Virus record (IMG/VR): IMGVR_UViG_3300045988_165964
Location: 1 to 41,547 of that record
Reading direction: 5' to 3' (one strand)
Length of the DNA: 41,547 nucleotides
DNA from: a virus
Within the stretch, counting starts at the first letter, position 1, and the number at the start of each line of letters is the position of its first letter. The position numbers were made by a program, and so were the translations under genes. Positions 1 through 41,547 of this stretch are shown here, piece after piece. Below the pieces are notes generated by a model. It ran no database searches. It was not told where the DNA came from and was given only the letters and a program-made list of their open reading frames with translations.

Positions 1-33
1 TGACTGGAGTTCAGACGTGTGCTCTTCCGATCT
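1..33. other. Illumina TruSeq-type adapter sequence (non-biological)
   Basis: TGACTGGAGTTCAGACGTGTGCTCTTCCGATCT is the reverse complement of the read-through adapter AGATCGGAAGAGCACACGTCTGAACTCCAGTCA. The forward form sits at the other contig end. Confidence 0.95.
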
Positions 34-77
34 GATACGAAAAACTGACAGAAACTAATAAAAGGAGGGTGTTTCAA

Positions 78-557
78 ATGAAACTTACGGACTATTATAG
101 TTCTGAAGAATACAATGAAAAATTATCTGAAGTCCAAGAACAGGTTCAGAATCTTCGTGAGGCTCAGGAAGAAGAAAGAAAAGAGAAAGAGAGAAAAATT
201 CGTATCGAGCGTTCACGGTTAAAGAAAATTTTCACAGAAGAGCGATGTGGTCGAGAAAATATGCACTTTGTCTTGTCTCTTATTGATCGTGCTGCGTTCT
301 TGCGAGCTGAAATTGAATCTATTGAAAAGCGATTACAAGCTGAGGGATGCATAGACTTCTTCGTTCAAGGAACGCAAACTATGTGGAGGGAACACCCGTT
401 ATCGCGAGTTCATACTCAACACTCAAAATCTTACCGAGATACGATTACCAAACTTGAATCTTATGGAAAAGGCGGGGATTCTTCGAAAGGTGAAAACAAT
501 CCTATTGTCGGTTTGATCAACAAGGGTAACACGGCTCGGAATAAATACAAGTTATGA
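78..557 (+). CDS. terS: terminase small subunit (P27-family-like)
   Basis: ATG at 78 lies 8-9 nt after AAGGAGGG (62-69); the GTG at 69 in the ORF track is inside the SD. The C-terminal half (LIDRAAFLRAEIESIEKRLQAEG..QGTQTMWREHPL) resembles P27-type small terminases. ATGA overlap with terL, and an HNH gene lies upstream across the contig junction. Confidence 0.7.
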   Translation: MKLTDYYSSEEYNEKLSEVQEQVQNLREAQEEERKEKERKIRIERSRLKKIFTEERCGRENMHFVLSLIDRAAFLRAEIESIEKRLQAEGCIDFFVQGTQTMWREHPLSRVHTQHSKSYRDTITKLESYGKGGDSSKGENNPIVGLINKGNTARNKYKL

Positions 558-2218
558 ATTACATCAGAATCTACTGGGATAAAATACAATCCGGAGAAAT
601 AAAAGTCTGTCGGAAAATTCATAAGCAAATGTCTACACTCATAGACCTGCTGGATCATCCCCGTGAGCCGTGGACTTTTGATGAAGACCTTGCTAACCTC
701 GGTATAGAGTTTATAGAAGAACACTGTAAGCAATTCGAGGGTGAGTGGATAGGTCAAGAGATTGAGCTTATGCTTTGGCAGAAAGCGATTCATCAAGCGG
801 TATTTGGTTTCGTAAACAAATATACAGGTTATCGTAAACACAAGGAAGTTCTGGTCATAGTAGCTCGCAAGAACGGCAAGACTACTTGGGTTGCGGGTGA
901 AGCAGGTTTCATGCAAGTAGGAGACGGCGAGGGCGGACCTCAAATACGCAATCTTGCTACCAAACTTGATCAGGCTAAGATTCTCTTCAACGCATTCGAT
1001 AAGATGCGTATACAATCCCCGAATTTATCAAAACTACTTGTCAAAAAGAATAACTGTATTGAGTCCCACTTTAACTTTGGGACTTTTACTCCGTTAGCCT
1101 CTGATTCAGGTTCTTTGGACGGTTTGAATGTCCATTTAGGGATAGTAGACGAAATGCATGCTCTTAAAGACCGTAACTTGTATGATGTTGTTAAGCAGTC
1201 TCAATCTGCTCGTAAACAACCGATAATGTGGTCTATAAGTACTGCGGGATTCGTGCGTGAAAATATCTATGATGACATGTATGATTATGCCGAGCAGGTC
1301 ATTGACGGTTTAATTCAGGATGACTCATTTATAGCATTCATCTACGAGTTAGATAACCGTGATGAATGGCTGAAAGAGGACTGTTGGATAAAGGCTAACC
1401 CGTCATTGGGTGTTACCAAACCCGTAGAATACCTCCGAGAACAAGTTAAACGAGCCTTAACAGAAAAAAACTACAAGAGCACGGTACTTACCAAGGACTT
1501 CAATATTCGTGAAAATACGGTCAATTCCTGGCTGTCTGCTGAAGAGGTTATGAATAAAGCAACCTATGATATCAAGTGGTTCAGAGGGCATTATGCTGCC
1601 GGAGGTGTAGACTTATCTACTCGTTGTGACTTATCTTGTGCCAAAGTGCTTATTCAATGTAAAGATGATCCGAATACTTATGAAATCGCTATGTACTTTC
1701 TTCCTCGGGATCTTGTTCAGCGTAAAGTCAAGGAAGACAAGATACCCTATGATGTTTGGGCAGAACAAGGCTGGATAACACTCTGTGACGGTGATCAGGT
1801 CAAGTATGAGGATGTTACAGCTTGGTTTGTAAAGCTCGAAAAAGACTATGGTATACATGTCATCTATTATGGATATGACCGAGCTCTTACAGACTATTGG
1901 CAGACTGATATGAAAGAACATGGGTTTACAGGCGGTGAAGCAGTAGCACAAGGTGCTTACACACTGAGTACTCCTATGAAAGATATCGGAGCAGACATTG
2001 CTGCGGGAAGATACATCTATAATAACAATCCTGTAACACGCTGGTGTTTCTGTAATACGGCTCTTGTAAAAGATGCTAATGATAACTGGCGTCCGGATAA
2101 AAAGAACAGCCGTCAGCGTATAGATGGTACATTAGCAACGCTCAATGCTAAGACGGTTATGCTGCGTAGATGGGAAGATTATAGAGGAATTCTAAAACGA
2201 AAGAGGATAGATGAATAA
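554..2218 (+). CDS. terL: terminase large subunit
   Basis: 554 aa with Walker A-like VIVARKNGKTT and Walker B-like LGIVDEMH, followed by a C-terminal nuclease-size domain. Canonical position between terS and portal. Confidence 0.9.
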   Translation: MNYIRIYWDKIQSGEIKVCRKIHKQMSTLIDLLDHPREPWTFDEDLANLGIEFIEEHCKQFEGEWIGQEIELMLWQKAIHQAVFGFVNKYTGYRKHKEVLVIVARKNGKTTWVAGEAGFMQVGDGEGGPQIRNLATKLDQAKILFNAFDKMRIQSPNLSKLLVKKNNCIESHFNFGTFTPLASDSGSLDGLNVHLGIVDEMHALKDRNLYDVVKQSQSARKQPIMWSISTAGFVRENIYDDMYDYAEQVIDGLIQDDSFIAFIYELDNRDEWLKEDCWIKANPSLGVTKPVEYLREQVKRALTEKNYKSTVLTKDFNIRENTVNSWLSAEEVMNKATYDIKWFRGHYAAGGVDLSTRCDLSCAKVLIQCKDDPNTYEIAMYFLPRDLVQRKVKEDKIPYDVWAEQGWITLCDGDQVKYEDVTAWFVKLEKDYGIHVIYYGYDRALTDYWQTDMKEHGFTGGEAVAQGAYTLSTPMKDIGADIAAGRYIYNNNPVTRWCFCNTALVKDANDNWRPDKKNSRQRIDGTLATLNAKTVMLRRWEDYRGILKRKRIDE

Positions 2219-2260
2219 AATACAAATATTTGGGGTACTATATTACATAAGGAGTTTTAG

Positions 2261-3511
2261 ATGAGTATAGCATCATTTTTCCAAAAATTATTCAAACTAA
2301 ATGGGACTCCCCAAAGTGACACTAAAAATAACCAAGGTGTACAGGCAAAACTTCTAAACGGGAATCCGAGTGAATATGCCACCTACTCGGGCGAGTTCTA
2401 TGCAAACTCGTTGGTTAGAAGCATCACTCATCGAATTGCGACTTATGCTTCGATGATATCGTTTGAACATGTTAGGGGATACGGCGAGAAGTTTGAAATC
2501 TTACGCAATAGTTCTCTTAACAGATTGCTCAATGTCAATCCAAACTCCTTTATGACACCTGCGGAGCTGCAATATAAAACATGGACAGATCTTTTGATCA
2601 CTAACAATGCCTACCAATGGTTACAAAGGGACAGGAACGGAGAGATTAGAGCCATCTTGCCTGTGATTGCGAATCAGGTAGAATTCGTTGAAGTCAACGG
2701 GTTTCCGTTCTATCGGTTTTCCTTTTCAAACGGCGAAAAAGCAGTGATCCCTGCCTCAGATATTGTACATATCCGCAGGTATTATTACAAAAACGATGTA
2801 TTCGGTGACGACAATGAGCCTCTTAGAGAGTCCCTCGGTTTACTGAATACGATGAATGTATCCTTAGATGCATCCTTAAAGAACGGTGCTCAAATCAAGG
2901 GTATTCTTCAACACCAGAATACGGTTGACCCCGAAGATCTGGCTAAACATGAAAAACTCTTCAGAGAGTCCTACCTGAAAGCAAGCAATTCAGGCGGTAT
3001 TGGTATGTTGGACGCCAAGTTCAATTTCATACCGATAAATTACCAAGGGAAGATAACCGACAGCTCCCAGATGAAAGAAATTCGTGATTACATCTACCGC
3101 TATTTCGGTGTCAATGACGAAATTCTTACCTCGAGCTATAACTCAGACAAGTGGCAGGCATTCTTTGAGGGTGTTATGTCACCTATTTTGAACAATATGA
3201 GTCAGGCTTACACCATTCATTGTTTTACCGAAAAAGAACTCGGATATGATAACCGAGTGATGCCCTCGGTTAATCTGGTTACATTCATGAGTGCGTCTCA
3301 GAAGATCTCTATGGTTAAGCTTGCTCTTGACGGAGCGTTGTATACCCGTAACGAAATAAGACAATGGTTTGGTGACTCCCCTGTAGAGGGCGGAGACACC
3401 TATCAGTATTCTAAGAACTTTACAGAAAATACAGATCAAGGAAATCAAAAAGGAGGAACAAACGGTGGAGAAACTGATTCGTCTAACACTCCCAATGCAA
3501 TTCCGGAATGA
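2261..3511 (+). CDS. portal protein (HK97-family-like)
   Basis: 416 aa immediately after terL, SD TAAGGAG. Size, position and sequence flavour match HK97-family portals. Confidence 0.85.
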   Translation: MSIASFFQKLFKLNGTPQSDTKNNQGVQAKLLNGNPSEYATYSGEFYANSLVRSITHRIATYASMISFEHVRGYGEKFEILRNSSLNRLLNVNPNSFMTPAELQYKTWTDLLITNNAYQWLQRDRNGEIRAILPVIANQVEFVEVNGFPFYRFSFSNGEKAVIPASDIVHIRRYYYKNDVFGDDNEPLRESLGLLNTMNVSLDASLKNGAQIKGILQHQNTVDPEDLAKHEKLFRESYLKASNSGGIGMLDAKFNFIPINYQGKITDSSQMKEIRDYIYRYFGVNDEILTSSYNSDKWQAFFEGVMSPILNNMSQAYTIHCFTEKELGYDNRVMPSVNLVTFMSASQKISMVKLALDGALYTRNEIRQWFGDSPVEGGDTYQYSKNFTENTDQGNQKGGTNGGETDSSNTPNAIPE

Positions 3512-4100
3512 AAAGAGGATGACCGAAGAGGGTGAAGTTACAGACATGGTTGTTGAGGGTTATGCGTTTAAGTATAATTCTCCCACGGTTTTGTATAAGA
3601 ACTCGAGCGGTTTTGAATATCGTGAAGTGATTGAAAAAGGTGCTTTGGACGGATCAGATATTTCGGATGTTCCGTTTAAGTACAATCACGAAGATTCGGT
3701 TATGATTGTTGCGAGAACAAGAAATGGCTCGCTTTCACTTCGTGACGACGATGTTGGTTTATTCATACATGCTCGGTTTATAGATACTCAGACAGGGCGA
3801 GATCTCTTTAAGATGATACAGGAAAGGCTGATTGACAAGATGTCTTTCGCCTTTACTGAAAGTGAGTATAGTGATGACTATATGGAAGACTATACTCTTC
3901 ATCACATAAAGAAATTCAAACGCATTTGGGATGTATCAGCAGTTGATATTCCCGCCTATGACAGTACAGAAATTTATGCTCGCAGCATTGCTCCCTTGGA
4001 GAAGAGAGTACAGCAAGTTCTGGAGAGAACAATGCAAGCTAAATATAAAAGACAGCGGATGCTGTTACAAACAAAATTTTTATTGGAGGAAGAGATATGA
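3465..4100 (+). CDS. prohead maturation protease (HK97 / S78-like)
   Basis: VEGYAFKYNSPT...FKYNHED...ARTRNGSL resembles HK97-family prohead proteases and lies between portal and capsid. Start uncertain (3465, 3495 or 3519). Confidence 0.8.
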   Translation: MEKLIRLTLPMQFRNEKRMTEEGEVTDMVVEGYAFKYNSPTVLYKNSSGFEYREVIEKGALDGSDISDVPFKYNHEDSVMIVARTRNGSLSLRDDDVGLFIHARFIDTQTGRDLFKMIQERLIDKMSFAFTESEYSDDYMEDYTLHHIKKFKRIWDVSAVDIPAYDSTEIYARSIAPLEKRVQQVLERTMQAKYKRQRMLLQTKFLLEEEI

Positions 4101-5416
4101 ATCTCAAAAAAAGGCTTTTAGAAATTAAAGAAGAATTGCGTTCTCTTCAGGCATCTCTTGCTACGGCGAAAGACGAAGAGCTTGACGGTATATCCGAAAA
4201 GGTCTCGGCACTTGAAACCGAAATGAGAAGTGTTAAGAAGAAAATTGCACTTCAAGCTCAGGCTCAAAGGTCGGCTCTTTCTATTACCGAAGATGACGGT
4301 GAAGATGACGGTGAAGATGACGGTGAAGATGATGGTGAGGAAAATCACGAACAACGCAGTATTGTGATTTCGCAATCGAATAATCAAAACCGCTCGGAAC
4401 GCAGAAGAGCAGAAAGACTCGAAAAGAGAAAGAAGATGGGTGAAGACCTTATCAATAACAGAACGGTTATTCTTGACAGTACGGTTTTGTATCCCAAAAA
4501 ACAATCCGATGTTCTCGCTCCTTTCCCGTTCAATCAAGTTTCGAACATCGTAAACGCAGTAAGATATACTCCTGTTATCAACGGTGAAACTTACGATTCT
4601 CCGTATATAACGGGTAACGGCATGGGTGACTATACCGCTCAACCCGTAGCTGCTGGGACGGGTGGTAAATATGTTAACACGGCTCCCACCTGGGATAAAG
4701 TTACGATTACCAAAACGAAAATCACCGCTTACGGCGAAATCACGAAAGAACTTGAAAGAACTCCTGTTGCGGGTTATGCCGATGCGGTTGAGGCGAATAT
4801 TACCATCGCTCTTCGTAAGAAACTTGCGAGAGAAATGGTAGTCGGCGACGGTGCTACGGGTCATTTCGTAGGTATCTTCTCTGCAACGCTCAACGGCAAG
4901 AACACGGTCGCTGACTATAAGATCGGCGAAATCAACGAGAACACGCTCGATGAAATCGTTCTTAACTACGGTGGGGATGAAGACATCGAAAGCAGAATGT
5001 CGTTGCTTCTCAATAAGCTCACTCTTCTCTCGTTCGCGAAAGTTCGCGGAACTGATAAGAAGAAAGTTTATACCATCAACTACGAAGCAGGCACGATCGA
5101 CGGCATCAAATTCTTCACTTCGAGCCATGTAAAGGCTTTCGCAAAAGCAACCGCAGGTACGGAGAAGACTGCTTCGGCTGCGGAAGTAAGAGGCGATGCT
5201 TTCCTCGCCTACGGCGATTTCAATCAGTACGAAGTTGCGGTGTTCTCGAACATTGAAACGGCGAAGAGTACGGACTTCAAGTTCGATCAAGGCATCACCT
5301 GCTTCAGAGGCGATGTATTCATGGGCGGTAATATCGTAGGCTATAAAGCGTTCATGCGTGTTTACAAAGCTGCCTCAACGGTTAAAGAGCTTACCGAGAT
5401 AACGATCGGCGGATAA
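4097..5416 (+). CDS. major capsid protein (HK97 fold) with N-terminal coiled-coil delta/scaffold domain
   Basis: 439 aa, ATGA-type overlap with the protease gene, SD GGAGGAAGAG. N-terminal coiled coil (LEIKEELRSLQASLATAKDEEL...) followed by a capsid-like body. Confidence 0.88.
   Translation: MNLKKRLLEIKEELRSLQASLATAKDEELDGISEKVSALETEMRSVKKKIALQAQAQRSALSITEDDGEDDGEDDGEDDGEENHEQRSIVISQSNNQNRSERRRAERLEKRKKMGEDLINNRTVILDSTVLYPKKQSDVLAPFPFNQVSNIVNAVRYTPVINGETYDSPYITGNGMGDYTAQPVAAGTGGKYVNTAPTWDKVTITKTKITAYGEITKELERTPVAGYADAVEANITIALRKKLAREMVVGDGATGHFVGIFSATLNGKNTVADYKIGEINENTLDEIVLNYGGDEDIESRMSLLLNKLTLLSFAKVRGTDKKKVYTINYEAGTIDGIKFFTSSHVKAFAKATAGTEKTASAAEVRGDAFLAYGDFNQYEVAVFSNIETAKSTDFKFDQGITCFRGDVFMGGNIVGYKAFMRVYKAASTVKELTEITIGG
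4289..4336 (+). repeat. 4 x 12 bp tandem repeat (GAAGATGACGGT) encoding (EDDG)4 inside the capsid delta domain
   Basis: Three identical units plus one with a C->T change, read directly from the sequence. In frame. Confidence 0.95.
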
Positions 5417-5430
5417 TAAGGAGATAAAGG

Positions 5431-5754
5431 ATGTCACAATTTGCGAAGAATTTGTTACCCTCAATAAAACTTACATTGAGAGAAACTTCTGTTGATTTTG
5501 ATCAAGAAATTGAATCTTATATAGACGGTTGTGCGAACAATTTGCAAGTTGCTGGCATCCTCTCTTCTTTCTTTTTAGACTCACTTACGGCAGAAACAGT
5601 TGATTCTCAGATATTACAAGCGATACGGTTGTATTGTTTGAGCCTTTATGGTTTATACAATTCAGACTCCGAGAAGTATGACAGGAGCTATCGTTCTATC
5701 AAAGCCACGCTATGTACCAACAGGAAATATACGGAGGCAATCAATGGGGTTTAA
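5431..5754 (+). CDS. head-tail connector protein (gp6-like)
   Basis: 107 aa directly after the capsid gene, SD AAGGAGATAAAGG. Size and position are typical of gp6-like connectors. Confidence 0.6.
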   Translation: MSQFAKNLLPSIKLTLRETSVDFDQEIESYIDGCANNLQVAGILSSFFLDSLTAETVDSQILQAIRLYCLSLYGLYNSDSEKYDRSYRSIKATLCTNRKYTEAINGV

Positions 5755-6079
5755 TACAAAAATCGACCTTGTAGATATATCCTCTGTTCTTGATAAAGCT
5801 ACGGGAAAACGCTCACTTCAAATTGCTAAGAAGACAACGGTTTTTGCTGATGAGCAGGAAGTCGGTCTTCAAGAGTTTTATTCCGCTTACAGCAATAAGA
5901 AAGAGCTTGTTGCGGTTTATGAAATTCCCGAGCATCTCTATCACGGAGAGAGTTATCTTCTTGTAGGTACAAAACAGTACGCTATCACTCGTGCAGCCAA
6001 AGGTCGTAGTCTCGGTTATATTCGGCTCCCATGTACTAAATGCCAGCAAAAATATCTGTTGGAGGGTTACTCAATATGA
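5744..6079 (+). CDS. head closure / head-tail adaptor protein
   Basis: ATG at 5744 preceded by ACGGAGG (5731-5737); the upstream part of track ORF 5648.. overlaps the previous gene. Position in the neck module. Confidence 0.55.
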   Translation: MGFNTKIDLVDISSVLDKATGKRSLQIAKKTTVFADEQEVGLQEFYSAYSNKKELVAVYEIPEHLYHGESYLLVGTKQYAITRAAKGRSLGYIRLPCTKCQQKYLLEGYSI

Positions 6080-6444
6080 CTCCGAAAGATTACAATTTGA
6101 TGGTATACAATTTGCTCAAGCCTCTTGTTGATGAGGGAGTTGAGCTATACTTGAATACTGTTCCGGAAGATGAAAATAGTCAACCGTTAGATTTTGTAGT
6201 CTATCGTACAGGAGTTGTTGATTCAGCACTTGCTTACGGAGATGGAAAATGTCTATTGAGGCAGTGTGAGTGTGATGTAATTGTAAATGAGTACGGAACG
6301 GGAAATAGAGACGATTCAGGACAGCTTGCAAAAAAGGTTGAACAAATTTTACTTGACGCTGAAATCGCCTATAAGAAATATTTCCCAGGAGTCGAGCTCA
6401 AGAGTAATACGGTTCAAACAACATTCACATTTGTTTTAGTATAA
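6076..6444 (+). CDS. neck/tail-completion module protein, function unknown
   Basis: ATG at 6076 after GGAGGG (6061-6066), ATGA overlap with the upstream stop. Synteny only. Confidence 0.5.
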   Translation: MTPKDYNLMVYNLLKPLVDEGVELYLNTVPEDENSQPLDFVVYRTGVVDSALAYGDGKCLLRQCECDVIVNEYGTGNRDDSGQLAKKVEQILLDAEIAYKKYFPGVELKSNTVQTTFTFVLV

Positions 6445-6830
6445 TGGCAAAAAAGCATCAAAAACAGTTTAGTCTTTATGACGAGTTGAAACCTATTTTG
6501 GATGAGTATTCCCAGGAGGTCTGGAAACTAAAAGAACAGGCTCTTGATAAAGCTGCTGATTATATGGTTGAAAAACTTGAAGACGCAAGTCCTGTAAAGA
6601 CAGGTGAGTTAAAGAAAAACTGGCTGAGAACAGATAAGTATTCAAATGTACGCTATATAGGAAATTCAACTGCTGTGAGTAAAAATGAATACGGATATGA
6701 TATTCCGCTTACGAATATTCTTGAGTTTAGCATGAAAGGACACCCCTTTATCCGTAAAACATTTGAGGCTAATAAAGACGAAATCGTAAAAATAATAAAG
6801 GAGACAATCGAAAATGGCAGATCCGAGTAA
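6444..6830 (+). CDS. HK97 gp10-family tail-component protein
   Basis: 128 aa, TAATG overlap. PVKTGELKKNW ... ILEFSMKGHPFIRKTF matches the gp10-family pattern (TG-L-N ... EfG..PF). Confidence 0.65.
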   Translation: MAKKHQKQFSLYDELKPILDEYSQEVWKLKEQALDKAADYMVEKLEDASPVKTGELKKNWLRTDKYSNVRYIGNSTAVSKNEYGYDIPLTNILEFSMKGHPFIRKTFEANKDEIVKIIKETIENGRSE

Positions 6831-7428
6831 AACGGGAAAAATTCTTCTGGAATATAACTGTAAGAACGGTGTATATGCCCTTGCTGCGGATACGGTCAAA
6901 CCGCTCGGATATTTATCCAGCGTAACCACCGACAAGAATATATCTACCGCTGAAAAGTACGGCGACGGAGAATTACAATTGACTCTTATCAATGATAAGG
7001 GTGGGACGGGTACTTTGGAATTGACCGCAAGAGATTCTGACTTTGAAACTGATCTTGGACATGTTCAAGAAGTTGCAAACGGTCTTGCGGAAGTTCAAGT
7101 TCTGGAGAACAAAACTATATCTGTCGGTTTTGAGTGCTATATTACGGGAGCGGACGGGGTTGTAAAAACCAAGAAAGTCTGGCTCTTGGGGGTAAATGTA
7201 TCCCCTGCGGGAGATAGCCTTTCTCAAAACACGGATAGCATCAACGAGTCGATGGCGAGTTATCCCATCACGATCAAAGGGGAATACCTCAAGGATTCCA
7301 CGGGAACAAATGTCTGGAAAGACACTAACGGGAATACCAAAAAGGTGTTTAAGATTACCTCTAAACCCGGAGATACGGGGTATGATACTTTCCTTGACAG
7401 CGTTCCTGTTCCGAAAGTAAAAGCTTAA
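6814..7428 (+). CDS. major tail protein (phi13-family-like)
   Basis: 204 aa, SD AAAGGAGA. Lies upstream of the chaperone and tape measure genes, is followed by a hairpin, and has phi13-type sequence flavour. Confidence 0.75.
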   Translation: MADPSKTGKILLEYNCKNGVYALAADTVKPLGYLSSVTTDKNISTAEKYGDGELQLTLINDKGGTGTLELTARDSDFETDLGHVQEVANGLAEVQVLENKTISVGFECYITGADGVVKTKKVWLLGVNVSPAGDSLSQNTDSINESMASYPITIKGEYLKDSTGTNVWKDTNGNTKKVFKITSKPGDTGYDTFLDSVPVPKVKA

Positions 7429-7444
7429 CACATTCTACACACAT

Positions 7445-7476
7445 AACCGCAGGCAGCCACGGCTCTTGCGGTTTTA
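7445..7476 (+). terminator. hairpin plus T-run after the major tail gene (attenuator/terminator)
   Basis: AACCGCA (7445-7451) pairs with TGCGGTT (7467-7473), with inner AGCC/GGCT pairing, followed by TTT. Confidence 0.5.
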
Positions 7477-7477
7477 T

Positions 7478-7552
7478 AGGGGTTTTGCCAAGCGGTAAGG
7501 CACAAGATTTTGATTCTTGTAATCGGTGGTTCGAATCCATCAATCCCTGCCA
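7478..7552 (+). tRNA. tRNA-Gln (anticodon UUG), CCA encoded
   Basis: Hand-folded cloverleaf. Acceptor AGGGGTT/AATCCCT (one G-U), D arm GCC-AAGCGGTAA-GGC, anticodon stem CAAGA/TCTTG, loop TTTTGAT (anticodon TTG at 7510-7512). T arm GGTGG-TTCGAAT-CCATC, discriminator G, CCA 7550-7552. Very similar to Bacillus-type tRNA-Gln. Confidence 0.9.
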
Positions 7553-7572
7553 TAACTAAATAGGAGAGTCTT

Positions 7573-7947
7573 ATGAAAATCAAATTACCCGTTCAGACGA
7601 AAGAGCTTGTAAAAGGGCAAATTGTTAAAAAAGAAAGTGAAAAAGAATTTGACCTTGATACGAGTTTGGCAAGCGAAATAAGGTGGGAAGCAAAATTCCC
7701 TGAGCAATCTCGAAATGAGGACTTGTTCTCTTATACTCAAAGAATTCAGAAAAATGAGGGTCTTTCAGCTCCGATAATTTTGAGTAAAATGAAAGCTCTT
7801 TATTGTTGGTTTGATACGGATGTATCCTTTATAGATTTTGTTAAGATGTTTGATTTGGCAGATGCTAAATACACTGAACATCTTACTCATAGAATTCAGG
7901 AAGTCTGGGAAGCAATACAGGGTGAGAGTGTTGAAAAAAACTTGTAA
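7573..7947 (+). CDS. tail assembly chaperone (G-like, zero-frame product)
   Basis: 124 aa between the major tail and tape measure genes, SD AGGAGAG. Ends just after a slippery heptamer. Confidence 0.8.
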   Translation: MKIKLPVQTKELVKGQIVKKESEKEFDLDTSLASEIRWEAKFPEQSRNEDLFSYTQRIQKNEGLSAPIILSKMKALYCWFDTDVSFIDFVKMFDLADAKYTEHLTHRIQEVWEAIQGESVEKNL

Positions 7948-8225
7948 CGCATAGGGAAAAACTGATAGAGATCTATAAGAAGATCCCGAATCAAGGGTCT
8001 TCGCCCGTTTTCCTTATGCCGTTATCCTTACGGTTAATAAAAGAGGCGAGTACAAATCATATAGATTGGCGATCTTTACATTTTATTGATTTGTTGAGCA
8101 TTATATACTCTTTAAGAATTGACCGAGCAACGGAGTTCTTGAGAGAAAAGAAACAGCAAGCTCTTCAAAAACGAGGTATTGCTGAGGTAAGAAAAGCGAC
8201 AGAGCAAGATTTTGATAACTTATAA
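7573..8225 (+). CDS. tail assembly chaperone, -1 frameshift fusion product (GT-like)
   Basis: Track ORF 8016..8225 is in the -1 frame relative to 7573..7947, and that frame stays open back to the slippery site. Confidence 0.7.
7935..7941 (+). promoter_or_regulatory. -1 programmed ribosomal frameshift slippery heptamer A_AAA_AAC
   Basis: Zero frame reads GAA AAA AAC TTG TAA. The -1 frame is open with no stop from 7935 to 8225 (checked codon by codon). Confidence 0.75.
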
Positions 8226-8246
8226 TTTTGTAGGAGGTGTAGACTA

Positions 8247-9950
8247 ATGGCGAATGGCGACAAGATAAAAGGGTTGACCGTCAAGATTGGTGCGGACACC
8301 TCTGATTTTGTTAAAGAGCTGAAAAAAGTCGATAAGGAGATAAACGCTACTCAAAAATCGGCTAACAATTTACAGAAAGGTCTTGAATTAAAATACGATG
8401 AGTCTCGGTTTTTACAGGCTCAAAAGAAGATTCAACAGGCTTTGACTGAGACGGAACAAAAGGCTGATGCAATTCGTAAACAGATGAAGCATCTGGAAGA
8501 TAGCGGTCAAGTTGACACTACTGCCTACGATACTCTTCAAAATGAATTGGCTCAGACTGAAACCAAGGCTCTTCAACTTGGGAATCAGTTAAAGAAACTT
8601 GACGATGTTAAGTTTAAGTCTCTTACAAAAGGACTTGATGATGTCTCGAAAGGGTTAGACACCGCTGCTAATAAAACCAAGGTCTTTTCAGTTGCTGCTG
8701 CGGGAGCTTTGGTAGGAGCTGCTGCTCTTGCAAAATCTACGGCAGCTACGGGTGCGGAATTACAGGACTACTCTGACCGTCTTGGGATATCTGCTGAGGC
8801 TTTACAAAGATGGCAATATATTGCTATGCAGAGTGGTGTAAGCAATGAGCAACTCAATAAGGCTTTCTCGAAGTCCAGAGATGTTGTAGGAACGGCTCTT
8901 GCAGGAGCAACCAATACCGCTACCAATGCTCTACAAACACTTGTAGGAGACCTGTCTAAGATCCCGAGTTCAACCGAGGGAGCGTTTGATTATATCATCA
9001 AAGCCTTGGCTCAGGTTTCTGATAAAACTCAGCAAGCCTATTACGCTAACGAAATATTTGGTGAAAAACTTGCGACAAATCTTATTCCTATGCTGAATAA
9101 CGGGACTGAAAAGTTGAATAAACTTAATCAGGAGTTTGAGAGTATAGGATATCTCAGCAATGAGCAAGTCCAGAATTTGGCTGACCTTGATGATCAACTC
9201 AATATTGTCAATGCTCAGTTAGATCTTGCAAAAGCGGAATTGGGAATCGCTCTTGTTCCGATATTAGAAACTTTGAATGACTTGTTGGTAAACAACCTCA
9301 TTCCTGCTGCAAAGAAACTTGCAGAGTGGTTCAACGGATTGTCCGAGAGAGGTCAAAAATTCGTTGTTGTCGGTTTACTTATGGCTGCGGCATTGAGTCC
9401 TGTACTGAAACTGATGTCAAGTCTTATTGGGGTTATTCCTAAACTCATAAAATTTTTAGGAAGTCTACAAGGAGCTGCTCTAAAAACCACTGCGGGGTTT
9501 GCTGCTTTGGGTACGGCTTTTGTTCTGTGTTTAGACCTTATTGCTAATTGGAAGAATATGTCTACCATAGAAAAGATTTTGAAATCTTTAGCATTAGCAG
9601 CCTTGGTTGCTGCGGCAGCTGTTGCTGTATTTCATGCTGCTTGGTCTTGGGGTATTGCGGTTGGTGCTATTGCTGCTGGTATTACTGCTGCGATCGCTAC
9701 GGTTAAAGCAGCGAGTGATGAAATCGGAGTAGATACTGATTTTAGTGATGTAGACTCACTTACTACCTCGGCAGGAGAATCTTCTCCTCGTAGTTATGGC
9801 GGAGGGTCTACTACCTATAATGAGGATAATTCTCAATACAATATTTCAATCAATATGGATGCCTCAGGAGATTTGAATTATGATTCAAAGGCTCTGGCAG
9901 AAGAAGTTATAAAGCAAATTCAAATAAAGAAACAGGCAGGGAGGGGTTGA
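8247..9950 (+). CDS. tape measure protein
   Basis: 567 aa with long coiled-coil segments and an Ala/Gly-rich hydrophobic segment (AALVAAAAVAVFHAAWSWGIAVGAIAAGITAAIA). Lies after the chaperone pair. Confidence 0.85.
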   Translation: MANGDKIKGLTVKIGADTSDFVKELKKVDKEINATQKSANNLQKGLELKYDESRFLQAQKKIQQALTETEQKADAIRKQMKHLEDSGQVDTTAYDTLQNELAQTETKALQLGNQLKKLDDVKFKSLTKGLDDVSKGLDTAANKTKVFSVAAAGALVGAAALAKSTAATGAELQDYSDRLGISAEALQRWQYIAMQSGVSNEQLNKAFSKSRDVVGTALAGATNTATNALQTLVGDLSKIPSSTEGAFDYIIKALAQVSDKTQQAYYANEIFGEKLATNLIPMLNNGTEKLNKLNQEFESIGYLSNEQVQNLADLDDQLNIVNAQLDLAKAELGIALVPILETLNDLLVNNLIPAAKKLAEWFNGLSERGQKFVVVGLLMAAALSPVLKLMSSLIGVIPKLIKFLGSLQGAALKTTAGFAALGTAFVLCLDLIANWKNMSTIEKILKSLALAALVAAAAVAVFHAAWSWGIAVGAIAAGITAAIATVKAASDEIGVDTDFSDVDSLTTSAGESSPRSYGGGSTTYNEDNSQYNISINMDASGDLNYDSKALAEEVIKQIQIKKQAGRG

Positions 9951-10801
9951 TAATGATACGAGCCTATGCTTTGGTCATCCTTGATAAACAGGATAAAATT
10001 ATTGATCGGTTTAATCTCCCGTTGGTAACGAATCCTACAGAGAATGGTTTCAAGTTATCTTTATCTAAGATTTCAAGTGATATTGAAGACATAATAACAA
10101 AGGTTGTTCAACAGAAGACTGTAAAGAAGTTCAATGTCATTCAATATCAAAATTCTTATGAGAAATCTTTAGTTTTATCAAACTGGATTCAAAAGTACTC
10201 TAAGACAGACTTTCGGATGGCTTTGGAGTATAATGATACCAATCTACTCAAATATTGTGAGGGAAAGGTTACTTCCCTTGATAAAACCGAAAAAGACGAA
10301 TATGGAGTACTGACTCAGGCTATGGAATTCACTCCTGTGACTCCGTACTTCTTAAAACAAGAAAATGCTCTGATATTGAAGTCTTCAAATGTGGGTAAAA
10401 AATATCCATATAAATATCCGTATATGTATGGTACGAGTACTGTTGAAAATAACAAAGTTGACAACCCATACTTATATGATATTCCCGTTATAGTGACTCT
10501 TACAGGACCGATAGAACACCCTGCTGTAAGCCTTGCGGATGAAAACGATGAGAGCTACGCAAAAGTCAGTTTTCCGAATATTGACTTGGCTCAGGGTGAA
10601 AAACTTGTTATCAATTCGGCTCAGCGTAAAATCTATAAGATTGCTACAAACGGTACAGAAACAGACTATGTTCCGGAAGTTGACCCTCAATTTGATACTT
10701 TCTTACGAGCTCGGAGTGGTATTAGCAAATTGATTGTAAATACTCTCGATGCGGGGATAGGGTTTAGCCTTGTAGGTGGTTGGAGACAGTATGTGTTATG
10801 A
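9947..10801 (+). CDS. distal tail protein (Dit-like)
   Basis: 284 aa, overlaps the tape measure stop. Canonical position. Confidence 0.65.
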   Translation: MIMIRAYALVILDKQDKIIDRFNLPLVTNPTENGFKLSLSKISSDIEDIITKVVQQKTVKKFNVIQYQNSYEKSLVLSNWIQKYSKTDFRMALEYNDTNLLKYCEGKVTSLDKTEKDEYGVLTQAMEFTPVTPYFLKQENALILKSSNVGKKYPYKYPYMYGTSTVENNKVDNPYLYDIPVIVTLTGPIEHPAVSLADENDESYAKVSFPNIDLAQGEKLVINSAQRKIYKIATNGTETDYVPEVDPQFDTFLRARSGISKLIVNTLDAGIGFSLVGGWRQYVL

Positions 10802-11826
10802 TTGTATCCTTTTATGATAAAAATTTCAAAGGTCTTCAAAGCAATGCTTCTTTGACGGTTGATAAAGATAGTTACTCTCTCATTAAAAGACCTGTAGAGA
10901 TAAATAGTCTGTCCTGTAAATGTGAGGCTTTTACGGAAGATATTCAACCGACCTTTCTCATTATAAAAGATGACAAGGGTGGATATATCTACGGTAGTCT
11001 TGCAGGAATCCCCACTCTCAATGAGAATAATATAACTGAAATAACAGGAACAGATTTGAAGACAATGTTGTCAAGTGATGTTGTTCTTCAGCCAGGGTCT
11101 TATTCTACGGTTAATGCTTATTTGACCTATATATTCGGAGAGTGGAAAACTCAGGTGAATCAAAACTCTATGTCTTGTGAGCTTGTGTTTAGAGAGTATG
11201 TCGGTTATGACTTTACTATTCCTATGGCGGACTATAAACCAAGTACAGATAAGGCGGTTTACAATGCTTGGGAAGAGATTCAGAGCTACTTAAAATATTA
11301 TGACCTGTATCTTGATACTTATATTGATTTGAAGAATAAAAAGGTTCAATTCATTATAGGTAAGACAATGTACAATACTGTAAATATAAAGCTGTGGGAA
11401 TACGGCATTAAAAATTACGGGAAATGGGTTGCTACGGTTAATGAGACTCAGGGTTATTATATCAACAAAAATACAGGAGTCTGGACTGCGGGTACTAAAT
11501 GGATTCTGACAAGTCAAAATCAAATCACGATTACTCCTGCTAATAGAGATATCTATCCTATTAAAAAGAAGATTTATACAAGTGAAGAAAGCCTGACAGA
11601 GGCAAATCAGTTGGCTTTGGAAGATTTGTTGAATTATCTTTTTAATGAGAATATAGATATCAGTATAAATGACTTTACACCAGAGTTTGAATCTAAATTT
11701 GCCGTGTATGTAAAGCGAGGTCAGGCTAAATATAAAGATCTTCCCTGTGGGGAATTGCACTATGATGCGAGCGGTCTTGTAAAGTGTCAGATCGGTTATA
11801 GATATACGGGAGCAGAATTTCTATAA
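10798..11826 (+). CDS. tail-associated (Tal-like / Sipho_Gp37-like) baseplate protein
   Basis: ATG at 10798 overlaps the upstream TGA (ATGA). 342 aa, placed by synteny after Dit. Confidence 0.5.
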   Translation: MIVSFYDKNFKGLQSNASLTVDKDSYSLIKRPVEINSLSCKCEAFTEDIQPTFLIIKDDKGGYIYGSLAGIPTLNENNITEITGTDLKTMLSSDVVLQPGSYSTVNAYLTYIFGEWKTQVNQNSMSCELVFREYVGYDFTIPMADYKPSTDKAVYNAWEEIQSYLKYYDLYLDTYIDLKNKKVQFIIGKTMYNTVNIKLWEYGIKNYGKWVATVNETQGYYINKNTGVWTAGTKWILTSQNQITITPANRDIYPIKKKIYTSEESLTEANQLALEDLLNYLFNENIDISINDFTPEFESKFAVYVKRGQAKYKDLPCGELHYDASGLVKCQIGYRYTGAEFL

Positions 11827-11836
11827 GGAGACAAGT

Positions 11837-12799
11837 ATGATAAAAATAGTCAGAGAGCCGAGTGATACTCCGAATATTCAAAATACGGATGATTTTGTCG
11901 GTTTAAGATATTCCTATGGTGACTATAATGGTTATGTAAATAATAAGGGGCAAATGCTTGCTTACCAAATCAACGGTTCTACTTTCAAAGTTCTGAGCGG
12001 TAGAGCGGTTGTAAATGGAGTAGAGGTAGATATAGATGCTAACGGAGCGAGCATAACCATCGATAATATATCTCAAACACAGGCGCACTCTTTGTATATC
12101 AGAGTTAATCTTGCTACAATGAAAGCAGATTTGTTTGATGTTATTGGGAACGATCTTCCTACGAGTGATGACTTAACTGCAAACACCGCAGGAATGGCTT
12201 ATTTGTTACTCTATACTTTTAATTCTACTGCTGGAGTTATCAGTGATGTAGTGAAAAAAGTTGAAAAAATTACAAGTCTTAAAGATGTTATTTCTGGAGT
12301 AGTTTTAGTAGAAAAAGCAAAGCATGCTGAAAAATCTGTGAATGCTGAACAGACTGATTTTACTAATGGTGAATGGCAGACAGGAGATCTGTATTTGACT
12401 GATAAAGACCTTGCCGAAGATTCTGTAAATGAGTATGAAATAAGAGTTAGAATTCCTATTCCAAGGATAGATAGTACATTAGGACTGGAAATTCCTGCAG
12501 ATGCTAATTATAGATACTATGCTGTAATTTCAAATATTATTTGTTTTCGTCGTCCGAGTGGACAATACTCTTCTCACACCAATCATTTTGCTGTTGGTTC
12601 TTATTGGCGTTTTGTAGATATTAACGAGGAAATAATGCTTTATGTTGGTCTGCAAGTTATGCCGAAAGAAAATGAAACTTATCCTGTAAAACTTAATTAC
12701 ACGGCTTTGCGTCTTGATTTAGACAATTCTACAAATAATAAGTTCGAACTATTTGGTTCTTCTCCCTATATAGAAATGATATGGCGTCGTATAAAATAA
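11837..12799 (+). CDS. tail fibre / baseplate protein, unknown family
   Basis: 320 aa, SD AAGGAGA. Its N-terminal ~140 aa are weakly similar in pattern to the N-terminus of the next protein. Confidence 0.45.
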   Translation: MIKIVREPSDTPNIQNTDDFVGLRYSYGDYNGYVNNKGQMLAYQINGSTFKVLSGRAVVNGVEVDIDANGASITIDNISQTQAHSLYIRVNLATMKADLFDVIGNDLPTSDDLTANTAGMAYLLLYTFNSTAGVISDVVKKVEKITSLKDVISGVVLVEKAKHAEKSVNAEQTDFTNGEWQTGDLYLTDKDLAEDSVNEYEIRVRIPIPRIDSTLGLEIPADANYRYYAVISNIICFRRPSGQYSSHTNHFAVGSYWRFVDINEEIMLYVGLQVMPKENETYPVKLNYTALRLDLDNSTNNKFELFGSSPYIEMIWRRIK

Positions 12800-12809
12800 G
12801 GAGTTTATA

Positions 12810-14543
12810 ATGGCAATAAGAATTTTAACTAAAAACGGAGTTGAAAATACCAATATTGACGGTGCAAGAGATTGTAATTTCAATGCTGGTAATCGTGATG
12901 GTATTGTTAAAAGCGTACTCAAAGAGGGAAACTTCTTTTTGTCTTCTTCGAATGTAATTGCTCTTGATACCTGTGAGCTCCGTATATTCGGTCATAGAAT
13001 AGTTATAGACACTATTCAATACAAAACATTTTCTTCCGTCCCGACTACCCCTATACGCTATGCTCTTATAGGACAAATCATTATGACGGAGACTGTACCG
13101 TCTTTCTCCCTCATTGTTCAGTATGCTGAAAAGATACTGCAGAAAGATAACATCAATAATGGAAATGGGACTTACGAGGTTGAAATCGGAAGATTTACAC
13201 TTCAACCGAACGGAACGATTGTAGACCTTGTTCGTACCCTTGACATTATAACAGGCGGAACAGGGTCAGGAGACGGGAGCGGTCTTGAAATTGGTACGGT
13301 TACAACCAATACTCTTGCTGCGGGTTTAGATGCAGAAGTAGACATTGAAAATCGCTATGATGAGGAAAAGGGTAAAACCGTAACAGACTTTACATTCAGT
13401 ATTCCTCAGGGTGAGTCTCCTGATATAGCTACAAGTACTTTGAATGCTCTTGAGGCTAAACTCAATGAGAATATAGTCAAAGATCCGAGTAAGACTTATC
13501 TTACATGGCAAGGAGCAAGTTTCCCCTCTCCAGAAACAACTTTTACAGCTCCTGCTGGCTCAGTTATTGACTGGGGTGATGGTTCGGTTCAGACTTTTAC
13601 GATAGCAAGTACAACAACGCACTCTTACACAGATGGAATAGAATATCATTTGATATCTATTAAAGGATTGACTTCTATAGATGATAGTATGTTTATGAGT
13701 CAATCTGAACTCATAAGCATAACTCTTGGAAATGAAATAACTACACTCTATTTCAGTGCTTTTGAGTTTTGTTCAAATCTTATAAGTGTGATACTTCCAA
13801 ATAGCCTAACAGTCATCAATGGCTCAGCGTTTGCGAGTTGTTCAAAACTTATAGATATAAATATTCCTATAAGTGTGACTCATATTGGCAATTATGCTTT
13901 TGAATACTGCTCTGCTCTTACAAATATAGTGATTCCTGATAGTGTTACGGCTCTTGGGAGTCAAGTATTTAGAAATTGTAGTGGTCTTATTGAAGTTACA
14001 ATTCCAAAAAAACTTGCCACAATTCCGGCTGCAACTTTCATTGCTTGTAGCAGCCTTGAAACTATCCATGTTCGTAGGTCTAAGCCTGGTACACTTGGGG
14101 AAGATGCTATTCCTACTACGATTAAAAAGATTATTGTACCAAAAGCAAAAATAGCAGACTATAAGGCTGCTGCTGTATGGTCTACCTATGCTGATAAAAT
14201 TGTTTATGAAGTAGACAGTAGTGATTTATCGAGCGGTGGAAAGATTTACAGACACTTACTAAAATGTTCGAATTATAATAATGATAAGAGCTATAATATA
14301 GTAGCCTATTCATCTAAAAGTGATGCTATAACCAGTGACTATGTTTTGGCGAACCAAAATTGCCTGGTTGGGGCTATAAGTTCGGTATATAGTAATAACG
14401 AAGGAACGGTTATTTTCGATAGATTGATTACAGGTGTTGACCCTCATGGTCCTCCAGGAGGATATTTCGGAATCCAGGCAGGAGCAGGATTTCCGACTAC
14501 TGAATATATTAAAATTGAATCCGATTCATTCGCAGCATTATAA
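12810..14543 (+). CDS. receptor-binding tail fibre with BspA-type leucine-rich repeats
   Basis: 577 aa. Fibre collar motif (GGTGSGDGSGLEIGTVTT...FTFSIPQGESPD) and IDWGDGS. About six ~23-aa repeats of the type AFxxCSxLxxIxIPxSVTxIG lie at aa ~286-445 (nt ~13665-14144). Confidence 0.75.
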   Translation: MAIRILTKNGVENTNIDGARDCNFNAGNRDGIVKSVLKEGNFFLSSSNVIALDTCELRIFGHRIVIDTIQYKTFSSVPTTPIRYALIGQIIMTETVPSFSLIVQYAEKILQKDNINNGNGTYEVEIGRFTLQPNGTIVDLVRTLDIITGGTGSGDGSGLEIGTVTTNTLAAGLDAEVDIENRYDEEKGKTVTDFTFSIPQGESPDIATSTLNALEAKLNENIVKDPSKTYLTWQGASFPSPETTFTAPAGSVIDWGDGSVQTFTIASTTTHSYTDGIEYHLISIKGLTSIDDSMFMSQSELISITLGNEITTLYFSAFEFCSNLISVILPNSLTVINGSAFASCSKLIDINIPISVTHIGNYAFEYCSALTNIVIPDSVTALGSQVFRNCSGLIEVTIPKKLATIPAATFIACSSLETIHVRRSKPGTLGEDAIPTTIKKIIVPKAKIADYKAAAVWSTYADKIVYEVDSSDLSSGGKIYRHLLKCSNYNNDKSYNIVAYSSKSDAITSDYVLANQNCLVGAISSVYSNNEGTVIFDRLITGVDPHGPPGGYFGIQAGAGFPTTEYIKIESDSFAAL

Positions 14544-14600
14544 TCATGGACACGGCAAAAAGAATTTGAAGTTAATCAGACTAAAAAGGAGTATAGAACT

Positions 14601-14936
14601 ATGGGACTTAAAAGATCAAATTATGAAGTAAAGAACATGGGAGTTACGCTCCCACAAGCGTATGCAGTAATTCGCAAACTCAATATAAACGATGACTATG
14701 GAACGGCAGAATTAGTGGTTCAGGCAAATCGTGAATTAGCATTTGATAAAGACCCTTATGAAACTGTAAATATTTTTTTCAAAGTCAATCGTAATGAAAA
14801 CCCATACAAGACTGCTTATGCAAAGGCAAAAGAAAAAACTCTATCTACGATTGTAGATCCTAAAACACAGGAGGAGACTATTGTAGAGAGTAAAATGCCA
14901 TTTGCTGATTGGGAAGATGATTTGATTATTGAATGA
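14601..14936 (+). CDS. hypothetical protein
   Basis: 111 aa, SD AAAAAGGAG 9 nt upstream. Confidence 0.6.
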   Translation: MGLKRSNYEVKNMGVTLPQAYAVIRKLNINDDYGTAELVVQANRELAFDKDPYETVNIFFKVNRNENPYKTAYAKAKEKTLSTIVDPKTQEETIVESKMPFADWEDDLIIE

Positions 14937-14982
14937 GTGAATACTCACTACAATAAAATCTAAAAAGGAGGATATAATTACT

Positions 14983-15222
14983 ATGGCACAGTATAAAGTA
15001 ATTGACGGTGTACTCTATCAATCGGTTGACACTGCTGCTATAAGAGACAGGATGAATTCCGTCGTGGAACAAGTCCGTCCTTATAAAGATGGCATCCAAC
15101 AGTGTGAAAACCAGATTCGTGAGTACAAAGAACAAATTGCTACAATCGTTCAATCAAGTGGGTTGAATCGTGAAGTAGTAAGAGCTCTTGACCCCGAAAA
15201 AGCAGATTTTTTGGGACTTTAA
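14983..15222 (+). CDS. hypothetical protein
   Basis: 79 aa, SD AAAAGGAGG. A weak hairpin (15221-15236) follows. Confidence 0.6.
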   Translation: MAQYKVIDGVLYQSVDTAAIRDRMNSVVEQVRPYKDGIQQCENQIREYKEQIATIVQSSGLNREVVRALDPEKADFLGL

Positions 15223-15305
15223 GTGAATCTTCACTTATGAATTTTATTCTACTTATAGCGAAAGTCATTTTGAAATATTTCAAATTATAAAGGAGGCAAT
15301 TCCAT

Positions 15306-15866
15306 ATGGAGCAAATTTTCGCTTATATTGACACTTACGGTCTACTCGTAGTCATTGCGGGTTTGCTTGCTTCTATGCTTTGCGGTTGCATTAAAATTCC
15401 GATTGTAAAAGCAATTAAAAAGAAGAATCTTGGAGAAAAGGCTACCTCTAACAGGATAACGACGGTTTGTACACTTATTGTAGCAGTATTCAGTATACTG
15501 ATTATTGTAGCATACACTTGTATTAAAGCACACTCGTTTGCTCCTCTGATGACGGTAGAATTGTATTCGGATATCTTGCTTGCAATTACTTTTGCTAAAA
15601 TTGCTTATATGCTTTACGAGGGTGTTGGGGAAATTTCTATCAAGAAATGGATGCATCAACTCTTTACGGCGATAGCGGAAAAATCTCGCAACAATAAAGC
15701 ATCTACGGTTCAGGACTATGTAGATATCGTTCAATCGGTTCTTACTGATACCTTACATATGCCTCTTACAGATGCCCAAAAAGAGACTTTGAAACAATCT
15801 TTGAAGAAACAAGCACCTGTAACCGAAGAAAAGCAAGAAGAAACTGATGACGGAGAAAAAGTATAA
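15306..15866 (+). CDS. membrane protein, putative holin
   Basis: 186 aa, SD AAAGGAGG. Three predicted TM helices (LLVVIAGLLASMLCGCI, VCTLIVAVFSILIIVAYTCI, ILLAITFAKIAYMLY) and a charged C-terminus. Located after the tail fibres. Confidence 0.5.
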   Translation: MEQIFAYIDTYGLLVVIAGLLASMLCGCIKIPIVKAIKKKNLGEKATSNRITTVCTLIVAVFSILIIVAYTCIKAHSFAPLMTVELYSDILLAITFAKIAYMLYEGVGEISIKKWMHQLFTAIAEKSRNNKASTVQDYVDIVQSVLTDTLHMPLTDAQKETLKQSLKKQAPVTEEKQEETDDGEKV

Positions 15867-16449
15867 TTCTCCCAAGACGGTGTTTTGGGCAGGGATGTTT
15901 TATATGTTCCTGCTCTCAACACTGACGGCTTTCATATTTCATTTTGTAGGACTAAAATGGTTTGAATGTACTGTTAAAATAAAAGAGCCGAGCATAGTCC
16001 TACAGAAATTGATTAAAGCTGCTTTGAAGATATTTGAATTGGTGTTTGTTTTCAAAATACTGATTCGAAAGTCTTTTCTAAGATGTATCATTTTAGCTAC
16101 GATACAAGTTGTTACAATAGGGTTTATACCTATACATTATCAAGCCTATGTGGATATCGGTTACACCGTGTTGTGTATTCTATTATTACGGAAACATAGA
16201 TTTGACGGTTTGATAGATTACATTGCTCTATTTATTCTTATGAATTTATACTCCCTCGTGTTTGTGGTCGCACGGTTTGGAGGAATAGTCCCTGATGTAG
16301 CAGAATCTTTCTATACAGGCATTGCTTCTGTTATAGACTATAAACTCTTTATTGTAACGCTGTATATGTATATCAAATATAAAGGAGGGATAAAATTATG
16401 GAAAATGAAAAGAAGAATTTTTCAGATCAACAGAGACCCAGAGATGTAA
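15847..16449 (+). CDS. polytopic membrane protein
   Basis: 200 aa with at least 5 hydrophobic helices. Start uncertain (15847 or 15895). Confidence 0.5.
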   Translation: MTEKKYNSPKTVFWAGMFYMFLLSTLTAFIFHFVGLKWFECTVKIKEPSIVLQKLIKAALKIFELVFVFKILIRKSFLRCIILATIQVVTIGFIPIHYQAYVDIGYTVLCILLLRKHRFDGLIDYIALFILMNLYSLVFVVARFGGIVPDVAESFYTGIASVIDYKLFIVTLYMYIKYKGGIKLWKMKRRIFQINRDPEM

Positions 16450-16577
16450 AAGACTGGGATACAAATCATTGTCCTTGGTTTATTTTCGGGGATGAAGATG
16501 CTGCTAATTATGATCTTGAAAAAGTCAAATCTTGGTTTACCAAAAAATTTGGTAAAAAGAAAAAGAGGAGGATGTAG
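16398..16577 (+). CDS. small basic protein (59 aa), not in the ORF track
   Basis: ATG at 16398 follows AAAGGAGGGATAAAATT. MENEKKNFSDQQRPRDVKDWDTNHCPWFIFGDEDAANYDLEKVKSWFTKKFGKKKKRRM. Its TAG overlaps the GTG of the next gene (TAGTG). Confidence 0.5.
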   Translation: MENEKKNFSDQQRPRDVKDWDTNHCPWFIFGDEDAANYDLEKVKSWFTKKFGKKKKRRM

Positions 16578-16903
16578 TGTTTGCTAAAATTTACAAGTAC
16601 TCTATGTTCCTTGGAATTGTTGCTATTCTTACAGGTATAGCCTATTGTATGAATTCTGTTGTAGAATTATACACAATGCTTATCAGTTTTCTTATAGCAA
16701 AACAGCGGTATAAATACAAATTCCATTGTAAGTCTTTCAATTTTGATGAGATAGATGAGGAAATAGTTATACAAAGGCTCATTTATCATCTTAAAGGGAA
16801 AGACCTATATGATAAAATAGGCTATTCAAAACCTCAAATGATAAGACGGGAACAAAGGATAGAGTCCATCTTGAAAATACCGTTAAAACGCTATACAAAA
16901 TAA
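16577..16903 (+). CDS. small membrane protein
   Basis: 108 aa, GTG start after AAGAGGAGGATG. Two N-terminal TM helices. Confidence 0.5.
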   Translation: MFAKIYKYSMFLGIVAILTGIAYCMNSVVELYTMLISFLIAKQRYKYKFHCKSFNFDEIDEEIVIQRLIYHLKGKDLYDKIGYSKPQMIRREQRIESILKIPLKRYTK

Positions 16904-16907
16904 TACT

Positions 16908-16955
16908 AAACCCCGCAAAGATACCTTTACGATACCTCTGCGGGGTTTTCTTTTC
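16908..16955 (+). terminator. rho-independent terminator
   Basis: CCCCGCA (16911-16917) pairs with TGCGGGG (16939-16945), followed by TTTTCTTTT. The loop contains a GATACCT direct repeat. Confidence 0.6.
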
Positions 16956-16999
16956 GGTTTATCCTCGTATACTAATACTGAAAATAGGAGGTGGGCGTG

Positions 17000-17455
17000 A
17001 TGTATAGTCCTTATCAGTTTAATAATTCAATGCCGACGGCAACACAACCTTACGGATATCCGATGTCACCTTATATAGGGAATCCTCAACAGGCTCAACC
17101 GATACAACAACCACAAATGAATACCAACAAGATATTTGTAAGCGGTATAGAAGAAGTCAAGATGAAAATGCTCCCTCCGAATAGTGAGTTTGTTTATCTT
17201 GATAATGAAAAGTCTATTCTCTATCAAAAGACAGTAGATAGTACAGGACATTTTGAAGTGCGAGCATTTGATATAACCGAGCACAAGGAACAGAAACCTG
17301 CTGAAAACGCTCAAACGATAGATACCCAAGACCTTGTAAGCCGTAAAGACTTTGACAGTCTCAAGGCTGAGTTCATTGCTCTGAGAGATAAAATAAAAGG
17401 TAATTATGGAAGAGGAAATCAAGAGACAAATAGATCTTCTGAAGAAAGAAAATAA
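17000..17455 (+). CDS. Q/P/Y-rich N-terminus protein, unknown function
   Basis: ATG at 17000 lies 8 nt after AGGAGG. N-terminus YSPYQFNNSMPTATQPYGYPMSPYIGNPQQAQPIQQPQ, followed by a globular part. Confidence 0.6.
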   Translation: MYSPYQFNNSMPTATQPYGYPMSPYIGNPQQAQPIQQPQMNTNKIFVSGIEEVKMKMLPPNSEFVYLDNEKSILYQKTVDSTGHFEVRAFDITEHKEQKPAENAQTIDTQDLVSRKDFDSLKAEFIALRDKIKGNYGRGNQETNRSSEERK

Positions 17456-17573
17456 AACCCTGAAAAAGAACTTGGCTTTTGAGATAGGCAAGAACCAAGC
17501 TCTTGAGGAAGAGAATCAGGCTCTCAGAGCAACTTTACAAAGTCTCAAGGAATTTATAGGAGGAAGTGTATGA
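17406..17573 (+). CDS. small coiled-coil protein (55 aa), not in the ORF track
   Basis: MEEEIKRQIDLLKKENKTLKKNLAFEIGKNQALEEENQALRATLQSLKEFIGGSV. The stop overlaps the next ATG (ATGA). The SD is weak. Confidence 0.4.
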   Translation: MEEEIKRQIDLLKKENKTLKKNLAFEIGKNQALEEENQALRATLQSLKEFIGGSV

Positions 17574-17830
17574 ACATCTTGAATAACCGAGCAGGGACTC
17601 CTGCGGTTTTACCTCCGCAAATTATGCAAGGTATCAGTCAGATCAAACAAATGCAATCTCTATTCAACGGTACACCTCAGCAAATGCTTCAACAAATGGC
17701 TCAAAGCAATCCTATATTTAATGAAGTTATTCAAATGTGCAAAGGGCAAAACCCTCAGCAAGTTTTTGAAATGCTGTGTAAACAAAGAGGGATAGATGGT
17801 AACGCTATTCTCAAAGAACTTCAAAAATAA
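17570..17830 (+). CDS. small Q-rich protein, unknown function
   Basis: 86 aa, SD AGGAGGAAG. Confidence 0.6.
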   Translation: MNILNNRAGTPAVLPPQIMQGISQIKQMQSLFNGTPQQMLQQMAQSNPIFNEVIQMCKGQNPQQVFEMLCKQRGIDGNAILKELQK

Positions 17831-17890
17831 CACAAGGTCATAGGTCGACATATGATTGAGTGATATTTAATAAATTATAAGGAGAAAATT

Positions 17891-18502
17891 ATGGAAGGAA
17901 GTGGAATTCAGCCTGTAATGACTATGAATCCTGGCTATGCCGGAGACGGTTTTGGCTTTGGTGGAAGTGGTCTTTGGCTCTTTGCTATTCTCGCTCTCAT
18001 GTGGGGTGGAAACGGTTTCTTCGGCGGTCGTAGAGATTTCGCTGACGGAAGAGTAGCTACGGTTGAGGACTTAAACAACTCGGCAAACTTTACTCGTCTT
18101 GAGGGACAAGTAATGAACAACGGAAACCGTATAGAACAAAAAGCCGATGCCGTGTATAGCGGTATTTGTAACCTCGGTTATGAGATGGCTCAACAGTTCG
18201 GTGCGGTCGGTAAACAAATTTCGGATTGTTGCTGTGAAAACCGTTTAGCGATCGCGAATACGAACGCTCATATCGATCAGTCCGTCGCTCTTGTCAATGC
18301 AAATATAACGGCTCAGTCTCAAAAGATACTTGACCGTCTTGCAGAAGATAAGATCTCGGCTCTTCAAGGTAAGATCAGTCAACTCGAACTTCAGCAAGCA
18401 GTTGCGGGTGTCGTAAGATATCCCACCGCTATGACCTATGCTTACAATGCTAACCCGTTCTGCGGTTATGCTGCACAAGGTTGTGCTTGCGGTAACATCT
18501 AA
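17891..18502 (+). CDS. membrane-anchored coiled-coil protein with Cys-rich motifs, unknown function
   Basis: 203 aa, SD AAGGAGA. Gly-rich TM region (GFGFGGSGLWLFAILALMWGGNGFFGG), CCC motif (SDCCCENR), coiled coil, C-terminal CGYAAQGCACGNI. Confidence 0.6.
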   Translation: MEGSGIQPVMTMNPGYAGDGFGFGGSGLWLFAILALMWGGNGFFGGRRDFADGRVATVEDLNNSANFTRLEGQVMNNGNRIEQKADAVYSGICNLGYEMAQQFGAVGKQISDCCCENRLAIANTNAHIDQSVALVNANITAQSQKILDRLAEDKISALQGKISQLELQQAVAGVVRYPTAMTYAYNANPFCGYAAQGCACGNI

Positions 18503-18522
18503 GTAAGGCTCTGTCAGCCGAA

Positions 18523-18556
18523 AGGAGAGATGGGGCAACCTGTCTCTCCTATTTTA
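18523..18556 (+). terminator. hairpin plus T-run
   Basis: AGGAGAGA (18523-18530) pairs with TCTCTCCT (18543-18550), followed by ATTTTAT. Confidence 0.5.
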
Positions 18557-18572
18557 TAAAGGAGGAAAATTT

Positions 18573-18986
18573 ATGTCTTGCAGATCTTTAATCTATGTAG
18601 CAACTACTACTCCGTCCGCCGTTTTGGCTAACGGTACACTCCCCTTGGCTACGATTGTAAGGAGAAGAGGAAGAGATGTCAACCTCAGCGGAAACTCCAT
18701 AGCAATCATGGATACGGGCAGCAATTATTATCGAGTTACGGTTACAGCCACATTTACAGCTCCCGTAGCAGGTACTATTGCTCTCGCTCTTCAGCAAAAC
18801 GGAGTAGCCGTAACAGGAGCGACCGCGAGTACTACGATTACAACCGCCACTACAGAAGTCCGCAGTCTTTCGTTTACGGCGATAGTAAGGACTTTCAATG
18901 GCGGCACGATTGATAGTCTTACGGTTATAAACAGCGGACTTGCTGCTACATTCAGCAATATTGCTGTGGATGTGGAAAAGCTTTAA
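18573..18986 (+). CDS. BclA C-terminal-domain-like (C1q/TNF-like jelly roll) protein
   Basis: 137 aa, SD AAAGGAGG. DTGSNYYRVTVTATFTAPVAGTIALALQQNGVAVTGATAS and DSLTVINSGLAATFSNIAVDVEKL parallel the BclA CTD strands (ETGFYKITVIANTA...LTIQVNGVPVPGTGSS ... SASIIIEKV). No collagen repeats. Confidence 0.5.
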   Translation: MSCRSLIYVATTTPSAVLANGTLPLATIVRRRGRDVNLSGNSIAIMDTGSNYYRVTVTATFTAPVAGTIALALQQNGVAVTGATASTTITTATTEVRSLSFTAIVRTFNGGTIDSLTVINSGLAATFSNIAVDVEKL

Positions 18987-18998
18987 GGAGAAGTAAAA

Positions 18999-19562
18999 AT
19001 GATAGAAGTATTCAAAGAACTCGATGGCAGAATGCTGAAAGGAATTATGCTTCACGCTCAATTGACGGACTATTTTGATTTTCTCAATCTTCACGGTTTT
19101 AAGCGTTGGCAAGAATATAGGTTCTTTGATGAAACGGCTGAATTACGAGGGTTACACCGTTATGCTATAAACCATTGTAATAAACTCATAGGGGAATCTA
19201 CTGTAGAGAATCCAAGGATGATCCCCCAAGATTGGGGAAATTACACCCGTTTACAAGTAGACTCGGCTACTCGTAAGGCTGCTGTCAAAGAGGCTTTTTC
19301 AAAGTGGTATGAGTGGGAAAAGAGTACAAAGGAATTCTATGAAAGCAAATTCAAAACACTTACAGATAATAATAAAATAGCAGATGCTGATAAAGTTAAT
19401 TGTCTTGTATGTGCGGTTGATCAAGAATTAAAAGTTCTCACGAGGAGAATGCTTGAGTACAAAGCTGTTGATTATGATATGAGCTATATTATGTATCAGC
19501 AACCTGAGCTCCACGAATACTATAAACAAAAGACAAAGGATATCGGAATAGATATCTGCTAA
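18999..19562 (+). CDS. helical protein, unknown function (weak ferritin-like flavour)
   Basis: 187 aa, SD AAGGAGAAG. Last gene of the + arm. The ferritin-like diiron ligands are not evident. Confidence 0.55.
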   Translation: MIEVFKELDGRMLKGIMLHAQLTDYFDFLNLHGFKRWQEYRFFDETAELRGLHRYAINHCNKLIGESTVENPRMIPQDWGNYTRLQVDSATRKAAVKEAFSKWYEWEKSTKEFYESKFKTLTDNNKIADADKVNCLVCAVDQELKVLTRRMLEYKAVDYDMSYIMYQQPELHEYYKQKTKDIGIDIC

Positions 19563-19577
19563 AACTGTGCCATAAAA

Positions 19578-19601
19578 ATACCCCTGTTTTCACAGGGGTA
19601 T
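19578..19601. terminator. bidirectional rho-independent terminator between the convergent arms
   Basis: Perfect 10-bp stem ATACCCCTGT / ACAGGGGTAT with loop TTTC, an A-run upstream and TTGTTTT downstream. Confidence 0.8.
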
Positions 19602-19606
19602 TTGTT

Positions 19607-19948
19607 TTAGAATTTTATAAAAGGCTTGTCGAGGTAAACCGCAGGAAGATTTTTATCATCTATGTAAAAGTCACAGAATATTTTACGGGTATCTCCTCCC
19701 CATTGGTCTTGTATCTCCGGAAGATTTTCATTTACAGCGTCAAAGATGAGTCCTCTTTCTTTACACCATTCTACAGCTGCGTCGAGGTGATTACCGTAAC
19801 GGTCATTTCTACGAGAAGTCCAAAGAATAATCTTATGTCCCATTTTTTTGAGCTGCTTTACATTATCTATACGGGCAGGAATTTCTTCCCCAATAGAGGG
19901 GAATCTATCCGTACAAAGAGTTCCATCAAAGTCTATTGCGTAGATCAT
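19607..19948 (-). CDS. small HAD-superfamily phosphatase (deoxynucleotidase-like)
   Basis: 113 aa. DxDxT motif IDFDGT, motif II WTSR, motif IV YIDDK. SD AAGGAGG. Confidence 0.7.
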   Translation of the reverse strand: MIYAIDFDGTLCTDRFPSIGEEIPARIDNVKQLKKMGHKIILWTSRRNDRYGNHLDAAVEWCKERGLIFDAVNENLPEIQDQWGGDTRKIFCDFYIDDKNLPAVYLDKPFIKF

Positions 19949-20268
19949 TTTGCCTCCTTGGTAAGTTCAATAGAAGTTAGATCTATCTGTTCAAGATTGG
20001 TGATACTCTCATAGAGAAGATCTACAAGAGCTGTTGCCCATTCGCCGATATCTTTGAAACCCTTTTTTCTGACTTCATTCTTGAATTTATGAATCGTGTC
20101 TTTATCTCGGAGTTCTCGGTGAGAAACCGTACACAATACCCTATACAGGGACATGCCTGTTTTTTCCTTGATCTTAGCAATAGCCTCTCTATGATCTTCT
20201 GGAATATAACAGATATGCGGATTCTCTCTCGGAGCCGAGATTTTAATTTTGTTTTTCTTTTCGTACAC
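19945..20268 (-). CDS. hypothetical protein
   Basis: 107 aa, GTG start 9 nt after GGGAGG. Confidence 0.5.
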   Translation of the reverse strand: MYEKKNKIKISAPRENPHICYIPEDHREAIAKIKEKTGMSLYRVLCTVSHRELRDKDTIHKFKNEVRKKGFKDIGEWATALVDLLYESITNLEQIDLTSIELTKEAK

Positions 20269-21070
20269 GCTCGTTTACCTCCCACAAGGCTTTTAACAAA
20301 GTATTCTTCGGTTCTGCTCCGTTAAGAATAGCCTCAATTTCTTCTTTACCTCCGTCTGTATAGTCCCATCCTCTTTCATCGAAATCATAGTCAGCAGAGT
20401 ATTCTACATTTTTATCCCAGTGTCTTTCATAAAGATGAAGATCACCAACAGTATGATAATACAATCCGGCAGGAAGACCGACTTCTTTGGCAACGATTTG
20501 TAATAAAACCGTGAAGAATCCCATATCATACGGCAACCCAAGCCATATGTCGTTTGACCGCATATAAGTGTGAAGATTGAGCTTACCGTTAAAGCAAGTA
20601 AATTGCAACAAGCAAGTACACGGTGTGTCTTTTGTCGGTTTATTGCTTGCTTCTTTAATATGTAATATGCACTGACGATCGTATGGATTCTTCTTGAGTT
20701 TATCTATACAATACTGTAATTGGTCAAACCCGAATTTATGGAAAATTCTGTAACCATAAGCAGAGTTCACGGTTTCACCATCATCAGATAAGTCATACCA
20801 CATTTTGGCATATTTGCCGATATCTTCAACCTTGTTAGATCCGCTGAGATACCACTGTATTTCACCAACAAGGTATCTAAGGCTCAAATTTCTTTGAGGG
20901 TTGAGACATACATTATGATAAGGGTTTGAAACGAGAAAAGTGATATCTGTAACATGTTTGGTTTTTCCGATACGGCTTACAACGGTTTCACCGAAGTCAG
21001 AAACAAAATTATAGGCTCTCTCAAAAGCATCTGTAACCGTATCACACGGAATTGTAGGAATCATAAGCAT
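20243..21070 (-). CDS. thymidylate-synthase-family deoxypyrimidine hydroxymethylase, predicted dCMP-specific
   Basis: Gapless match to ThyA over the core: NPYDRQCIL, TPCTCLLQF (Cys151), MRSNDIWLGLPYD, GDLHLYERH. Asp182 (codon 20525-20527) replaces the dUMP-specifying Asn. MRSND, PCT and NSAYGY resemble T4 dCMP hydroxymethylase, and the ThyA C-terminal tail is absent. Confidence 0.75.
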   Translation of the reverse strand: MLMIPTIPCDTVTDAFERAYNFVSDFGETVVSRIGKTKHVTDITFLVSNPYHNVCLNPQRNLSLRYLVGEIQWYLSGSNKVEDIGKYAKMWYDLSDDGETVNSAYGYRIFHKFGFDQLQYCIDKLKKNPYDRQCILHIKEASNKPTKDTPCTCLLQFTCFNGKLNLHTYMRSNDIWLGLPYDMGFFTVLLQIVAKEVGLPAGLYYHTVGDLHLYERHWDKNVEYSADYDFDERGWDYTDGGKEEIEAILNGAEPKNTLLKALWEVNERVRKEKQN

Positions 21071-21510
21071 AGTCCTGTATCTCCTTTAATAGTAATATAA
21101 TCAGCTCCTGACTCTCTGAGTAGTTGACTGTAAGAGCCTCGGATATTTTTGATCCATCTTTCCATATCAAATTTCATATGCGGATCTCCCTCCCCTCGGT
21201 TTATGAGTCTTTGAATAATAACCTCAGTAGGACAGTCTACATAGATCAATACGGTTTGAGTCTGCTTAAAGAATTCAATGAGTTCTTTAAGTTCTTGTTC
21301 AGTAAGTTTACGCTCCTCAGGTGAATTGTAGACAAACTGACCAAAGCAGAAACGGTCAAATACAACTCCCCCAGGGGTTAACATTTGTTTGTATTCTTCG
21401 AGTGTTCTTGGTGTACTTTCGTGCCAATAGTACAGATTGAATCTTTCACAAAGATAGTTAGCCAAGGTTGATTTACCCGTACCGTCACATCCCTCAATAA
21501 CAATATTCAT
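21061..21510 (-). CDS. dNMP (thymidylate-kinase-like) kinase
   Basis: 149 aa. P-loop IEGCDGTGKST is typical of Tmk-like kinases. SD GGAGG. Confidence 0.75.
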   Translation of the reverse strand: MNIVIEGCDGTGKSTLANYLCERFNLYYWHESTPRTLEEYKQMLTPGGVVFDRFCFGQFVYNSPEERKLTEQELKELIEFFKQTQTVLIYVDCPTEVIIQRLINRGEGDPHMKFDMERWIKNIRGSYSQLLRESGADYITIKGDTGLCL

Positions 21511-22357
21511 TTATGAGTTCCTCCAGTTCATTTTGAGATATCTTAATTCTTTTTACAGGAGCGTTCTTATGAACAAGTTTAAGAACAGGATGACCGTCTT
21601 TTCCCTCAGTTAGTTTAGTGTAAGTTCCACAATCATACTTTTTACAAAGTAACGGATAAAGATTATTTCTAATCTTATCATCTTTTTCTGTTTTACTACT
21701 AAAACATCTTGAGGGAAAATTCTCGACTGTAGACTTTGTAAGAATTTGAATTACTCCTACAGAATGTCCTTTTGAAATCGCTGAGATAGCATAGTTACAA
21801 TCTTCAAAATACTCATCGGTTTCCGGAAGATTCTCAAGCGGGTACTTTGCATTGACAATAAGTATATCATCAATTTGAGATATGTTCCCATTCAATTCAA
21901 CTACACAATCCGGAGTTACACCATTGGCAAAACCGCGAGGTCTAACGGAAAGTAATGCACAATCTGGATATCTATGAAATATTGCCTGAGAGATTTCTTC
22001 AAGTCTTGCTCTCATAGCATCTATGTGAGTTTCACAATAAGATTTTCCAGATATACAAGGCATTCTATTATAGAATTGAATATAGGATAACAAGGAAACC
22101 CTATCATCCATCTGAGCATAGAAGTCAGCTCCGAGCTTTCTCATATACTTATCTATATATCTTCGAGTTTCACCGATATTATGTACATCTTCTTCAATTG
22201 CTACAATTATAGCCTCGGGAAGATTTTTCCTGTAAAGTTCATATTGTTCTTTTCTTACAAAAAAGATAAAAGCATCTTTGAATGTAGAAAAAGAAATAAG
22301 GTTTCTATAGATAGGATTGTTCTCCCATCTATCCATACTCGGAATAGCTATAATCAT
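21494..22357 (-). CDS. GT-A-like glycosyltransferase, paralog 1 (candidate DNA-base glycosyltransferase)
   Basis: ATG at 22357 after GAGGGAG, ATGA overlap with the rSAM stop. Shares IPSxxR, VRKEQxxLY, IGETRRxI, the DD acidic motif and EDxNYA with 23249..24142. Confidence 0.5.
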   Translation of the reverse strand: MIIAIPSMDRWENNPIYRNLISFSTFKDAFIFFVRKEQYELYRKNLPEAIIVAIEEDVHNIGETRRYIDKYMRKLGADFYAQMDDRVSLLSYIQFYNRMPCISGKSYCETHIDAMRARLEEISQAIFHRYPDCALLSVRPRGFANGVTPDCVVELNGNISQIDDILIVNAKYPLENLPETDEYFEDCNYAISAISKGHSVGVIQILTKSTVENFPSRCFSSKTEKDDKIRNNLYPLLCKKYDCGTYTKLTEGKDGHPVLKLVHKNAPVKRIKISQNELEELINEYCY

Positions 22358-23256
22358 TTTTCCCACTCCCTCTTTCTGATATTTGAATACGGTGTTGTTC
22401 TGTAAGTTACAATCTCGTAGTCTCTTTGAGTAGGCTCAGGCAATGTTTCTTTTCCCATCCTATCGGGAAGAAGTCCGGGACGAACGGGAGAAGTTGCACA
22501 TATAGAGCAAGGATGAAAACAGCGTATACCTTGATAGAGAAACCGACGAGCTGATTCAAAACGAGGATGCATCCAGATATCAGCAATTTCCATTTCATTG
22601 ACATTGGCGATACCGTACTCACCTCTGAAGTCATCACAACATATTGCAATATTACCATCCCAGCGTACATACATTTCCCTGAACACTTTCGTACAACGAG
22701 CTTTTTTAGGCTCAGAAAGCGGAGGCATTCCAGCACCGCAGTGATTGGTAAGATTTCTTGCAATTGTCGGTTTTGCTAACTCGATAGGTGGGTTAAAACT
22801 GATAGACTTTTTATTCTCAAAAAGTTTAGATCCGTCCCCATATACTCTGTAGGCAATGTTGTTTTCCTTTAAGAATGCTTTGATGCTATCCAGAGTACTG
22901 TCTATGTACTCATCAAAGATAAGTTCTGTCACACCTGCGGTTAATAGCCATTCAAGATTTCGTATGTCTTTCAAAACACTATAGCCGTTGGTCATCATTA
23001 TGATGTTTACATTAGGAAGTTCTTTTCTAAGATAAGCAATCATATTCAAATGATCCGGATGTAAAGTGGGTTCACCGTGTCCTGCTAAAAGTATCTTGTA
23101 GTGCCAATCGGTTTTCTTAAGACTTTCAACCGTATGAACAAGCGTGTCAAACTCCATAAAACGGAGAGTCTTTTCAAGTCCGGAAGTGCCACAAAATTCA
23201 CAATGACGGTTACAACCTTGAGTAAATTCTATTTGTATTGTATTCGGTTTATACAT
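22354..23256 (-). CDS. radical SAM enzyme with SPASM/twitch-like C-terminal Cys domain
   Basis: CNRHCEFC (Cx3Cx2C, codons 23191-23214), then GHGEPTL. C-terminal part CTKVF..WDGNIAICCDDF...IADIW...CFHPCSIC. ATG at 23256 after GGAGA. Confidence 0.85.
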   Translation of the reverse strand: MYKPNTIQIEFTQGCNRHCEFCGTSGLEKTLRFMEFDTLVHTVESLKKTDWHYKILLAGHGEPTLHPDHLNMIAYLRKELPNVNIIMMTNGYSVLKDIRNLEWLLTAGVTELIFDEYIDSTLDSIKAFLKENNIAYRVYGDGSKLFENKKSISFNPPIELAKPTIARNLTNHCGAGMPPLSEPKKARCTKVFREMYVRWDGNIAICCDDFRGEYGIANVNEMEIADIWMHPRFESARRFLYQGIRCFHPCSICATSPVRPGLLPDRMGKETLPEPTQRDYEIVTYRTTPYSNIRKREWEK

Positions 23257-24142
23257 GGTATAATCTCCAATAATTCCAATCAAATTTTACTGATGGGAAT
23301 CCTGTTTTAGATTTTTTATACACTATGCCAGGATGACCAGCATAGAATTTTTTTGCTGTTTCAGTATACCACTGATATCTAAGGTTAGCATCCGATATAC
23401 CAGAAGCATTCTCACAACCGCCAGGGCAAGAATTGATAGCAGGGCAGTTGTATAACATGTCGGTTATCGTTAAAGCCTTTCCACCGTGGTACATGATTTC
23501 AAATTGTAAAGCATAATCTTCATTTCCGCATTCGTAGTTTGGTCTATAATTTATGCCGTACTCACGCATAAAATCTAAATTGAGCCATATACATTGTATA
23601 CAAGCAGAAGAATTTACTTTTTGCGGAGCGTTAGCATAATTCATATGCCAACTATCTGGACGATAGATAACGCTACTGATTGCGATTTGAGGATCACTTT
23701 GAAGATAGATGTAATACATCCACAATTTTAATTCATCTGTCCATCTTTTAGGAGGAGTTCCATAATGTAACGAAACTTTACGCATGGATTCTTTTCCTCC
23801 TGAAGTAATTGACGGGACAGTGTGCTCAAGTTCGGTTATATCATCGTCAAATAAAAAGATATTTGAATAGTACGGCATGCACTTTTCAATGATTTGACGC
23901 CTTGTTTCACCGATTTCAGTAACATTATCTAAATAGAGAAAACCAACTTTTCCCTCCCATTTTTTATAGAGATCAGCCTGTTCTCTTCGAATACATAAAA
24001 CAATCTTCAATTCAGGTTCAACTGAAAGTTGTTTAAGGATCTTAGGATCAGGACGGTTATAACTCGGAACAAAAATAGGCGGGACTTGATCATCGGTTAT
24101 AAGCTGTTTCGCTGTTTCGAAATATTGTTCACTTCTATACAT
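23249..24142 (-). CDS. GT-A-like glycosyltransferase, paralog 2 (candidate DNA-base glycosyltransferase)
   Basis: 297 aa. GT2-like N-terminal strand IFVPSYNRPD, IGETRRQI, and the acidic motif FDDDI. Confidence 0.55.
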   Translation of the reverse strand: MYRSEQYFETAKQLITDDQVPPIFVPSYNRPDPKILKQLSVEPELKIVLCIRREQADLYKKWEGKVGFLYLDNVTEIGETRRQIIEKCMPYYSNIFLFDDDITELEHTVPSITSGGKESMRKVSLHYGTPPKRWTDELKLWMYYIYLQSDPQIAISSVIYRPDSWHMNYANAPQKVNSSACIQCIWLNLDFMREYGINYRPNYECGNEDYALQFEIMYHGGKALTITDMLYNCPAINSCPGGCENASGISDANLRYQWYTETAKKFYAGHPGIVYKKSKTGFPSVKFDWNYWRLYHV

Positions 24143-24144
24143 TG

Positions 24145-24714
24145 TTAGTTTACTCCGTAATGATTATAAAGATCTGAAAGCAATTGTCTTGAAGATATTC
24201 GAATACAACAACATCCAGACTTTGTCAGATTGTTGAAAGAGTTATCAATTTGTCGTACCCTGCTACGGGTATTGTTCTCGTTCAATGGCTTGGTATTTCC
24301 TGCTTGAAGTCTTCTATTTTTTATATTCTCAATACATTTTTCGATAGGGGTATCAAGATAATAAAACACTGTATTTGCTTGAGGAGAAATACGGTTAGAA
24401 AAGTTAGACCATCTTGAAGATAGAGTAGAAACTAAAAGACCCTCAAAAATGACATTGTAACCGCCATTGAGAAGAGTTTGTATTCTTTCTTCAATCTCAT
24501 CTTGAGATCTAACCGTATCACATCCTCCACAAGCATTGTAATATGAGCCTACAATTGCCCAGCCATTTCTGGAATTGTAATATCCGAGTATTTTTCCGGA
24601 AGAGTCTTTCCACTCATTCCAATCTTCTAATGAAAGAAGTTGATGAATAATGTAAGATTTACCACTTCCGGAAGTTCCTCGTATATTTATAACAATTTGC
24701 TTAGAATGTTCCAT
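24145..24714 (-). CDS. small P-loop kinase (candidate DNA 5-hydroxymethylpyrimidine kinase)
   Basis: 189 aa. Walker A GTSGSGKS (24655-24678) and Walker B-like VIFEG. The role assignment rests on gene context. Confidence 0.5.
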   Translation of the reverse strand: MEHSKQIVINIRGTSGSGKSYIIHQLLSLEDWNEWKDSSGKILGYYNSRNGWAIVGSYYNACGGCDTVRSQDEIEERIQTLLNGGYNVIFEGLLVSTLSSRWSNFSNRISPQANTVFYYLDTPIEKCIENIKNRRLQAGNTKPLNENNTRSRVRQIDNSFNNLTKSGCCCIRISSRQLLSDLYNHYGVN

Positions 24715-25660
24715 ATGTTACAAATTCCTTATATTTCTCTTTACGAATACCTTTCCAACCGTTTAATTCTCCCAAAATCTCATGAGGGACATTTTTATAT
24801 CTAATCTCAAATAATTGATTCCATATGTAATCAAATTCAGGAAGAACTTTCTTGTAAGTATTTAATTCTTGTAATCTTCTGTCTGTATAATATTCCAGAT
24901 ATCTAATTTGTTTATACAATTTGAAATAGCTACATAAATATCCTACAATTCTTGCAAAGTTTGTCTTATATCCCAATTTATTCTCTGTATAGATTATTAT
25001 TTGTTGTAAGAGATATTCTAATTCTTTTATTTCTGATTTAGTGAGATTTCTACCTTGTTTTCTGATTTCATAAGCCAAATCATCACGATAAGAAATAACA
25101 AAGATAGATTGTGCACAGGTCTTGCAAGAATTCCAATCAAGATATGCTTCAGGAGTTAGGTCTAACCCCAAAAAATTATAAACAGATTCCATAAACAATA
25201 GAGCTGAAAATCTTCCACAGTAATAAATTGAAGTAAACCAATTATACAAAGCCGTTTGAGATTGATTTATCAAAGACATAATGACTTCATATTGCGAACG
25301 GTTATCAATTTTATTTTGATAAGAAGATACAATTGAAACAAACTTATCATTTTGTTTTACCCAGCGTCTGTCCGATTGAAATATCAATCTATCTTTATAG
25401 ATATTCCAAAATTCAGTCAATTTATCAATTGTTGCATCTTTGATTGAGGGAAATATTCGTAATAGTAAAGCTGATGTTGTTACAGAGTAACATGTCGAAT
25501 ACAAAAAAGATGCCCATATCTTAGACTCATTGTCATTACCTTGACAAAAATGTAAAAGATTATCCTCATCCCTGTCGTTTTGATTTTTTCGCTTAGAATA
25601 AAATCTCACAAACATATCTATTCGAAAACTCTTGTAATCATCATTAGGAATATTGTACAT
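24701..25660 (-). CDS. large helical protein, candidate aGPT-Pplase-like base transferase
   Basis: 319 aa, translationally coupled to the P-loop kinase gene. Assignment by context and vague motif memory only. Confidence 0.35.
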   Translation of the reverse strand: MYNIPNDDYKSFRIDMFVRFYSKRKNQNDRDEDNLLHFCQGNDNESKIWASFLYSTCYSVTTSALLLRIFPSIKDATIDKLTEFWNIYKDRLIFQSDRRWVKQNDKFVSIVSSYQNKIDNRSQYEVIMSLINQSQTALYNWFTSIYYCGRFSALLFMESVYNFLGLDLTPEAYLDWNSCKTCAQSIFVISYRDDLAYEIRKQGRNLTKSEIKELEYLLQQIIIYTENKLGYKTNFARIVGYLCSYFKLYKQIRYLEYYTDRRLQELNTYKKVLPEFDYIWNQLFEIRYKNVPHEILGELNGWKGIRKEKYKEFVTYGTF

Positions 25661-25664
25661 GTTA

Positions 25665-26249
25665 TTATTTCATCCACGGAGGAAGATTACCCTGAGGAGC
25701 GTTGTTAGCAGGAGCAGCTTTTTGCATCCACGGAGGAAGATTACCCTGAGGTGCTTGAGTAGCCTGAGGAATTTCCTGCTGAATCGGTTGAGGCTGTACA
25801 GGAGCGGGAGCTACGGGTTGCTGAGGCATAACCTGTTGAACAGGAGTTTCAACCGCAGGAGCAGTATACGGAGCCTCAGCCGTGGTATTTGCCAGTTTCG
25901 ATACTCTGGTAATAACTTGCTTGGTGTTATCGTTTAAGTCGGGTTCTACGGTTATCTGACAGGTTTTACCGATGATAGCCTTGGTGTTCAGTTTGATTCT
26001 TCCCTCACAAGGGATGCCGATACATTCAAGAAAACCTTTGACTTTCCACAAAGCCTGAGGAAGAAGATTGTACCACATTTTACGGGTTGCTCCGTCAGCG
26101 GTTTCAAAGGTTACTTCGAGTTGATCCGAGCCTGTAGATGCTTTGCTGAATTGAGCATCTTTTACTCTTACCGTGTGAATTCCTTCCGGAATGTAGTTAG
26201 TGCTTTCGACTCCTGTGAAGTCAAGATCCATAACAGAATAATTTGCCAT
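25665..26249 (-). CDS. DUF669-like ssDNA-binding protein with P/Q-rich tail
   Basis: 194 aa, SD AAGGAGA. Lies downstream of a Sak4-like ATPase. The N-terminal OB-size domain is followed by a low-complexity PQ tail ending in a duplicated APQGNLPPWM motif. Confidence 0.6.
   Translation of the reverse strand: MANYSVMDLDFTGVESTNYIPEGIHTVRVKDAQFSKASTGSDQLEVTFETADGATRKMWYNLLPQALWKVKGFLECIGIPCEGRIKLNTKAIIGKTCQITVEPDLNDNTKQVITRVSKLANTTAEAPYTAPAVETPVQQVMPQQPVAPAPVQPQPIQQEIPQATQAPQGNLPPWMQKAAPANNAPQGNLPPWMK
25671..25751 (-). repeat. 27-bp direct repeat x2 (period 54 bp) encoding PQGNLPPWM twice
   Basis: CATCCACGGAGGAAGATTACCCTGAGG occurs at 25671-25697 and 25725-25751, identical copies. Confidence 0.95.
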
Positions 26250-26263
26250 AATTGTTTATCTCC

Positions 26264-26386
26264 TTATTTAATATCTATTCTAATTATCTTGCCACATTTA
26301 TAGACTATGACATTGTCTTTTGTTAAACTTGCGGCAAACCCTGATCTTATAAGATCTACCGCTTTAATAAGCCATTCTGTATCCAT
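26264..26386 (-). CDS. small ORF (40 aa), not in the ORF track
   Basis: MDTEWLIKAVDLIRSGFAASLTKDNVIVYKCGKIIRIDIK exactly fills the gap between the Sak4-like and DUF669-like genes. Confidence 0.35.
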   Translation of the reverse strand: MDTEWLIKAVDLIRSGFAASLTKDNVIVYKCGKIIRIDIK

Positions 26387-26387
26387 A

Positions 26388-27143
26388 TCACAACTCCGAA
26401 TAATATTGTTTTAAGGCTTTGAATGCCTCACCTTTTTGGACTACTATATACGGGGGAAGTCCATCTGCCCCACCTTGACCCTTGATCCAGTAATAAGCAT
26501 TCAAAGGGTTGATATCGATAGCATAGCAAGAATAGGACTTGCCTGATGCGGGATCGGTGTACTGCTTAATACTCGTATGGAAAGCATAATTCAGCATTCC
26601 CACAAGATACTTCTGAATTGTCGGACCAGCGTTTACTCCGACTTCCGGAACAAGCTCATCTTCATAACCCTCAAGGACACTCATCCTTTCGTGGAATTCA
26701 AGAATAATTCTTTTTCCGTTTTGAGACAACTCGGCACATTTGGCTATAACCGAATTGACCCGAGCATTGTGCTCCGCCCACAGATCCTGATTCATATGGG
26801 CTTTTCTTTTTTCCGCCATAAGTTGTGCGGGGTGATTATCTATCCAGACTGAGAAAGTGCTGAAAACATAAGTTCTCTCTACTCCGTCATCCGGAAGATT
26901 CTTAATGCTATCCAACAACTCAATAAGCTGCTGAGAAGAATAACCCGTTGCATCCATATAAGGAATATCGGGATAGTCTGCTTTAATAGCATTCAAGCCT
27001 TTGTCGTCGAAGATAATGAATACAGGGTTGGGAAATGATGCTGAAACGGTCGTTTTGCCTGAACTACCACGACCGTACAAACCAATCAATTTTCCGCCAG
27101 TAAACGACTTCAACGGTTTGCATTGACTCCAAAAGTCAATCAT
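26388..27143 (-). CDS. Sak4-like RecA-fold ATPase (AAA_24-like)
   Basis: 251 aa, Walker A GLYGRGSSGKTT, SD GAGGAGG. ATGA overlap with the nuclease gene. Confidence 0.7.
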   Translation of the reverse strand: MIDFWSQCKPLKSFTGGKLIGLYGRGSSGKTTVSASFPNPVFIIFDDKGLNAIKADYPDIPYMDATGYSSQQLIELLDSIKNLPDDGVERTYVFSTFSVWIDNHPAQLMAEKRKAHMNQDLWAEHNARVNSVIAKCAELSQNGKRIILEFHERMSVLEGYEDELVPEVGVNAGPTIQKYLVGMLNYAFHTSIKQYTDPASGKSYSCYAIDINPLNAYYWIKGQGGADGLPPYIVVQKGEAFKALKQYYSEL

Positions 27144-28222
27144 TTGTTTGCCTCCTCTTTGAATTTTTTATAAGTAACGCAATTTGCGATACATCCTTGA
27201 TAATCAGGTTCTACTCCGCAAGTCTCAGCCAATTTTTGACAAGCCTTACATTCCGGAGTTTGACAATACTGAGCAAATAGCTTTTGCTCCCTTTGTTCAG
27301 GAGTAGTGTAATAGAGTTGTTTGGTATACTCCACATCTCCGCCTGTTAATTCAGTTTGGCATAAGTTTTTGAAACCACACCAATCACAATCTCTTCCAAG
27401 ACTCTTGGGGCAAACCTTACACTTGCTGATTTCATCTACGGTTTGAACAAAGTCTACCCAAACGCTCTCTACAACCGAGGGAATTACGGGAGTAATGTAA
27501 CGATCTATGAAATTCTTATAATTGTCTTTGATTTCTTCATAGATATCTTGAGGAATATCCTCAACACCTGCTTTGGCGAATGAATAAAGAGTTTGATCCC
27601 CGTATTGTTTACCAAATTGTCCACTTTTAAGGACTCTTGGCGGTTGAGGAGCCGAAGTCTTTATCATATCCCAAATGACACCGACGATATTATAACCATA
27701 ATGTTCATTAAGGACTTTGATATACAAGCAAGTCTGAGCGTTCAGCCAAGTTTGATCAAGTGACATCTTATTAGATTTGAAAGATTTATGCTCCATAAGA
27801 TATTGCTTTCCATCTAACTCACAGATGGCGTCGGCAATACCGATAAAGCGTTTTCTTCCCCGTATCTTACAGTCAATCTTCAATTCGGTTTTAAGATATT
27901 TGATGTTTTCATTTTGATATGCCCAGTCATATTGACTCATGATATCAAAACAACACTCCAAAAAATCTTCACCCAATTCAGCCTGATAATCTGCGGGCAT
28001 TGCTTCAAATTCTGCTCTAACCTTGGTATTGAGATACTCTTTCCAGTCTTCCCCGTTAGCTCGTAATTCTAAGAGCTTATGAATTGTAGAGCCCATATAC
28101 AAGGGTCTTTGAGGAGCTCGTAATTGAAGTCTATCTCTATAACGATATTCCCACTCTTTTTTACAACCACGGAAACAAGATACCTGAGAAATGCTATAAT
28201 ACTGTGGTTCTATTTTTGCCAT
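27140..28222 (-). CDS. PD-(D/E)XK exonuclease, Cas4/AddB-like with Fe-S cysteines
   Basis: 360 aa. IADAI...LMEHKS nuclease motifs, an N-terminal Cys (SCFRGC) plus CDWCGFKNLC (Cx2Cx5C), and an extra Cys-rich C-terminal extension. Confidence 0.7.
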   Translation of the reverse strand: MAKIEPQYYSISQVSCFRGCKKEWEYRYRDRLQLRAPQRPLYMGSTIHKLLELRANGEDWKEYLNTKVRAEFEAMPADYQAELGEDFLECCFDIMSQYDWAYQNENIKYLKTELKIDCKIRGRKRFIGIADAICELDGKQYLMEHKSFKSNKMSLDQTWLNAQTCLYIKVLNEHYGYNIVGVIWDMIKTSAPQPPRVLKSGQFGKQYGDQTLYSFAKAGVEDIPQDIYEEIKDNYKNFIDRYITPVIPSVVESVWVDFVQTVDEISKCKVCPKSLGRDCDWCGFKNLCQTELTGGDVEYTKQLYYTTPEQREQKLFAQYCQTPECKACQKLAETCGVEPDYQGCIANCVTYKKFKEEANK

Positions 28223-28249
28223 GTTTTACCTCCTATTTATATTTCAATT

Positions 28250-28280
28250 CCCCTGAGGGTTAGGGGAGATTTCTCTCCCC
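28250..28280 (-). promoter_or_regulatory. G/C-rich intercistronic hairpin(s)
   Basis: GGGGAGA (28263-28269) pairs with TCTCCCC (28274-28280). The alternative pairing CCCCT (28250-28254) with AGGGG (28262-28266) shares the same G-run. Confidence 0.45.
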
Positions 28281-28288
28281 CAGACCTT

Positions 28289-28384
28289 TCAGTCAAGACT
28301 TTCAATCAAAAACTCAAGAATTTGAGTATCTGTGAAACCCTTTTCCCTCGCCCAAGTAATGAGCGTTGTGAGAATTGTTTTCAT
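28289..28384 (-). CDS. small ORF (31 aa), not in the ORF track
   Basis: MKTILTTLITWAREKGFTDTQILEFLIESLD. Strong SD AAAGGAGG 9 nt upstream. First ORF after promoter P1. Confidence 0.45.
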   Translation of the reverse strand: MKTILTTLITWAREKGFTDTQILEFLIESLD

Positions 28385-28438
28385 TTTAACAGCCTCCTTT
28401 GTATATTCATTAAAGGTTCAACCCCTTTAACTGATATC

Positions 28439-28467
28439 ATTATACTACTTTCTAATCAAAAAGTAAA
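28439..28467 (-). promoter_or_regulatory. sigma-A-like promoter P1 (TTTACT-17-TATAAT on the - strand)
   Basis: -10 at 28439-28444, -35 at 28462-28467, conserved AAAAATAC upstream, TCTAAAA element at 28483-28489. One of four near-identical copies. Confidence 0.7.
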
Positions 28468-28495
28468 GTATTTTTTCGATGATTTTAGAAAAAAC

Positions 28496-30427
28496 TTAAC
28501 TTTTTTTAATACCGATATAGACTTGCTGATTTTCGTGTTTCATTTCTACAAAACCGAGTACTTCAAGATTTCGATAAAAATGTAACCGCTTATATGGCAC
28601 TCGATCGCCTTTTAAGCAAAATCGTGAATAATCTTCATATAGATCATCCTTGGCTATATAGTCAGCATAATTCCCTGTTTTTATAAGCTGCGTTGTAACA
28701 AATGAGTGAATACTGTCAGATTCGGATCTTAACCTTTCAGAAAGAGTGGCACTGTTTTTACTCGATTTAATTGCTTTCAAGCCTTTTAATCGCCTACACA
28801 AAACAGGTATCAAAGCAGAAATGCTTTCCGGACTGCAAAGGTCATCTACATATCTCTGAGTCAAAATAAGTTTTTGATCCATTTTAAGAATACGAATACG
28901 AGTATAGAAAGCATCAGATTTTTCTTCTAACTGTAAAGGCATCGTGTTGAAAGAAAACCAAAGTTTTGAAAATGGCGTGAAGAAATATGGCTTACAACCT
29001 TTATCTTCATACATTATTTCATCATTACCTGTAATCTTCTTTAGATTGCCTATATCATTAAGAGCGATGCTACTGTTATCAGCACAAGCATTTATGAGCT
29101 TATCTTTGAGTTGTGCAGGATAAAATCGTACTGCCATATCCTGTATAGAAAGAGCTGAAATATTCTGCTTACCAACTAATGCTGATACCATATTGATAAG
29201 CGTAGATTTTCCCGTATTTGACCCTCCTACAAGGCACAGAAAACACTTCAGATTATTGTTTACCGTTAAGCTGTAAGCGGTGTAATCTAAAAGCATGTTT
29301 ATGTCATCATTCGGTAATTTTGCTTGTCTAAGAAAATCTACAAACTGAATGTCATCAGGTCGCAATTCATTAGACAAATATTCATGAGGAATTTGTAGAG
29401 TACTCATAAACCGTGGATCATGCGGATACAGTGTTTGAGTCTCTATATCAAACATACCATTCTTAAAATTGATGAAATTCTTATAGGTGTTACACATTTT
29501 ATCTGTAACCGCTATACGCAAATCATCCATTAGAAGATTGAATATTTCATTGATTTGTCCCTGTTTTTGATATTTTGGGTCATCTATCAACCGTTTGATG
29601 ACATCCTTAACCGCCAATGAATTCGGAGTAAACACACCGTCTTGATAAAAATATACAATTCCTCCGAGAGTAAACATCGGATAATTCTCTATTGCATAAT
29701 CTACCAGAGCTTTATGATTGATTCCGCACACTCCTCCTTTATCATTGTACATCCTGAAATCAGGCTTATCAGAGTTAATATAAGGAGTATAGGAATTAGC
29801 ATGTTTTAGAATTCCCTCTAATTCATCCTCCGGAAGAGCCTCTCCCCACACATCTTCATTGATAATAGTAAGGATTGTACGAATTTGTTCTTCAGAGAAT
29901 TCAGCCTTTCTAAGACGCATTATGTGTCTTATCAGACTGTCATTTCTTCCGTCTCCTGCTTTTGCTCCTACGGTTATGAAGTCTTCTGTTTTTGAAGACA
30001 ATTTCAAGGGAGTCAGCCAGAAAGGAAGTTCTTCAACCTCACCGTCTACCCAATAACGATCTGTACAGTTATAAGGCAAAACACAGTAGCCTTTTCCAGC
30101 AGTACGAGTGTCTATTCGTAAGCCAATAGGAGTATGTCCTTTGACTATTTGAGGAATTCCTAAATTAGTCTTGAAATAGAAGTGCATTCCATGTGGAGTC
30201 TTACATTTCAGGGTCTGTGTGAGCCGATCCAAAATTTTGGCTTGATCTTCATCGTCTATATCGACTATAACGAATCCCTCAGGACACCATAAACCGATAT
30301 TCCCGCCAGTGGCTAACCACTTCTCCGCTTGTTCAGCGGGATAGACATTAGCATCTATCGCTTTTTTACCGTCACAGAGTTTGAAGTGATTATCCCCAAA
30401 TATTTCTACAAGTTGTTGTAAAGTCAT
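28496..30427 (-). CDS. bifunctional primase-polymerase / SF3 (D5/P4-type) helicase
   Basis: 643 aa. Prim-pol motifs VIVDIDDED and KTPHGMHFYF, central D5_N-like region, Walker A LVGGSNTGKST. Confidence 0.85.
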   Translation of the reverse strand: MTLQQLVEIFGDNHFKLCDGKKAIDANVYPAEQAEKWLATGGNIGLWCPEGFVIVDIDDEDQAKILDRLTQTLKCKTPHGMHFYFKTNLGIPQIVKGHTPIGLRIDTRTAGKGYCVLPYNCTDRYWVDGEVEELPFWLTPLKLSSKTEDFITVGAKAGDGRNDSLIRHIMRLRKAEFSEEQIRTILTIINEDVWGEALPEDELEGILKHANSYTPYINSDKPDFRMYNDKGGVCGINHKALVDYAIENYPMFTLGGIVYFYQDGVFTPNSLAVKDVIKRLIDDPKYQKQGQINEIFNLLMDDLRIAVTDKMCNTYKNFINFKNGMFDIETQTLYPHDPRFMSTLQIPHEYLSNELRPDDIQFVDFLRQAKLPNDDINMLLDYTAYSLTVNNNLKCFLCLVGGSNTGKSTLINMVSALVGKQNISALSIQDMAVRFYPAQLKDKLINACADNSSIALNDIGNLKKITGNDEIMYEDKGCKPYFFTPFSKLWFSFNTMPLQLEEKSDAFYTRIRILKMDQKLILTQRYVDDLCSPESISALIPVLCRRLKGLKAIKSSKNSATLSERLRSESDSIHSFVTTQLIKTGNYADYIAKDDLYEDYSRFCLKGDRVPYKRLHFYRNLEVLGFVEMKHENQQVYIGIKKS

Positions 30428-30435
30428 TTCAACCC

Positions 30436-30924
30436 TCAGTTATTTGTATCAGTTTCATCACAATTCCAATCTGCTATATGAATAACTTCTACTCCGTTAT
30501 CTTCGAATAGTTTAGCAGCATTTTCTGAAATAGGAAATTCTCTACCATAGACAACGGTTTTGATACCCGCAGATACAAGAGCATAGGCACAATTATCACA
30601 GGGATAACGAGTAACAAAAGCCGTAGCTCCTTTCAACTGTTCTTTACGCTCTTTAGGAACATGTAAAAGAGCATCAACCTCACTGTGTATAACTTTACAA
30701 ATTTCCCTATGTTCTTTAGAATTATCCCCGAAAAGTTTTACTCGTAAACAACCATCTTCTTTACAGTTTGTTCCACGGTTAGCACCCTTGGCTAAGACTG
30801 TACGCCAAGCAGTCTCTTCTATAAGATAACAGCCCACTGCGGTTTTAGTACAGGTTGTATTGTTTTTAGCATAATTGTCAGCAAGTGTCAAAATGTTTTT
30901 CATTTGACCTTTGGTGTATCTCAT
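30436..30924 (-). CDS. dCMP deaminase-family (CDA-fold) zinc deaminase
   Basis: 162 aa. HSEVDAL (H-x-E) and PCDNC (PCxxC) zinc motifs. Confidence 0.85.
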   Translation of the reverse strand: MRYTKGQMKNILTLADNYAKNNTTCTKTAVGCYLIEETAWRTVLAKGANRGTNCKEDGCLRVKLFGDNSKEHREICKVIHSEVDALLHVPKERKEQLKGATAFVTRYPCDNCAYALVSAGIKTVVYGREFPISENAAKLFEDNGVEVIHIADWNCDETDTNN

Positions 30925-30926
30925 AT

Positions 30927-31940
30927 TTATCTCTCCTTTGGGATATATTTATTTCTTGGTCTTCCCGTATTTGTTACCGCTCGGATATATTTACTGATTT
31001 CACAATGGCAATTCTGTAATGACATTACATTCATATAACGATCCTCTTTAGGAAGATCAGTGAATATTTCATCAGGATTCCACGGAAGTTCCAACCAATT
31101 ACAAATATCAACCCAATGATCCCTCAGCCAAAAAAGACTTTCTGCATAAGACATACCATCTTTATTTTTGAATATAAGATCAAGACTTCTACGAGCTCCG
31201 GGACCTGCTACAACGAATTCATTCTCACTCCACAATGATTCCGGACAATAAGTTACATCAACAAAAATTTGATATGCCAAGAAATAGCCTATTCCGTCAA
31301 GCGTTTGTAAAGTGTTAACAAACTCTTCCGCCGTTGTACAATTTCCCAAAGTTGCTATGAAATCTTCTTTATGATATAATTCTTCTATGTAGCGTATGAC
31401 CGCATATATGGGTTTGACTCCTTTCATCGGATCATAATAGGAAGAAATATATCCCAAAGCAGCACACATAGCACGCTTTACACCGCCTGTATTGAAAGCG
31501 TTTGTAAAGAAAGCATAATCATTTGGTTTACTTTCTACATATGTATGTATTTTATCCCAGTCAACTCCATTATCAAAATTGATGGGCATAAATTGCTTAC
31601 AAGTTTCACTTTTATTGATAACTCTAAAGAGAATCAAGTTACAGATTTTACTCGCCCAGCTCATAGCATCCTCAGGAATAGAGCATATATTATCTATAAC
31701 CCAACGAGTCTCACGATCATGTTCTCTACGAACATTTGTAAACCTATATTCTTGAAGAATAGGGTTATTTGTCCACGGAGCAGGACGCTTTTCAACATCT
31801 TTAAGAATATGAATTTTGTAGCGTTCTGTTACCCATGTATAGAGATGTTTGAAATTTTCTTCATTAATCTCTGCTTCGGCTTTTAAGATCCTATCTTTGT
31901 TACATCCCAAGTATGGAATATCATTTTGCTTATTGAGCAT
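30927..31940 (-). CDS. large helical protein, candidate aGPT-Pplase1-like DNA base hypermodification enzyme
   Basis: ATG at 31940 after GGAGA. The motif PAPWTNNPILQEYRFTNVRREHDRETRW and a later AGPGARRSL recall the family annotated as DNA base hypermodification proteins. From memory only. Confidence 0.45.
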   Translation of the reverse strand: MLNKQNDIPYLGCNKDRILKAEAEINEENFKHLYTWVTERYKIHILKDVEKRPAPWTNNPILQEYRFTNVRREHDRETRWVIDNICSIPEDAMSWASKICNLILFRVINKSETCKQFMPINFDNGVDWDKIHTYVESKPNDYAFFTNAFNTGGVKRAMCAALGYISSYYDPMKGVKPIYAVIRYIEELYHKEDFIATLGNCTTAEEFVNTLQTLDGIGYFLAYQIFVDVTYCPESLWSENEFVVAGPGARRSLDLIFKNKDGMSYAESLFWLRDHWVDICNWLELPWNPDEIFTDLPKEDRYMNVMSLQNCHCEISKYIRAVTNTGRPRNKYIPKER

Positions 31941-32142
31941 TTTTATCTCCTTCCTTGGTATAATTTTCACATAAGGTTATTATTCTCAATATAGAACACA
32001 AAGCTCCATAATCTTGATAGCAACCTTTACTGATTCCTTTAGAACACAGTTCATCTACGGTATTCTTAAAAGTATTGTAACCTTGTCCTGTTGTGTCTTT
32101 GAATTGATCTAACTCTTTTGTTAATTCTTCAATATTGTTCAT
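31930..32142 (-). CDS. hypothetical protein
   Basis: 70 aa, ATGA-type coupling to the upstream gene. Confidence 0.5.
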   Translation of the reverse strand: MNNIEELTKELDQFKDTTGQGYNTFKNTVDELCSKGISKGCYQDYGALCSILRIITLCENYTKEGDKNAQ

Positions 32143-32857
32143 TGTTGTTCCACCTTTTCTATTCCTGTATCTCCGAATTTGCTATGACAATCCATATAGC
32201 CTTGTGCATAGGCATCAGAATCTTCTGTATTGGCTGAGGTAAAATTACTCTTTGAAAGATTCAAATTGAGTTTATATTCAACTACATCAGGATCTTTCAC
32301 AAGTACTAAACCCCAACCCTCTTTGTCGGCTTTTACTTTTTGTTCTTCAAAACGACCTTTCAAACGATAAATGAATCCCATAGCATAGGAAGATTTCTGA
32401 GCTATACTGTAAGATACGGGAAGTTCCGTCCAACCAAGCCATTTTGCATCTCGGGGAAGTTTATATTTGCCTGTTGTTCTCCAATAAATTCCAAAATTGA
32501 AATCTATAAACCGAATAGCAGCCTCATAAACTTGCTTGCAGATTTTAACATTATCCTGTTTACCGATAAATACAGTCTTGTAAGAACGATAGCCAACTAC
32601 ATAAGTTTCACATTGAAAGTTCTTTGCAGTAAGATGAGCAAGCTGTCTTTTCCAAGCAGTAGAGTGAGCCTTTTATCTGCCTCTTCCTCCACTACATTAT
32701 GATCTACTTCAGCATCCTCAACTTGAGACAACTCAATTTTATATTGAGCCATCAATTTTTGAGCCATCAGCATTGCTGATTGTGCCTCATTTTCATTTTG
32801 ACTGTTTGCAAGTCTTAGCAACTTTTGAATTTTTTCCATTGCCTGCTCTTTTGTCAT
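32139..32857 (-). pseudogene. DUF2786-like gene split by a 1-nt frameshift at an A4/T4 run (32671-32674)
   Basis: The N-terminal part (32857 to ~32672) has the DUF2786-like KIQKLLRLANSQNENEAQSAMLMAQKLM. The other frame is open from 32673 down to 32139 (KAHSTAWKRQLAHLTAKNFQCE...MGFIYRLKG...) and runs into track ORF 32139..32381. Confidence 0.7.
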
Positions 32858-32895
32858 ATAAACTCCTTTATCACGGTTTTACCGTTTGCAAGACT

Positions 32896-32924
32896 ATTAT
32901 ATACTCTTCTAACCAAAAAGTAAA
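32896..32924 (-). promoter_or_regulatory. sigma-A-like promoter P2 (TTTACT-17-TATAAT)
   Basis: -10 at 32896-32901, -35 at 32919-32924, upstream element AAAATATTTTTTAGA ending at 32958. Confidence 0.7.
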
Positions 32925-32934
32925 GTATTTTTCA

Positions 32935-34344
32935 CTATTGGCAAAAATATTTTTTAGACTTATAAAATCGCTTTCGAATTCTTCCCCATTTACTGAGCAT
33001 AGAGAAAGATTCATCCACATAATCTACAACCCAACCCTCGGTCTTTCCCTCGGTTTTTCTACCTACACGACCGCAAGATTGTATAACTGAAATGTTATCC
33101 TTTTTAGGAGTAGCAAATACAACGCAATCAAGTGTAGGAATATCAAGACCCTCTTTAGCAAGAGGATAAGTGGCAAACAAACACCTTACTGTTTTATTTT
33201 TGAGACCCTCAATACACTCTTTACGCTCGGCTCTACCTTTCTTTGATCCCGTAGTAGCGTATATTTGCATTGTATAGTCTTCACCGACTTCTTTTCGTAA
33301 GATTTCAAGATGTGCAACCCTATCACTCAAAACAAGACAAGTCTTTCCCATAGCGTTCATTTGATTGACTATTTGGGCAATATCTTTATTTCGTTCTTGA
33401 TTCGAGCACAAATCGTCCATAAACCGTGCATAATCTATCGTGCCGTCAAGCGGTGCTATATAGTCCATATTCGGTTGATAGATTGTAGACTGCACTTGCC
33501 ATACACGAATAGGTACTGTATTTTGAGAAACAGCGGTATCAGATATTTCACAGAGCTTATCCCCCAAAAGAGCAAACATACATTTTTCTAAACCGTCATT
33601 TCGTTTAGGAGTAGCCGTCAATCCATATTTATGATAGGCATTCAAACTTGATACAATTCTATAAAACATCATAAGTTTCTTCGGAGTTCCTATTGCCTTA
33701 TGACATTCATCTACTATAATACAATCCCAATAATCTTTATACGGTTCAAGATCCATATTAGACATGGTTTGTACGGTTGCGAAAGTTATTGCTTTCCCAA
33801 CATCTATCTTACCGTTTGTAATCGTACCATAGTTAGAATTATCAAGGTCAAAACAAGCTTTGGCTCTTTCAAGAGATTGTTTTAAGAGCTCATATGTATG
33901 AGTTAACCACAGTGTTCTTTTTCCTAACCGAGCAACAAGTTCCAGAGCAGTTTGAGTTTTACCTGCTCCGCACGGCATTACAATAACACCATTTGGATTG
34001 TATATAGTACATTCAAGAGCCTTTTCTTGATAAGAAAAAAGGCTTATGTGACTTTTATAGTGAATGTATTCAGCCTGTTGAGCTTTGGCAAAACTGTAAT
34101 GAGAAATGTTTTGAAGTTTAGGGAAAGCTCGTAAAAACTGAGCAACTGCCCCATAGGGAATTATGATGTCAGATCCTCGTACCTCAAATAGAATTATAAG
34201 AGGCTCAGTATTCCCCAGCCATAAGCCCATATCAGCCTTTTTAGCATATTCAGGGTTAGCAAATTCAAGACTCTTTCTACACCAAGAAAAAACTTCATAT
34301 GTTGCGTCTTTGATTATAGCCTTATTTGAAATTATGAGTTCCAT
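32935..34344 (-). CDS. SF2 DEAD/DEAH-box DNA helicase
   Basis: 469 aa. Walker A PCGAGKT, Walker B DECH, and a C-terminal helicase domain. Confidence 0.85.
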   Translation of the reverse strand: MELIISNKAIIKDATYEVFSWCRKSLEFANPEYAKKADMGLWLGNTEPLIILFEVRGSDIIIPYGAVAQFLRAFPKLQNISHYSFAKAQQAEYIHYKSHISLFSYQEKALECTIYNPNGVIVMPCGAGKTQTALELVARLGKRTLWLTHTYELLKQSLERAKACFDLDNSNYGTITNGKIDVGKAITFATVQTMSNMDLEPYKDYWDCIIVDECHKAIGTPKKLMMFYRIVSSLNAYHKYGLTATPKRNDGLEKCMFALLGDKLCEISDTAVSQNTVPIRVWQVQSTIYQPNMDYIAPLDGTIDYARFMDDLCSNQERNKDIAQIVNQMNAMGKTCLVLSDRVAHLEILRKEVGEDYTMQIYATTGSKKGRAERKECIEGLKNKTVRCLFATYPLAKEGLDIPTLDCVVFATPKKDNISVIQSCGRVGRKTEGKTEGWVVDYVDESFSMLSKWGRIRKRFYKSKKYFCQ

Positions 34345-34747
34345 ATAGATCTACCAGTCTTCTTACAGTTATACTCTTTAAGCCTGAATGAGAAAGCTTT
34401 ATAAGCTCAAAAGACGGAGCCATAACAATCTCCGTATCAGATATCTTGATACAGAAGTAGGTTGTCCAGATACCTTTGTTATTGAGCATACTGAAAGCAG
34501 ACTCCTGATTATCTTCTATGCGGTTGAATGAAAATCGCTCTCCGTCAAGAGTTTTACAGTCTATACAAAGTACTGTATCTCGACTGATTGCGATAATATC
34601 AAACGGTTGTGAGCCATTAGGAGCAGGGTTCAGAAAGTGTACCCAAAACCCCATTTTGCTAAGATAAGCACAAAAATCTTTTTCAAATTCAGAGCCTATT
34701 GTTTTATTGTTCTTTACTTTCGAAGTCTTCACAGGTGGTGTTGTCAT
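34322..34747 (-). CDS. Holliday junction resolvase-like PD-(D/E)XK nuclease (Hjc/RecU-like)
   Basis: 141 aa, SD GGAGG. GSEFEKDF ... FDIIAIS ... IDCKT matches the G-x-x-E ... D ... (D/E)xK layout. Confidence 0.6.
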   Translation of the reverse strand: MTTPPVKTSKVKNNKTIGSEFEKDFCAYLSKMGFWVHFLNPAPNGSQPFDIIAISRDTVLCIDCKTLDGERFSFNRIEDNQESAFSMLNNKGIWTTYFCIKISDTEIVMAPSFELIKLSHSGLKSITVRRLVDLYGTHNFK

Positions 34748-34907
34748 AAGGAAATTTCCTCCTTTTTATACTATTCGTCAATTCACGAACATAACATTGG
34801 TAGTAATCTTTCTTCTTGCAAAGATATATACAATCATAACAACTATTACAACCTTTACGATCACGAATAACTCTTACACCATGTTTATACACTTGTATTG
34901 ATTTCAT
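34704..34907 (-). CDS. small Cys-rich protein
   Basis: 67 aa, SD GGGAGG, ATGA overlap with the MazG-like stop. Contains CNSCYDCIYLC...C. Confidence 0.5.
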   Translation of the reverse strand: MKSIQVYKHGVRVIRDRKGCNSCYDCIYLCKKKDYYQCYVRELTNSIKRRKFPYDNTTCEDFESKEQ

Positions 34908-35380
34908 TTGTTTCCTCCCAAATAGCGTTGTTTGGTTCTCAGAGCTTTTTTGTCTATAATATCAGAGAGCTCCTCAGCCGTAAAGTTGAAAATTTGACAT
35001 AAGTACTGACACATAAATAAAACATCTGCCAACTCCTCTTTTATATCATTTTTACTTGCTTCGGCAAAAGCATTCTCACGGTTATATAGACGAGTTCTAC
35101 GCTCTTTTACAAGAGCTTTCGTAAGTTCAGACATCTCTTCTATACAAACATCTATCTGACTGTCTTTGCCGTATTTTTTAATCATTTCTTCAATCACTTG
35201 TTCAGGCTTGAAGACTTTATAGTCATATTCAGCTTTTGCTTTACGATACAAAAACCGAGCGGACATTTCGTCATATGTACTATAAATGTAATACTGGTTA
35301 TTTGAATCCATAGTGATTACTTGAAAGAAATCACGCTCCCCATCATATTTGGGTATTTGATGAAATATAGGTTCTCTCAT
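34904..35380 (-). CDS. MazG-like nucleoside triphosphate pyrophosphohydrolase
   Basis: 158 aa. EEMSELTKAL ... EELADVLFM matches the EExxE...ExxD MazG signature. Confidence 0.7.
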   Translation of the reverse strand: MREPIFHQIPKYDGERDFFQVITMDSNNQYYIYSTYDEMSARFLYRKAKAEYDYKVFKPEQVIEEMIKKYGKDSQIDVCIEEMSELTKALVKERRTRLYNRENAFAEASKNDIKEELADVLFMCQYLCQIFNFTAEELSDIIDKKALRTKQRYLGGNK

Positions 35381-35586
35381 TTTTGAAACTCCTTATAATA
35401 TTTACAAGTATCTTCGTCTTCATCTGAAACCAGAGTACAAACGCAGACCCCATTTAATTTATTAGCGCAATTATAGCAGGAAATATTGTACATACACTCT
35501 CCATCAGAGTTTGATATACCCCAATAGCAGTCTATACATTGTTTGGCAAACTTTTTTTCTCTTACATCGGTTAATGTGTTCCCCAT
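35377..35586 (-). CDS. small Cys-rich protein
   Basis: 69 aa, SD GGAG. About 10 Cys (CIDC, C..C..C, CVC). Confidence 0.5.
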   Translation of the reverse strand: MGNTLTDVREKKFAKQCIDCYWGISNSDGECMYNISCYNCANKLNGVCVCTLVSDEDEDTCKYYKEFQK

Positions 35587-37256
35587 GGTCCAACTCCTAT
35601 ATCTATATCAAGCGGTACATTCAGATGAATATTGAAAGTATCTAAAAGACTCGGATGTCTCATTATGGCTCCGACCTTTTCCTTATAATAGTCAACTTTA
35701 TCTTCAGGAACATATAGCAAGATTGAATCGTGAACAGTACAAACAATCTCACACTCCGGAAGAGTATTGTCAATCTCAATCATTGAAGATAAGAGAATAT
35801 CTGATCCTGAAGATTGAACAGGTGTATTTATACAACAGCGTTCAGCACTCCCCTTTTCTGACCAGTTATCTGAATAGATTTCCGGAAGAGCTCTAAACCG
35901 CCCAAACAAAGTATACACTCCGCCATCAAGTTTACAAAGCCTTTTTTGAAGAGCATACCAAGGTTCAAGATCCCTGTATGTTTGAAAATACCTTGCACGA
36001 ATTTCAGTTGCCTCAGGCTCGGTTACTCTTAAACCATATCCTGTTTTGGCATAATTGATGAATCCTTTTGCTGACATCCCGTAGAGAAAACCGAAATTGA
36101 CCGCTTTTGCTTTACCACGCTCTTCTTTCGTAATTTCCTGTTTACCTGTAACAACTTGTGCGGTTTTAGTATGTATATCCCCGTTATTGTTGTATATTTG
36201 ATGCATGGTACGCTCGTTAGCGTAATGACAAGCGATACGCAATTCAAGCTGAGAATAATCACATTCAAACAAAGCCTTACCAGGAGGAGCCACGAATAAA
36301 GTTCGTAATGCCTTATCCCTTGGTACTTGTTGAAGATTTGGCTCCTGACAGGAAGTTCGCCCCGTTCTAACTGTATCTACATTAAAAGACGGGTGAAGTC
36401 TACCGTCTACAGCCTGTTCAAGCCAAGGCTCTAAGAAAAACCCTACATCTCGAACACACTTTTTATATTCCTTGAGAAGTTTTGCAACAGGATAACCCAT
36501 CTCAGCATAGTCATCCATCTGCTCTGCTTTTATACTCGGAGCTCCTTTGGGAGTAGTTTTCAAAACGGGTAAACCGAGCTGATCAATAAACACCTTTGAT
36601 ATTTGAGCCGTGCTATTCCAGTTGATATCCGCAATAGCCTTTAATTGATTTTCAAGCTCTACTGCCTTTGCCTTATATACGGGAATCATTTCTTTAATTT
36701 TACCCGTATCTACATACATTCCCCGTCTTTCTATATTACGATATGTTTGAAAAGACGGTAAAGCCAAGCAACGGTACAGTTTTACCATATCGACGCTTTT
36801 AGGGTGTTCTTGAAACTTCTGAGCCAATTTCAAATATACTTGCCAAGTCCAGTAAAGATCTTTGCGGTTATATTCAAACATTGTATCACTCGTTCCCGTT
36901 TTAGTCTTTTTATCTACATCCCAATCTTCTGCTCCACAGTGTCGTTTCGCTAATTCTTTAAGACCTTTACGCTGACCCATTTCGAGGACATATGCCATAA
37001 TCATAATATCATCGTCAATAGTCAGCCATTCTTTAGGAATTTGCCATTGCTGTTCAAGGAATAGAGTATCGAATTTACCGTTTGCCCAGATCATGTACGG
37101 TTTTTCCGGAAGTTGAGTTAGGAAATCAGCAAACTCTTTTGCCGTAGTGGGTTGATAATACCATTCATATTCCGGAAGATATACACCACAGCAATTGATC
37201 TTATCCTTAAACCGATTGAGACCCGTAGTCTCAATATCTACAACCATGTGTAACAT
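35571..37256 (-). CDS. polA: family A DNA polymerase with 3'-5' exonuclease domain
   Basis: Exo I VVDIETTGL, motif A DYSQLELRI, motif B RGKAKAVNFGFLYGMS, motif C TVHDSI. ATG at 37256 lies 7 nt after GGAG; the track start at 37334 is probably too far upstream. Confidence 0.92.
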   Translation of the reverse strand: MLHMVVDIETTGLNRFKDKINCCGVYLPEYEWYYQPTTAKEFADFLTQLPEKPYMIWANGKFDTLFLEQQWQIPKEWLTIDDDIMIMAYVLEMGQRKGLKELAKRHCGAEDWDVDKKTKTGTSDTMFEYNRKDLYWTWQVYLKLAQKFQEHPKSVDMVKLYRCLALPSFQTYRNIERRGMYVDTGKIKEMIPVYKAKAVELENQLKAIADINWNSTAQISKVFIDQLGLPVLKTTPKGAPSIKAEQMDDYAEMGYPVAKLLKEYKKCVRDVGFFLEPWLEQAVDGRLHPSFNVDTVRTGRTSCQEPNLQQVPRDKALRTLFVAPPGKALFECDYSQLELRIACHYANERTMHQIYNNNGDIHTKTAQVVTGKQEITKEERGKAKAVNFGFLYGMSAKGFINYAKTGYGLRVTEPEATEIRARYFQTYRDLEPWYALQKRLCKLDGGVYTLFGRFRALPEIYSDNWSEKGSAERCCINTPVQSSGSDILLSSMIEIDNTLPECEIVCTVHDSILLYVPEDKVDYYKEKVGAIMRHPSLLDTFNIHLNVPLDIDIGVGPWGTH

Positions 37257-37411
37257 TATAATACTCCTGCAACCCACTCTCCATACCGTTTTGCTCCCTT
37301 GAAAGTGAAATGCCAACTTACGGGACTCCCGCAATCATAGACTTTATATCCAAAGAAACAACGCTTGATTTCTACACAGCCATCAAATGTTTTTAATCTG
37401 TAAATAGCCAT
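37256..37411 (-). CDS. small protein (51 aa)
   Basis: ATG at 37411 after GGAGGGAGACG. MAIYRLKTFDGCVEIKRCFFGYKVYDCG... Confidence 0.45.
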   Translation of the reverse strand: MAIYRLKTFDGCVEIKRCFFGYKVYDCGSPVSWHFTFKGAKRYGEWVAGVL

Positions 37412-37976
37412 CGTCTCCCTCCAGATATAGTTTTTGTATACTAACTTCATGCAAGCCAAAGAGTTTATCACTGTCAGCTCGTTTGAAGTATCGTTTTTGA
37501 AGTCTACCCTCAATTCTTATATTTGTACCGTTGGGAACATTCTCTAACCGTTTAGCAATTATTCCCCAAGCGATGGTAGAAATATAAGCTGTAGAGTATT
37601 CGGTTTTTACCTTAAGAATAAAATCATTGATGGTTCTTCCCAACGGAGTACACCTTACAGGAGTCTTATCTTCAATAGTGCCTATGAGATTCACCTCATT
37701 ATGTTCTATTGGTTGCATGAGATGTTTAATTCCTATCGCTTTGATATAGGTTTTCTTCTTAGGATAGGAATCAGTCCCGATTGTTCTCAATTCTCCCTCT
37801 ATACTGTAATATTCCAACGGGTGAATATCATTCTGCCAAGTTTGAAATATGAGAATATCAACTACTCCAGACTTTCGCTCAACCGCAATAGTTCCCTCAT
37901 ACATCTTGATACTTATATTGATTTCATGAGAAAATGAAATACTTCTCACCATGCCTGCTACTTGAATATGATTCAT
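37383..37976 (-). CDS. ssDNA-binding protein, tandem OB-fold type
   Basis: 197 aa. The second half (NEVNLIGTIEDKTPVRCTPLGRTINDFILKV...IAWGIIAKRLENVPNGTNIRIEGRLQKRYF) follows the SSB OB pattern and the first half repeats it loosely. No acidic tail. Confidence 0.6.
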   Translation of the reverse strand: MNHIQVAGMVRSISFSHEINISIKMYEGTIAVERKSGVVDILIFQTWQNDIHPLEYYSIEGELRTIGTDSYPKKKTYIKAIGIKHLMQPIEHNEVNLIGTIEDKTPVRCTPLGRTINDFILKVKTEYSTAYISTIAWGIIAKRLENVPNGTNIRIEGRLQKRYFKRADSDKLFGLHEVSIQKLYLEGDDGYLQIKNI

Positions 37977-38512
37977 TGTAAAACATCCTCCATATGTTTT
38001 TGAAATTTTTCTTTGAATTTTTTAAGACTACGACTCACTCGAGATTGTGGAATGTTCAAAAAAGCTCCGATTTCGTTTTGAGTGTAACCTTGTATGACTT
38101 TTTCTATCAGCGGTTTATAATAGTCAGGAAAGTCTTCAAGAGTCCTACTGATTACATCAAGAGTATCTTTTTTAGAGTATTCATCCGGAACAGAAAGTGT
38201 ATCCATCAAACTCATTTCATTCCCCTCTTTGTCTTCCGCTATGATTGATTCTATAGGAATTGTGCAAGGTTGCCTATTCATCTTACGGCTTATGTAGGAT
38301 ACCATACCATTGTAAATTGAAAGTACTGCATATGTAGAAAAAGTAAAACTGTATTCTTCTTTGAAATTCAGACAAGCTCGCCATAGAGCAAACATTCCCT
38401 CCTGAATCAAATCTTCTTTACACTGATTGTTTTTAGAGCTTGAAGAAAATCGTCTCATAAATACATAGTATACAAGTCGCTTATTTTCCTCAAAGCGTTG
38501 CTCGGGGTTCAT
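37973..38512 (-). CDS. sigma-70-family RNA polymerase sigma factor
   Basis: Region 2 DLIQEGMFALWRA...FSTYAVLSIYNGM and region 4 HTH GYTQNEIGAFLNIPQSRVSRSLKK. ATG at 38512 lies 6 nt after AAGGAGG. Confidence 0.8.
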   Translation of the reverse strand: MNPEQRFEENKRLVYYVFMRRFSSSSKNNQCKEDLIQEGMFALWRACLNFKEEYSFTFSTYAVLSIYNGMVSYISRKMNRQPCTIPIESIIAEDKEGNEMSLMDTLSVPDEYSKKDTLDVISRTLEDFPDYYKPLIEKVIQGYTQNEIGAFLNIPQSRVSRSLKKFKEKFQKHMEDVLQ

Positions 38513-38681
38513 TATCATCCTCCTTGAATTTACATTCACCTGTACATTGAATTACAGGAATAGTACAAGTCAAGCATTTATCTCTACCTTTCGCGCATAT
38601 TCCCTTTTTCGGTTTTGCTCGACGATATTCTTTTCGCCAGACCTTTACCACTCCTGTATTATCAAACCATTTTGTCCTCAT
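38490..38681 (-). CDS. small basic Cys-containing protein
   Basis: 63 aa, SD GGAGGAAAC. First gene after promoter P3. Confidence 0.55.
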   Translation of the reverse strand: MRTKWFDNTGVVKVWRKEYRRAKPKKGICAKGRDKCLTCTIPVIQCTGECKFKEDDNEPRATL

Positions 38682-38710
38682 CTTTGTTTCCTCCTTACAG
38701 CGTTGAATTC

Positions 38711-38739
38711 ATTATATACTTTTCAAAAATAGAAGTAAA
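38711..38739 (-). promoter_or_regulatory. sigma-A-like promoter P3 (TTTACT-17-TATAAT)
   Basis: -10 at 38711-38716, -35 at 38734-38739, upstream element GAAAATATTTTTAGA ending at 38773. Confidence 0.7.
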
Positions 38740-38768
38740 GTATTTTCGTAAAATTTCTGAAAATATTT

Positions 38769-38978
38769 TTAGACAGGCTCTATCCAGTCAGGATCAGCCA
38801 TCCATTCATCATTTCCGGAAGTAGAGCCTTTTTCCCATTTTATTATAGGAGATCCTGCAATGATTTCTATAACCGTACCTATCGTTCCTACGGGAGGAAA
38901 ATATTTCGGTGCTACTTTATGAGAAAACCCGTCTTTGAATTTGACTTTGAGTCCTATATGTATATCTTTGATTTTCAT
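38769..38978 (-). CDS. hypothetical protein (SH3/DUF4314-like flavour)
   Basis: 69 aa, SD GGAGA, TAATG overlap. Confidence 0.5.
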   Translation of the reverse strand: MKIKDIHIGLKVKFKDGFSHKVAPKYFPPVGTIGTVIEIIAGSPIIKWEKGSTSGNDEWMADPDWIEPV

Positions 38979-39169
38979 TATTCATCATCTCCTATACAAA
39001 AATATATTCCATCAATAAAGCCTGTTATGAGTAGTAACAAAACTGCAAGGATCTGAGTGAACACTCTCGCTGCTGAATTGTCTATCATAGGGGCAAAGTA
39101 GAAGAGTTGAAGCAAGGCTAAACTGATAAAAGCAAGATTCTGTAAAATCAACCCGAATAGAGTTTTCAT
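38978..39169 (-). CDS. small two-TM membrane protein
   Basis: 63 aa, hydrophobic throughout, ATGA coupling. Confidence 0.55.
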   Translation of the reverse strand: MKTLFGLILQNLAFISLALLQLFYFAPMIDNSAARVFTQILAVLLLLITGFIDGIYFCIGDDE

Positions 39170-39357
39170 TGCTCATACTCCTTTAATAGTTCGTCTATAA
39201 AGATAAGCGTTCCATTCTCGATTTTATCTTCGAGTTCGGCAAGGCATTCTAAAATCTCCTCGTCAGATGCTTTTTTCAAAGTTAATCGAGTTCCTTTTTT
39301 GAAAAAATCGCCTTCTTCTTCAACATAGCGTTCTGTCAATCTTTTATAGTCTTTCAT
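39166..39357 (-). CDS. hypothetical acidic protein
   Basis: 63 aa, SD GGAGA. Confidence 0.55.
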   Translation of the reverse strand: MKDYKRLTERYVEEEGDFFKKGTRLTLKKASDEEILECLAELEDKIENGTLIFIDELLKEYEQ

Positions 39358-39358
39358 T

Positions 39359-39583
39359 TTAATCTCCTATCATAAAAGTATGCTCTATGATGATATCGAG
39401 GTTTTTATCGTAGAAGTAGGTAATATCTTGATAAGACTCTTGGACAAAGAATATCTCCGTAACCGAGGATCTGTATAGGTTATAATTGTTCTTGTAGTAC
39501 TTCTTGATTGCGGCATCTTCATAGATGACCTCACGGTTTTCCGCAAACTCGTTGAATTCCTTATAACTGTTGAATAATTTCAT
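39359..39583 (-). CDS. hypothetical protein
   Basis: 74 aa, SD GGAGGAAATC, TAATG overlap. Confidence 0.55.
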   Translation of the reverse strand: MKLFNSYKEFNEFAENREVIYEDAAIKKYYKNNYNLYRSSVTEIFFVQESYQDITYFYDKNLDIIIEHTFMIGD

Positions 39584-39729
39584 TAGATTTCCTCCTTGAC
39601 ATCAATTGTGACTTTGGTAAACTCGTTACAGCGGTTATCAGCGTAACGCTCCGCCTCTTTAATAGTTGAAAAGCACTTTGTAGTAATCTTTCCCGAAATA
39701 AGACTTTTGACTTTGACTTGAAATTTCAT
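39583..39729 (-). CDS. hypothetical protein (48 aa)
   Basis: ATG at 39729 after AAAGGAG. The upstream part of the track ORF crosses the hairpin and is unlikely to be coding. Confidence 0.5.
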   Translation of the reverse strand: MKFQVKVKSLISGKITTKCFSTIKEAERYADNRCNEFTKVTIDVKEEI

Positions 39730-39759
39730 AATCGACTCCTTTATTATATAATAGGTTAA

Positions 39760-39778
39760 GGGGAGGGAAAACCTCCCC
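39760..39778 (-). promoter_or_regulatory. G/C-rich intercistronic hairpin
   Basis: GGGGAGG-GAAAA-CCTCCCC. On the - strand it is followed by TTAACC, as at 28263-28280. Confidence 0.5.
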
Positions 39779-39787
39779 GCAAGTTTA

Positions 39788-40126
39788 TTATTGCTTTGCT
39801 TTAAGATCATATTCCGAACGCTTTTGATAGTCAGGATAATATCCTTCCTTTTTCAACCGACGAGCGATTCTTTCCTTGATCCACTCAGTACCGCAAAAGC
39901 GAATTTCTTTTGAGTAGGTGTATCCCTCGGTAGCCATCAGATCTTGATAAATGAAATCTACAAGTTCTTTGGGACTGTTGAGAAGTTTTTTCGCCTCAAT
40001 GTACTCGTCATCTGTCTCATCATAATCAAGTAGAGTATTCTCGGCTCCGCCAACTATGGTGTTGTAAGTTCTGATGATTGCCTTGATGGCGGTTGCTTGG
40101 TTTTGATCTAATTCATTTAATTTCAT
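39788..40126 (-). CDS. hypothetical early protein
   Basis: 112 aa, SD GGGAGG. Confidence 0.6.
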   Translation of the reverse strand: MKLNELDQNQATAIKAIIRTYNTIVGGAENTLLDYDETDDEYIEAKKLLNSPKELVDFIYQDLMATEGYTYSKEIRFCGTEWIKERIARRLKKEGYYPDYQKRSEYDLKAKQ

Positions 40127-40143
40127 ATTGAATACCTCCCTTA

Positions 40144-40314
40144 TTATCTTAAGAACGAACCATCATCATATGCAATATAACATACATCGGTATCAACATC
40201 GAAAGTTTTGAGGACTTTCACCCAGTTTTCAAAATCAGCCGTGCTATCAACATAATGCTGTTCAAGATGGTTTTGGTAAACTGCTTCGAAATAAGTGACT
40301 TGTTTGTTTTTCAT
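40144..40314 (-). CDS. small early protein (56 aa), not in the ORF track
   Basis: MKNKQVTYFEAVYQNHLEQHYVDSTADFENWVKVLKTFDVDTDVCYIAYDDGSFLR. SD AAAGGAGA. First ORF after promoter P4. Confidence 0.55.
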   Translation of the reverse strand: MKNKQVTYFEAVYQNHLEQHYVDSTADFENWVKVLKTFDVDTDVCYIAYDDGSFLR

Positions 40315-40360
40315 AATAGATATCTCCTTTTGTTTACGGCTATCACCGTTTTACAATATC

Positions 40361-40389
40361 ATTATAATACTTTTCAAAGCAAAAGTAAA
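40361..40389 (-). promoter_or_regulatory. sigma-A-like promoter P4 (TTTACT-17-TATAAT)
   Basis: -10 at 40361-40366, -35 at 40384-40389, upstream element GAAAAATTTTTTAGA ending at 40423. Confidence 0.7.
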
Positions 40390-40586
40390 GTATTTTTCAT
40401 GGGTTGAAGAAAAATTTTTTAGAAAAGTTATAAAAAGTTATAAGTGAGGTTCAAAAATGTGGGTGGATATTTATAATAGGATTATAGGCTTACTGGGATT
40501 TTGTTTTTACTTTAAGTATAGGAAAATCATCATTATAATAAGTATAATATATAAGTATTATAATGACAATAATTACATAGTATAAG

Positions 40587-40615
40587 TTGGACACAATCAC
40601 CAGTTCGCCTATAAT
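40587..40615 (+). promoter_or_regulatory. candidate + strand promoter (TTGGAC-17-TATAAT)
   Basis: Read directly from the sequence. It faces the 40692 ORF in the divergent intergenic region. Confidence 0.4.
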
Positions 40616-40691
40616 TCTGTTATAAATTTTGAATTTCGAGTATAATAATCGAAAAATGAGAGTATACTGTAAATAAAGGAGTAAAAAAGAA

Positions 40692-41195
40692 ATGTGTGTA
40701 GAATGTCAAAATCATAATTTTGTGTGTGACCACTGCGGGACTATATTAGATCCCGAGTGGGAGAGATTGCTCGGTTATTGGACTGACCGTAGAGGAATCA
40801 AGCGAATTGTAGAGACAAGCAAGAGTGATTGTTTTGTTTGGTTCTTGAAATATAACGATAAGATTGTTCGAGTCGGATTCGGTAGCTTACAGAAGTTGTT
40901 AAGTGAAACCAAACCGTCTCCTCGTTATATCAAGTTTGATTCGGTTCTCATTTACATGTGTAGGGATATAGAGGAAAGAAATATATTCGCTACATATGCA
41001 ATGGGAAATATAGACAGTGTAGATAATCGTAAGGCTGTACCAAACGAACGCTATATCGGCAAGATGTTATTGCGGTTTAAGCCGACAGTTCCTGTCAAAG
41101 TAAGGCAGTATGTATTAGATGATCCAGATCTTGTTATAGGATCAGCGAAGTATTGGGATATCAGGAAACTGAAGGAGAACGGTTATGTATACTAA
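40692..41195 (+). CDS. hypothetical protein with N-terminal zinc ribbon (CxxC...CxxC)
   Basis: 167 aa, SD AAAGGAG. CVECQNHNFVCDHCG. Confidence 0.6.
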   Translation: MCVECQNHNFVCDHCGTILDPEWERLLGYWTDRRGIKRIVETSKSDCFVWFLKYNDKIVRVGFGSLQKLLSETKPSPRYIKFDSVLIYMCRDIEERNIFATYAMGNIDSVDNRKAVPNERYIGKMLLRFKPTVPVKVRQYVLDDPDLVIGSAKYWDIRKLKENGYVY

Positions 41196-41514
41196 AAAGG
41201 CTCATCCATTCTATGGTACAGTAAAATGGAAAAGATGTAGAGCGGAATATATGAGGCAGAAACACTTTATATGTGAGAAGTGTGGTAGACCTGCTGATGT
41301 AGTCCATCATATAGATCCTTTGAAAGGAAATGATTATTGGGACAATCCTGAGAAAGCCTTTGGGGAAAAGAACTTAATGTGCCTCTGTCATAATTGTCAT
41401 AACGAAATTCATCATAGTAAGCAACAGATTGCCGACGGATATTTTGTGAATTTAATTACGGGTGAGATTGAAGTAGCCCCCCAGGGTGTGGCTGAAAAAG
41501 AAATTTTGAAAAAC
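41185..41514 (+). CDS. HNH endonuclease (packaging-associated), 3' end cut by the contig end
   Basis: ATG at 41185 after AAGGAGA; not in the track because there is no in-window stop. CEKCG...VHHIDPL...LCLCHNCHNEIHH is a classic HNH motif. The ORF runs into the adapter. Confidence 0.85.
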
Positions 41515-41547
41515 AGATCGGAAGAGCACACGTCTGAACTCCAGTCA
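41515..41547. other. Illumina TruSeq-type adapter sequence (non-biological)
   Basis: AGATCGGAAGAGCACACGTCTGAACTCCAGTCA, exact. Confidence 0.95.

Follow-up and report, generated by a model that had tools for sequence, protein, structure and literature searches.

A composite operon for predicted pyrimidine hypermodification in a human-gut phage

Two DNA-decorating toolkits that are known separately (sugar addition; a kinase plus an amino-acid transferase) occur in a single operon of a human-gut phage of roughly 41.5 kb, together with a radical SAM enzyme not previously seen in such a role and a base-making enzyme that appears cytosine-specific. The phage DNA is likely to hold one or two undescribed modified bases, the chemistry being inferred. 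The operon is interpreted here as a composite pyrimidine-hypermodification operon in which both branches act on 5hmC, an interpretation for which the case is finely balanced and no chemistry has been measured. A preliminary description, made from the sequence alone, had judged the gene combination not to be a characterised pathway. This held: no paper in the literature searched by full text has TAGT, radical SAM/SPASM and 5-HMUDK together, no cultured phage with the combination was found, and no close homolog of the radical SAM enzyme occurs among 50,697 cultured-phage records.

Operon layout and base-making genes

The window is the whole stretch of DNA analysed, a virus record of 41,547 nt. 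Sequencing adapters are present at its ends, and the genome is therefore apparently complete. The nine ORFs of the island (19607–25660) are all on the minus strand, with overlaps of 4–35 nt or a 2-nt gap between neighbours, and are located in the replication arm, adjoining SSB and PolA (Table 1). The same nine genes were obtained by an independent gene call on a near-identical ENA gut-metagenome contig of 41,512 bp. The preliminary description had proposed this island and its families (HAD, TS, Tmk, GT-A, radical SAM/SPASM, P-loop kinase, helical transferase). Both held: the ORF coordinates agree, and each family was recovered by Pfam, PHROG or NCBIfam, with matches to TS, Tmk, TAGT, Radical_SAM plus SPASM, HMUDK kinase and ADDT/aGPT-Pplase2, and with gene 2 unknown as stated. 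The GT-like, kinase and helical proteins matched DNA-modification families, not the unrelated families that would have refuted the description. The dCMP deaminase, second helical protein, MazG-like protein and family A polymerase proposed for the same arm were also confirmed.

Table 1. Island genes and other genes on the same arm, with profile matches (E values unless marked as bits)
Feature	Position	Strand	Length (aa)	Matches
Small HAD-type phosphatase, BT0820/1xpj-like family	19607..19948	-	113	phrog_24386 1e-33; NCBIfam NF046079 1.2e-30
Unknown protein (gene 2)	19945..20268	-	107	no family match
TS homolog, predicted 5-hydroxymethyl-dCMP synthase	20243..21070	-		Pfam Thymidylat_synt 7e-35
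Tmk-like dNMP kinase	21061..21510	-	149	Pfam Thymidylate_kin 1.3e-11, dNK 7e-9; TIGR00041 6e-14
TAGT-family GT-A glycosyltransferase 'a' (gene 5)	21494..22366	-	287-290	PF20691 2.4e-11; phrog_842 1.8e-12
BtrN-like radical SAM enzyme, twitch/SPASM domain	22354..23283	-	300-309	Radical_SAM 1e-13; SPASM 5e-10
TAGT-family GT-A glycosyltransferase 'b' (gene 7)	23249..24142	-	297	PF20691 1.4e-4; phrog_842 3e-11
5-HMUDK-family P-loop kinase	24145..24714	-	189	PF18748 (HMUDK_HMUD1) 2.1e-8, 34.4 bits
ADDT (AADT, aGPT-Pplase clade 2) amino-acid:DNA transferase	24701..25660	-	319	PF18724 2.6e-7, 31 bits
dCMP deaminase	30436..30924	-		dCMP_cyt_deam_1 1e-15; phrog_174 1.5e-26
HMUDK_hel / aGPT-Pplase clade 1 helical protein, function unknown	30927..31970	-	337-347	PF18723 5.9e-56
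MazG-like NTP pyrophosphatase	34904..35380	-		Pfam MazG 5.9e-6; phrog_2245 3.6e-19
Family A DNA polymerase (PolA) with 3'-5' exonuclease domain	35571..37334	-		DNA_pol_A 4e-83

The TS homolog is the only one in the window, where neither a second copy nor a TET was found. It has Cys146, keeps Asp169, and carries Asp instead of Asn177 (E. coli numbering) and a further Asp three residues before the Cys; in PaMx11 and SP10, whose dUMP hydroxymethylases are validated, residue 177 is Asn. Under residue rules for TS-homolog specificity (PMC13326640), it looks cytosine-specific because of the Asp at the Asn177 position, in agreement with the preliminary description, and is inferred from these signatures to make 5-hydroxymethyl-dCMP. 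The Tmk-like kinase gene is always directly upstream of the TS homolog in relatives. The HAD (DFDGT motif at its N-terminus; NF046079 match under the NCBIfam cut-off) follows the TS homolog in almost all related loci, regardless of the post-replicative module, and a similar HAD adjoins the TS homolog in DLP3 and RB69 (PMC13326640). Gene 2, which has no match in Pfam, PHROG or NCBIfam, is kept between the HAD and TS genes only in the closest relatives (L011, L098, L099).

In the proposed pathway, the TS homolog would make 5-hydroxymethyl-dCMP from dCMP, phosphorylation to the triphosphate would fall to the Tmk-like kinase and host NDP kinase, and phage PolA would incorporate the product. By T4-like logic, the dCMP deaminase and the MazG-like pyrophosphatase (possibly a dCTPase or dTTPase; specificity unresolved) would shape nucleotide pools.

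Ordinary nucleotide metabolism, with a plain thymidylate synthase, nucleotide kinases, host-surface glycosyltransferases and no DNA modification, is all but excluded. It is supported by the NCBIfam and PHROG labels 'thymidylate synthase' for the TS homolog and 'terminase small subunit' for the misnamed DNA kinase. However, the NCBIfam TS scores are all far under curated cut-offs, a TS homolog with Asp177 and Asp at −3 would not make dTMP by the rules of PMC13326640, there are matches to each of the Pfam DNA-modification families TAGT, HMUDK, ADDT and HMUDK_hel, and the genes are placed beside SSB and PolA.

TAGT glycosyltransferases and the radical SAM enzyme

Throughout the TAGT family the R..DD..ED motifs do not vary, and they match those of phage GT-A enzymes that glycosylate 5hmC (bioRxiv 10.1101/2023.12.21.572611). 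TAGT 'a', whose PF20691 match is above the Pfam cut-off, has the motifs GETRR, MDDR and FEDC, with the family-invariant Arg, Arg, Asp-Asp and Asp all present, and has orthologs at the equivalent position in L098 and L099. The PF20691 match of TAGT 'b' is under the cut-off; the protein has canonical R...DDD...EDY motifs, and most of its 91 homolog clusters carry PF20691. Its AlphaFold model (pLDDT 94) predicts a GT-A fold, with Foldseek matches to the GT-A enzymes RmlT, K4CP, ppGalNAcT2 and TarP (E 3e-6 to 1e-4). The preliminary claim of a second GT-A-like paralog held only in part: the two proteins fall in one family, but as paralogs they are not close (38 residues aligned by BLASTP, E=7e-4). 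After replication, these TAGT/JGT-like enzymes would glycosylate the 5-hydroxymethyl group with host UDP-sugars as donors, as inferred from family, fold and conserved neighbourhood; phage nucleotide-sugar genes are absent here.

The radical SAM gene, encoded between the TAGT genes, has its likely start at ATG 23256. The enzyme has CX3CX2C at C24/C28/C31, and in an alignment with BtrN its invariant C197, C215, C259 and C262 fall on the auxiliary-cluster cysteines. BtrN (PDB 4m7t) is the best match of the family profile, at 4e-18, the runner-up being 1e-8. A TAGT gene adjoins the radical SAM gene in nine other phage contigs (including L001, L003, L011, L012, L013, L097, L098 and L099), and sugar-tailoring genes lie between or beside the two: a PIG-L deacetylase (L013), WbqC (L012) and a methyltransferase (L003). 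Because the enzyme is BtrN-like and its homologs neighbour TAGTs in other phage contigs, it is assigned to the tailoring of a DNA-linked sugar, an inference resting only on remote homology and gene neighbourhood. It would oxidise or epimerise a sugar carbinol of the DNA-linked glycan, so that no phage nucleotide-sugar pathway would be needed for an unusual sugar, possibly the acceptor for the second TAGT. No precedent was found for a radical SAM enzyme acting on a DNA-linked glycan.

Alternatively, the radical SAM enzyme may act on the base, converting 5-hydroxymethyl to 5-formyl or serving as an oxygen-independent TET/JBP substitute that activates 5-methyl in an anaerobic gut host. In favour of this idea, carbinol-to-carbonyl oxidation is the reaction of BtrN and anSME-type enzymes. 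In addition, homologs occur with TAGT at two loci without detectable TS or TET, one with ParB, a C5-methyltransferase and SAM synthetase (L013) and one with ParB (L012). However, in the window and most relatives the hydroxymethyl group already comes from a TS-type hydroxymethylase, the enzyme that invariably accompanies the radical SAM enzyme is a glycosyltransferase and requires an intact hydroxyl, and the sugar-tailoring genes noted above are interleaved. Action on the base is therefore considered unlikely.

The kinase–ADDT module and the substrates of the two branches

The 5-HMUDK-family kinase (PF18748 cut-off, 27 bits) has the Walker A motif GTSGSGKS and is 33–38% identical to PaMx11 gp49 and kinases of M6-like phages. 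NCBIfam and PHROG name it 'terminase small subunit', a misnomer. By analogy to its family, it would phosphorylate 5-hydroxymethylpyrimidine in DNA. The ADDT (PF18724 cut-off, 26.2 bits) is 25–29% identical to the clade-2 Pplase of ViI-like phages and keeps the catalytic Cys ('GYLCSYFK') of PaMx11 gp46, a solved glycine:DNA transferase. The preliminary likening of this pair to thymidine hypermodification thus held. In PaMx11 gp46, a Glu-Thr pair holds a metal bound to thymine O4; Val-Gly takes its place in the island ADDT, which belongs to a subgroup that has lost the pair. Glu or Gln occupies the metal-ligand Glu position in 45 of 46 ADDT homologs from Asn177 contexts. The pocket change is not general, because 7 of 12 ADDTs from Asp177 contexts keep a Glu-Thr/Ser pair (counts not corrected for phylogeny).

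Sister gut phages share a backbone and an Asp177 TS, and differ in the filling of one slot between SSB and Tmk: TAGT only (L179, L178), TAGT–radical SAM(–TAGT) (L097–L099), kinase and ADDT only (L180), or kinase, ADDT and TAGT (L182, L010). The Asp177 TS set was gathered with a pattern including YMRSNDIW and is biased toward this clade. Because the slot varies, the island is regarded as the union of two separable modules, TAGT/radical SAM and kinase–ADDT, and two different modified bases are therefore likelier than the single, probably novel final base of the preliminary description. In about 60 other kinase-bearing viral contigs, the kinase is paired with an Asn177 (dUMP-type) hydroxymethylase and no TAGT was found; its pairing with an Asp177 TS occurs only in this gut lineage.

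A single linear pathway is very unlikely. In it, the kinase and ADDT would install a hydroxyl-bearing amino acid (for example serine, as with ViI O-SerT); glycosylation and tailoring of this adduct by the TAGTs and radical SAM enzyme would produce a single, very large glyco-amino-acid base. In its favour, the five genes form an unbroken, overlapping run within one operon, and the order ADDT-kinase-TAGT recurs in three lineages (window, L010, L182; about 50–65% identical to each other). However, the modules work apart in sisters with the same hydroxymethylase (L099 and L179 versus L180), and the acceptor of characterised phage TAGT/GT-A enzymes is the 5-hydroxymethyl group itself (bioRxiv 10.1101/2023.12.21.572611).

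5hmC is proposed for both branches because the apparently complete genome has just one hydroxymethylase, of the cytosine type, and because the kinase and TAGT modules share one genomic slot in sister phages. In parallel with glycosylation, the kinase is inferred to phosphorylate other 5-hydroxymethyl groups, on which the Cys-dependent ADDT would swap the phosphate for an amino acid or amine. The predicted DNA would contain glycosylated 5hmC alongside amino-acid-substituted 5-methylcytosine. Against this proposal, the one 5-HMUDK whose selectivity was found reported phosphorylates 5hmU, not 5hmC, in DNA (PMC6457204), characterised ADDT products are thymidine derivatives in every case (PMC8989533, PMC13458397), the dCMP deaminase could make hm-dUMP, and two enzyme systems competing for one 5hmC would be unusual.

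These points lead to a two-base model, which remains a serious contender even if we lean slightly against it. The phage deaminase would turn part of the 5hm-dCMP into 5hm-dUMP, and both would be phosphorylated and incorporated; TAGT/radical SAM would decorate 5hmC, and the kinase and ADDT would act on 5hmU as in M6, ViI and PaMx11. One hydroxymethylase would thereby give rise to hypermodification of both pyrimidines. Besides the reported 5hmU specificity and thymidine products, the model is supported by the identity of the kinase to 5-HMUDKs of M6-like phages, by the deaminase gene two bases from HMUDK_hel, and by contiguous ADDT, kinase, deaminase and MazG genes in L016, L020, L027 and L028, where the ADDTs still have the Glu-Thr ligands of the O4 metal. 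5-Hydroxymethyl-dCMP is a substrate of T-even and animal dCMP deaminases. However, the deaminase occurs equally in TAGT-only sisters (L097, L178, L179), as in T4, and in kinase-only sisters, so it is not co-inherited with the kinase; the ADDT subgroup of the window lacks the Glu-Thr pair; and the other kinase-bearing contigs use the Asn177 hydroxymethylase directly, which would make a detour through hm-dCMP unique to this lineage. HMUDK_hel, whose M6 homolog gp55 is dispensable in vitro (PMC8989533), adjoins the deaminase in the window, L010, L102 and L179. Because both are present in L179, which has no kinase, they are conserved backbone and not specific to the kinase module, a refinement of the preliminary description, which had listed them alongside the island.

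Comparison with known systems

The island overlaps with several known systems. The thymidine hypermodification clusters of Pseudomonas M6 and PaMx11, Salmonella ViI, Delftia PhiW-14 and Bacillus SP10 (Lee et al., 2018, PMC5889632; Lee et al., 2021, PMC8989533; PMC11472151) share with it a 5-HMUDK-family kinase adjoining an aGPT-Pplase2/ADDT whose catalytic Cys is conserved, together with a clade-1 Pplase paralog, a nearby TS-family hydroxymethylase, dCMP deaminase and PolA, and tailoring enzymes embedded in the cluster, which in PaMx11 has gp46–gp51. In contrast, their hydroxymethylases have Asn177 (dUMP type) instead of Asp, and clusters of this type (about 60) lack TAGT. The island has no PLP decarboxylase, FAD lyase or acetyltransferase, and its ADDT lacks their Glu-Thr O4-metal ligands. 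No M6-like phage was matched by tblastn with the island radical SAM enzyme.

The T-even 5hmC pathway and ThyS-/5mYOX-associated phage GT-A (TAGT/JGT-like) enzymes (Pyle et al., bioRxiv 10.1101/2023.12.21.572611; Burke et al., 2021, PMC8256090) share a dCMP-type TS homolog, dNMP kinase, NTP pyrophosphatase, dCMP deaminase, own polymerase and post-replicative GT-A enzymes with R..DDD..EDY motifs. By analogy, the two transferases suggest a disaccharide as in T2/T6. The island differs in its BtrN-like gene between the two GT genes (no radical SAM enzyme is mentioned in bioRxiv 10.1101/2023.12.21.572611), in the extra kinase–ADDT module and in lacking phage nucleotide-sugar genes.

RB69 and DLP3, with 5-hydroxy-dCMP synthase and arabinosylation clusters (Lee et al., 2026, PMC13326640), likewise group a TS homolog, Tmk-like kinase, glycosyltransferases and small 1xpj/BT0820-like HAD; Asp177 is also shared, as is an acidic residue close to the catalytic Cys. 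However, their diagnostic Asp169-to-Asn change is absent in the island; 5hmC, not 5hoC, is predicted because Asp169 is kept. Their glycosyltransferases are GT-B, and arabinose-nucleotide genes are absent in the island.

BtrN, a twitch-domain sugar-alcohol dehydrogenase (2-deoxy-scyllo-inosamine dehydrogenase of butirosin biosynthesis), gives a full-length profile match at about 25% identity and shares CX3CX2C and the four auxiliary-cluster cysteines. Unlike BtrN, the island family has extra conserved cysteines (C182, C216) and a C-terminal extension of roughly 40 residues, and is encoded in phage replication modules beside DNA glycosyltransferases, where the L013 context of a GT with a PIG-L deacetylase parallels aminoglycoside pathways.

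Layout of the island and its variable slot

The modification genes form an island of nine tightly packed ORFs on the minus strand (19607-25660), in which adjacent ORFs overlap by 4-35 nt (14 nt for the ADDT and kinase genes) or are separated by a 2 nt gap. An independent gene call on a near-identical 41,512-bp human-gut metagenome contig yields the identical nine genes, and the ADDT protein is unchanged on 12 contigs. The nine-gene island claimed in the preliminary description, made from sequence alone, therefore held, and so did the families predicted there (TS, Tmk, TAGT, radical SAM/SPASM, kinase, ADDT, and HAD), with the reservation that the second TAGT protein, gene 7, falls under the Pfam cut-off in profile searches (see the table). 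Promoter and terminator scans gave only chance-level results and are uninformative on operon structure, and no GenBank phage matched the island in megablast.

Features of the window and of related phage contigs, with their coordinates and supporting matches
Feature	Sequence	Coordinates	Strand	Match or remark
Small HAD (gene 1)	window	19607-19948	-	BT0820/1xpj type
Unknown protein (gene 2)	window	19945-20268	-	No family match in profile searches
TS homolog (gene 3)	window	20243-21070	-	Pfam Thymidylat_synt 7e-35
Tmk-like kinase (gene 4)	window	21061-21510	-	Thymidylate_kin/dNK 1e-11
TAGT (gene 5)	window	21494-22366	-	PF20691 2.4e-11, 44.4 bits (cut-off 27.5)
Radical SAM enzyme (gene 6)	window	22354-23283	-	Radical_SAM 1e-13, SPASM 5e-10
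TAGT (gene 7)	window	23249-24142	-	PF20691 1.4e-4, 22.3 bits (under cut-off); phrog_842 3e-11
5-HMUDK-family kinase (gene 8)	window	24145-24714	-	PF18748 (HMUDK_HMUD1) 2e-8, 34.4 bits (cut-off 27)
ADDT (gene 9)	window	24701-25660	-	PF18724 2.6e-7, 31 bits (cut-off 26.2)
SSB-like protein	window	25665-26249		phrog_378/3724; proline/glutamine-rich tail
HMUDK_hel (aGPT-Pplase clade 1) and dCMP deaminase	window	30436-31970	minus-strand arm	PF18723 5.9e-56, 190 bits (HMUDK_hel)
HMUDK_hel and dCMP deaminase	L010	3148-4774
HMUDK_hel and dCMP deaminase	L179	3192-4681
Sigma-70-like factor (regions 2 and 4) and second SSB-family protein	window	37383-38539		Start of minus-strand arm
tRNA-Gln	window	7478-7552		Lone; anticodon TTG; within structural gene arm
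Tail-region protein, 577 aa	window	12810-14543		BspA-type leucine-rich repeats (LRR_5, 1.8e-50)
PolA-SNF2 helicase fusion, 1051 aa	L178	737-3892
PAPS-reductase-family protein	L178	6296-7141		Between primase and exonuclease
TAGT-like ORF (no Pfam flag), WbqC-like protein, radical SAM homolog	L012	6551-8915		Consecutive; ParB_N protein at either side
Locus of a radical SAM homolog	L013	1-17017		ENA ERZ27249106 NODE_486

Positions 1-33 of the window are an Illumina TruSeq adapter (TGACTGGAGTTCAGACGTGTGCTCTTCCGATCT) and positions 41515-41547 are the reverse complement of TGACTGGAGTTCAGACGTGTGCTCTTCCGATCT; neither is phage sequence. Because adapter is found at both ends, the window probably represents a complete linear phage genome, and the contig likely reaches its physical ends. 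The plus-strand arm is structural (TerL, portal, capsid, and the BspA-type LRR protein), and the minus-strand arm carries replication and modification functions, including MazG and PolA. A PDB sequence search did not resolve whether MazG is a dCTPase or a dTTPase. The BspA-type LRR protein, which has a counterpart in the related gut phage L179, is possibly a receptor-binding protein. In the tail of the SSB-like protein encoded next to the island, the motif APQGNLPPWM occurs two times, once at the extreme C-terminus.

In the backbone of the sister gut phages, PolA, helicase, deaminase, primase, exonuclease, Sak4, and SSB precede a variable slot, which is followed by Tmk, an Asp177-type TS homolog, a small unknown protein, and HAD. 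The slot contains TAGT only (L178, L179), TAGT-rSAM (rSAM, radical SAM; L097), TAGT-rSAM-TAGT (L098, L099), ADDT and kinase only (L180; also L014-L020, L027, L028, L041, and L042), ADDT-kinase-TAGT (L010, L182), or all five genes (the window). These variants indicate that the island is the union of two separable modules. This union is found in at least three lineages with a mutual identity of about 50-65%. Two further peculiarities of L178, a polymerase-helicase fusion and a PAPS-reductase-family protein, are listed in the table.

The HMUDK_hel gene lies directly upstream of the dCMP deaminase gene, and this order is constant in the phage group, including L179, which has neither kinase nor ADDT. 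Since HMUDK_hel is kept in the kinase-less L179, its role seems to be independent of the kinase, and its use as a marker of thymidine hypermodification is ruled out on the same ground. A specific tie between the dCMP deaminase and the kinase module is likewise ruled out, as the deaminase is carried by phages of the TAGT-only type (L097, L178, L179). The overall interpretation of the region as a hypermodification island, put forward in the preliminary description, is thus supported with two refinements: the modules are separable, and both the deaminase and HMUDK_hel belong to the backbone.

Glycosyltransferases and the radical SAM enzyme

Gene 7 carries the motifs GETRR, FDDD, and NEDY, and PF20691 is found in most of the 91 clusters of its homologs. 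The motifs of gene 5 are GETRR, MDDR, and FEDC, in which the third Asp and the aromatic residue deviate. The TAGT family alignments (A2 and A5) show no variation at Arg, Arg, Asp-Asp, and Asp, and an R..DD(D)..ED motif has been described for phage GT-A DNA glycosyltransferases (Pyle et al., bioRxiv 10.1101/2023.12.21.572611). The two proteins of the window are only distant relatives of each other. A search of PDB sequences with the TAGT family profile found nothing, and a fold search was therefore used instead. The AlphaFold model of gene 7, built from a 36-sequence alignment of database homologs (pLDDT 94, pTM 0.92), matches the GT-A glycosyltransferases RmlT, K4CP, ppGalNAcT2, and TarP in Foldseek, so that the GT-A fold anticipated for these proteins was borne out for gene 7. 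From family and motifs, and for gene 7 also from fold, both proteins are inferred to be TAGT/JGT-like GT-A DNA glycosyltransferases; sugar transfer itself is an inference.

The radical SAM enzyme has a CX3CX2C cluster motif (C24, C28, C31) that is invariant across 29 homologs. This motif aligns with the radical SAM cluster of BtrN; C197, C215, C259, and C262 are also invariant and align with the four cysteines that bind one auxiliary cluster in BtrN. Beyond the core, five to six conserved cysteines are present (C182, C197, C215, C216, C259, C262), compared with seven in the full SPASM motif, which binds two auxiliary clusters. BtrN is the nearest solved relative (3e-11 with the single sequence; 4e-18 with the 29-member family profile), and the second-best match of the family profile is ten orders of magnitude weaker. 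The family comprises at least 173 protein clusters, none with a functional name other than 'radical SAM'; apart from one cluster whose NCBI record is a Candidatus Saccharibacteria assembly, all come from metagenome assemblies. In tblastn against 50,697 phage records, seven weak matches were obtained (six Campylobacter phages and one fecal contig); with regard to a likeness to the M6 gp53-type radical SAM isomerase of thymidine hypermodification, no M6-like or SP10 record was returned by this search.

A TAGT gene adjoins the radical SAM gene in the window and in eight related contigs (L001, L003, L011, L012, L013, L097, L098, L099). Genes for a PIG-L deacetylase (L013), WbqC (L012), and a methyltransferase (L003) are interleaved with the pair, and these are typical sugar-tailoring functions. 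BtrN oxidizes the secondary alcohol of an aminocyclitol, and related twitch enzymes epimerize or dehydrate sugars. On the basis of this chemistry together with the TAGT and sugar-tailoring neighbors, the phage enzyme is assigned a putative role in tailoring a sugar attached to DNA, an inference from homology and neighborhood.

Two of these contigs have features of their own. In L013, the order is radical SAM, PIG-L deacetylase, TAGT, ParB, ParB, and a second radical SAM protein of 445 aa, with genes for a C5 DNA methyltransferase and a SAM synthetase upstream; TS and TET were not detected there. L013 may thus encode a pathway that makes a glycosylated derivative of 5-methylpyrimidine without oxygen. 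The L012 locus resembles ParB-linked T-dioxygenase neighborhoods, but without a detected dioxygenase.

Hydroxymethylase specificity and the target of the kinase and ADDT

In the TS homolog, the catalytic Cys (E. coli ThyA Cys146) is aligned within 'TPCTCLLQF', and Asp occupies the Asn177 position ('LPYDMGFF' aligned with 'LPFNIASY'). Asn177, which marks the dUMP-hydroxymethylase type (SPO1, SP10, M6) and is present in the validated enzymes of PaMx11 and SP10 in an alignment shared with the window protein, is absent. The top PDB matches include L. casei TS 1njc, with Asp at the 177 position, and MilA. Replacement of Asn177 by Asp leads to a preference for dCMP, and an acidic residue at position 143 permits hydroxymethylation (Lee et al., 2026; PMC13326640). 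An acidic residue at the Leu143 position admits water, which gives a hydroxymethyl rather than a methyl group. In the Leu143 region of the window protein, an Asp lies three residues ahead of the Cys ('KDTPC'), an arrangement also seen in PaMx11 and SP10, although its column differs by one between the HMMER and MAFFT alignments. From this residue signature, the TS homolog is predicted to be a 5hm-dCMP synthase, a dCMP hydroxymethylase of the T4 gp42/MilA type, and the claim that the hydroxymethylase is cytosine-specific is supported by Asp177. An RB69-like 5-hydroxycytosine pathway (RB69 gp48/DLP3 gp80 type) was also considered and is rejected because Asp169 is retained ('RSND'), whereas Asp169-to-Asn is the mark of 5-hydroxy-dCMP synthases (Lee et al., 2026). 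The nearest TS homolog in a cultured phage is that of Agathobaculum phage AB434P2, which has no other gene in common with the window.

The kinase has a Walker A P-loop (GTSGSGKS) and shares 33-38% identity with PaMx11 gp49 and with its counterparts in M6-like phages. The label 'terminase small subunit', given to this family, PaMx11 gp49 included, by phrog_800 and many RefSeq phage records, is likely a propagated misannotation. Single-sequence PDB searches with the kinase, ADDT, and HMUDK_hel gave no meaningful match. A single-sequence scan for kinase loci found nothing, whereas an alignment query succeeded and 80 kinase-bearing viral contigs were collected. In about 60 of them the encoded TS homolog carries Asn177 ('GANAV'), and TAGT is absent from all of these; Asp177 is confined to the gut lineage (the window and its gut relatives). 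The 5-HMUDK tested previously phosphorylates 5hmU, not 5hmC, in DNA (PMC6457204). Neither a dUMP-type hydroxymethylase nor a T-dioxygenase, either of which would supply 5hmU, was found to accompany the window kinase: the TS homolog, of the Asp177 type, is the only one detected in the window, and no TET/JBP was found in Pfam scans of the window's larger ORFs.

The catalytic Cys of ADDT (Cys247 of PaMx11 gp46, the solved glycine:DNA transferase) is invariant in the window protein and in every relative. In gp46, Glu243 and Thr244 coordinate the metal bound to thymine O4; at this position the window ADDT has Val-Gly, and those of L180, L010, and L182 have Val-Gly or Ile-Gly. Glu or Gln at position 243 is found in 45 of 46 ADDT homologs in an Asn177 context, compared with 7 of 12 in an Asp177 context (Fisher p about 1e-3, without correction for phylogeny).

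An Asp177 hydroxymethylase beside a kinase whose known relative is selective for 5hmU leaves two readings. In reading (a), the kinase and ADDT of this lineage would now act on 5hmC. In its favor, the kinase module occupies the slot of the TAGT module in phages with a common hydroxymethylase, the deaminase and HMUDK_hel also belong to the backbone of kinase-less phages (L097, L178, L179), and the window ADDT keeps the catalytic Cys but has lost the metal-binding pair. In reading (b), the dCMP deaminase would make hm-dUMP from hm-dCMP, so that 5hmU is also incorporated. In support of (b), the biochemistry so far is uracil-specific throughout, the Glu-Thr pair is retained in several Asp177-context ADDTs, and ADDT, kinase, deaminase, and MazG are contiguous in four related contigs (L016, L020, L027, L028). 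Reading (a) is preferred, although it falls slightly short of being probable and its chemistry is inferred; reading (b) is less likely than (a).

A bolder joint reading extends (a): the kinase and ADDT would have been retargeted from 5hmU to 5hmC, the radical SAM enzyme would tailor the DNA-attached sugar, and two hypermodified cytosines would arise from one hydroxymethylase. We advance it only tentatively, as it is rather more apt to fail than to hold. If true, the products would be 5-phosphomethylcytosine and a cytosine bearing an amino acid or amine, which would form a so far undescribed class of DNA base, and the BtrN-like enzyme would be the first radical SAM protein known to tailor a sugar after its attachment to DNA. 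The DNA-modification products predicted for the window are uncharacterized.

Significance and comparison with known systems

Whether phage DNA withstands restriction enzymes, CRISPR, and type IV systems is determined by its hypermodifications; these are also the source of enzymes used in epigenetic sequencing, 5-HMUDK and T4 BGT among them. The radical SAM enzyme that accompanies DNA glycosyltransferases is widespread, almost wholly metagenomic, and may make rare sugars on DNA anaerobically. Kinase/transferase chemistry has so far been known from thymidine alone; here it is linked to a cytosine-type hydroxymethylase, and a 5hmC-specific DNA kinase or transferase, if real, would have value as a reagent and would introduce a new base class. 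In addition, sister phages that swap or stack modules in one slot offer a compact system for the recombination of anti-defense chemistry in the human gut.

The window adds three novelties: a radical SAM enzyme paired with TAGT, both modules stacked within one operon, and kinase chemistry coupled to a cytosine-type hydroxymethylase. None of them was described in the literature searched, which did not include Iyer et al. (2013; PMC3763556), who are reported to have defined TAGT, 5-HMUDK, and aGPT-Pplase. The kinase/ADDT/Pplase1 logic of the window is that of the thymidine-hypermodifying phages M6, PaMx11, ViI, PhiW-14, and SP10, and the PaMx11 gp46-gp51 cluster is similarly arranged. TS, dNMP kinase, and GT-A are combined as in T-even phages and in the GT-A pathways associated with ThyS that Pyle et al. 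surveyed.

Follow-up and report, generated by a model that had tools for sequence, protein, structure and literature searches.

The hydroxymethylation signature of the T4 dCMP hydroxymethylase (dCH, gp42; PDB 1B5D and 6A9A) combines an acidic residue, Asp or Glu, at the third position ahead of the catalytic Cys (Cys-3) with a Ser-x-Tyr motif (PMC6400193), and the Cys-3 mark is also described in PMC13326640. The D179N mutant of the T4 enzyme forms almost no 5hm-dCMP and binds dCMP less well (PMC6400193), and the N177D and N229D mutants of thymidylate synthase (TS), as cited in PMC8670742, move the preference to dCMP. Related enzymes carry marks of their own: 5-hydroxy-dCMP (5hoC) synthases display a D169N exchange and use flavin (PMC13326640), and Ser167 and Arg126 are the deoxyribose-type residues of the family (PMC5175136). 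Thymidine hypermodification systems associate a 5-HMUDK with an aGPT-Pplase2/AADT enzyme, with or without Pplase1, radical SAM, PLP and FAD enzymes (Lee et al. 2018, 2021). The characterised 5-HMUDK phosphorylates 5hmU only and not 5hmC (PMC6457204), and a Glu near the Cys of the transferases is essential in M6 gp51 and ViI gp247, and in PUGT holds the metal that is bound to thymine O4. Phage deaminases that are linked to Asp-type TS homologues act on 5m-/5hm-dC nucleotides, with 5hmdU found in DNA in vivo (bioRxiv 10.1101/2024.12.05.627091).

We analysed a DNA of 41,547 nucleotides from a human-gut phage (IMG/VR record IMGVR_UViG_3300045988_165964, hereafter the window), whose sole TS-family gene, on the minus strand at 20243..21070, encodes a predicted deoxycytidylate 5-hydroxymethylase of 275 aa (Pfam PF00303, E 7e-35). 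A preliminary description of this DNA had proposed that the enzyme carries an Asp at the base-specificity position, and this proved correct: in a gap-free HMMER alignment, YMRSNDIWLGLPYD falls on YQRSADVFLGVPFN of thymidylate synthases with solved structures, MAFFT placed Asp182 (codon GAT, 20525..20527, minus strand) in the column of E. coli Asn177 and T4 gp42 Asp179, and Asp, with no other residue, stands at this position in curated and automatic alignments alike. The same HMMER column is also Asp in the L. casei N229D mutant and in MilA. Since Asp182 is unchanged in 200 relatives, that is in 120/120 database homologues (46-100% identity) and in 80/80 IMG/VR loci, it is neither a chance nor a strain-specific substitution.

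The other active-site residues are just as constant. Cys151 (codon TGT at 20620-20618, minus strand, in the context T-P-C-T) aligns with the catalytic Cys148 of T4 and does not change across relatives. It closes the stretch Asp148-Thr-Pro-Cys151 (20618..20629, minus strand), which provides the hydroxymethylase-type Asp at Cys-3 (E. coli Leu143, T4 Asp145), and Ser103-Ala-Tyr105 (20756..20764, minus strand) corresponds to the water-activating Ser-x-Tyr motif of T4 dCH (Ser94/Tyr96); Asp148, Ser103 and Tyr105 are all invariant in the family of the enzyme. In Met170-Arg-Ser-Asn-Asp174 (20549..20563, minus strand), Asp174 corresponds to E. coli Asp169 and Ser172 to the deoxyribose-selecting Ser167. 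Taken together, the E. coli positions L143/C146/H147/Q165/C168/D169/N177 read D-C-T-M-N-D-D in this ORF, identical to T4 gp42 and without variation in the 120 homologues and 80 viral loci, whereas they read D-C-N-[N/C]-[N/Q]-D-N in 7/7 enzymes of a reference set from hmU phages (n=7: SPO1 gp29, SP10, CBA120, M6, PaMx11, Pam3 and RHph_I65). Three base-facing positions thus separate the ORF from all seven hmU-phage enzymes: Asp182, Thr152 and Met170 versus Asn, Asn and Asn (or Cys).

Resemblance to T4 gp42 extends beyond these seven residues and the Ser-x-Tyr motif to Glu60, to the M-R-S-N-D motif and to the missing ThyA-type C-terminus. The likeness that the preliminary description had seen in MRSND and N-S-x-Y-G is real, as hmU-phage enzymes have NRSND and [AG]-x-Y-G instead, and the ThyA C-terminal tail that it had reported missing is indeed absent, in the sense that the Pfam match reaches no further than profile position 217/266; in an AF2 model of the enzyme (pLDDT 92), residues 225-275 are an unrelated extension of two helices. 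The closest PDB fold matches were MilA (2e-21) and then T4 dCH (6e-17); all thymidylate synthases ranked lower. T4 gp42 differs from the ORF in overall sequence (~25% identity, phmmer E 1e-16), in lacking the 50-aa C-terminal helical extension and in one of its two phosphate-binding Arg residues, which is Gln here (R132-Q133).

With a T4-identical signature, with the marks of hydroxymethylation and of deoxyribose use and with no D169N exchange, 5hm-dCMP synthesis is the best-supported prediction for this enzyme, and from its residues we infer that it quite likely uses dCMP. Cys151 would attack C6 of dCMP, Asp182 would read and protonate the N3/N4 face of the cytosine, one carbon would be transferred to C5 from methylene-tetrahydrofolate, and Asp148 together with Ser103 and Tyr105 would activate the water that hydrates the exocyclic methylene, yielding 5hm-dCMP and no methyl product.

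The TS gene belongs to an operon of co-directional overlapping genes, all on the minus strand, of which it would catalyse the entry step. A thymidylate-kinase-like dNMP kinase gene (21061..21510; Thymidylate_kin E 1e-11; TIGR00041 E 6e-14, which is under the cut-off) overlaps the TS start codon and adjoins TS in 29/80 related loci. It is followed, in rising coordinates, by a gene for a putative TAGT-like (GT-A) DNA glycosyltransferase (21494..22366; Pfam TAGT E 2.4e-11, phrog_842 E 2e-12), by one for a radical SAM/SPASM enzyme (22354..23283; Radical_SAM E 1e-13, SPASM E 5e-10) and by one for a second putative TAGT-like glycosyltransferase (23249..24142; TAGT E 1.4e-4, under the cut-off; phrog_842 E 3e-11). 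The next gene encodes a P-loop kinase homologous to 5-hmdU DNA kinases (24145..24714; HMUDK_HMUD1, PF18748, E 2e-8; phrog_800 E 5e-24), with the Walker A motif GTSGSGKS and 34-38% identity to the 5-HMUDK of M6, Ab18 and PaMx11. The last one encodes an amino-acid:DNA-transferase (aGPT-Pplase2)-like protein (24701..25660; Pfam ADDT E 2.6e-7), which keeps the catalytic Cys243 (24932-24934) and has Val-Gly in place of the Glu-Thr dyad; its AF2 model (pLDDT 91) has PaMx11 PUGT as its sole meaningful PDB fold match (probability 1.0, TM 0.51-0.58).

Elsewhere in the window, also on the minus strand, lie genes for an aGPT-Pplase1 or 'HMUDK_hel' protein (30927..31970; PF18723 E 6e-56; ~35% identical to ViI-like phage proteins) and, abutting it directly downstream, for a dCMP-deaminase-family enzyme that is a candidate (5hm)dC-nucleotide deaminase (30436..30924; dCMP_cyt_deam_1 E 1e-15). 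Searched by sequence against the PDB, the AADT-like protein, Pplase1 and the kinase had no meaningful match. A MazG-like NTP pyrophosphohydrolase (34904..35380, minus strand; MazG E 6e-6, phrog_2245 E 4e-19) is a candidate for the exclusion of canonical dNTPs, with phmmer E values of at least 0.08 against each of T4 gp56 (dCTPase), PhaxI gp085 and Pam3_58, and the modified dNTP(s) would enter DNA through a family A DNA polymerase (35571..37334, minus strand; DNA_pol_A E 4e-83). T4, too, has genes for a dNMP kinase, a dCMP deaminase and a MazG-like pyrophosphatase; unlike in T4, the downstream enzymes of the window are not alpha/beta-glucosyltransferases of the T4 type. With thymidine hypermodification systems, the window shares a homologous kinase, an AADT-like protein that has the catalytic Cys, a strong Pplase1 homologue and the linkage of a TS-family hydroxymethylase with a deaminase and PolA. 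It departs from them by a hydroxymethylase of the cytosine type, by the missing essential Glu of its AADT-like protein, by a radical SAM enzyme that belongs to the SPASM type and is not SPL-like as M6 gp53, and by two interleaved TAGT-like genes.

A cytosine-type enzyme next to kinase and transferase genes of the hmU type had been called unexpected, rightly so, and this combination turned out to be a conserved feature of the whole phage family. A same-strand gene resembling 5-hmdU DNA kinases is found near the Asp-type TS in 40/80 loci, mostly 0.2-1.5 kb away, with an AADT-like gene alongside the TS-linked kinase in 36 of them and AADT-kinase fusions in four loci. In these 36-40 loci, the kinase/AADT genes directly adjoin the Asp-type TS, in many cases with reading frames that overlap, and no Asn-type TS was found within 10 kb. 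The kinases of related loci share 34-46% identity with the characterised hmU kinases PaMx11 gp49 and SP10 gp186 and interleave with them; they form two separate lineages (34-46% identity), each with Asn-context and Asp-context members. When the scan was centred on the kinase, 58/64 TS-bearing loci were of the Asn type. Among AADT-like relatives the Cys is invariant and the Glu-[Ser/Thr] dyad varies, being kept in about half of the Asp-context AADTs. Dozens of related phages show this pairing of an Asp-type TS with an hmU-type kinase/transferase set, for which there is no earlier description.

How can a dCMP hydroxymethylase serve enzymes that are characterised on hmU? In the reading that we prefer, 5hm-dCMP would be converted to the triphosphate by the adjacent dNMP kinase and host enzymes, and the deaminase (30436-30924) would turn part of the 5hm-dC nucleotide pool into 5hm-dU nucleotides. 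The phage PolA would insert both modified nucleotides, giving DNA with 5hmC and 5hmU, on which the TAGT-like enzymes would act on 5hmC and the kinase, the AADT-like protein and Pplase1 on 5hmU. Along such a route, each enzyme would retain the known specificity of its family. The Xp12-like mSCD-B5 route (bioRxiv 10.1101/2024.12.05.627091) likewise joins an Asp-type TS homologue with a dCMP-deaminase-family gene; its proposed role is to make dTTP from 5m-dCTP, whereas here it would be to supply 5hm-dUTP for the kinase and AADT. By analogy with the deaminases of that study, we infer that the product of 30436-30924 may accept 5hm-dC nucleotides.

Gene content is consistent with this route. Of the kinase-bearing contigs of 35 kb or more, which are near-complete genomes, 25/26 encode the deaminase, versus 13/25 of those that lack the kinase (Fisher p = 3e-4, uncorrected for shared ancestry), as counted by an alignment-based scan; a single-protein scan gave one distant locus only. 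In four loci (L023, L027, L041 and L042), the AADT-kinase pair is followed 0.7-1.9 kb downstream by the deaminase gene. Since dCMP deaminases are common to cytosine-modifying phages and to hmU phages (PaMx11 gp56 and RHph_I65 encode one), the presence of a deaminase does not by itself discriminate. We dropped it as decisive evidence for hmU, as it is nearly universal in cytosine-modifying phages too: the MetaGPA study counted 99 selected contigs with a deaminase versus 109 with a TS. The Pfam table of that study does not include the Pplase or kinase families among those enriched on modified-cytosine contigs. Counting against the deaminase route, an AADT-like protein without the essential Glu would fit another base.

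We hold the deaminase route to hmU tentatively, at slightly less than an even chance. The explanation taken as a whole, in which the ORF would be a folate-dependent deoxycytidylate 5-hydroxymethylase that is functionally equivalent to T4 gp42 and is followed by the deaminase route, appears moderately probable. If true, it would represent a new natural path from dCMP through a 5hm-dC nucleotide to a 5hm-dU nucleotide, with one hydroxymethylase feeding thymidine hypermodification and a DNA that is probably modified at both C and T. That a phage deaminase might convert the product of the enzyme into 5hm-dU was not among the possibilities raised in the preliminary description.

The alternative that survives best is that 5hmC replaces C and that the HMUDK-like kinase and the AADT act directly on 5hmC in DNA. 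Cys243 of the AADT would then attack C6, an amine or hydroxyl nucleophile would displace the phosphate to leave an amino-acid or amine adduct on the 5-methylene of the cytosine, and the TAGT-like and radical SAM enzymes would extend or remodel this adduct. Michael addition at C6 does work on cytosine, as C5-cytosine methyltransferases illustrate, and this counts for such a pathway. So do the immediate proximity of the Asp-type TS to the kinase/AADT genes in 36-40 loci with no Asn-type TS within 10 kb, the single TS gene of the window, and the frequent loss of the Glu-[Ser/Thr] dyad from AADT-like proteins that invariably keep their catalytic Cys. It also counts in favour that no paper found in our literature searches describes such a cytosine pathway or rules it out; nothing relevant turned up on a 5hmC DNA kinase or on phospho-methyl-cytosine. 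Among the TAGT-family members is the base-J transferase that glucosylates hmU; with this member and the weak matches of the two TAGT-like genes in mind, we set these genes aside as evidence for cytosine.

Several observations weigh against direct action on 5hmC. The characterised 5-HMUDK is limited to 5hmU, the deaminase is almost universal in kinase-bearing genomes, and about half of the Asp-context AADTs keep the dyad. Since both kinase lineages include Asn- and Asp-context members, a switch to cytosine would have been needed at least twice, and each time it would have involved the kinase, the AADT and Pplase1 together. We consider it unlikely, if still worth weighing, that these human-gut phages carry hypermodified cytosine made by a 5hmC DNA kinase and an AADT homologue, possibly with TAGT-like glycosylation on top; if true, this would add a new class to the known DNA bases and give thymidine hypermodification a counterpart on cytosine.

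An even less probable alternative is that the ORF is a dUMP hydroxymethylase despite its Asp, for example because a protonated Asp behaves like Asn, and that it feeds a conventional 5hmdU pathway in which the deaminase supplies dUMP. The classic thymidine-hypermodification set around TS (kinase, Pplase2 and Pplase1) would fit, as would the order AADT-kinase-(x)-TS-nucleotidase, the same operon logic as in the hmU phages PaMx11 and Pam3, and the overall phmmer score, which is nearer to PaMx11 gp51 (1e-31) than to T4 gp42 (1e-16). Dedicated dUMP hydroxymethylases (SPO1 gp29, SP10, M6, PaMx11 gp51 and the ViI-like CBA120) share with the ORF the Asp at Cys-3; they differ from it by Asn177, Asn147 and Asn/Cys165, by lacking the Ser of Ser-x-Tyr and by a ~100-aa C-terminal extension. 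At 177 and 147 all seven have Asn; the ORF has Asp, Thr and Met at the base-facing positions just like T4 dCH, and the T4 D179N and TS N177D/N229D mutants, the latter as cited, tie Asp to dCMP. In a neighbour-joining tree, the dUMP hydroxymethylases form one clade (97/100 bootstraps) with the ORF outside it; the joint grouping of the Asp-type enzymes in this tree is weak (4-16/100). None of the computable outcomes that the preliminary description had named as contrary to a dCMP hydroxymethylase was found: no different residue occupies the specificity position, the ORF does not cluster with the dUMP hydroxymethylases, and no Asp-bearing dUMP hydroxymethylase was seen among the seven hmU-phage enzymes that we read, all of which carry Asn. 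Its reading of the ORF is thus supported by the residues, as a prediction. Were the enzyme to use dUMP after all, this would break the Asn/Asp specificity rule that is widely applied in annotating phage TS homologues.

The nearest homologue from a cultured phage, that of Agathobaculum AB434P2, is labelled a deoxyuridylate hydroxymethyltransferase, which would speak for dUMP; this label is automatic, and the protein has the Asp too. For metagenomic TS homologues that lie beside 5-HMUDK genes, a dUMP hydroxymethylase label, such as the one given to AB434P2, should accordingly not be automatic. Against 50,697 phage records, 15 kb of the window gave no megablast match, so that no close cultured relative is at hand.

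It is hardly credible that the ORF has yet another TS-family activity, be it that of ThyA, of a dCMP methylase (Xp12), of a 5-hydroxy-dCMP synthase (RB69 gp48 or HY126 AfhB) or of a CMP hydroxymethylase (MilA), for which one could cite the general TS fold and Pfam match, MilA as the top fold match (TM 0.75; AfhB TM 0.67-0.84) and a cytosine-type Asp that is shared with MilA/BcmA, RB69 gp48/AfhB and dCMP methylases. All four were rejected by their residues, and the neighbouring DNA-modifying enzymes need a hydroxymethyl handle. ThyA was rejected with NCBIfam equivalog scores far under their cut-offs (94.8 bits vs 327; 83.8 vs 108) and with Asp in place of both Leu143 and Asn177, and the acidic Cys-3 together with Ser-x-Tyr favours hydration over hydride transfer. 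A flavin-dependent 5hoC synthase is excluded by the retained and invariant Asp174 (E. coli Asp169), which is Asn in RB69 gp48 and in all tested 5hoC synthases, and a CMP hydroxymethylase of the MilA/BcmA type, with its ribose preference, by the deoxyribose-type Ser172 and Arg132, which are Ala (at Ser167) and Lys (at Arg126') in MilA.

By itself, the enzyme would add another to the predicted dCMP hydroxymethylases; its importance lies in the conserved pairing with a kinase/transferase set that has been characterised on hmU only. Human-gut viromes commonly contain the phage family with this Asp-type TS, and the chemistry of its DNA therefore bears on sequencing bias, restriction resistance and phage-host interplay, and its enzymes are candidate tools for labelling 5hmC and 5hmU or telling them apart.

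Two further features of the surrounding DNA are also found in related loci. Downstream of TS, the window encodes a small HAD-type phosphatase (19607..19948, minus strand; phrog_24386 E 1e-33, phrog_1238 E 6e-29), whose match to the RB69 gp51 sugar phosphatase covers 20 residues only (E 0.006) and whose gene adjoins TS in 59/80 loci. In 10 related loci, a radical SAM gene is accompanied by a GT2-like gene, without the kinase.

Since HMMER aligned the segment YMRSNDIWLGLPYD of the 275-aa TS-family protein of the window (20243-21070, minus strand; Pfam PF00303, E 7e-35) without gaps to YQRS[A/C]D[V/I]FLG[V/L]PFN of solved thymidylate synthases, its Asp182 (codon GAT, 20527-20525, minus strand) falls on Asn177 of E. 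coli ThyA. A MAFFT alignment with T4 gp42, taken from the T4 record, placed T4 Asp179 in the same column, and Asp also stands there in two of the top HMMER matches, MilA and the L. casei N229D mutant. The preliminary description had reported an Asp at this base-specificity position (20525-20527), from a gapless alignment, and Cys151 as the nucleophile; the alignment and the residue were both reproduced, and Cys151 is encoded by TGT at 20620-20618 when read on the minus strand. The Asp182 column held Asp in every one of the 120 nearest database proteins (46-100% identity) and in 80/80 related IMG/VR loci, and Asp182 is no chance substitution.

Diagnostic residues for TS-family activities were drawn from published papers. 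Asn177 selects dUMP and Asp at that position dCMP, while position 143 is a hydrophobic Leu in methylases and Asp/Glu in hydroxymethylases, and Asp169 changed to Asn marks flavin-dependent 5-hydroxy-dCMP synthases (PMC13326640). In the T4 ternary complex, Asp145 (Cys-3) and Ser94-x-Tyr96 form the hydroxymethylation signature, and the D179N and D145N mutations kill the activity of the T4 enzyme (PMC6400193); according to the MilA paper, the deoxyribose determinants are Ser167 and Arg126' (PMC5175136). At the columns of E. coli L143, C146, H147, Q165, C168, D169 and N177, the window protein has Asp148, Cys151, Thr152, Met170, Asn173, Asp174 and Asp182 (D-C-T-M-N-D-D), identical to T4 gp42, and it further carries Ser103-Ala-Tyr105, Glu70, Ser172 and Arg132. 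The signature was E-C-T-M-Q-N-D in RB69 gp48 (5hoC synthase) and D-C-N-[N/C]-[N/Q]-D-N in 7/7 reference enzymes (SPO1 gp29, SP10, CBA120 (ViI-like), M6, PaMx11 gp51, Pam3 and RHph_I65), all encoded by phages whose DNA has 5hmU or hypermodified thymine, or which possess the standard gene cluster for hypermodified thymine.

Using an AlphaFold model of the window protein (pLDDT 92), a PDB fold search ranked MilA (E 2e-21) and T4 dCMP hydroxymethylase (E 6e-17) above every thymidylate synthase, and scores against all NCBIfam ThyA equivalogs were far under the cut-offs. By overall phmmer score, PaMx11 gp51 (1e-31) came above the very divergent T4 gp42 (1e-16). Neighbour-joining placed the dUMP hydroxymethylases, all Asn-type, in one clade (97/100 bootstraps) that excluded the window protein, which joined, with 85/100 support, the Asp-type enzymes from phages 9183 (Enterococcus) and ATCCB (Lactobacillus); the deep branches uniting all Asp-type enzymes were weak. 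Considering the signature, the tree, the fold matches and the sub-cut-off ThyA scores, the best-supported reading is the one first proposed from the DNA, that of a folate-dependent dCMP 5-hydroxymethylase, and the enzyme is predicted to be a new member of that class.

In the cultured Firmicutes phages 9183 (L094:6416-12947) and ATCCB (L093:6998-10053), the Asp-type TS genes keep Asp169 and adjoin sugar-nucleotide and glucosyltransferase genes, their neighbours being dNMP kinase, small HAD, NDP-sugar pyrophosphorylase-like, and glycosyltransferase or UDP-galactopyranose mutase genes; this proximity suggests an uncharacterised glycosylated 5hmC in both phages. The nearest cultured-phage homologue (49% identical), in Agathobaculum phage AB434P2 (L001:3838-4500), is labelled 'deoxyuridylate hydroxymethyltransferase', yet has the Asp-type signature D-C-T-M-C-D-D. 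Bacteroides phage BF486P2 carries two Asp-type paralogues 2 kb apart (L002:7171-7932 and 10004-10684), and the kinase-less locus L072 has a second, Asn177-type homologue (19475-20323; N-C-A-Q-Q-D-N) ~9 kb from its Asp-type gene.

The window is a genome-sized phage contig (41.5 kb, 38% G+C), with same or near-same copies in human-gut metagenomes (contigs of 41.4-41.5 kb). Its TS gene belongs to a compact minus-strand operon of co-directional genes whose frames overlap. Read from 25660 to 19607, the operon encodes an AADT-like amino-acid:DNA transferase (PF18724), a P-loop kinase (PF18748) that shares 34-38% identity with the M6, Ab18 and PaMx11 5-hmdU DNA kinases, a TAGT-like protein, a radical SAM/SPASM protein, another TAGT-like protein, a dNMP kinase, the TS homologue, a 107-aa ORF and a small HAD phosphatase. 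Further upstream, also on the minus strand, an aGPT-Pplase1/HMUDK_hel gene (E 6e-56), whose product shares ~35% identity with ViI-like proteins, directly abuts a dCMP-deaminase-family gene, and genes for a family A polymerase and a MazG-like pyrophosphatase are present; no second TS-family gene was found in the window.

The unexpected kinase/transferase neighbours pointed out initially are a real, recurrent pairing. Among 80 viral loci found in IMG/VR with the TS alignment, all Asp-type, 40 had a same-strand kinase homologue, mostly 0.2-1.5 kb from the TS gene, and 36 of these 40 also an AADT-like gene, the two being one fused ORF in 4 loci; 10 others had a radical SAM and TAGT-like pair without kinase. 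Since the two modules occur separately elsewhere, the window seems to combine modification modules that can exist apart. The loci with the radical SAM/SPASM and TAGT-like pair alone (L034, L035, L054, L060, L063-L068), counterparts of window 21494-24142 (minus strand), lack AADT as well as kinase genes. The window radical SAM protein belongs to the SPASM/twitch type, whereas the isomerase M6 gp53 is SPL-like.

The window kinase scored 92 bits to PaMx11 gp49 versus 64-79 bits to the other Asp-context kinases, which as a group are 46% identical to SP10 gp186 (152-164 bits). By sequence, Asp-context kinases form no special cytosine clade and, since they fall with these separate hmU-type lineages, Asp-type hydroxymethylases were combined with such kinases at least twice. 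A kinase-centred IMG/VR scan gave 64 loci with a TS homologue, 58 Asn-type and 3 Asp-type, the latter all relatives of the window.

The characterised 5-hmdU DNA kinase phosphorylates 5hmU and not 5hmC (PMC6457204), so that, if each enzyme keeps its known specificity, a step from 5hm-dC to 5hm-dU nucleotides is needed. Phage enzymes of the dCMP-deaminase family linked to Asp-type TS are selective deaminases of the 5-methyl and 5-hydroxymethyl forms of dC nucleotides, and 5hmdU was then found in DNA in vivo (bioRxiv 10.1101/2024.12.05.627091). Among window-family contigs of at least 35 kb, a deaminase homologue was present in 25/26 kinase-bearing versus 13/25 kinase-less contigs (Fisher p = 3e-4, shared ancestry ignored), and in four loci besides the window its distance downstream from the AADT-kinase pair was 0.7-1.9 kb. 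Since dCMP deaminase ranked second among the Pfams enriched on modified-cytosine contigs (MetaGPA study) and is also encoded by hmU phages, its presence alone is not decisive. Given the published precedent, the co-occurrence and the gene closeness, we favour a one-hydroxymethylase route with partial deamination: the TS homologue would turn dCMP into 5hm-dCMP, host enzymes and the neighbouring dNMP kinase would phosphorylate it, the deaminase would convert part to 5hm-dU nucleotides, and PolA would incorporate both, so that 5hmC in DNA could receive glycosylation-type chemistry and 5hmU kinase/transferase chemistry.

In the main competing model, 5hmC itself would be the substrate of the kinase and the AADT-like enzyme, giving a cytosine hypermodification pathway. 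Structural modelling (pLDDT 91) indicates that the relationship of the AADT-like protein to PUGT, the solved glycinyltransferase of PaMx11, is real but distant, PUGT being the sole match at probability 1.0 (TM 0.51-0.58). Around its catalytic Cys it reads V-G-Y-L-C (residues 239-243; 24932-24946, minus strand), where PUGT and Pam3 have E-T-[IV]-L-C. In PUGT, Glu243 and Thr244 hold a metal that contacts thymine O4, beside catalytic Cys247 (PMC11472151), and both M6 gp51 and ViI gp247 require the motif Glu, so that the replacement of Glu-Thr by Val-Gly speaks for direct action on 5hmC. The relatives divide between Glu-[Ser/Thr] and other pairs beside an invariant Cys. Against it, the kinase phylogeny is interleaved, the deaminase is near-universal and several enzymes would have to switch base together. 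Reading the TS homologue as a dUMP hydroxymethylase despite its Asp would go against published mutagenesis and against three base-facing residues that all agree. In four loci with an Asp-type TS (L069, L070, L071 and L075; e.g. L069:7513-9114), one ORF of ~530 aa unites the AADT-like and HMUDK-like domains, which is strong evidence that the two proteins act together in this phage family; protein P0133 likewise contains both Pfam families.

The window differs from all described thymidine-hypermodification clusters in being fed by a predicted cytosine-type hydroxymethylase, and from T4-like systems in its downstream enzymes. The 2018 and 2021 thymidine-hypermodification papers name the linked TS homologues dUMP hydroxymethylases, and our literature search found no paper on an Asp-type TS paired with hmU-type kinase/AADT genes, no described 5hmC DNA kinase and no described natural route from 5hm-dC to 5hm-dU feeding the 5-hmdU DNA kinase. 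The pairing paradox is robust, and whichever resolution holds would be new.

The 113-aa HAD phosphatase (19607-19948, minus strand), a candidate nucleotidase or sugar phosphatase, follows the TS gene in 59/80 related loci, in the slot of an HD-domain 5'-deoxynucleotidase in PaMx11, Pam3 and Bordetella phage CN2, and its PHROG also includes the RB69 gp51-type sugar-bisphosphate phosphatase. The stretch directly upstream of PolA (37383-38539, minus strand) encodes a second SSB-like OB-fold protein, of 197 aa, and a sigma-factor-like protein of 188 aa (phrog_351, E 4e-27), and a tRNA-Gln (anticodon TTG; 7478-7552, plus strand) lies inside the structural-gene block.

Follow-up and report, generated by a model that had tools for sequence, protein, structure and literature searches.

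Two predicted TAGT-family glycosyltransferases flank a BtrN-like radical SAM enzyme in a phage gene cassette most likely devoted to cytosine hypermodification

Introduction

Hypermodified phage DNA withstands restriction enzymes and CRISPR, and it makes both sequencing and the engineering of phages harder. The DNA glycosylation pathways known so far rely on glycosyltransferases (GTs), sometimes joined by nucleotide-sugar epimerases. One family of such enzymes, TAGT, was reportedly defined by Iyer et al. in 2013. The T-even pathway to 5-hydroxymethylcytosine (5hmC) combines a pre-replicative dCMP hydroxymethylase with a dNMP kinase and places more than one sugar on 5hmC; the first glucose is added by a GT-B enzyme (alpha- or beta-GT), and a TAGT enzyme acts second only, as does the T2/T6 beta-glucosyl-HMC-alpha-glucosyltransferase, a PF20691 family member with a GT-A fold. 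Characterised TAGT/phage GT-A enzymes, which have the motifs R...DDD...EDY/F in common, attach sugars to 5hmC or glucosyl-5hmC in DNA (PMC13216743; bioRxiv 10.1101/2023.12.21.572611). The clusters of Pyle et al. (bioRxiv 10.1101/2023.12.21.572611) comprise a subclass I with two successive GTs and a subclass II in which a GT is paired with a nucleotide-sugar epimerase as its tailoring partner; that study, which also surveyed ThyS-associated GT-A contigs, mentions no radical SAM partner.

A second group of hypermodification systems, from the phages ViI, M6 and PaMx11, is built on Asn177-type dUMP hydroxymethylases and contains no GTs. These systems use a 5-hydroxymethyl-dU DNA kinase (HMUDK) and an amino acid:DNA transferase (AADT, here ADDT), and the characterised HMUDK, ADDT and HMUDK helical-domain (HMUDK_hel) proteins act on 5-hydroxymethyluracil (5hmU) (PMC8989533). 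In M6 the kinase and the amino-acid transferase are clustered with a radical SAM protein, gp53, which resembles spore-photoproduct lyase and isomerises a thymine-linked glycine adduct (PMC8989533). A radical SAM enzyme that acts on a small sugar-like molecule is known from butirosin biosynthesis, where BtrN (PDB 4M7T) oxidises 2-deoxy-scyllo-inosamine, a sugar-like secondary alcohol (PMC9012708).

Here, we describe a phage cassette that shares the pre-replicative dCMP hydroxymethylase and dNMP kinase of the T-even pathway, and for which we likewise propose more than one sugar on 5hmC. It differs from the T-even pathway in that both of its GTs are of the TAGT type and in that a radical SAM enzyme, as well as a kinase/ADDT pair, is inserted. 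Its proposed scheme resembles the clusters of Pyle et al. in the sequential action of GTs on 5hmC, whereas the clusters tested there generate 5hmC after replication through a C5-methyltransferase and TET. With the ViI, M6 and PaMx11 systems it has the kinase, ADDT and HMUDK_hel families in common, but its hydroxymethylase is of the Asp type (cytosine type) and it encodes GTs.

Results

The window, the whole stretch of 41,547 nt that was analysed (IMG/VR record IMGVR_UViG_3300045988_165964), is the ~41-kb genome of a phage whose hosts are probably anaerobic Clostridia of the gut. Within it, a tightly packed set of genes most likely serves cytosine hypermodification, and every gene named below lies on the minus strand. 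At its centre a radical SAM gene (22354-23256) sits between two GT genes, here called B (23249-24142) and A (21494-22357). The overlapping start and stop codons described previously are present: the radical SAM ATG overlaps the stop of B by 8 nt (23249-23256), and the ATG of A overlaps the radical SAM TGA in an ATGA at 22354-22357. Downstream of A lie a dNMP kinase gene (21061-21510; Thymidylate_kin, E 1.3e-11; phrog_761), whose product would convert the modified dNMP to dNDP, and a gene for a thymidylate synthase (TS) homologue (20243-21070; Pfam Thymidylat_synt, E 7e-35). On the other side, B is preceded by genes for a P-loop kinase of the HMUDK family (24145-24714; PF18748, 34.4 bits, cutoff 27) and an ADDT family protein (24701-25660; PF18724, 31 bits, cutoff 26.2; phrog_3271, E 1e-21). 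Farther away the window encodes a dCMP deaminase (30436-30924; PF00383, E 1e-15), a standalone HMUDK_hel protein (30927-31970; PF18723, 190 bits, cutoff 25) and a MazG-like NTP pyrophosphohydrolase that may be a dCTPase (34904-35380; PF03819, E 6e-6). The deaminase and HMUDK_hel genes abut each other, and the pair is also close together in two related loci, L003 and L004. No GT-B enzyme was seen in or beside the cassette.

The modified base is suggested by the TS homologue. T4-type dCMP hydroxymethylases are recognised by the catalytic Cys146, by N177D (for dCMP), by L143D/E (for the hydroxymethyl product) and by retention of D169 (PMC13326640). Compared with E. coli ThyA, the phage protein has Asp at Leu143 (KDTPC) and at Asn177 (PYD) and keeps Asp169 (RSND); the complete T4-type signature is thus present, in the same diagnostic pattern as in T6 gp42. 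Homologous dUMP hydroxymethylases of SPO1-like phages (gp29), M6 and ViI-like phages have Asn at position 177. Among related loci with a readable TS active-site motif, 32 of 32 have Asp there. In a DNA similarity search the TS gene was the only part of the window to find matches, in Agathobaculum phages; the Agathobaculum protein, the closest homologue from an isolated phage, is annotated as a deoxyuridylate hydroxymethyltransferase and also has Asp at the 177 position. Neither a second TS homologue nor a hydroxymethylase of the dUMP type (Asn177) was found in the window. A 5-hydroxy-dCMP synthase was considered and rejected given the retained Asp169. Because of this residue signature, we regard the TS homologue as cytosine-type and the base as probably 5hmC rather than 5hmU.

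Protein B (297 aa) matches phrog_842 (E 3e-11). By itself it scores below the cutoff of PF20691 (22.3 bits against 27.5, E 1.4e-4), and most of the 91 clusters of its relatives carry this domain. The AlphaFold2 model of B (pLDDT 94.2, pTM 0.92) has a GT-A fold, in which the FVPSYNRPD segment noticed in the preliminary description forms the first strand. Foldseek searches with the model returned the GT-A enzymes K4CP, RmlT, TarP and ppGalNAcT2 from the PDB (E 5e-6 to 1e-4) and viral TAGT proteins from BFVD (TM 0.80, E 1.6e-24). The motif set is complete, with R30, D99-D100-D101 and E208-D209-Y210; of these R30, D99-D101 and E208-D209-Y210 are conserved, and in the model the DDD directly follows strand beta-4 (residues 94-98), as in GT-A enzymes. 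B shares the R...DDD...EDY/F motifs with the GT-A enzymes of Pyle et al., and TarP is among the best PDB structural matches for both. Its profile aligns with that of T6 ggt at 87.8% probability. Together with the PF20691 domains of its relatives, the model identifies B as a TAGT-family GT-A glycosyltransferase, in line with the assignment proposed earlier for both GTs.

Protein A starts at an ATG (an alternative GTG lies upstream at 22366), and its relatives measure 287-288 aa. It scores 44.4 bits on PF20691, above the family cutoff of 27.5, and is on this sequence evidence assigned to the TAGT-family GT-A glycosyltransferases; a GT-A fold is predicted for it through its 245-column profile alignment to B. 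The motif set of A reads R10, D84-D85-R86 and E185-D186-C-N-Y189, so that the third Asp of the family DDD is absent (DDR); P0217 has Asn at this position. Among A relatives R10, D84, D85, E185 and D186 are invariant, and conservation is strong along the entire protein. A is also rare: a word-index search recovered five clusters of relatives, and only two representatives fall below E 1e-10 among 1.84 billion proteins. Profile searches with A and B against PDB sequences gave no match, nor did tblastn against 50,697 isolated phage records.

Direct comparison of A and B by BLASTP is weak, with a single 38-residue match at 37% identity (E 7e-4), whereas hhalign of the two family profiles aligns 245 columns with 98.3% probability (E 2.5e-14). 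The motifs previously listed as colinear (PSxxR, VR(K/R)EQ..Y, IGETR, DD and (F/N)ED) are all in register, and P6, R35, Q38, Y42, D84, D85, D186 and G197 (A numbering) are invariant in the joint alignment. The preliminary description called A and B clearly a diverged duplicate pair; the homology holds, but not the local duplication. A profile of A scores other TAGT lineages at ~51 bits and B-family members at 17-37 bits, and with a profile of B, A reaches 23-48 bits and the other lineages 68-400 bits. The nearest TAGT relatives of either protein thus lie outside the pair, and we therefore reject tandem duplication: A and B appear to be distantly related, with a local origin unlikely.

The radical SAM enzyme (start MYKPN, as in its relatives) matches the Pfam Radical_SAM (E 1e-13) and SPASM (E 5e-10, 39.9 bits) models. 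It contains the CX3CX2C triad (C15/C19/C22), a GGE-like SAM motif (GHGEP) and a C-terminal cysteine cluster; the other conserved cysteines are C173 (about 90%), C188, C206, C207, C250 and C253. A full SPASM domain would carry the seven-Cys motif CX9-15GX4C ... CX2CX5CX3C ... C, of which the enzyme has C188...G201-x4-C206 and C250-x2-C253 with no CX5CX3C after them. The SPASM-like cluster described previously therefore corresponds to the first half of the motif, and the four auxiliary cysteines C188, C206, C250 and C253 form the pattern of a twitch domain. NCBIfam twitch model NF033640 matches residues 194-264, and the best solved relative is BtrN (4m7t; E 8.5e-16, in two segments covering the core and the auxiliary domain). 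BtrN has its triad at nearly the same positions (C16/C20/C23) and the same GxxxxC ... CxxC twitch-type auxiliary cluster region. The two are nonetheless distant: the phage family has the additional conserved C173 and C207 and a conserved tail of ~47 residues past the end of the BtrN alignment. From these motifs we classify the protein not as a full SPASM enzyme but as a BtrN-like enzyme of the twitch type, with a single auxiliary cluster. The 'BtrN protein' of a Campylobacter phage shares only 27% identity, and its gene belongs to another cluster, which contains several radical SAM genes.

The closeness to BtrN and the missing second half of the SPASM motif make oxidation or epimerisation of a sugar C-H a better guess than the C-C coupling suggested earlier. 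By analogy with this nearest characterised relative, the enzyme may carry out a two-electron oxidation of a carbohydrate secondary alcohol, presumably in a sugar on DNA where BtrN uses 2-deoxy-scyllo-inosamine. An isomerase of the M6 gp53 type was rejected, gp53 being like spore-photoproduct lyase where the enzyme here is BtrN-like and paired with GTs, as was a role as peptide maturase, since no conserved precursor peptide gene is present. Of 80 IMG/VR loci, 50 have the radical SAM family adjoining a TAGT gene, as do all four close genome loci. In the other 30 of the 80 loci, all found via the radical SAM gene, no TAGT gene was detectable within 5 kb, so the family is not exclusively tied to TAGT; a 310-aa protein encoded beside the radical SAM gene at such loci is, judged by hhalign, no TAGT protein. 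A scan of GTDB genomes found the family at five loci only, all in MAGs. The family also has TAGT neighbours in unrelated phages, which encode PIG-L deacetylase, UDP-glucose dehydrogenase or WbqC as well.

We compared ~110 related metagenomic loci, viewing those seemingly without a radical SAM gene over 12-15 kb only. Around B, which is constant, the presence of the radical SAM gene, of A and of the kinase/ADDT pair varies independently. In every related locus with a TS gene in view, B adjoins an Asp-type TS gene, and in most of them the cassette and the TS gene are separated by a dNMP kinase gene. The arrangements include B-dNMPK-TS, ADDT-HMUDK-B-...-TS, B-rSAM-dNMPK-TS, B-rSAM-rSAM-..., B-A'-dNMPK-TS and the full set of the window. 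A never occurs without B, and in one locus (L017) it occurs without the radical SAM gene and without HMUDK/ADDT; the radical SAM gene is in turn also found without A. A subset of loci has the 5-hmdU-type kinase together with ADDT, and ADDT-HMUDK lies alongside an Asp-type TS gene in nine related loci (duplicate contigs counted once).

Discussion

Set against the observed family memberships, fold of B, residue signatures, gene order and co-occurrence, we infer a base, an order of action, an acceptor for each enzyme and a radical chemistry. The TS homologue would make 5-hydroxymethyl-dCMP, which the dNMP kinase, possibly with the MazG-like enzyme, would feed into replication to place 5hmC in DNA. 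B would then transfer a sugar from a host nucleotide-sugar to the hydroxyl of 5hmC. The radical SAM enzyme would abstract a hydrogen from a C-H of this sugar and either convert a secondary alcohol into a ketone, the electron passing to the auxiliary cluster as in BtrN, or epimerise or deoxygenate it. A would add a second sugar to the tailored first one, and the kinase and ADDT, as a separate and optional module, would bring further variety to the modification. We give this reading (5hmC glycosylated by B, tailored by the radical SAM enzyme and extended by A) a probability of about 0.5. The sequential addition of two sugars, one of two options raised in the preliminary description, fits the gene distribution, in which B is always present and A is only an add-on to B; the other option, two different bases, is without direct support.

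The radical SAM enzyme might instead act on a free nucleotide-sugar donor, the unusual NDP-sugar then being transferred by B or A; it would thereby stand in for the NAD-dependent epimerases that accompany phage GT-A enzymes. We consider this rather unlikely. It would agree with the position of the gene between both GT genes, with the dependence of GT activity on a partner sugar epimerase in subclass II clusters (Pyle et al., bioRxiv 10.1101/2023.12.21.572611) and with the small-molecule sugars used by BtrN and its chemical relatives (PMC9012708). However, GT orthologues 70-82% identical to each other are found with and without a radical SAM neighbour, which is hard to square with an obligate donor supply and argues for an optional tailoring step. 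PIG-L-type deacetylases, whose usual substrates are glycoconjugates and not NDP-sugars, also occur beside the same radical SAM family. A different doubt concerns whether A is an enzyme at all, as it never occurs alone and has Arg (P0217 has Asn) for the third Asp of DDD; it could be a paralogue that has no catalytic activity or serves in regulation, such as a subunit conferring specificity or DNA targeting on B or the radical SAM enzyme. Some GT-A enzymes function without a full DxD, and the invariant R10, D84, D85, E185 and D186 and the whole-length conservation of A leave this reading barely credible.

HMUDK, ADDT and HMUDK_hel, so far characterised only on 5hmU, sit awkwardly with a pure 5hmC scheme. 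Two bases could be modified in parallel if the dCMP deaminase converted some of the hm-dCMP (or dCMP) to hm-dUMP, yielding both 5hmC and 5hmU; the TAGT proteins and the radical SAM enzyme would decorate 5hmC, HMUDK and ADDT would convert 5hmU to an amino-acid adduct, and A might use another acceptor than B. The Pfam scores of the three families, the 5hmU activity of their characterised members (PMC8989533) and the neighbourhood of the deaminase and HMUDK_hel genes in the window, L003 and L004 speak for this possibility. It is unlikely given the missing dUMP-type hydroxymethylase and the occurrence of A without HMUDK/ADDT in L017, and the nine loci that combine ADDT-HMUDK with an Asp-type TS gene fit a cytosine-directed clade of ADDT-HMUDK equally well. 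A pure thymidine pathway, in which the TS homologue would be a dUMP hydroxymethylase and the GTs would make a base-J-like glycosyl-5hmU, could appeal to the annotation of the Agathobaculum homologue, to the HMUDK and ADDT neighbours and to the structural likeness of phage GT-A enzymes to trypanosome JGT (bioRxiv 10.1101/2023.12.21.572611). We regard it as very unlikely, because the residue at position 177 is Asp in the window, the Agathobaculum protein and all 32 readable loci, and Asn in the three dUMP hydroxymethylase homologues from phage groups with 5hmU-derived bases.

In the literature searched, we found neither a radical SAM partner of DNA glycosyltransferases nor a description of the combination of 5hmC, two TAGT GTs and radical SAM sugar editing. 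A broader view is possible and more tentative than the pathway itself: that the radical SAM enzyme edits a sugar on 5hmC DNA, as the first such glycan tailoring of a nucleic acid, within a widespread combinatorial toolkit of anaerobe phages whose kinases and amino-acid transferases, from families familiar in thymine hypermodification, would also use a cytosine-derived base. The cassette is compact: besides the genes for the hydroxymethylase and the dNMP kinase it has five, and natural variants without each module exist. If our reading is true, DNA glycan biosynthesis would gain oxygen-independent radical chemistry through a dedicated radical SAM partner, and new bases bearing keto-, epi- or deoxy-sugars would be predicted in gut phages.

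Two TAGT-family proteins bracket a radical SAM gene

The window appears to be a complete, ~41-kb phage genome. Structural genes occupy the plus strand up to ~19.5 kb; genes for replication and nucleotide metabolism occupy the minus strand between 19.6 and 38.5 kb. The cassette is a minus-strand run of abutting or overlapping genes that encode, in transcription order, an amino acid:DNA transferase family protein (ADDT, 24701-25660), a P-loop kinase of the 5-hmdU DNA kinase family (HMUDK, 24145-24714), protein B (23249-24142), a radical SAM enzyme (22354-23256), protein A (21494-22357), a dNMP kinase (21061-21510) and a thymidylate-synthase homologue (TS, 20243-21070). The overlapping start and stop codons reported in the preliminary description are present: the ATG of A meets the radical SAM stop codon in ATGA, and the radical SAM ATG overlaps the stop of B by 8 nt. 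Two other genes of the window, for a dCMP deaminase and for a MazG-like pyrophosphohydrolase, are compatible with a T4-like nucleotide scheme.

The observation that related proteins A and B bracket the radical SAM gene is real. Direct BLASTP comparison yielded weak similarity over 38 residues (E 7e-4), and profiles built from alignments of each protein and its relatives in metagenomes (5 clusters for A, 91 for B) established homology across 245 columns at 98.3% probability (E 2.5e-14), with the shared motifs recognized earlier in register. Invariant or nearly so in the joint alignment are the Arg of PSxxR, the R..Q...Y of VR(K/R)EQ..Y, the T-R of IGETR, two Asp residues and an ED pair. Both proteins are members of PF20691 (TAGT): A scores above the family cutoff, and B falls under it when scored alone, with most of its relatives carrying the annotation. 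Both also match phrog_842, named for the T-even beta-glucosyl-HMC-alpha-glucosyltransferase.

A confident AlphaFold model of B (pLDDT 94.2, pTM 0.92) has as its best PDB neighbors the GT-A glycosyltransferases K4CP, RmlT, TarP and ppGalNAcT2, and as its best viral neighbors TAGT proteins (TM 0.80), including a beta-glucosyl-HMC-alpha-glucosyltransferase. An invariant DDD (residues 99-101) immediately follows strand 94-98, the location of DxD in GT-A enzymes. The earlier reading of B as a GT-A nucleotide-sugar transferase is thus upheld by its fold neighbors and its DDD site. A probably shares this fold, the one basis being its profile alignment to B, and has DDR in place of the family DDD. TAGT is the T2/T6 enzyme that adds a second glucose and has been modelled as GT-A (PMC13216743). 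Phage GT-A enzymes with R...DDD...EDY/F motifs build mono- to tri-saccharides onto 5hmC and have TarP as their top PDB match (bioRxiv 10.1101/2023.12.21.572611), which is likewise among the best matches of B.

The proposal that A and B are a diverged duplicate pair is not supported, as each profile scores other TAGT lineages above the family of its partner. The A profile reached about 51 bits against its best matches outside its own lineage and 17-37 bits against B-family members; the B profile reached 68-400 bits against other TAGT lineages and 23-48 bits against A-family members. On these scores, A and B represent separate TAGT subfamilies joined in one cassette, and their origin by local duplication is unlikely. 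When the A profile was searched exhaustively with HMMER against 1.84 billion representatives, only two proteins scored at E < 1e-10, marking A as a very rare lineage.

A radical SAM family related to BtrN

The radical SAM enzyme belongs to a family of more than 170 clusters with conserved C15/C19/C22, a GHGEP SAM motif, C173, C188, C206, C207, C250 and C253. The CX3CX2C motif and a C-terminal Cys cluster are as the preliminary description had them, but the second half of a SPASM domain (CX5CX3C) is absent. The best solved relative of the family profile is BtrN (E 8.5e-16), in an alignment that spans the core as well as the auxiliary-cluster domain, with a wide gap to the next match at about 4e-7. 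BtrN, a twitch-domain enzyme whose single auxiliary cluster has four Cys, oxidizes a secondary alcohol of 2-deoxy-scyllo-inosamine (PMC9012708); the phage family differs from it in two extra conserved Cys. After the last Cys pair, the phage enzyme has a conserved tail of ~47 residues (PIRPGLLPD...REWE, window 22354-22494) that reaches past the end of the BtrN alignment and could be a DNA-contact or partner-contact element.

Full-text literature searches returned no paper in which DNA glycosylation is connected with a radical SAM enzyme. The one radical SAM enzyme that we found described in phage DNA hypermodification, M6 gp53, is spore-photoproduct-lyase-like (PMC8989533) and of a different radical SAM family. 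The closest homologue in an isolated phage, at 27% identity, is a 'BtrN protein' of Campylobacter phage vB_CjeM_WX1 (L018, 1237-8243), where the surrounding gene cluster also encodes several further radical SAM enzymes as well as an amidinotransferase and an aminotransferase.

Gene content of related loci

We compared loci found by exact-protein look-ups (17), in IMG/VR through B (28) and through the radical SAM gene (80), and in genomes (5), all scored with HMMs built in this analysis. The phage lineage of the window has a variable slot between an SSB-like gene and the dNMP kinase-TS pair, holding B alone, ADDT-HMUDK-B, B-rSAM, B-rSAM-rSAM, ADDT-HMUDK-B-rSAM, B with an A-like gene, or the full ADDT-HMUDK-B-rSAM-A (the window, L003 and, in part, L001). 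B is the constant member. A occurs in four independent contexts, always with B and in one of them (L017) without a radical SAM gene; many loci with the radical SAM gene lack A. L017 (2556-5831) encodes an unassigned 371-aa protein, a 124-aa CTP_transf_like protein, B and the A-like gene. The CTP_transf_like protein is close in size to TagD (glycerol-3-phosphate cytidylyltransferase), a hint that the donor in this variant may be CDP-activated, for example glycerol phosphate. An IMG/VR locus (L026, 3-3327) interleaves two B-like TAGT genes as B'-ADDT-B-HMUDK, upstream of a TS with Asp at its specificity position.

A TAGT-like gene lies within 1.5 kb of the radical SAM gene in 50 of the 80 loci found through the latter (directly adjacent in 32), and the two are adjacent in all four close genome loci (Lachnospiraceae, Acutalibacteraceae and Bacilli MAGs). 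No TAGT was detectable within 5 kb in the other 30, many on contigs of 50-100 kb; in the two inspected (L087, 4042-6598; L073, 3468-6592), the radical SAM gene is flanked by an unannotated gene for a protein of 310 aa and by one whose product weakly matches PIG-L deacetylases. Elsewhere this gene accompanies the sugar-tailoring genes PIG-L, UDP-glucose dehydrogenase and WbqC. Glycosyltransferase orthologues with and without a radical SAM neighbor share up to 82% identity (L032 versus L035; 70% for L007 versus L022). In L006 (6149-8060), two tandem BtrN-like paralogues follow B, suggesting two successive radical tailoring steps.

Three unrelated anaerobe phage or prophage loci (L049, a Lachnospiraceae MAG, 2452-10406; L015; L016) place the BtrN-like radical SAM gene and a TAGT gene alongside two ParB_N genes and the gene of another radical SAM protein, 437-472 aa long. 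A C5-cytosine methyltransferase is encoded in L049 and L016, and no TET or TS homologue was seen in the three loci. Together with ParB, the large radical SAM enzyme of these loci might replace TET in making the hydroxymethyl handle without a need for oxygen.

A cytosine-type thymidylate-synthase homologue

At the position that corresponds to Asn177 of E. coli ThyA, the TS homologue carries Asp, as does the T6 dCMP hydroxymethylase gp42; dUMP hydroxymethylase homologues of SPO1-like, M6 and ViI-like phages have Asn. Its well-scoring PDB matches include the L. casei N229D mutant, among the best, and the CMP hydroxymethylase MilA. In a 2026 study, N177D denotes dCMP as substrate, L143D/E a hydroxymethyl product, and D169N marks flavin- and O2-dependent 5-hydroxy-dCMP synthases (PMC13326640). 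Read at these positions, the residues KDTPC, RSND and PYD give the homologue, by sequence, the signature of a T4-type 5hm-dCMP synthase. In each of the 32 related loci with a readable TS motif, position 177 is Asp. The Agathobaculum phage AB434P2 gene annotated as 'deoxyuridylate hydroxymethyltransferase' (OP172633.1; L009, 3838-4500) has this Asp (GFPYDVFNF), so its product is more likely a dCMP hydroxymethylase.

Discussion

Gene distribution fits the two sequential sugar additions suggested in the preliminary description. Most likely, B would glycosylate 5hmC directly, since it is the sole glycosyltransferase in many cassettes, and A would extend or diversify its product, since A is only ever found with B. 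This order agrees with the two-glycosyltransferase clusters of Pyle et al. and with TAGT in T6. The radical SAM enzyme is best read as optional tailoring of the sugar, because it is gained and lost with little change in the glycosyltransferases and has sugar-tailoring neighbors elsewhere. By analogy with BtrN, it would abstract a hydrogen and oxidize an alcohol to a ketone. Given the two extra conserved Cys, epimerization is also possible, the route taken by the radical SAM epimerase NeoN. We infer every step of this scheme, in which B acts first, the radical SAM enzyme tailors and A extends, and give the whole a probability of about 0.5.

Poorly matched to a purely cytosine scheme are the kinase, ADDT and a standalone protein that scores strongly as HMUDK_hel (30927-31970, 190 bits), as their families are so far characterized on 5hmU only; the sole TS homologue of the window is cytosine-type, with HMUDK and ADDT at 24145-25660. 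The substrate of these clades could be 5hmC or the sugar. ADDT-HMUDK recurs with an Asp-bearing TS in nine other loci, duplicate contigs counted once (L003, L004, L021, L025-L028, L036 and one IMG/VR locus), which suggests an enzyme clade with a 5hmC-derived substrate; we found none described in the literature. Alternatively, the deaminase may supply 5hmU as well, in which case the DNA would carry two modified bases.

The cassette belongs to the known world of phage DNA glycosylation. Its radical SAM partner recurs widely and is undescribed in the literature searched, its second TAGT is rare, and its combination of a cytosine-type hydroxymethylase with modules of the thymine type is unusual.

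Follow-up and report, generated by a model that had tools for sequence, protein, structure and literature searches.

The pathway in which a 5-hydroxymethyl-dU (5-hmdU) DNA kinase (5-HMUDK) and an amino acid:DNA transferase (AADT) hypermodify thymidine was solved only recently, and the enzymes involved already serve as tools, a commercial 5-HMUDK being sold for the mapping of 5-hydroxymethyluracil (5hmU or hmU). The viral DNA analyzed here (41,547 nucleotides, referred to below as the window) and 11 related loci couple this machinery to a hydroxymethylase of the cytosine type, which raises the question of whether the kinase and the transferase act on hmU or on 5-hydroxymethylcytosine (5hmC or hmC). 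Either outcome would be new. The locus has no cultured representative, since a near-identity DNA search with 12 kb of it found no match among 50,697 phage records. Only a HAD protein of the BT0820 type and an LRR protein of the BspA type hint at a host, among gut Bacteroidota or Firmicutes. Its features are listed in Table 1.

The kinase open reading frame encodes 189 aa, lies on the minus strand, and begins MEHSKQIVINIRGTSGSGKS. The sequence-only reading had placed its start inside the 3′ end of the gene for a 319-aa protein, and this is what we found: the ATG (24714-24712) lies 14 nt within the 3′ end of the AADT gene, on the same strand, where the minus strand reads ...ACATATGGAACATTCTAA. 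The P-loop lies as far from the N terminus as in PaMx11 gp49, likewise a 189-aa protein, which makes the start credible, and because homologues of the kinase and of AADT were found at E = 1e-120 or better, the two are real genes rather than chance open reading frames. In 11 of the 12 related loci that carry an Asp-type synthase (see below), and in more distant loci, the AADT gene again precedes the kinase gene and overlaps it by 4 to 32 nt; an overlap in this range is kept in L004, L011, L012, L014-L021, L023, L024, L027, and L052. The overlap suggests that the two genes are translationally coupled.

Table 1. Features of the locus and the matches on which their assignment is based (coordinates are those of the window; L numbers denote related loci)
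Feature	Coordinates	Strand	Evidence
BT0820-family HAD phosphatase, 113 aa, candidate nucleotide phosphatase	19607..19948	-	NCBIfam NF046079, E = 1e-30, below cutoff
Conserved 107-aa protein after the TS homologue	19945..20268	-	Syntenic homologues in L004, L012
Thymidylate synthase (TS) homologue, 5hm-dCMP synthase code (L143D, C146, D169, N177D)	20243..21070	-	PF00303, E = 7e-35
dNMP (thymidylate-type) kinase, 149 aa	21061..21510	-	PF02223, E = 1.3e-11
TET-associated-type glycosyltransferase (TAGT), 290 aa	21494..22366	-	PF20691, 44.4 bits vs cutoff 27.5
Radical SAM/SPASM enzyme, 309 aa	22354..23283	-	PF04055 + PF13186
GT-A-type glycosyltransferase-like protein, 297 aa	23249..24142	-	PF20691 TAGT, E = 1.4e-4, below cutoff; PHROG 842, E = 3e-11
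Predicted P-loop 5-hydroxymethylpyrimidine DNA kinase gene (5-HMUDK family), 189 aa	24145..24714	-	PF18748; PaMx11 gp49 homology
AADT stop/kinase start overlap, 14 nt, putative translational coupling	24701..24714	-	ORF list
Predicted AADT gene, 319 aa	24701..25660	-	PF18724; hhalign; AlphaFold2/Foldseek
dCMP-deaminase-family enzyme, 162 aa, encoded directly after the clade 1 helical gene	30436..30924	-	PF00383, E = 1e-15
Clade 1 aGPT-Pplase (Pfam HMUDK_hel helical protein), 347 aa	30927..31970	-	PF18723, 190 bits (cutoff 25), E = 6e-56
MazG-type NTP pyrophosphohydrolase, candidate canonical-dNTP clearing enzyme	34904..35380	-	PF03819, E = 6e-6

The pair had been proposed, from its letters alone, to consist of a DNA kinase and an aGPT-Pplase-type enzyme, and both proteins passed the cutoffs of the corresponding Pfam families (PF18748 and PF18724). 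The kinase scored 34.4 bits against PF18748, the 5-hmdU DNA kinase family (gathering cutoff, 27; residues 10 to 138), while its scores against dNK and AAA_33 were weak and fell below the Pfam cutoffs of those families. A search of PDB sequences with the kinase found no relative of solved structure. It shares 33% identity (E = 2e-28) with PaMx11 gp49, a biochemically validated 5-hmdU DNA kinase (PMC8989533), and carries the family invariants G13, G16, G18, K19, G56, Y58, G63, G64, D66, E91, G92, P123, and R134; GTSGSGKS (Walker A), ACGGCDT, EG, and R134 were invariant in a 13-sequence alignment that included PaMx11 gp49. Family PF18748 is thus common to the window kinase and the known 5-HMUDKs (PaMx11 gp49, M6 gp54, ViI gp67, and SP10 gp186N; Lee et al. 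2018, 2021).

Could the 189-aa protein instead be a small terminase subunit or a free-nucleotide kinase, with the helical protein lying outside base modification altogether? PHROG 800 and several RefSeq records do name its homologues “terminase small subunit,” and the sub-threshold dNK and AAA_33 matches point faintly to a nucleotide kinase. However, the terminase label is a database misannotation, as PaMx11 gp49 bears it too and is a validated kinase; the window has a terminase module of its own at 69-2218; and a separate dNMP kinase is encoded at 21061-21510. We regard this explanation, against which the strong fold and profile evidence for AADT given below also speaks, as very improbable.

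The 319-aa protein, predicted earlier to be helical, gave an AlphaFold2 model that is indeed all-helical (pLDDT 94.9, pTM 0.90). It scored 31 bits, above the gathering cutoff of 26.2, against PF18724 (ADDT), the amino acid:DNA transferase model that is the renamed aGPT-Pplase clade 2, but the match spans residues 29 to 174 only. An hhalign comparison with the orthologue of ViI gp247 was full-length (99.6%, E = 4.5e-24). In a Foldseek search, the unique top PDB match of the model was 8z2n, the PUGT of PaMx11 (gp46), with a probability of 1.00 and a TM score of 0.51 to 0.56, but with an E-value of only 0.04; HhH glycosylases came next at a TM score of about 0.3, and the model agrees with the all-helical, HhH-containing Pplase2 fold. 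Single-sequence and HMM-profile searches of the PDB did not reach PUGT, and hhalign against PaMx11 gp46 was insignificant; the window protein has no detectable sequence similarity to PUGT itself, and the connection between the two comes only from the fold comparison and the ViI-type profile match. The fold, PF18724, and the catalytic Cys are nevertheless common to the window protein and the known AADTs (PUGT and ViI gp247): C243, the equivalent of C247 in PaMx11, was invariant in 48 homologues and aligned with the Cys of the ViI orthologue. What we found was therefore neither a kinase resembling dNK or AAA_33 only nor a helical protein devoid of aGPT-Pplase similarity, and we concluded that the two proteins are very likely a DNA hydroxymethylpyrimidine kinase and a transferase that replaces the phosphate with an amino acid or amine.

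Such a pair would carry out post-replicative DNA hypermodification. The kinase would move a phosphate from ATP onto the 5-hydroxymethyl group of a pyrimidine already within the phage DNA; AADT would then flip the phosphorylated base out, Cys243 would attack C6, and expulsion of the phosphate would leave an exocyclic methylene to be captured by an amino acid or amine.

One departure of this locus from the known system lies in the likely source of the hydroxymethyl base. As in other 5-HMUDK systems, genes for an AADT, a clade 1 helical protein, and a pyrimidine hydroxymethylase accompany the kinase gene; the clade 1 protein (23% identity to PaMx11 gp50, E = 9e-18; no solved-structure relative in a PDB search) is also part of the modification system. 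But whereas the classical module has the order kinase-clade 1-TS, in the window the kinase and AADT genes overlap and 6 kb separates the kinase gene from the clade 1 gene, and whereas for a 5-HMUDK the base would be expected to come from an Asn-type (dUMP) hydroxymethylase, the window kinase goes with an Asp-type (dCMP-type) synthase. The TS homologue has the motifs KDTPC, RSND, and PYD and, in alignments, a D-C-D-D code identical to that of T4 gp42. Cys146, an acidic residue at L143, N177D, and a retained Asp169 together specify a 5hm-dCMP synthase (bioRxiv 10.1101/2025.06.16.659550), and by this code we predict a synthase of the T4 gp42 type, which with the adjacent dNMP kinase would supply the hydroxymethyl base from within the same operon. 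A 5-hydroxy-dCMP synthase, as in the arabinosyl-5hoC pathway, was rejected on account of the retained Asp169. The Asp-type code occurs in 12 of 12 related loci with a TS gene. By contrast, the code is D-C-D-N in PaMx11, SP10, LysYB1, Pam3, RHph_TM26, and Rhodoferax P26218, and the TS is of the Asn type in all six cultured kinase-bearing phages and in 48 wider virome loci.

It could be argued that the enzyme hydroxymethylates dUMP despite its Asp, in an ordinary thymidine cassette running from the dCMP deaminase through dUMP to hm-dUMP. Overall, the protein is closer to PaMx11 gp51 (E = 9e-31) than to T4 gp42 (E = 1e-16), the deaminase would provide the dUMP, and a residue code is a predictor rather than an assay. 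But the N177D rule is grounded in mechanism and calibrated by experiment (bioRxiv 10.1101/2025.06.16.659550), and the window protein has PCT and MRS in common with gp42 where dUMP enzymes have PCN and NRS. Moreover, 12 diverged loci have all kept Asp, and Asn is retained in the six cultured phages and the 48 virome loci, a pattern indicative of selection for another substrate. A dUMP enzyme is accordingly an improbable, though not negligible, alternative.

How a 5hm-dCMP synthase might nonetheless feed a kinase of the 5-HMUDK family is suggested by the deaminase. Its PDB relatives are 2hvv, T4 Cd (1vq2), and the PBCV-1 enzyme (4p9c), and the same subfamily is present in at least 9 of the 12 Asp-type contigs versus 1 of the 48 Asn-type loci. 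No more than 1.4 kb separates its gene from the clade 1 gene in any of the 14 loci anchored on the window-like helical subfamily, and the same holds for the window, L011, L012, and L019. There is precedent for the reaction: of 90 phage deaminases associated with Asp-type TS homologues, 7 converted 5hmdC to 5hmdU in vivo (bioRxiv 10.1101/2024.12.05.627091), and human DCTD deaminates 5hm-dCMP. In the best reading, which we consider about evenly balanced between right and wrong, hm-dCMP is deaminated to hm-dUMP and the kinase and transferase act on hmU. The conserved deaminase would most likely turn part of the hm-dC nucleotide pool into hm-dU nucleotides, and 5-hmdU would be the substrate of the pair and the accompanying clade 1 helical protein, just as in all characterized relatives. 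The DNA would also contain 5hmC, on which the two TAGT-type glycosyltransferases would act, and tailoring of one of the adducts may fall to the radical SAM enzyme. One synthase would thereby feed the hypermodification of both pyrimidines, a new route into a known pathway.

The co-occurrence of the deaminase with the Asp-type group and with the clade 1 gene argues for hmU, as do, by analogy, the deaminase precedents and the specificity of the commercial 5-HMUDK, which phosphorylates hmU and not hmC. The kinases and AADTs also do not split by TS type, since those of LysYB1, an hmU-type phage, are 43 to 48% identical to those of the Asp-type loci L014-L020. On the other hand, the kinase and AADT genes form one transcription unit with that of the Asp-type synthase, whereas the deaminase gene is 6 kb off, and no deaminase was detected for L013, L014, and L027. 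Nor is the presence of a deaminase decisive, because hmC phages such as T4 carry one that only feeds dTMP synthesis. The two-step route also needs a reason (for example, that both hmC and hmU are wanted), since a single change between Asn and Asp in the synthase would suffice for making hm-dUMP directly.

We therefore weighed direct action of the pair on 5hmC, in which the kinase would make 5-phosphomethyl-dC, the transferase would add an amino acid or amine to cytosine, and the deaminase would only provide dUMP for host dTMP, as in T4. The same-operon synthase carries the 5hm-dCMP code in 12 of 12 loci of the group, whereas the Asn-type loci are all classical thymidine modifiers, and we found no second TS homologue, TET, or C5-methyltransferase in this near-complete genome. 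Glycosyltransferases of the TAGT type are interleaved in the operon, and phosphorylation of 5hmC by such kinases in TET contigs was put forward by Burke et al. as an untested idea. Two sequence features of the pair itself count in the same direction and against the hmU route. One is W52 of the kinase, where 5-HMUDK relatives have an aliphatic residue or Phe: Trp occurs in Asp-type contexts only, in two kinase sublineages, and the column perfectly separates Asp-context from Asn-context proteins.

The other is the active site of AADT. In known AADTs, a metal-coordinating Glu-Thr dyad precedes the Cys by four residues (E243/T244 in PaMx11 and E222/T223 in 15599; PMC8989533, PMC11472151, PMC13458397). 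Both ligands are essential in PaMx11, YuA, and 15599, and the Glu is essential in M6 and ViI (PMC8989533, PMC11472151, PMC13458397); in PUGT, the dyad-bound metal contacts thymine O4 (PMC11472151, PMC13458397). The window protein has a divergent IVGYLC motif, with Val-Gly where the Glu-Thr dyad is expected. Its clade reads (V/I)-G-Y-(L/C)-C in nine of nine sequences, and the 10 positions ahead of it contain no acidic residue, whereas ETxLC is present in 21 of 48 AADT homologues. Either this clade uses another mechanism or the supposedly essential dyad is dispensable. We tried the rule that loss of the dyad marks a switch to cytosine and rejected it: LysYB1 lacks the dyad yet has an Asn-type TS, and L014 combines ETALC with an Asp-type TS; the motif is thus no guide to the base.

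These two exceptions weigh against direct action on 5hmC, as does the 43 to 48% identity of the LysYB1 proteins to their Asp-context counterparts. Furthermore, hmU alone was a substrate for the commercial enzyme, the only family member tried on both bases, and action on hmC is not known from any homologue. The proposal demands a switch of specificity in the kinase, in AADT, and possibly in the clade 1 protein, across two kinase sublineages, and the deamination route explains the conserved deaminase better. Direct action on 5hmC is thus the main alternative, which we consider tentative and less likely than the deamination route. If true, it would provide the first DNA 5hmC kinase, a 5-phosphomethylcytosine intermediate, and a transferase without the known metal dyad that attaches amino acid or amine adducts to cytosine. 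The phages concerned, of about 40 kb and known so far from metagenomes only, would form a clade defined by this chemistry, and the first 5hmC-directed kinase and transferase would be useful in 5hmC-selective labeling.

Three known systems resemble parts of the locus. With the T4 hmC pathway (gp42, gp1, Cd, and the glucosyltransferases) it shares the L143D/D169/N177D code, an adjacent dNMP kinase, a dCMP deaminase, a MazG-type NTPase, and candidate DNA glycosyltransferases. However, T4 lacks a DNA kinase and an AADT, its glycosyltransferases are α- and β-GT rather than TAGT/GT-A types, and T4 gp56 is not detectably related to the window MazG, which led us to reject a gp56-type dCTPase. The C5-methyltransferase/TET phage contigs of Burke et al. 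(2021), for which hmC phosphorylation was hypothesized, have the same two families (a P-loop kinase with or without an aG/PT-PPlase) beside a 5hmC source and TAGT-type glycosyltransferases. In the window, by contrast, the hydroxymethyl base is predicted to be made before replication by the TS homologue, without TET or methyltransferase. Finally, in the modules of the MetaGPA study (Xp12-like, modified-cytosine phages; bioRxiv 10.1101/2024.12.05.627091), an N177D TS and dCMP_cyt_deam_1 co-occur as in the window, and the logic proposed there is that a 5-substituted cytosine nucleotide is deaminated to the matching uracil nucleotide. There the TS homologues yield 5m-dCMP and the pathway ends in dTTP, whereas the window code points to 5hm-dCMP, from which hm-dU nucleotides would arise for hypermodification; in the window, moreover, the deaminase gene is the neighbor of the clade 1 helical gene rather than of the TS gene.

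A tblastn comparison of the radical SAM enzyme with M6 gp53 and SP10 gp185 gave no Pseudomonas or SP10 match, which leaves a glycinyl-thymine isomerase of the M6 gp53 type unsupported; its sole phage relatives are BtrN-like proteins of Campylobacter phages. Family searches with the 107-aa protein encoded at 19945..20268 returned no match. The GT-A-type gene (23249..24142) is kept beside the pair in L004, L012, and L013, and the dNMP kinase gene, which overlaps that of the TS homologue, is kept in L004, L012, and L014. In LysYB1 and 11 related loci, the HAD phosphatase gene is found downstream of that for the TS homologue.

The kinase and helical-protein genes are a divergent, previously undescribed member of the 5-HMUDK/AADT (5-hmdU DNA kinase/amino acid:DNA transferase) system, within a variant pathway whose first enzyme is predicted to be a cytosine-type hydroxymethylase. 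The sequence-only reading had placed the start of a P-loop kinase gene inside the 3′ end of a gene for a 319-aa helical protein, and the open reading frames bear this out: the kinase ATG lies 14 nt within the upstream gene, and the kinase begins MEHSKQIVINIRGTSGSGKS. Its P-loop lines up with the one in PaMx11 gp49, likewise 189 aa long, which lends credence to both the start codon and the overlap; the overlap suggests that the two genes may be translationally coupled.

Features discussed in the text (window coordinates unless a locus is named)
Feature	Location	Strand	Source
319-aa ORF (AADT)	24701-25660	-	ORF listing
189-aa ORF (kinase)	24145-24714	-	ORF listing
DUF669/SSB-like protein	25665-26249	-	
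Direct DNA repeat copies in DUF669/SSB-like gene	~25671-25697 and 25725-25751		
dCMP-deaminase-family gene	30436-30924	-	
Clade 1 helical protein (HMUDK_hel)	30927-31970	-	
Sigma-70-family factor	37973-38539	-	
577-aa tail-module protein	12810-14543	+	
LysYB1 M3_0048	L002 8995-10914		
GT297-like/AADT/kinase arrangement	L013 1-3327		

The kinase scored 34.4 bits against PF18748 (5-hmdU DNA kinase; Pfam gathering cutoff, 27), and its dNK and AAA_33 matches fell under their own cutoffs. It is 33% identical over its full length (E = 2e-28) to PaMx11 gp49, which PMC8989533 lists among the 5-hmdU DNA kinases and which was purified in that study. An alignment of 13 members of the family shows that the window kinase has all of the invariant residues (Walker A, GGxD, EG, and R134). 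The "terminase small subunit" label given to this family (PHROG 800 and many RefSeq records, e.g., NC_028770 gp49) is a systematic misannotation, since PaMx11 gp49 has been biochemically validated as a 5-hmdU DNA kinase. In one relative, P0013 (317 aa, from a 41,724-bp contig), PF18748 and PF18724 are both among the precomputed Pfam matches of a single product, which may represent either a gene fusion or a frameshift at the AADT/kinase overlap.

The 319-aa protein scored above the PF18724 (ADDT, amino acid:DNA transferase) cutoff. The family formerly went by the name clade 2 aGPT-Pplase: a ViI-like phage record gives its homologue that annotation, and PMC8989533 equates the names ADDT/AADT and clade 2 aGPT-Pplase. 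A 48-sequence AADT profile matched an orthologue of ViI gp247, a serine:DNA transferase, over 275 columns with Cys aligned on Cys (99.6% probability; E = 4.5e-24). Sequence methods (PDB sequence and profile searches and hhalign) gave no link to PaMx11 gp46. The AlphaFold2 model, built with the 48 homologues, is all-helical, as anticipated (mean pLDDT, 94.9; pTM, 0.90), and its sole convincing PDB match is 8z2n, the PaMx11 gp46 crystal structure (probability, 1.00; TM, 0.51-0.56), followed by distant matches to HhH DNA glycosylases. The two Pfam families, the ViI gp247 profile match, and the fold match together support the earlier proposal of a DNA hydroxymethyl-pyrimidine kinase and its aGPT-Pplase-like transferase, and the findings that would have overturned that proposal did not arise. 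The closest cultured AADT homologue is the N-terminal half of the 639-aa M3_0048 of Lysinibacillus phage LysYB1, a fusion protein with a further ~300 C-terminal residues that match nothing in the window AADT.

In PaMx11 gp46, Cys247 is the proposed nucleophile, and Glu243 and Thr244 bind a divalent metal that also touches thymine O4 (PMC11472151). The equivalents E222 and T223 of the SH-Ab 15599 enzyme and the metal are all essential (PMC13458397), as are the Cys and the adjacent Glu of M6 gp51 and ViI gp247 (PMC8989533). The corresponding Cys243 of the window AADT is invariant in the homologue alignment, but the Glu-Thr dyad is replaced, the motif being IVGYLC, so that one family-defining feature is absent. 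Throughout its nine-member clade the motif is (V/I)-G-Y-(L/C)-C without an acidic residue nearby; ETxLC is kept in 21 of 48 homologues, and TSDLC or VGK(I/V)C occurs in others.

At ~41.5 kb, the window represents a nearly complete phage genome. Its plus strand carries the terminase, portal, capsid, and tail genes, and its minus strand those for replication and modification; a search of 50,697 phage records found no near relative. The pair comes first in a compact series of genes that continues with a GT-A-like protein, a radical SAM/SPASM enzyme, a TET-associated-type (TAGT) glycosyltransferase, a dNMP kinase, a thymidylate-synthase (TS) homologue, a conserved 107-aa protein, and an HAD phosphatase. 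On the same strand, ~6 kb upstream, lies a clade 1 aGPT-Pplase gene (Pfam HMUDK_hel; E = 6e-56), 2 nt after which a dCMP-deaminase-family gene begins; a MazG-type NTPase gene, with no detectable relationship to T4 gp56, is farther upstream. Lysate reconstitutions did not require the clade 1 protein M6 gp55 (PMC8989533). The entire cassette is kept in L004, a 57%-identical relative. By tblastn, the radical SAM/SPASM enzyme is not related to the M6 gp53 isomerase; its sole phage relatives are BtrN-like proteins, a kinship that hints at sugar chemistry.

At the positions of Escherichia coli ThyA L143, D169, and N177, the TS homologue has the motifs KD-D-TPC, RSN-D, and PY-D. In an experimentally calibrated code (bioRxiv 10.1101/2025.06.16.659550), N177D signals that the substrate is dCMP, an acidic residue at position 143 signals that the product is hydroxymethylated and not methylated, and D169N is the signature of 5-hydroxy-dCMP synthases. 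In the window the code is D-C-D-D (Asp type), identical to that of T4 gp42, whereas D-C-D-N (Asn type) is found in the PaMx11 and SP10 dUMP hydroxymethylases and the TS homologues of LysYB1, Pam3, RHph_TM26, and Rhodoferax P26218. A first census took in 17 IMG/VR loci from an AADT-profile search, L004, and the window; 12 of these have a TS gene together with the pair, and every one of the 12 is D-C-D-D, across four AADT motif classes. Among 80 loci retrieved with the clade 1 protein, the 48 TS genes adjoining the clade 1 gene were D-C-D-N or A-C-D-N and none was Asp type. The code, the T4 gp42 match, and the censuses therefore predict that the window enzyme makes 5hm-dCMP, which would separate this group from every characterised thymidine-hypermodifying phage; that an Asp-type homologue nonetheless uses dUMP seems improbable. 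The A-C-D-N code, seen in four virome loci (L097-L100) beside the clade 1 protein, with Ala at the L143 position, falls outside the published rule (hydrophobic for methyl, acidic for hydroxymethyl).

Either answer as to which base the pair modifies would be something not described before. We favor, at about an even chance, a deamination route: the single TS-type synthase would supply hm-dC nucleotides, a deaminase would divert a share of them to hm-dU, the pair would modify hmU as in known systems, and the remaining hmC would be the substrate for the glycosyltransferases. We favor it because the commercial 5-HMUDK is active on hmU only, and because of the LysYB1 identities, the deaminase co-occurrence, and the precedents described below. 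Direct action on 5hmC, a distinctly weaker prospect, would suit the co-transcription of the pair with an Asp-type synthase, the interspersed TAGT-type glycosyltransferases, and the hypothesis of Burke et al. that TET-made 5hmC is a substrate of such kinases. It would also suit kinase position 52 (NGWAIVGSY), the only alignment column with disjoint residues between TS contexts (Trp in 12 of 12 Asp-context kinases; F, V, L, or I in 15 of 15 Asn-context kinases), and thus a candidate specificity position. Our literature search found no description of a 5hmC DNA kinase or of phosphomethylcytosine. Against direct action, commercial 5-HMUDK is inactive on hmC. Absence of the O4-contacting metal site from the AADT might point to cytosine, but dyad loss does not follow TS type: LysYB1 lacks the dyad and has an Asn-type TS, and locus L014 has the dyad and an Asp-type TS. 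Moreover, the LysYB1 kinase and AADT are 43 to 48% identical to the proteins of the Asp-type loci, a level at which substrate is usually conserved.

Also against direct action on 5hmC, and in line with the deamination route, a particular dCMP-deaminase subfamily accompanies the Asp-type group: at least 9 of that group's 12 contigs carry it, versus 1 of 48 Asn-type loci. It lies ≤1.4 kb from the clade 1 gene in each of the 14 loci centred on helical proteins of the window-like subfamily, and equally in the window, L011, L012, and L019. The canonical dCMP deaminase motif is H-A-E; this subfamily has H-S-E at that site and a conserved CKE-x-GCLR...GDNSK-x-HR stretch with extra cysteines, and the window protein is by homology a mononucleotide-type dCMP deaminase. 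As precedents, human DCTD deaminates 5hm-dCMP, and 7 of 90 tested phage deaminases linked to Asp-type TS homologues gave 5hmdU from 5hmdC in vivo, their proposed role being to make dTTP from 5m-dCTP (bioRxiv 10.1101/2024.12.05.627091).

In locus L013, a GT297-like glycosyltransferase gene (kin of the window's GT-A-like protein) lies between AADT and kinase and a second lies ahead of AADT, an order suggesting that glycosylation is functionally tied to the kinase/transferase step. Just upstream of the window AADT, the DUF669/SSB-like protein carries C-terminal APQGNLPPWM(Q/K) twice, 18 aa apart, encoded by a ~27-nt direct repeat; by analogy with SSB tails, this may be a partner-binding tail. A sigma-70-family factor with regions 2 and 4 is encoded upstream of SSB and a family A DNA polymerase. 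The 577-aa tail-module protein has BspA-type leucine-rich repeats (PF13306; E = 2e-50) and is plausibly a receptor-binding protein; these repeats and a BT0820-family HAD match hint at a gut anaerobe host.
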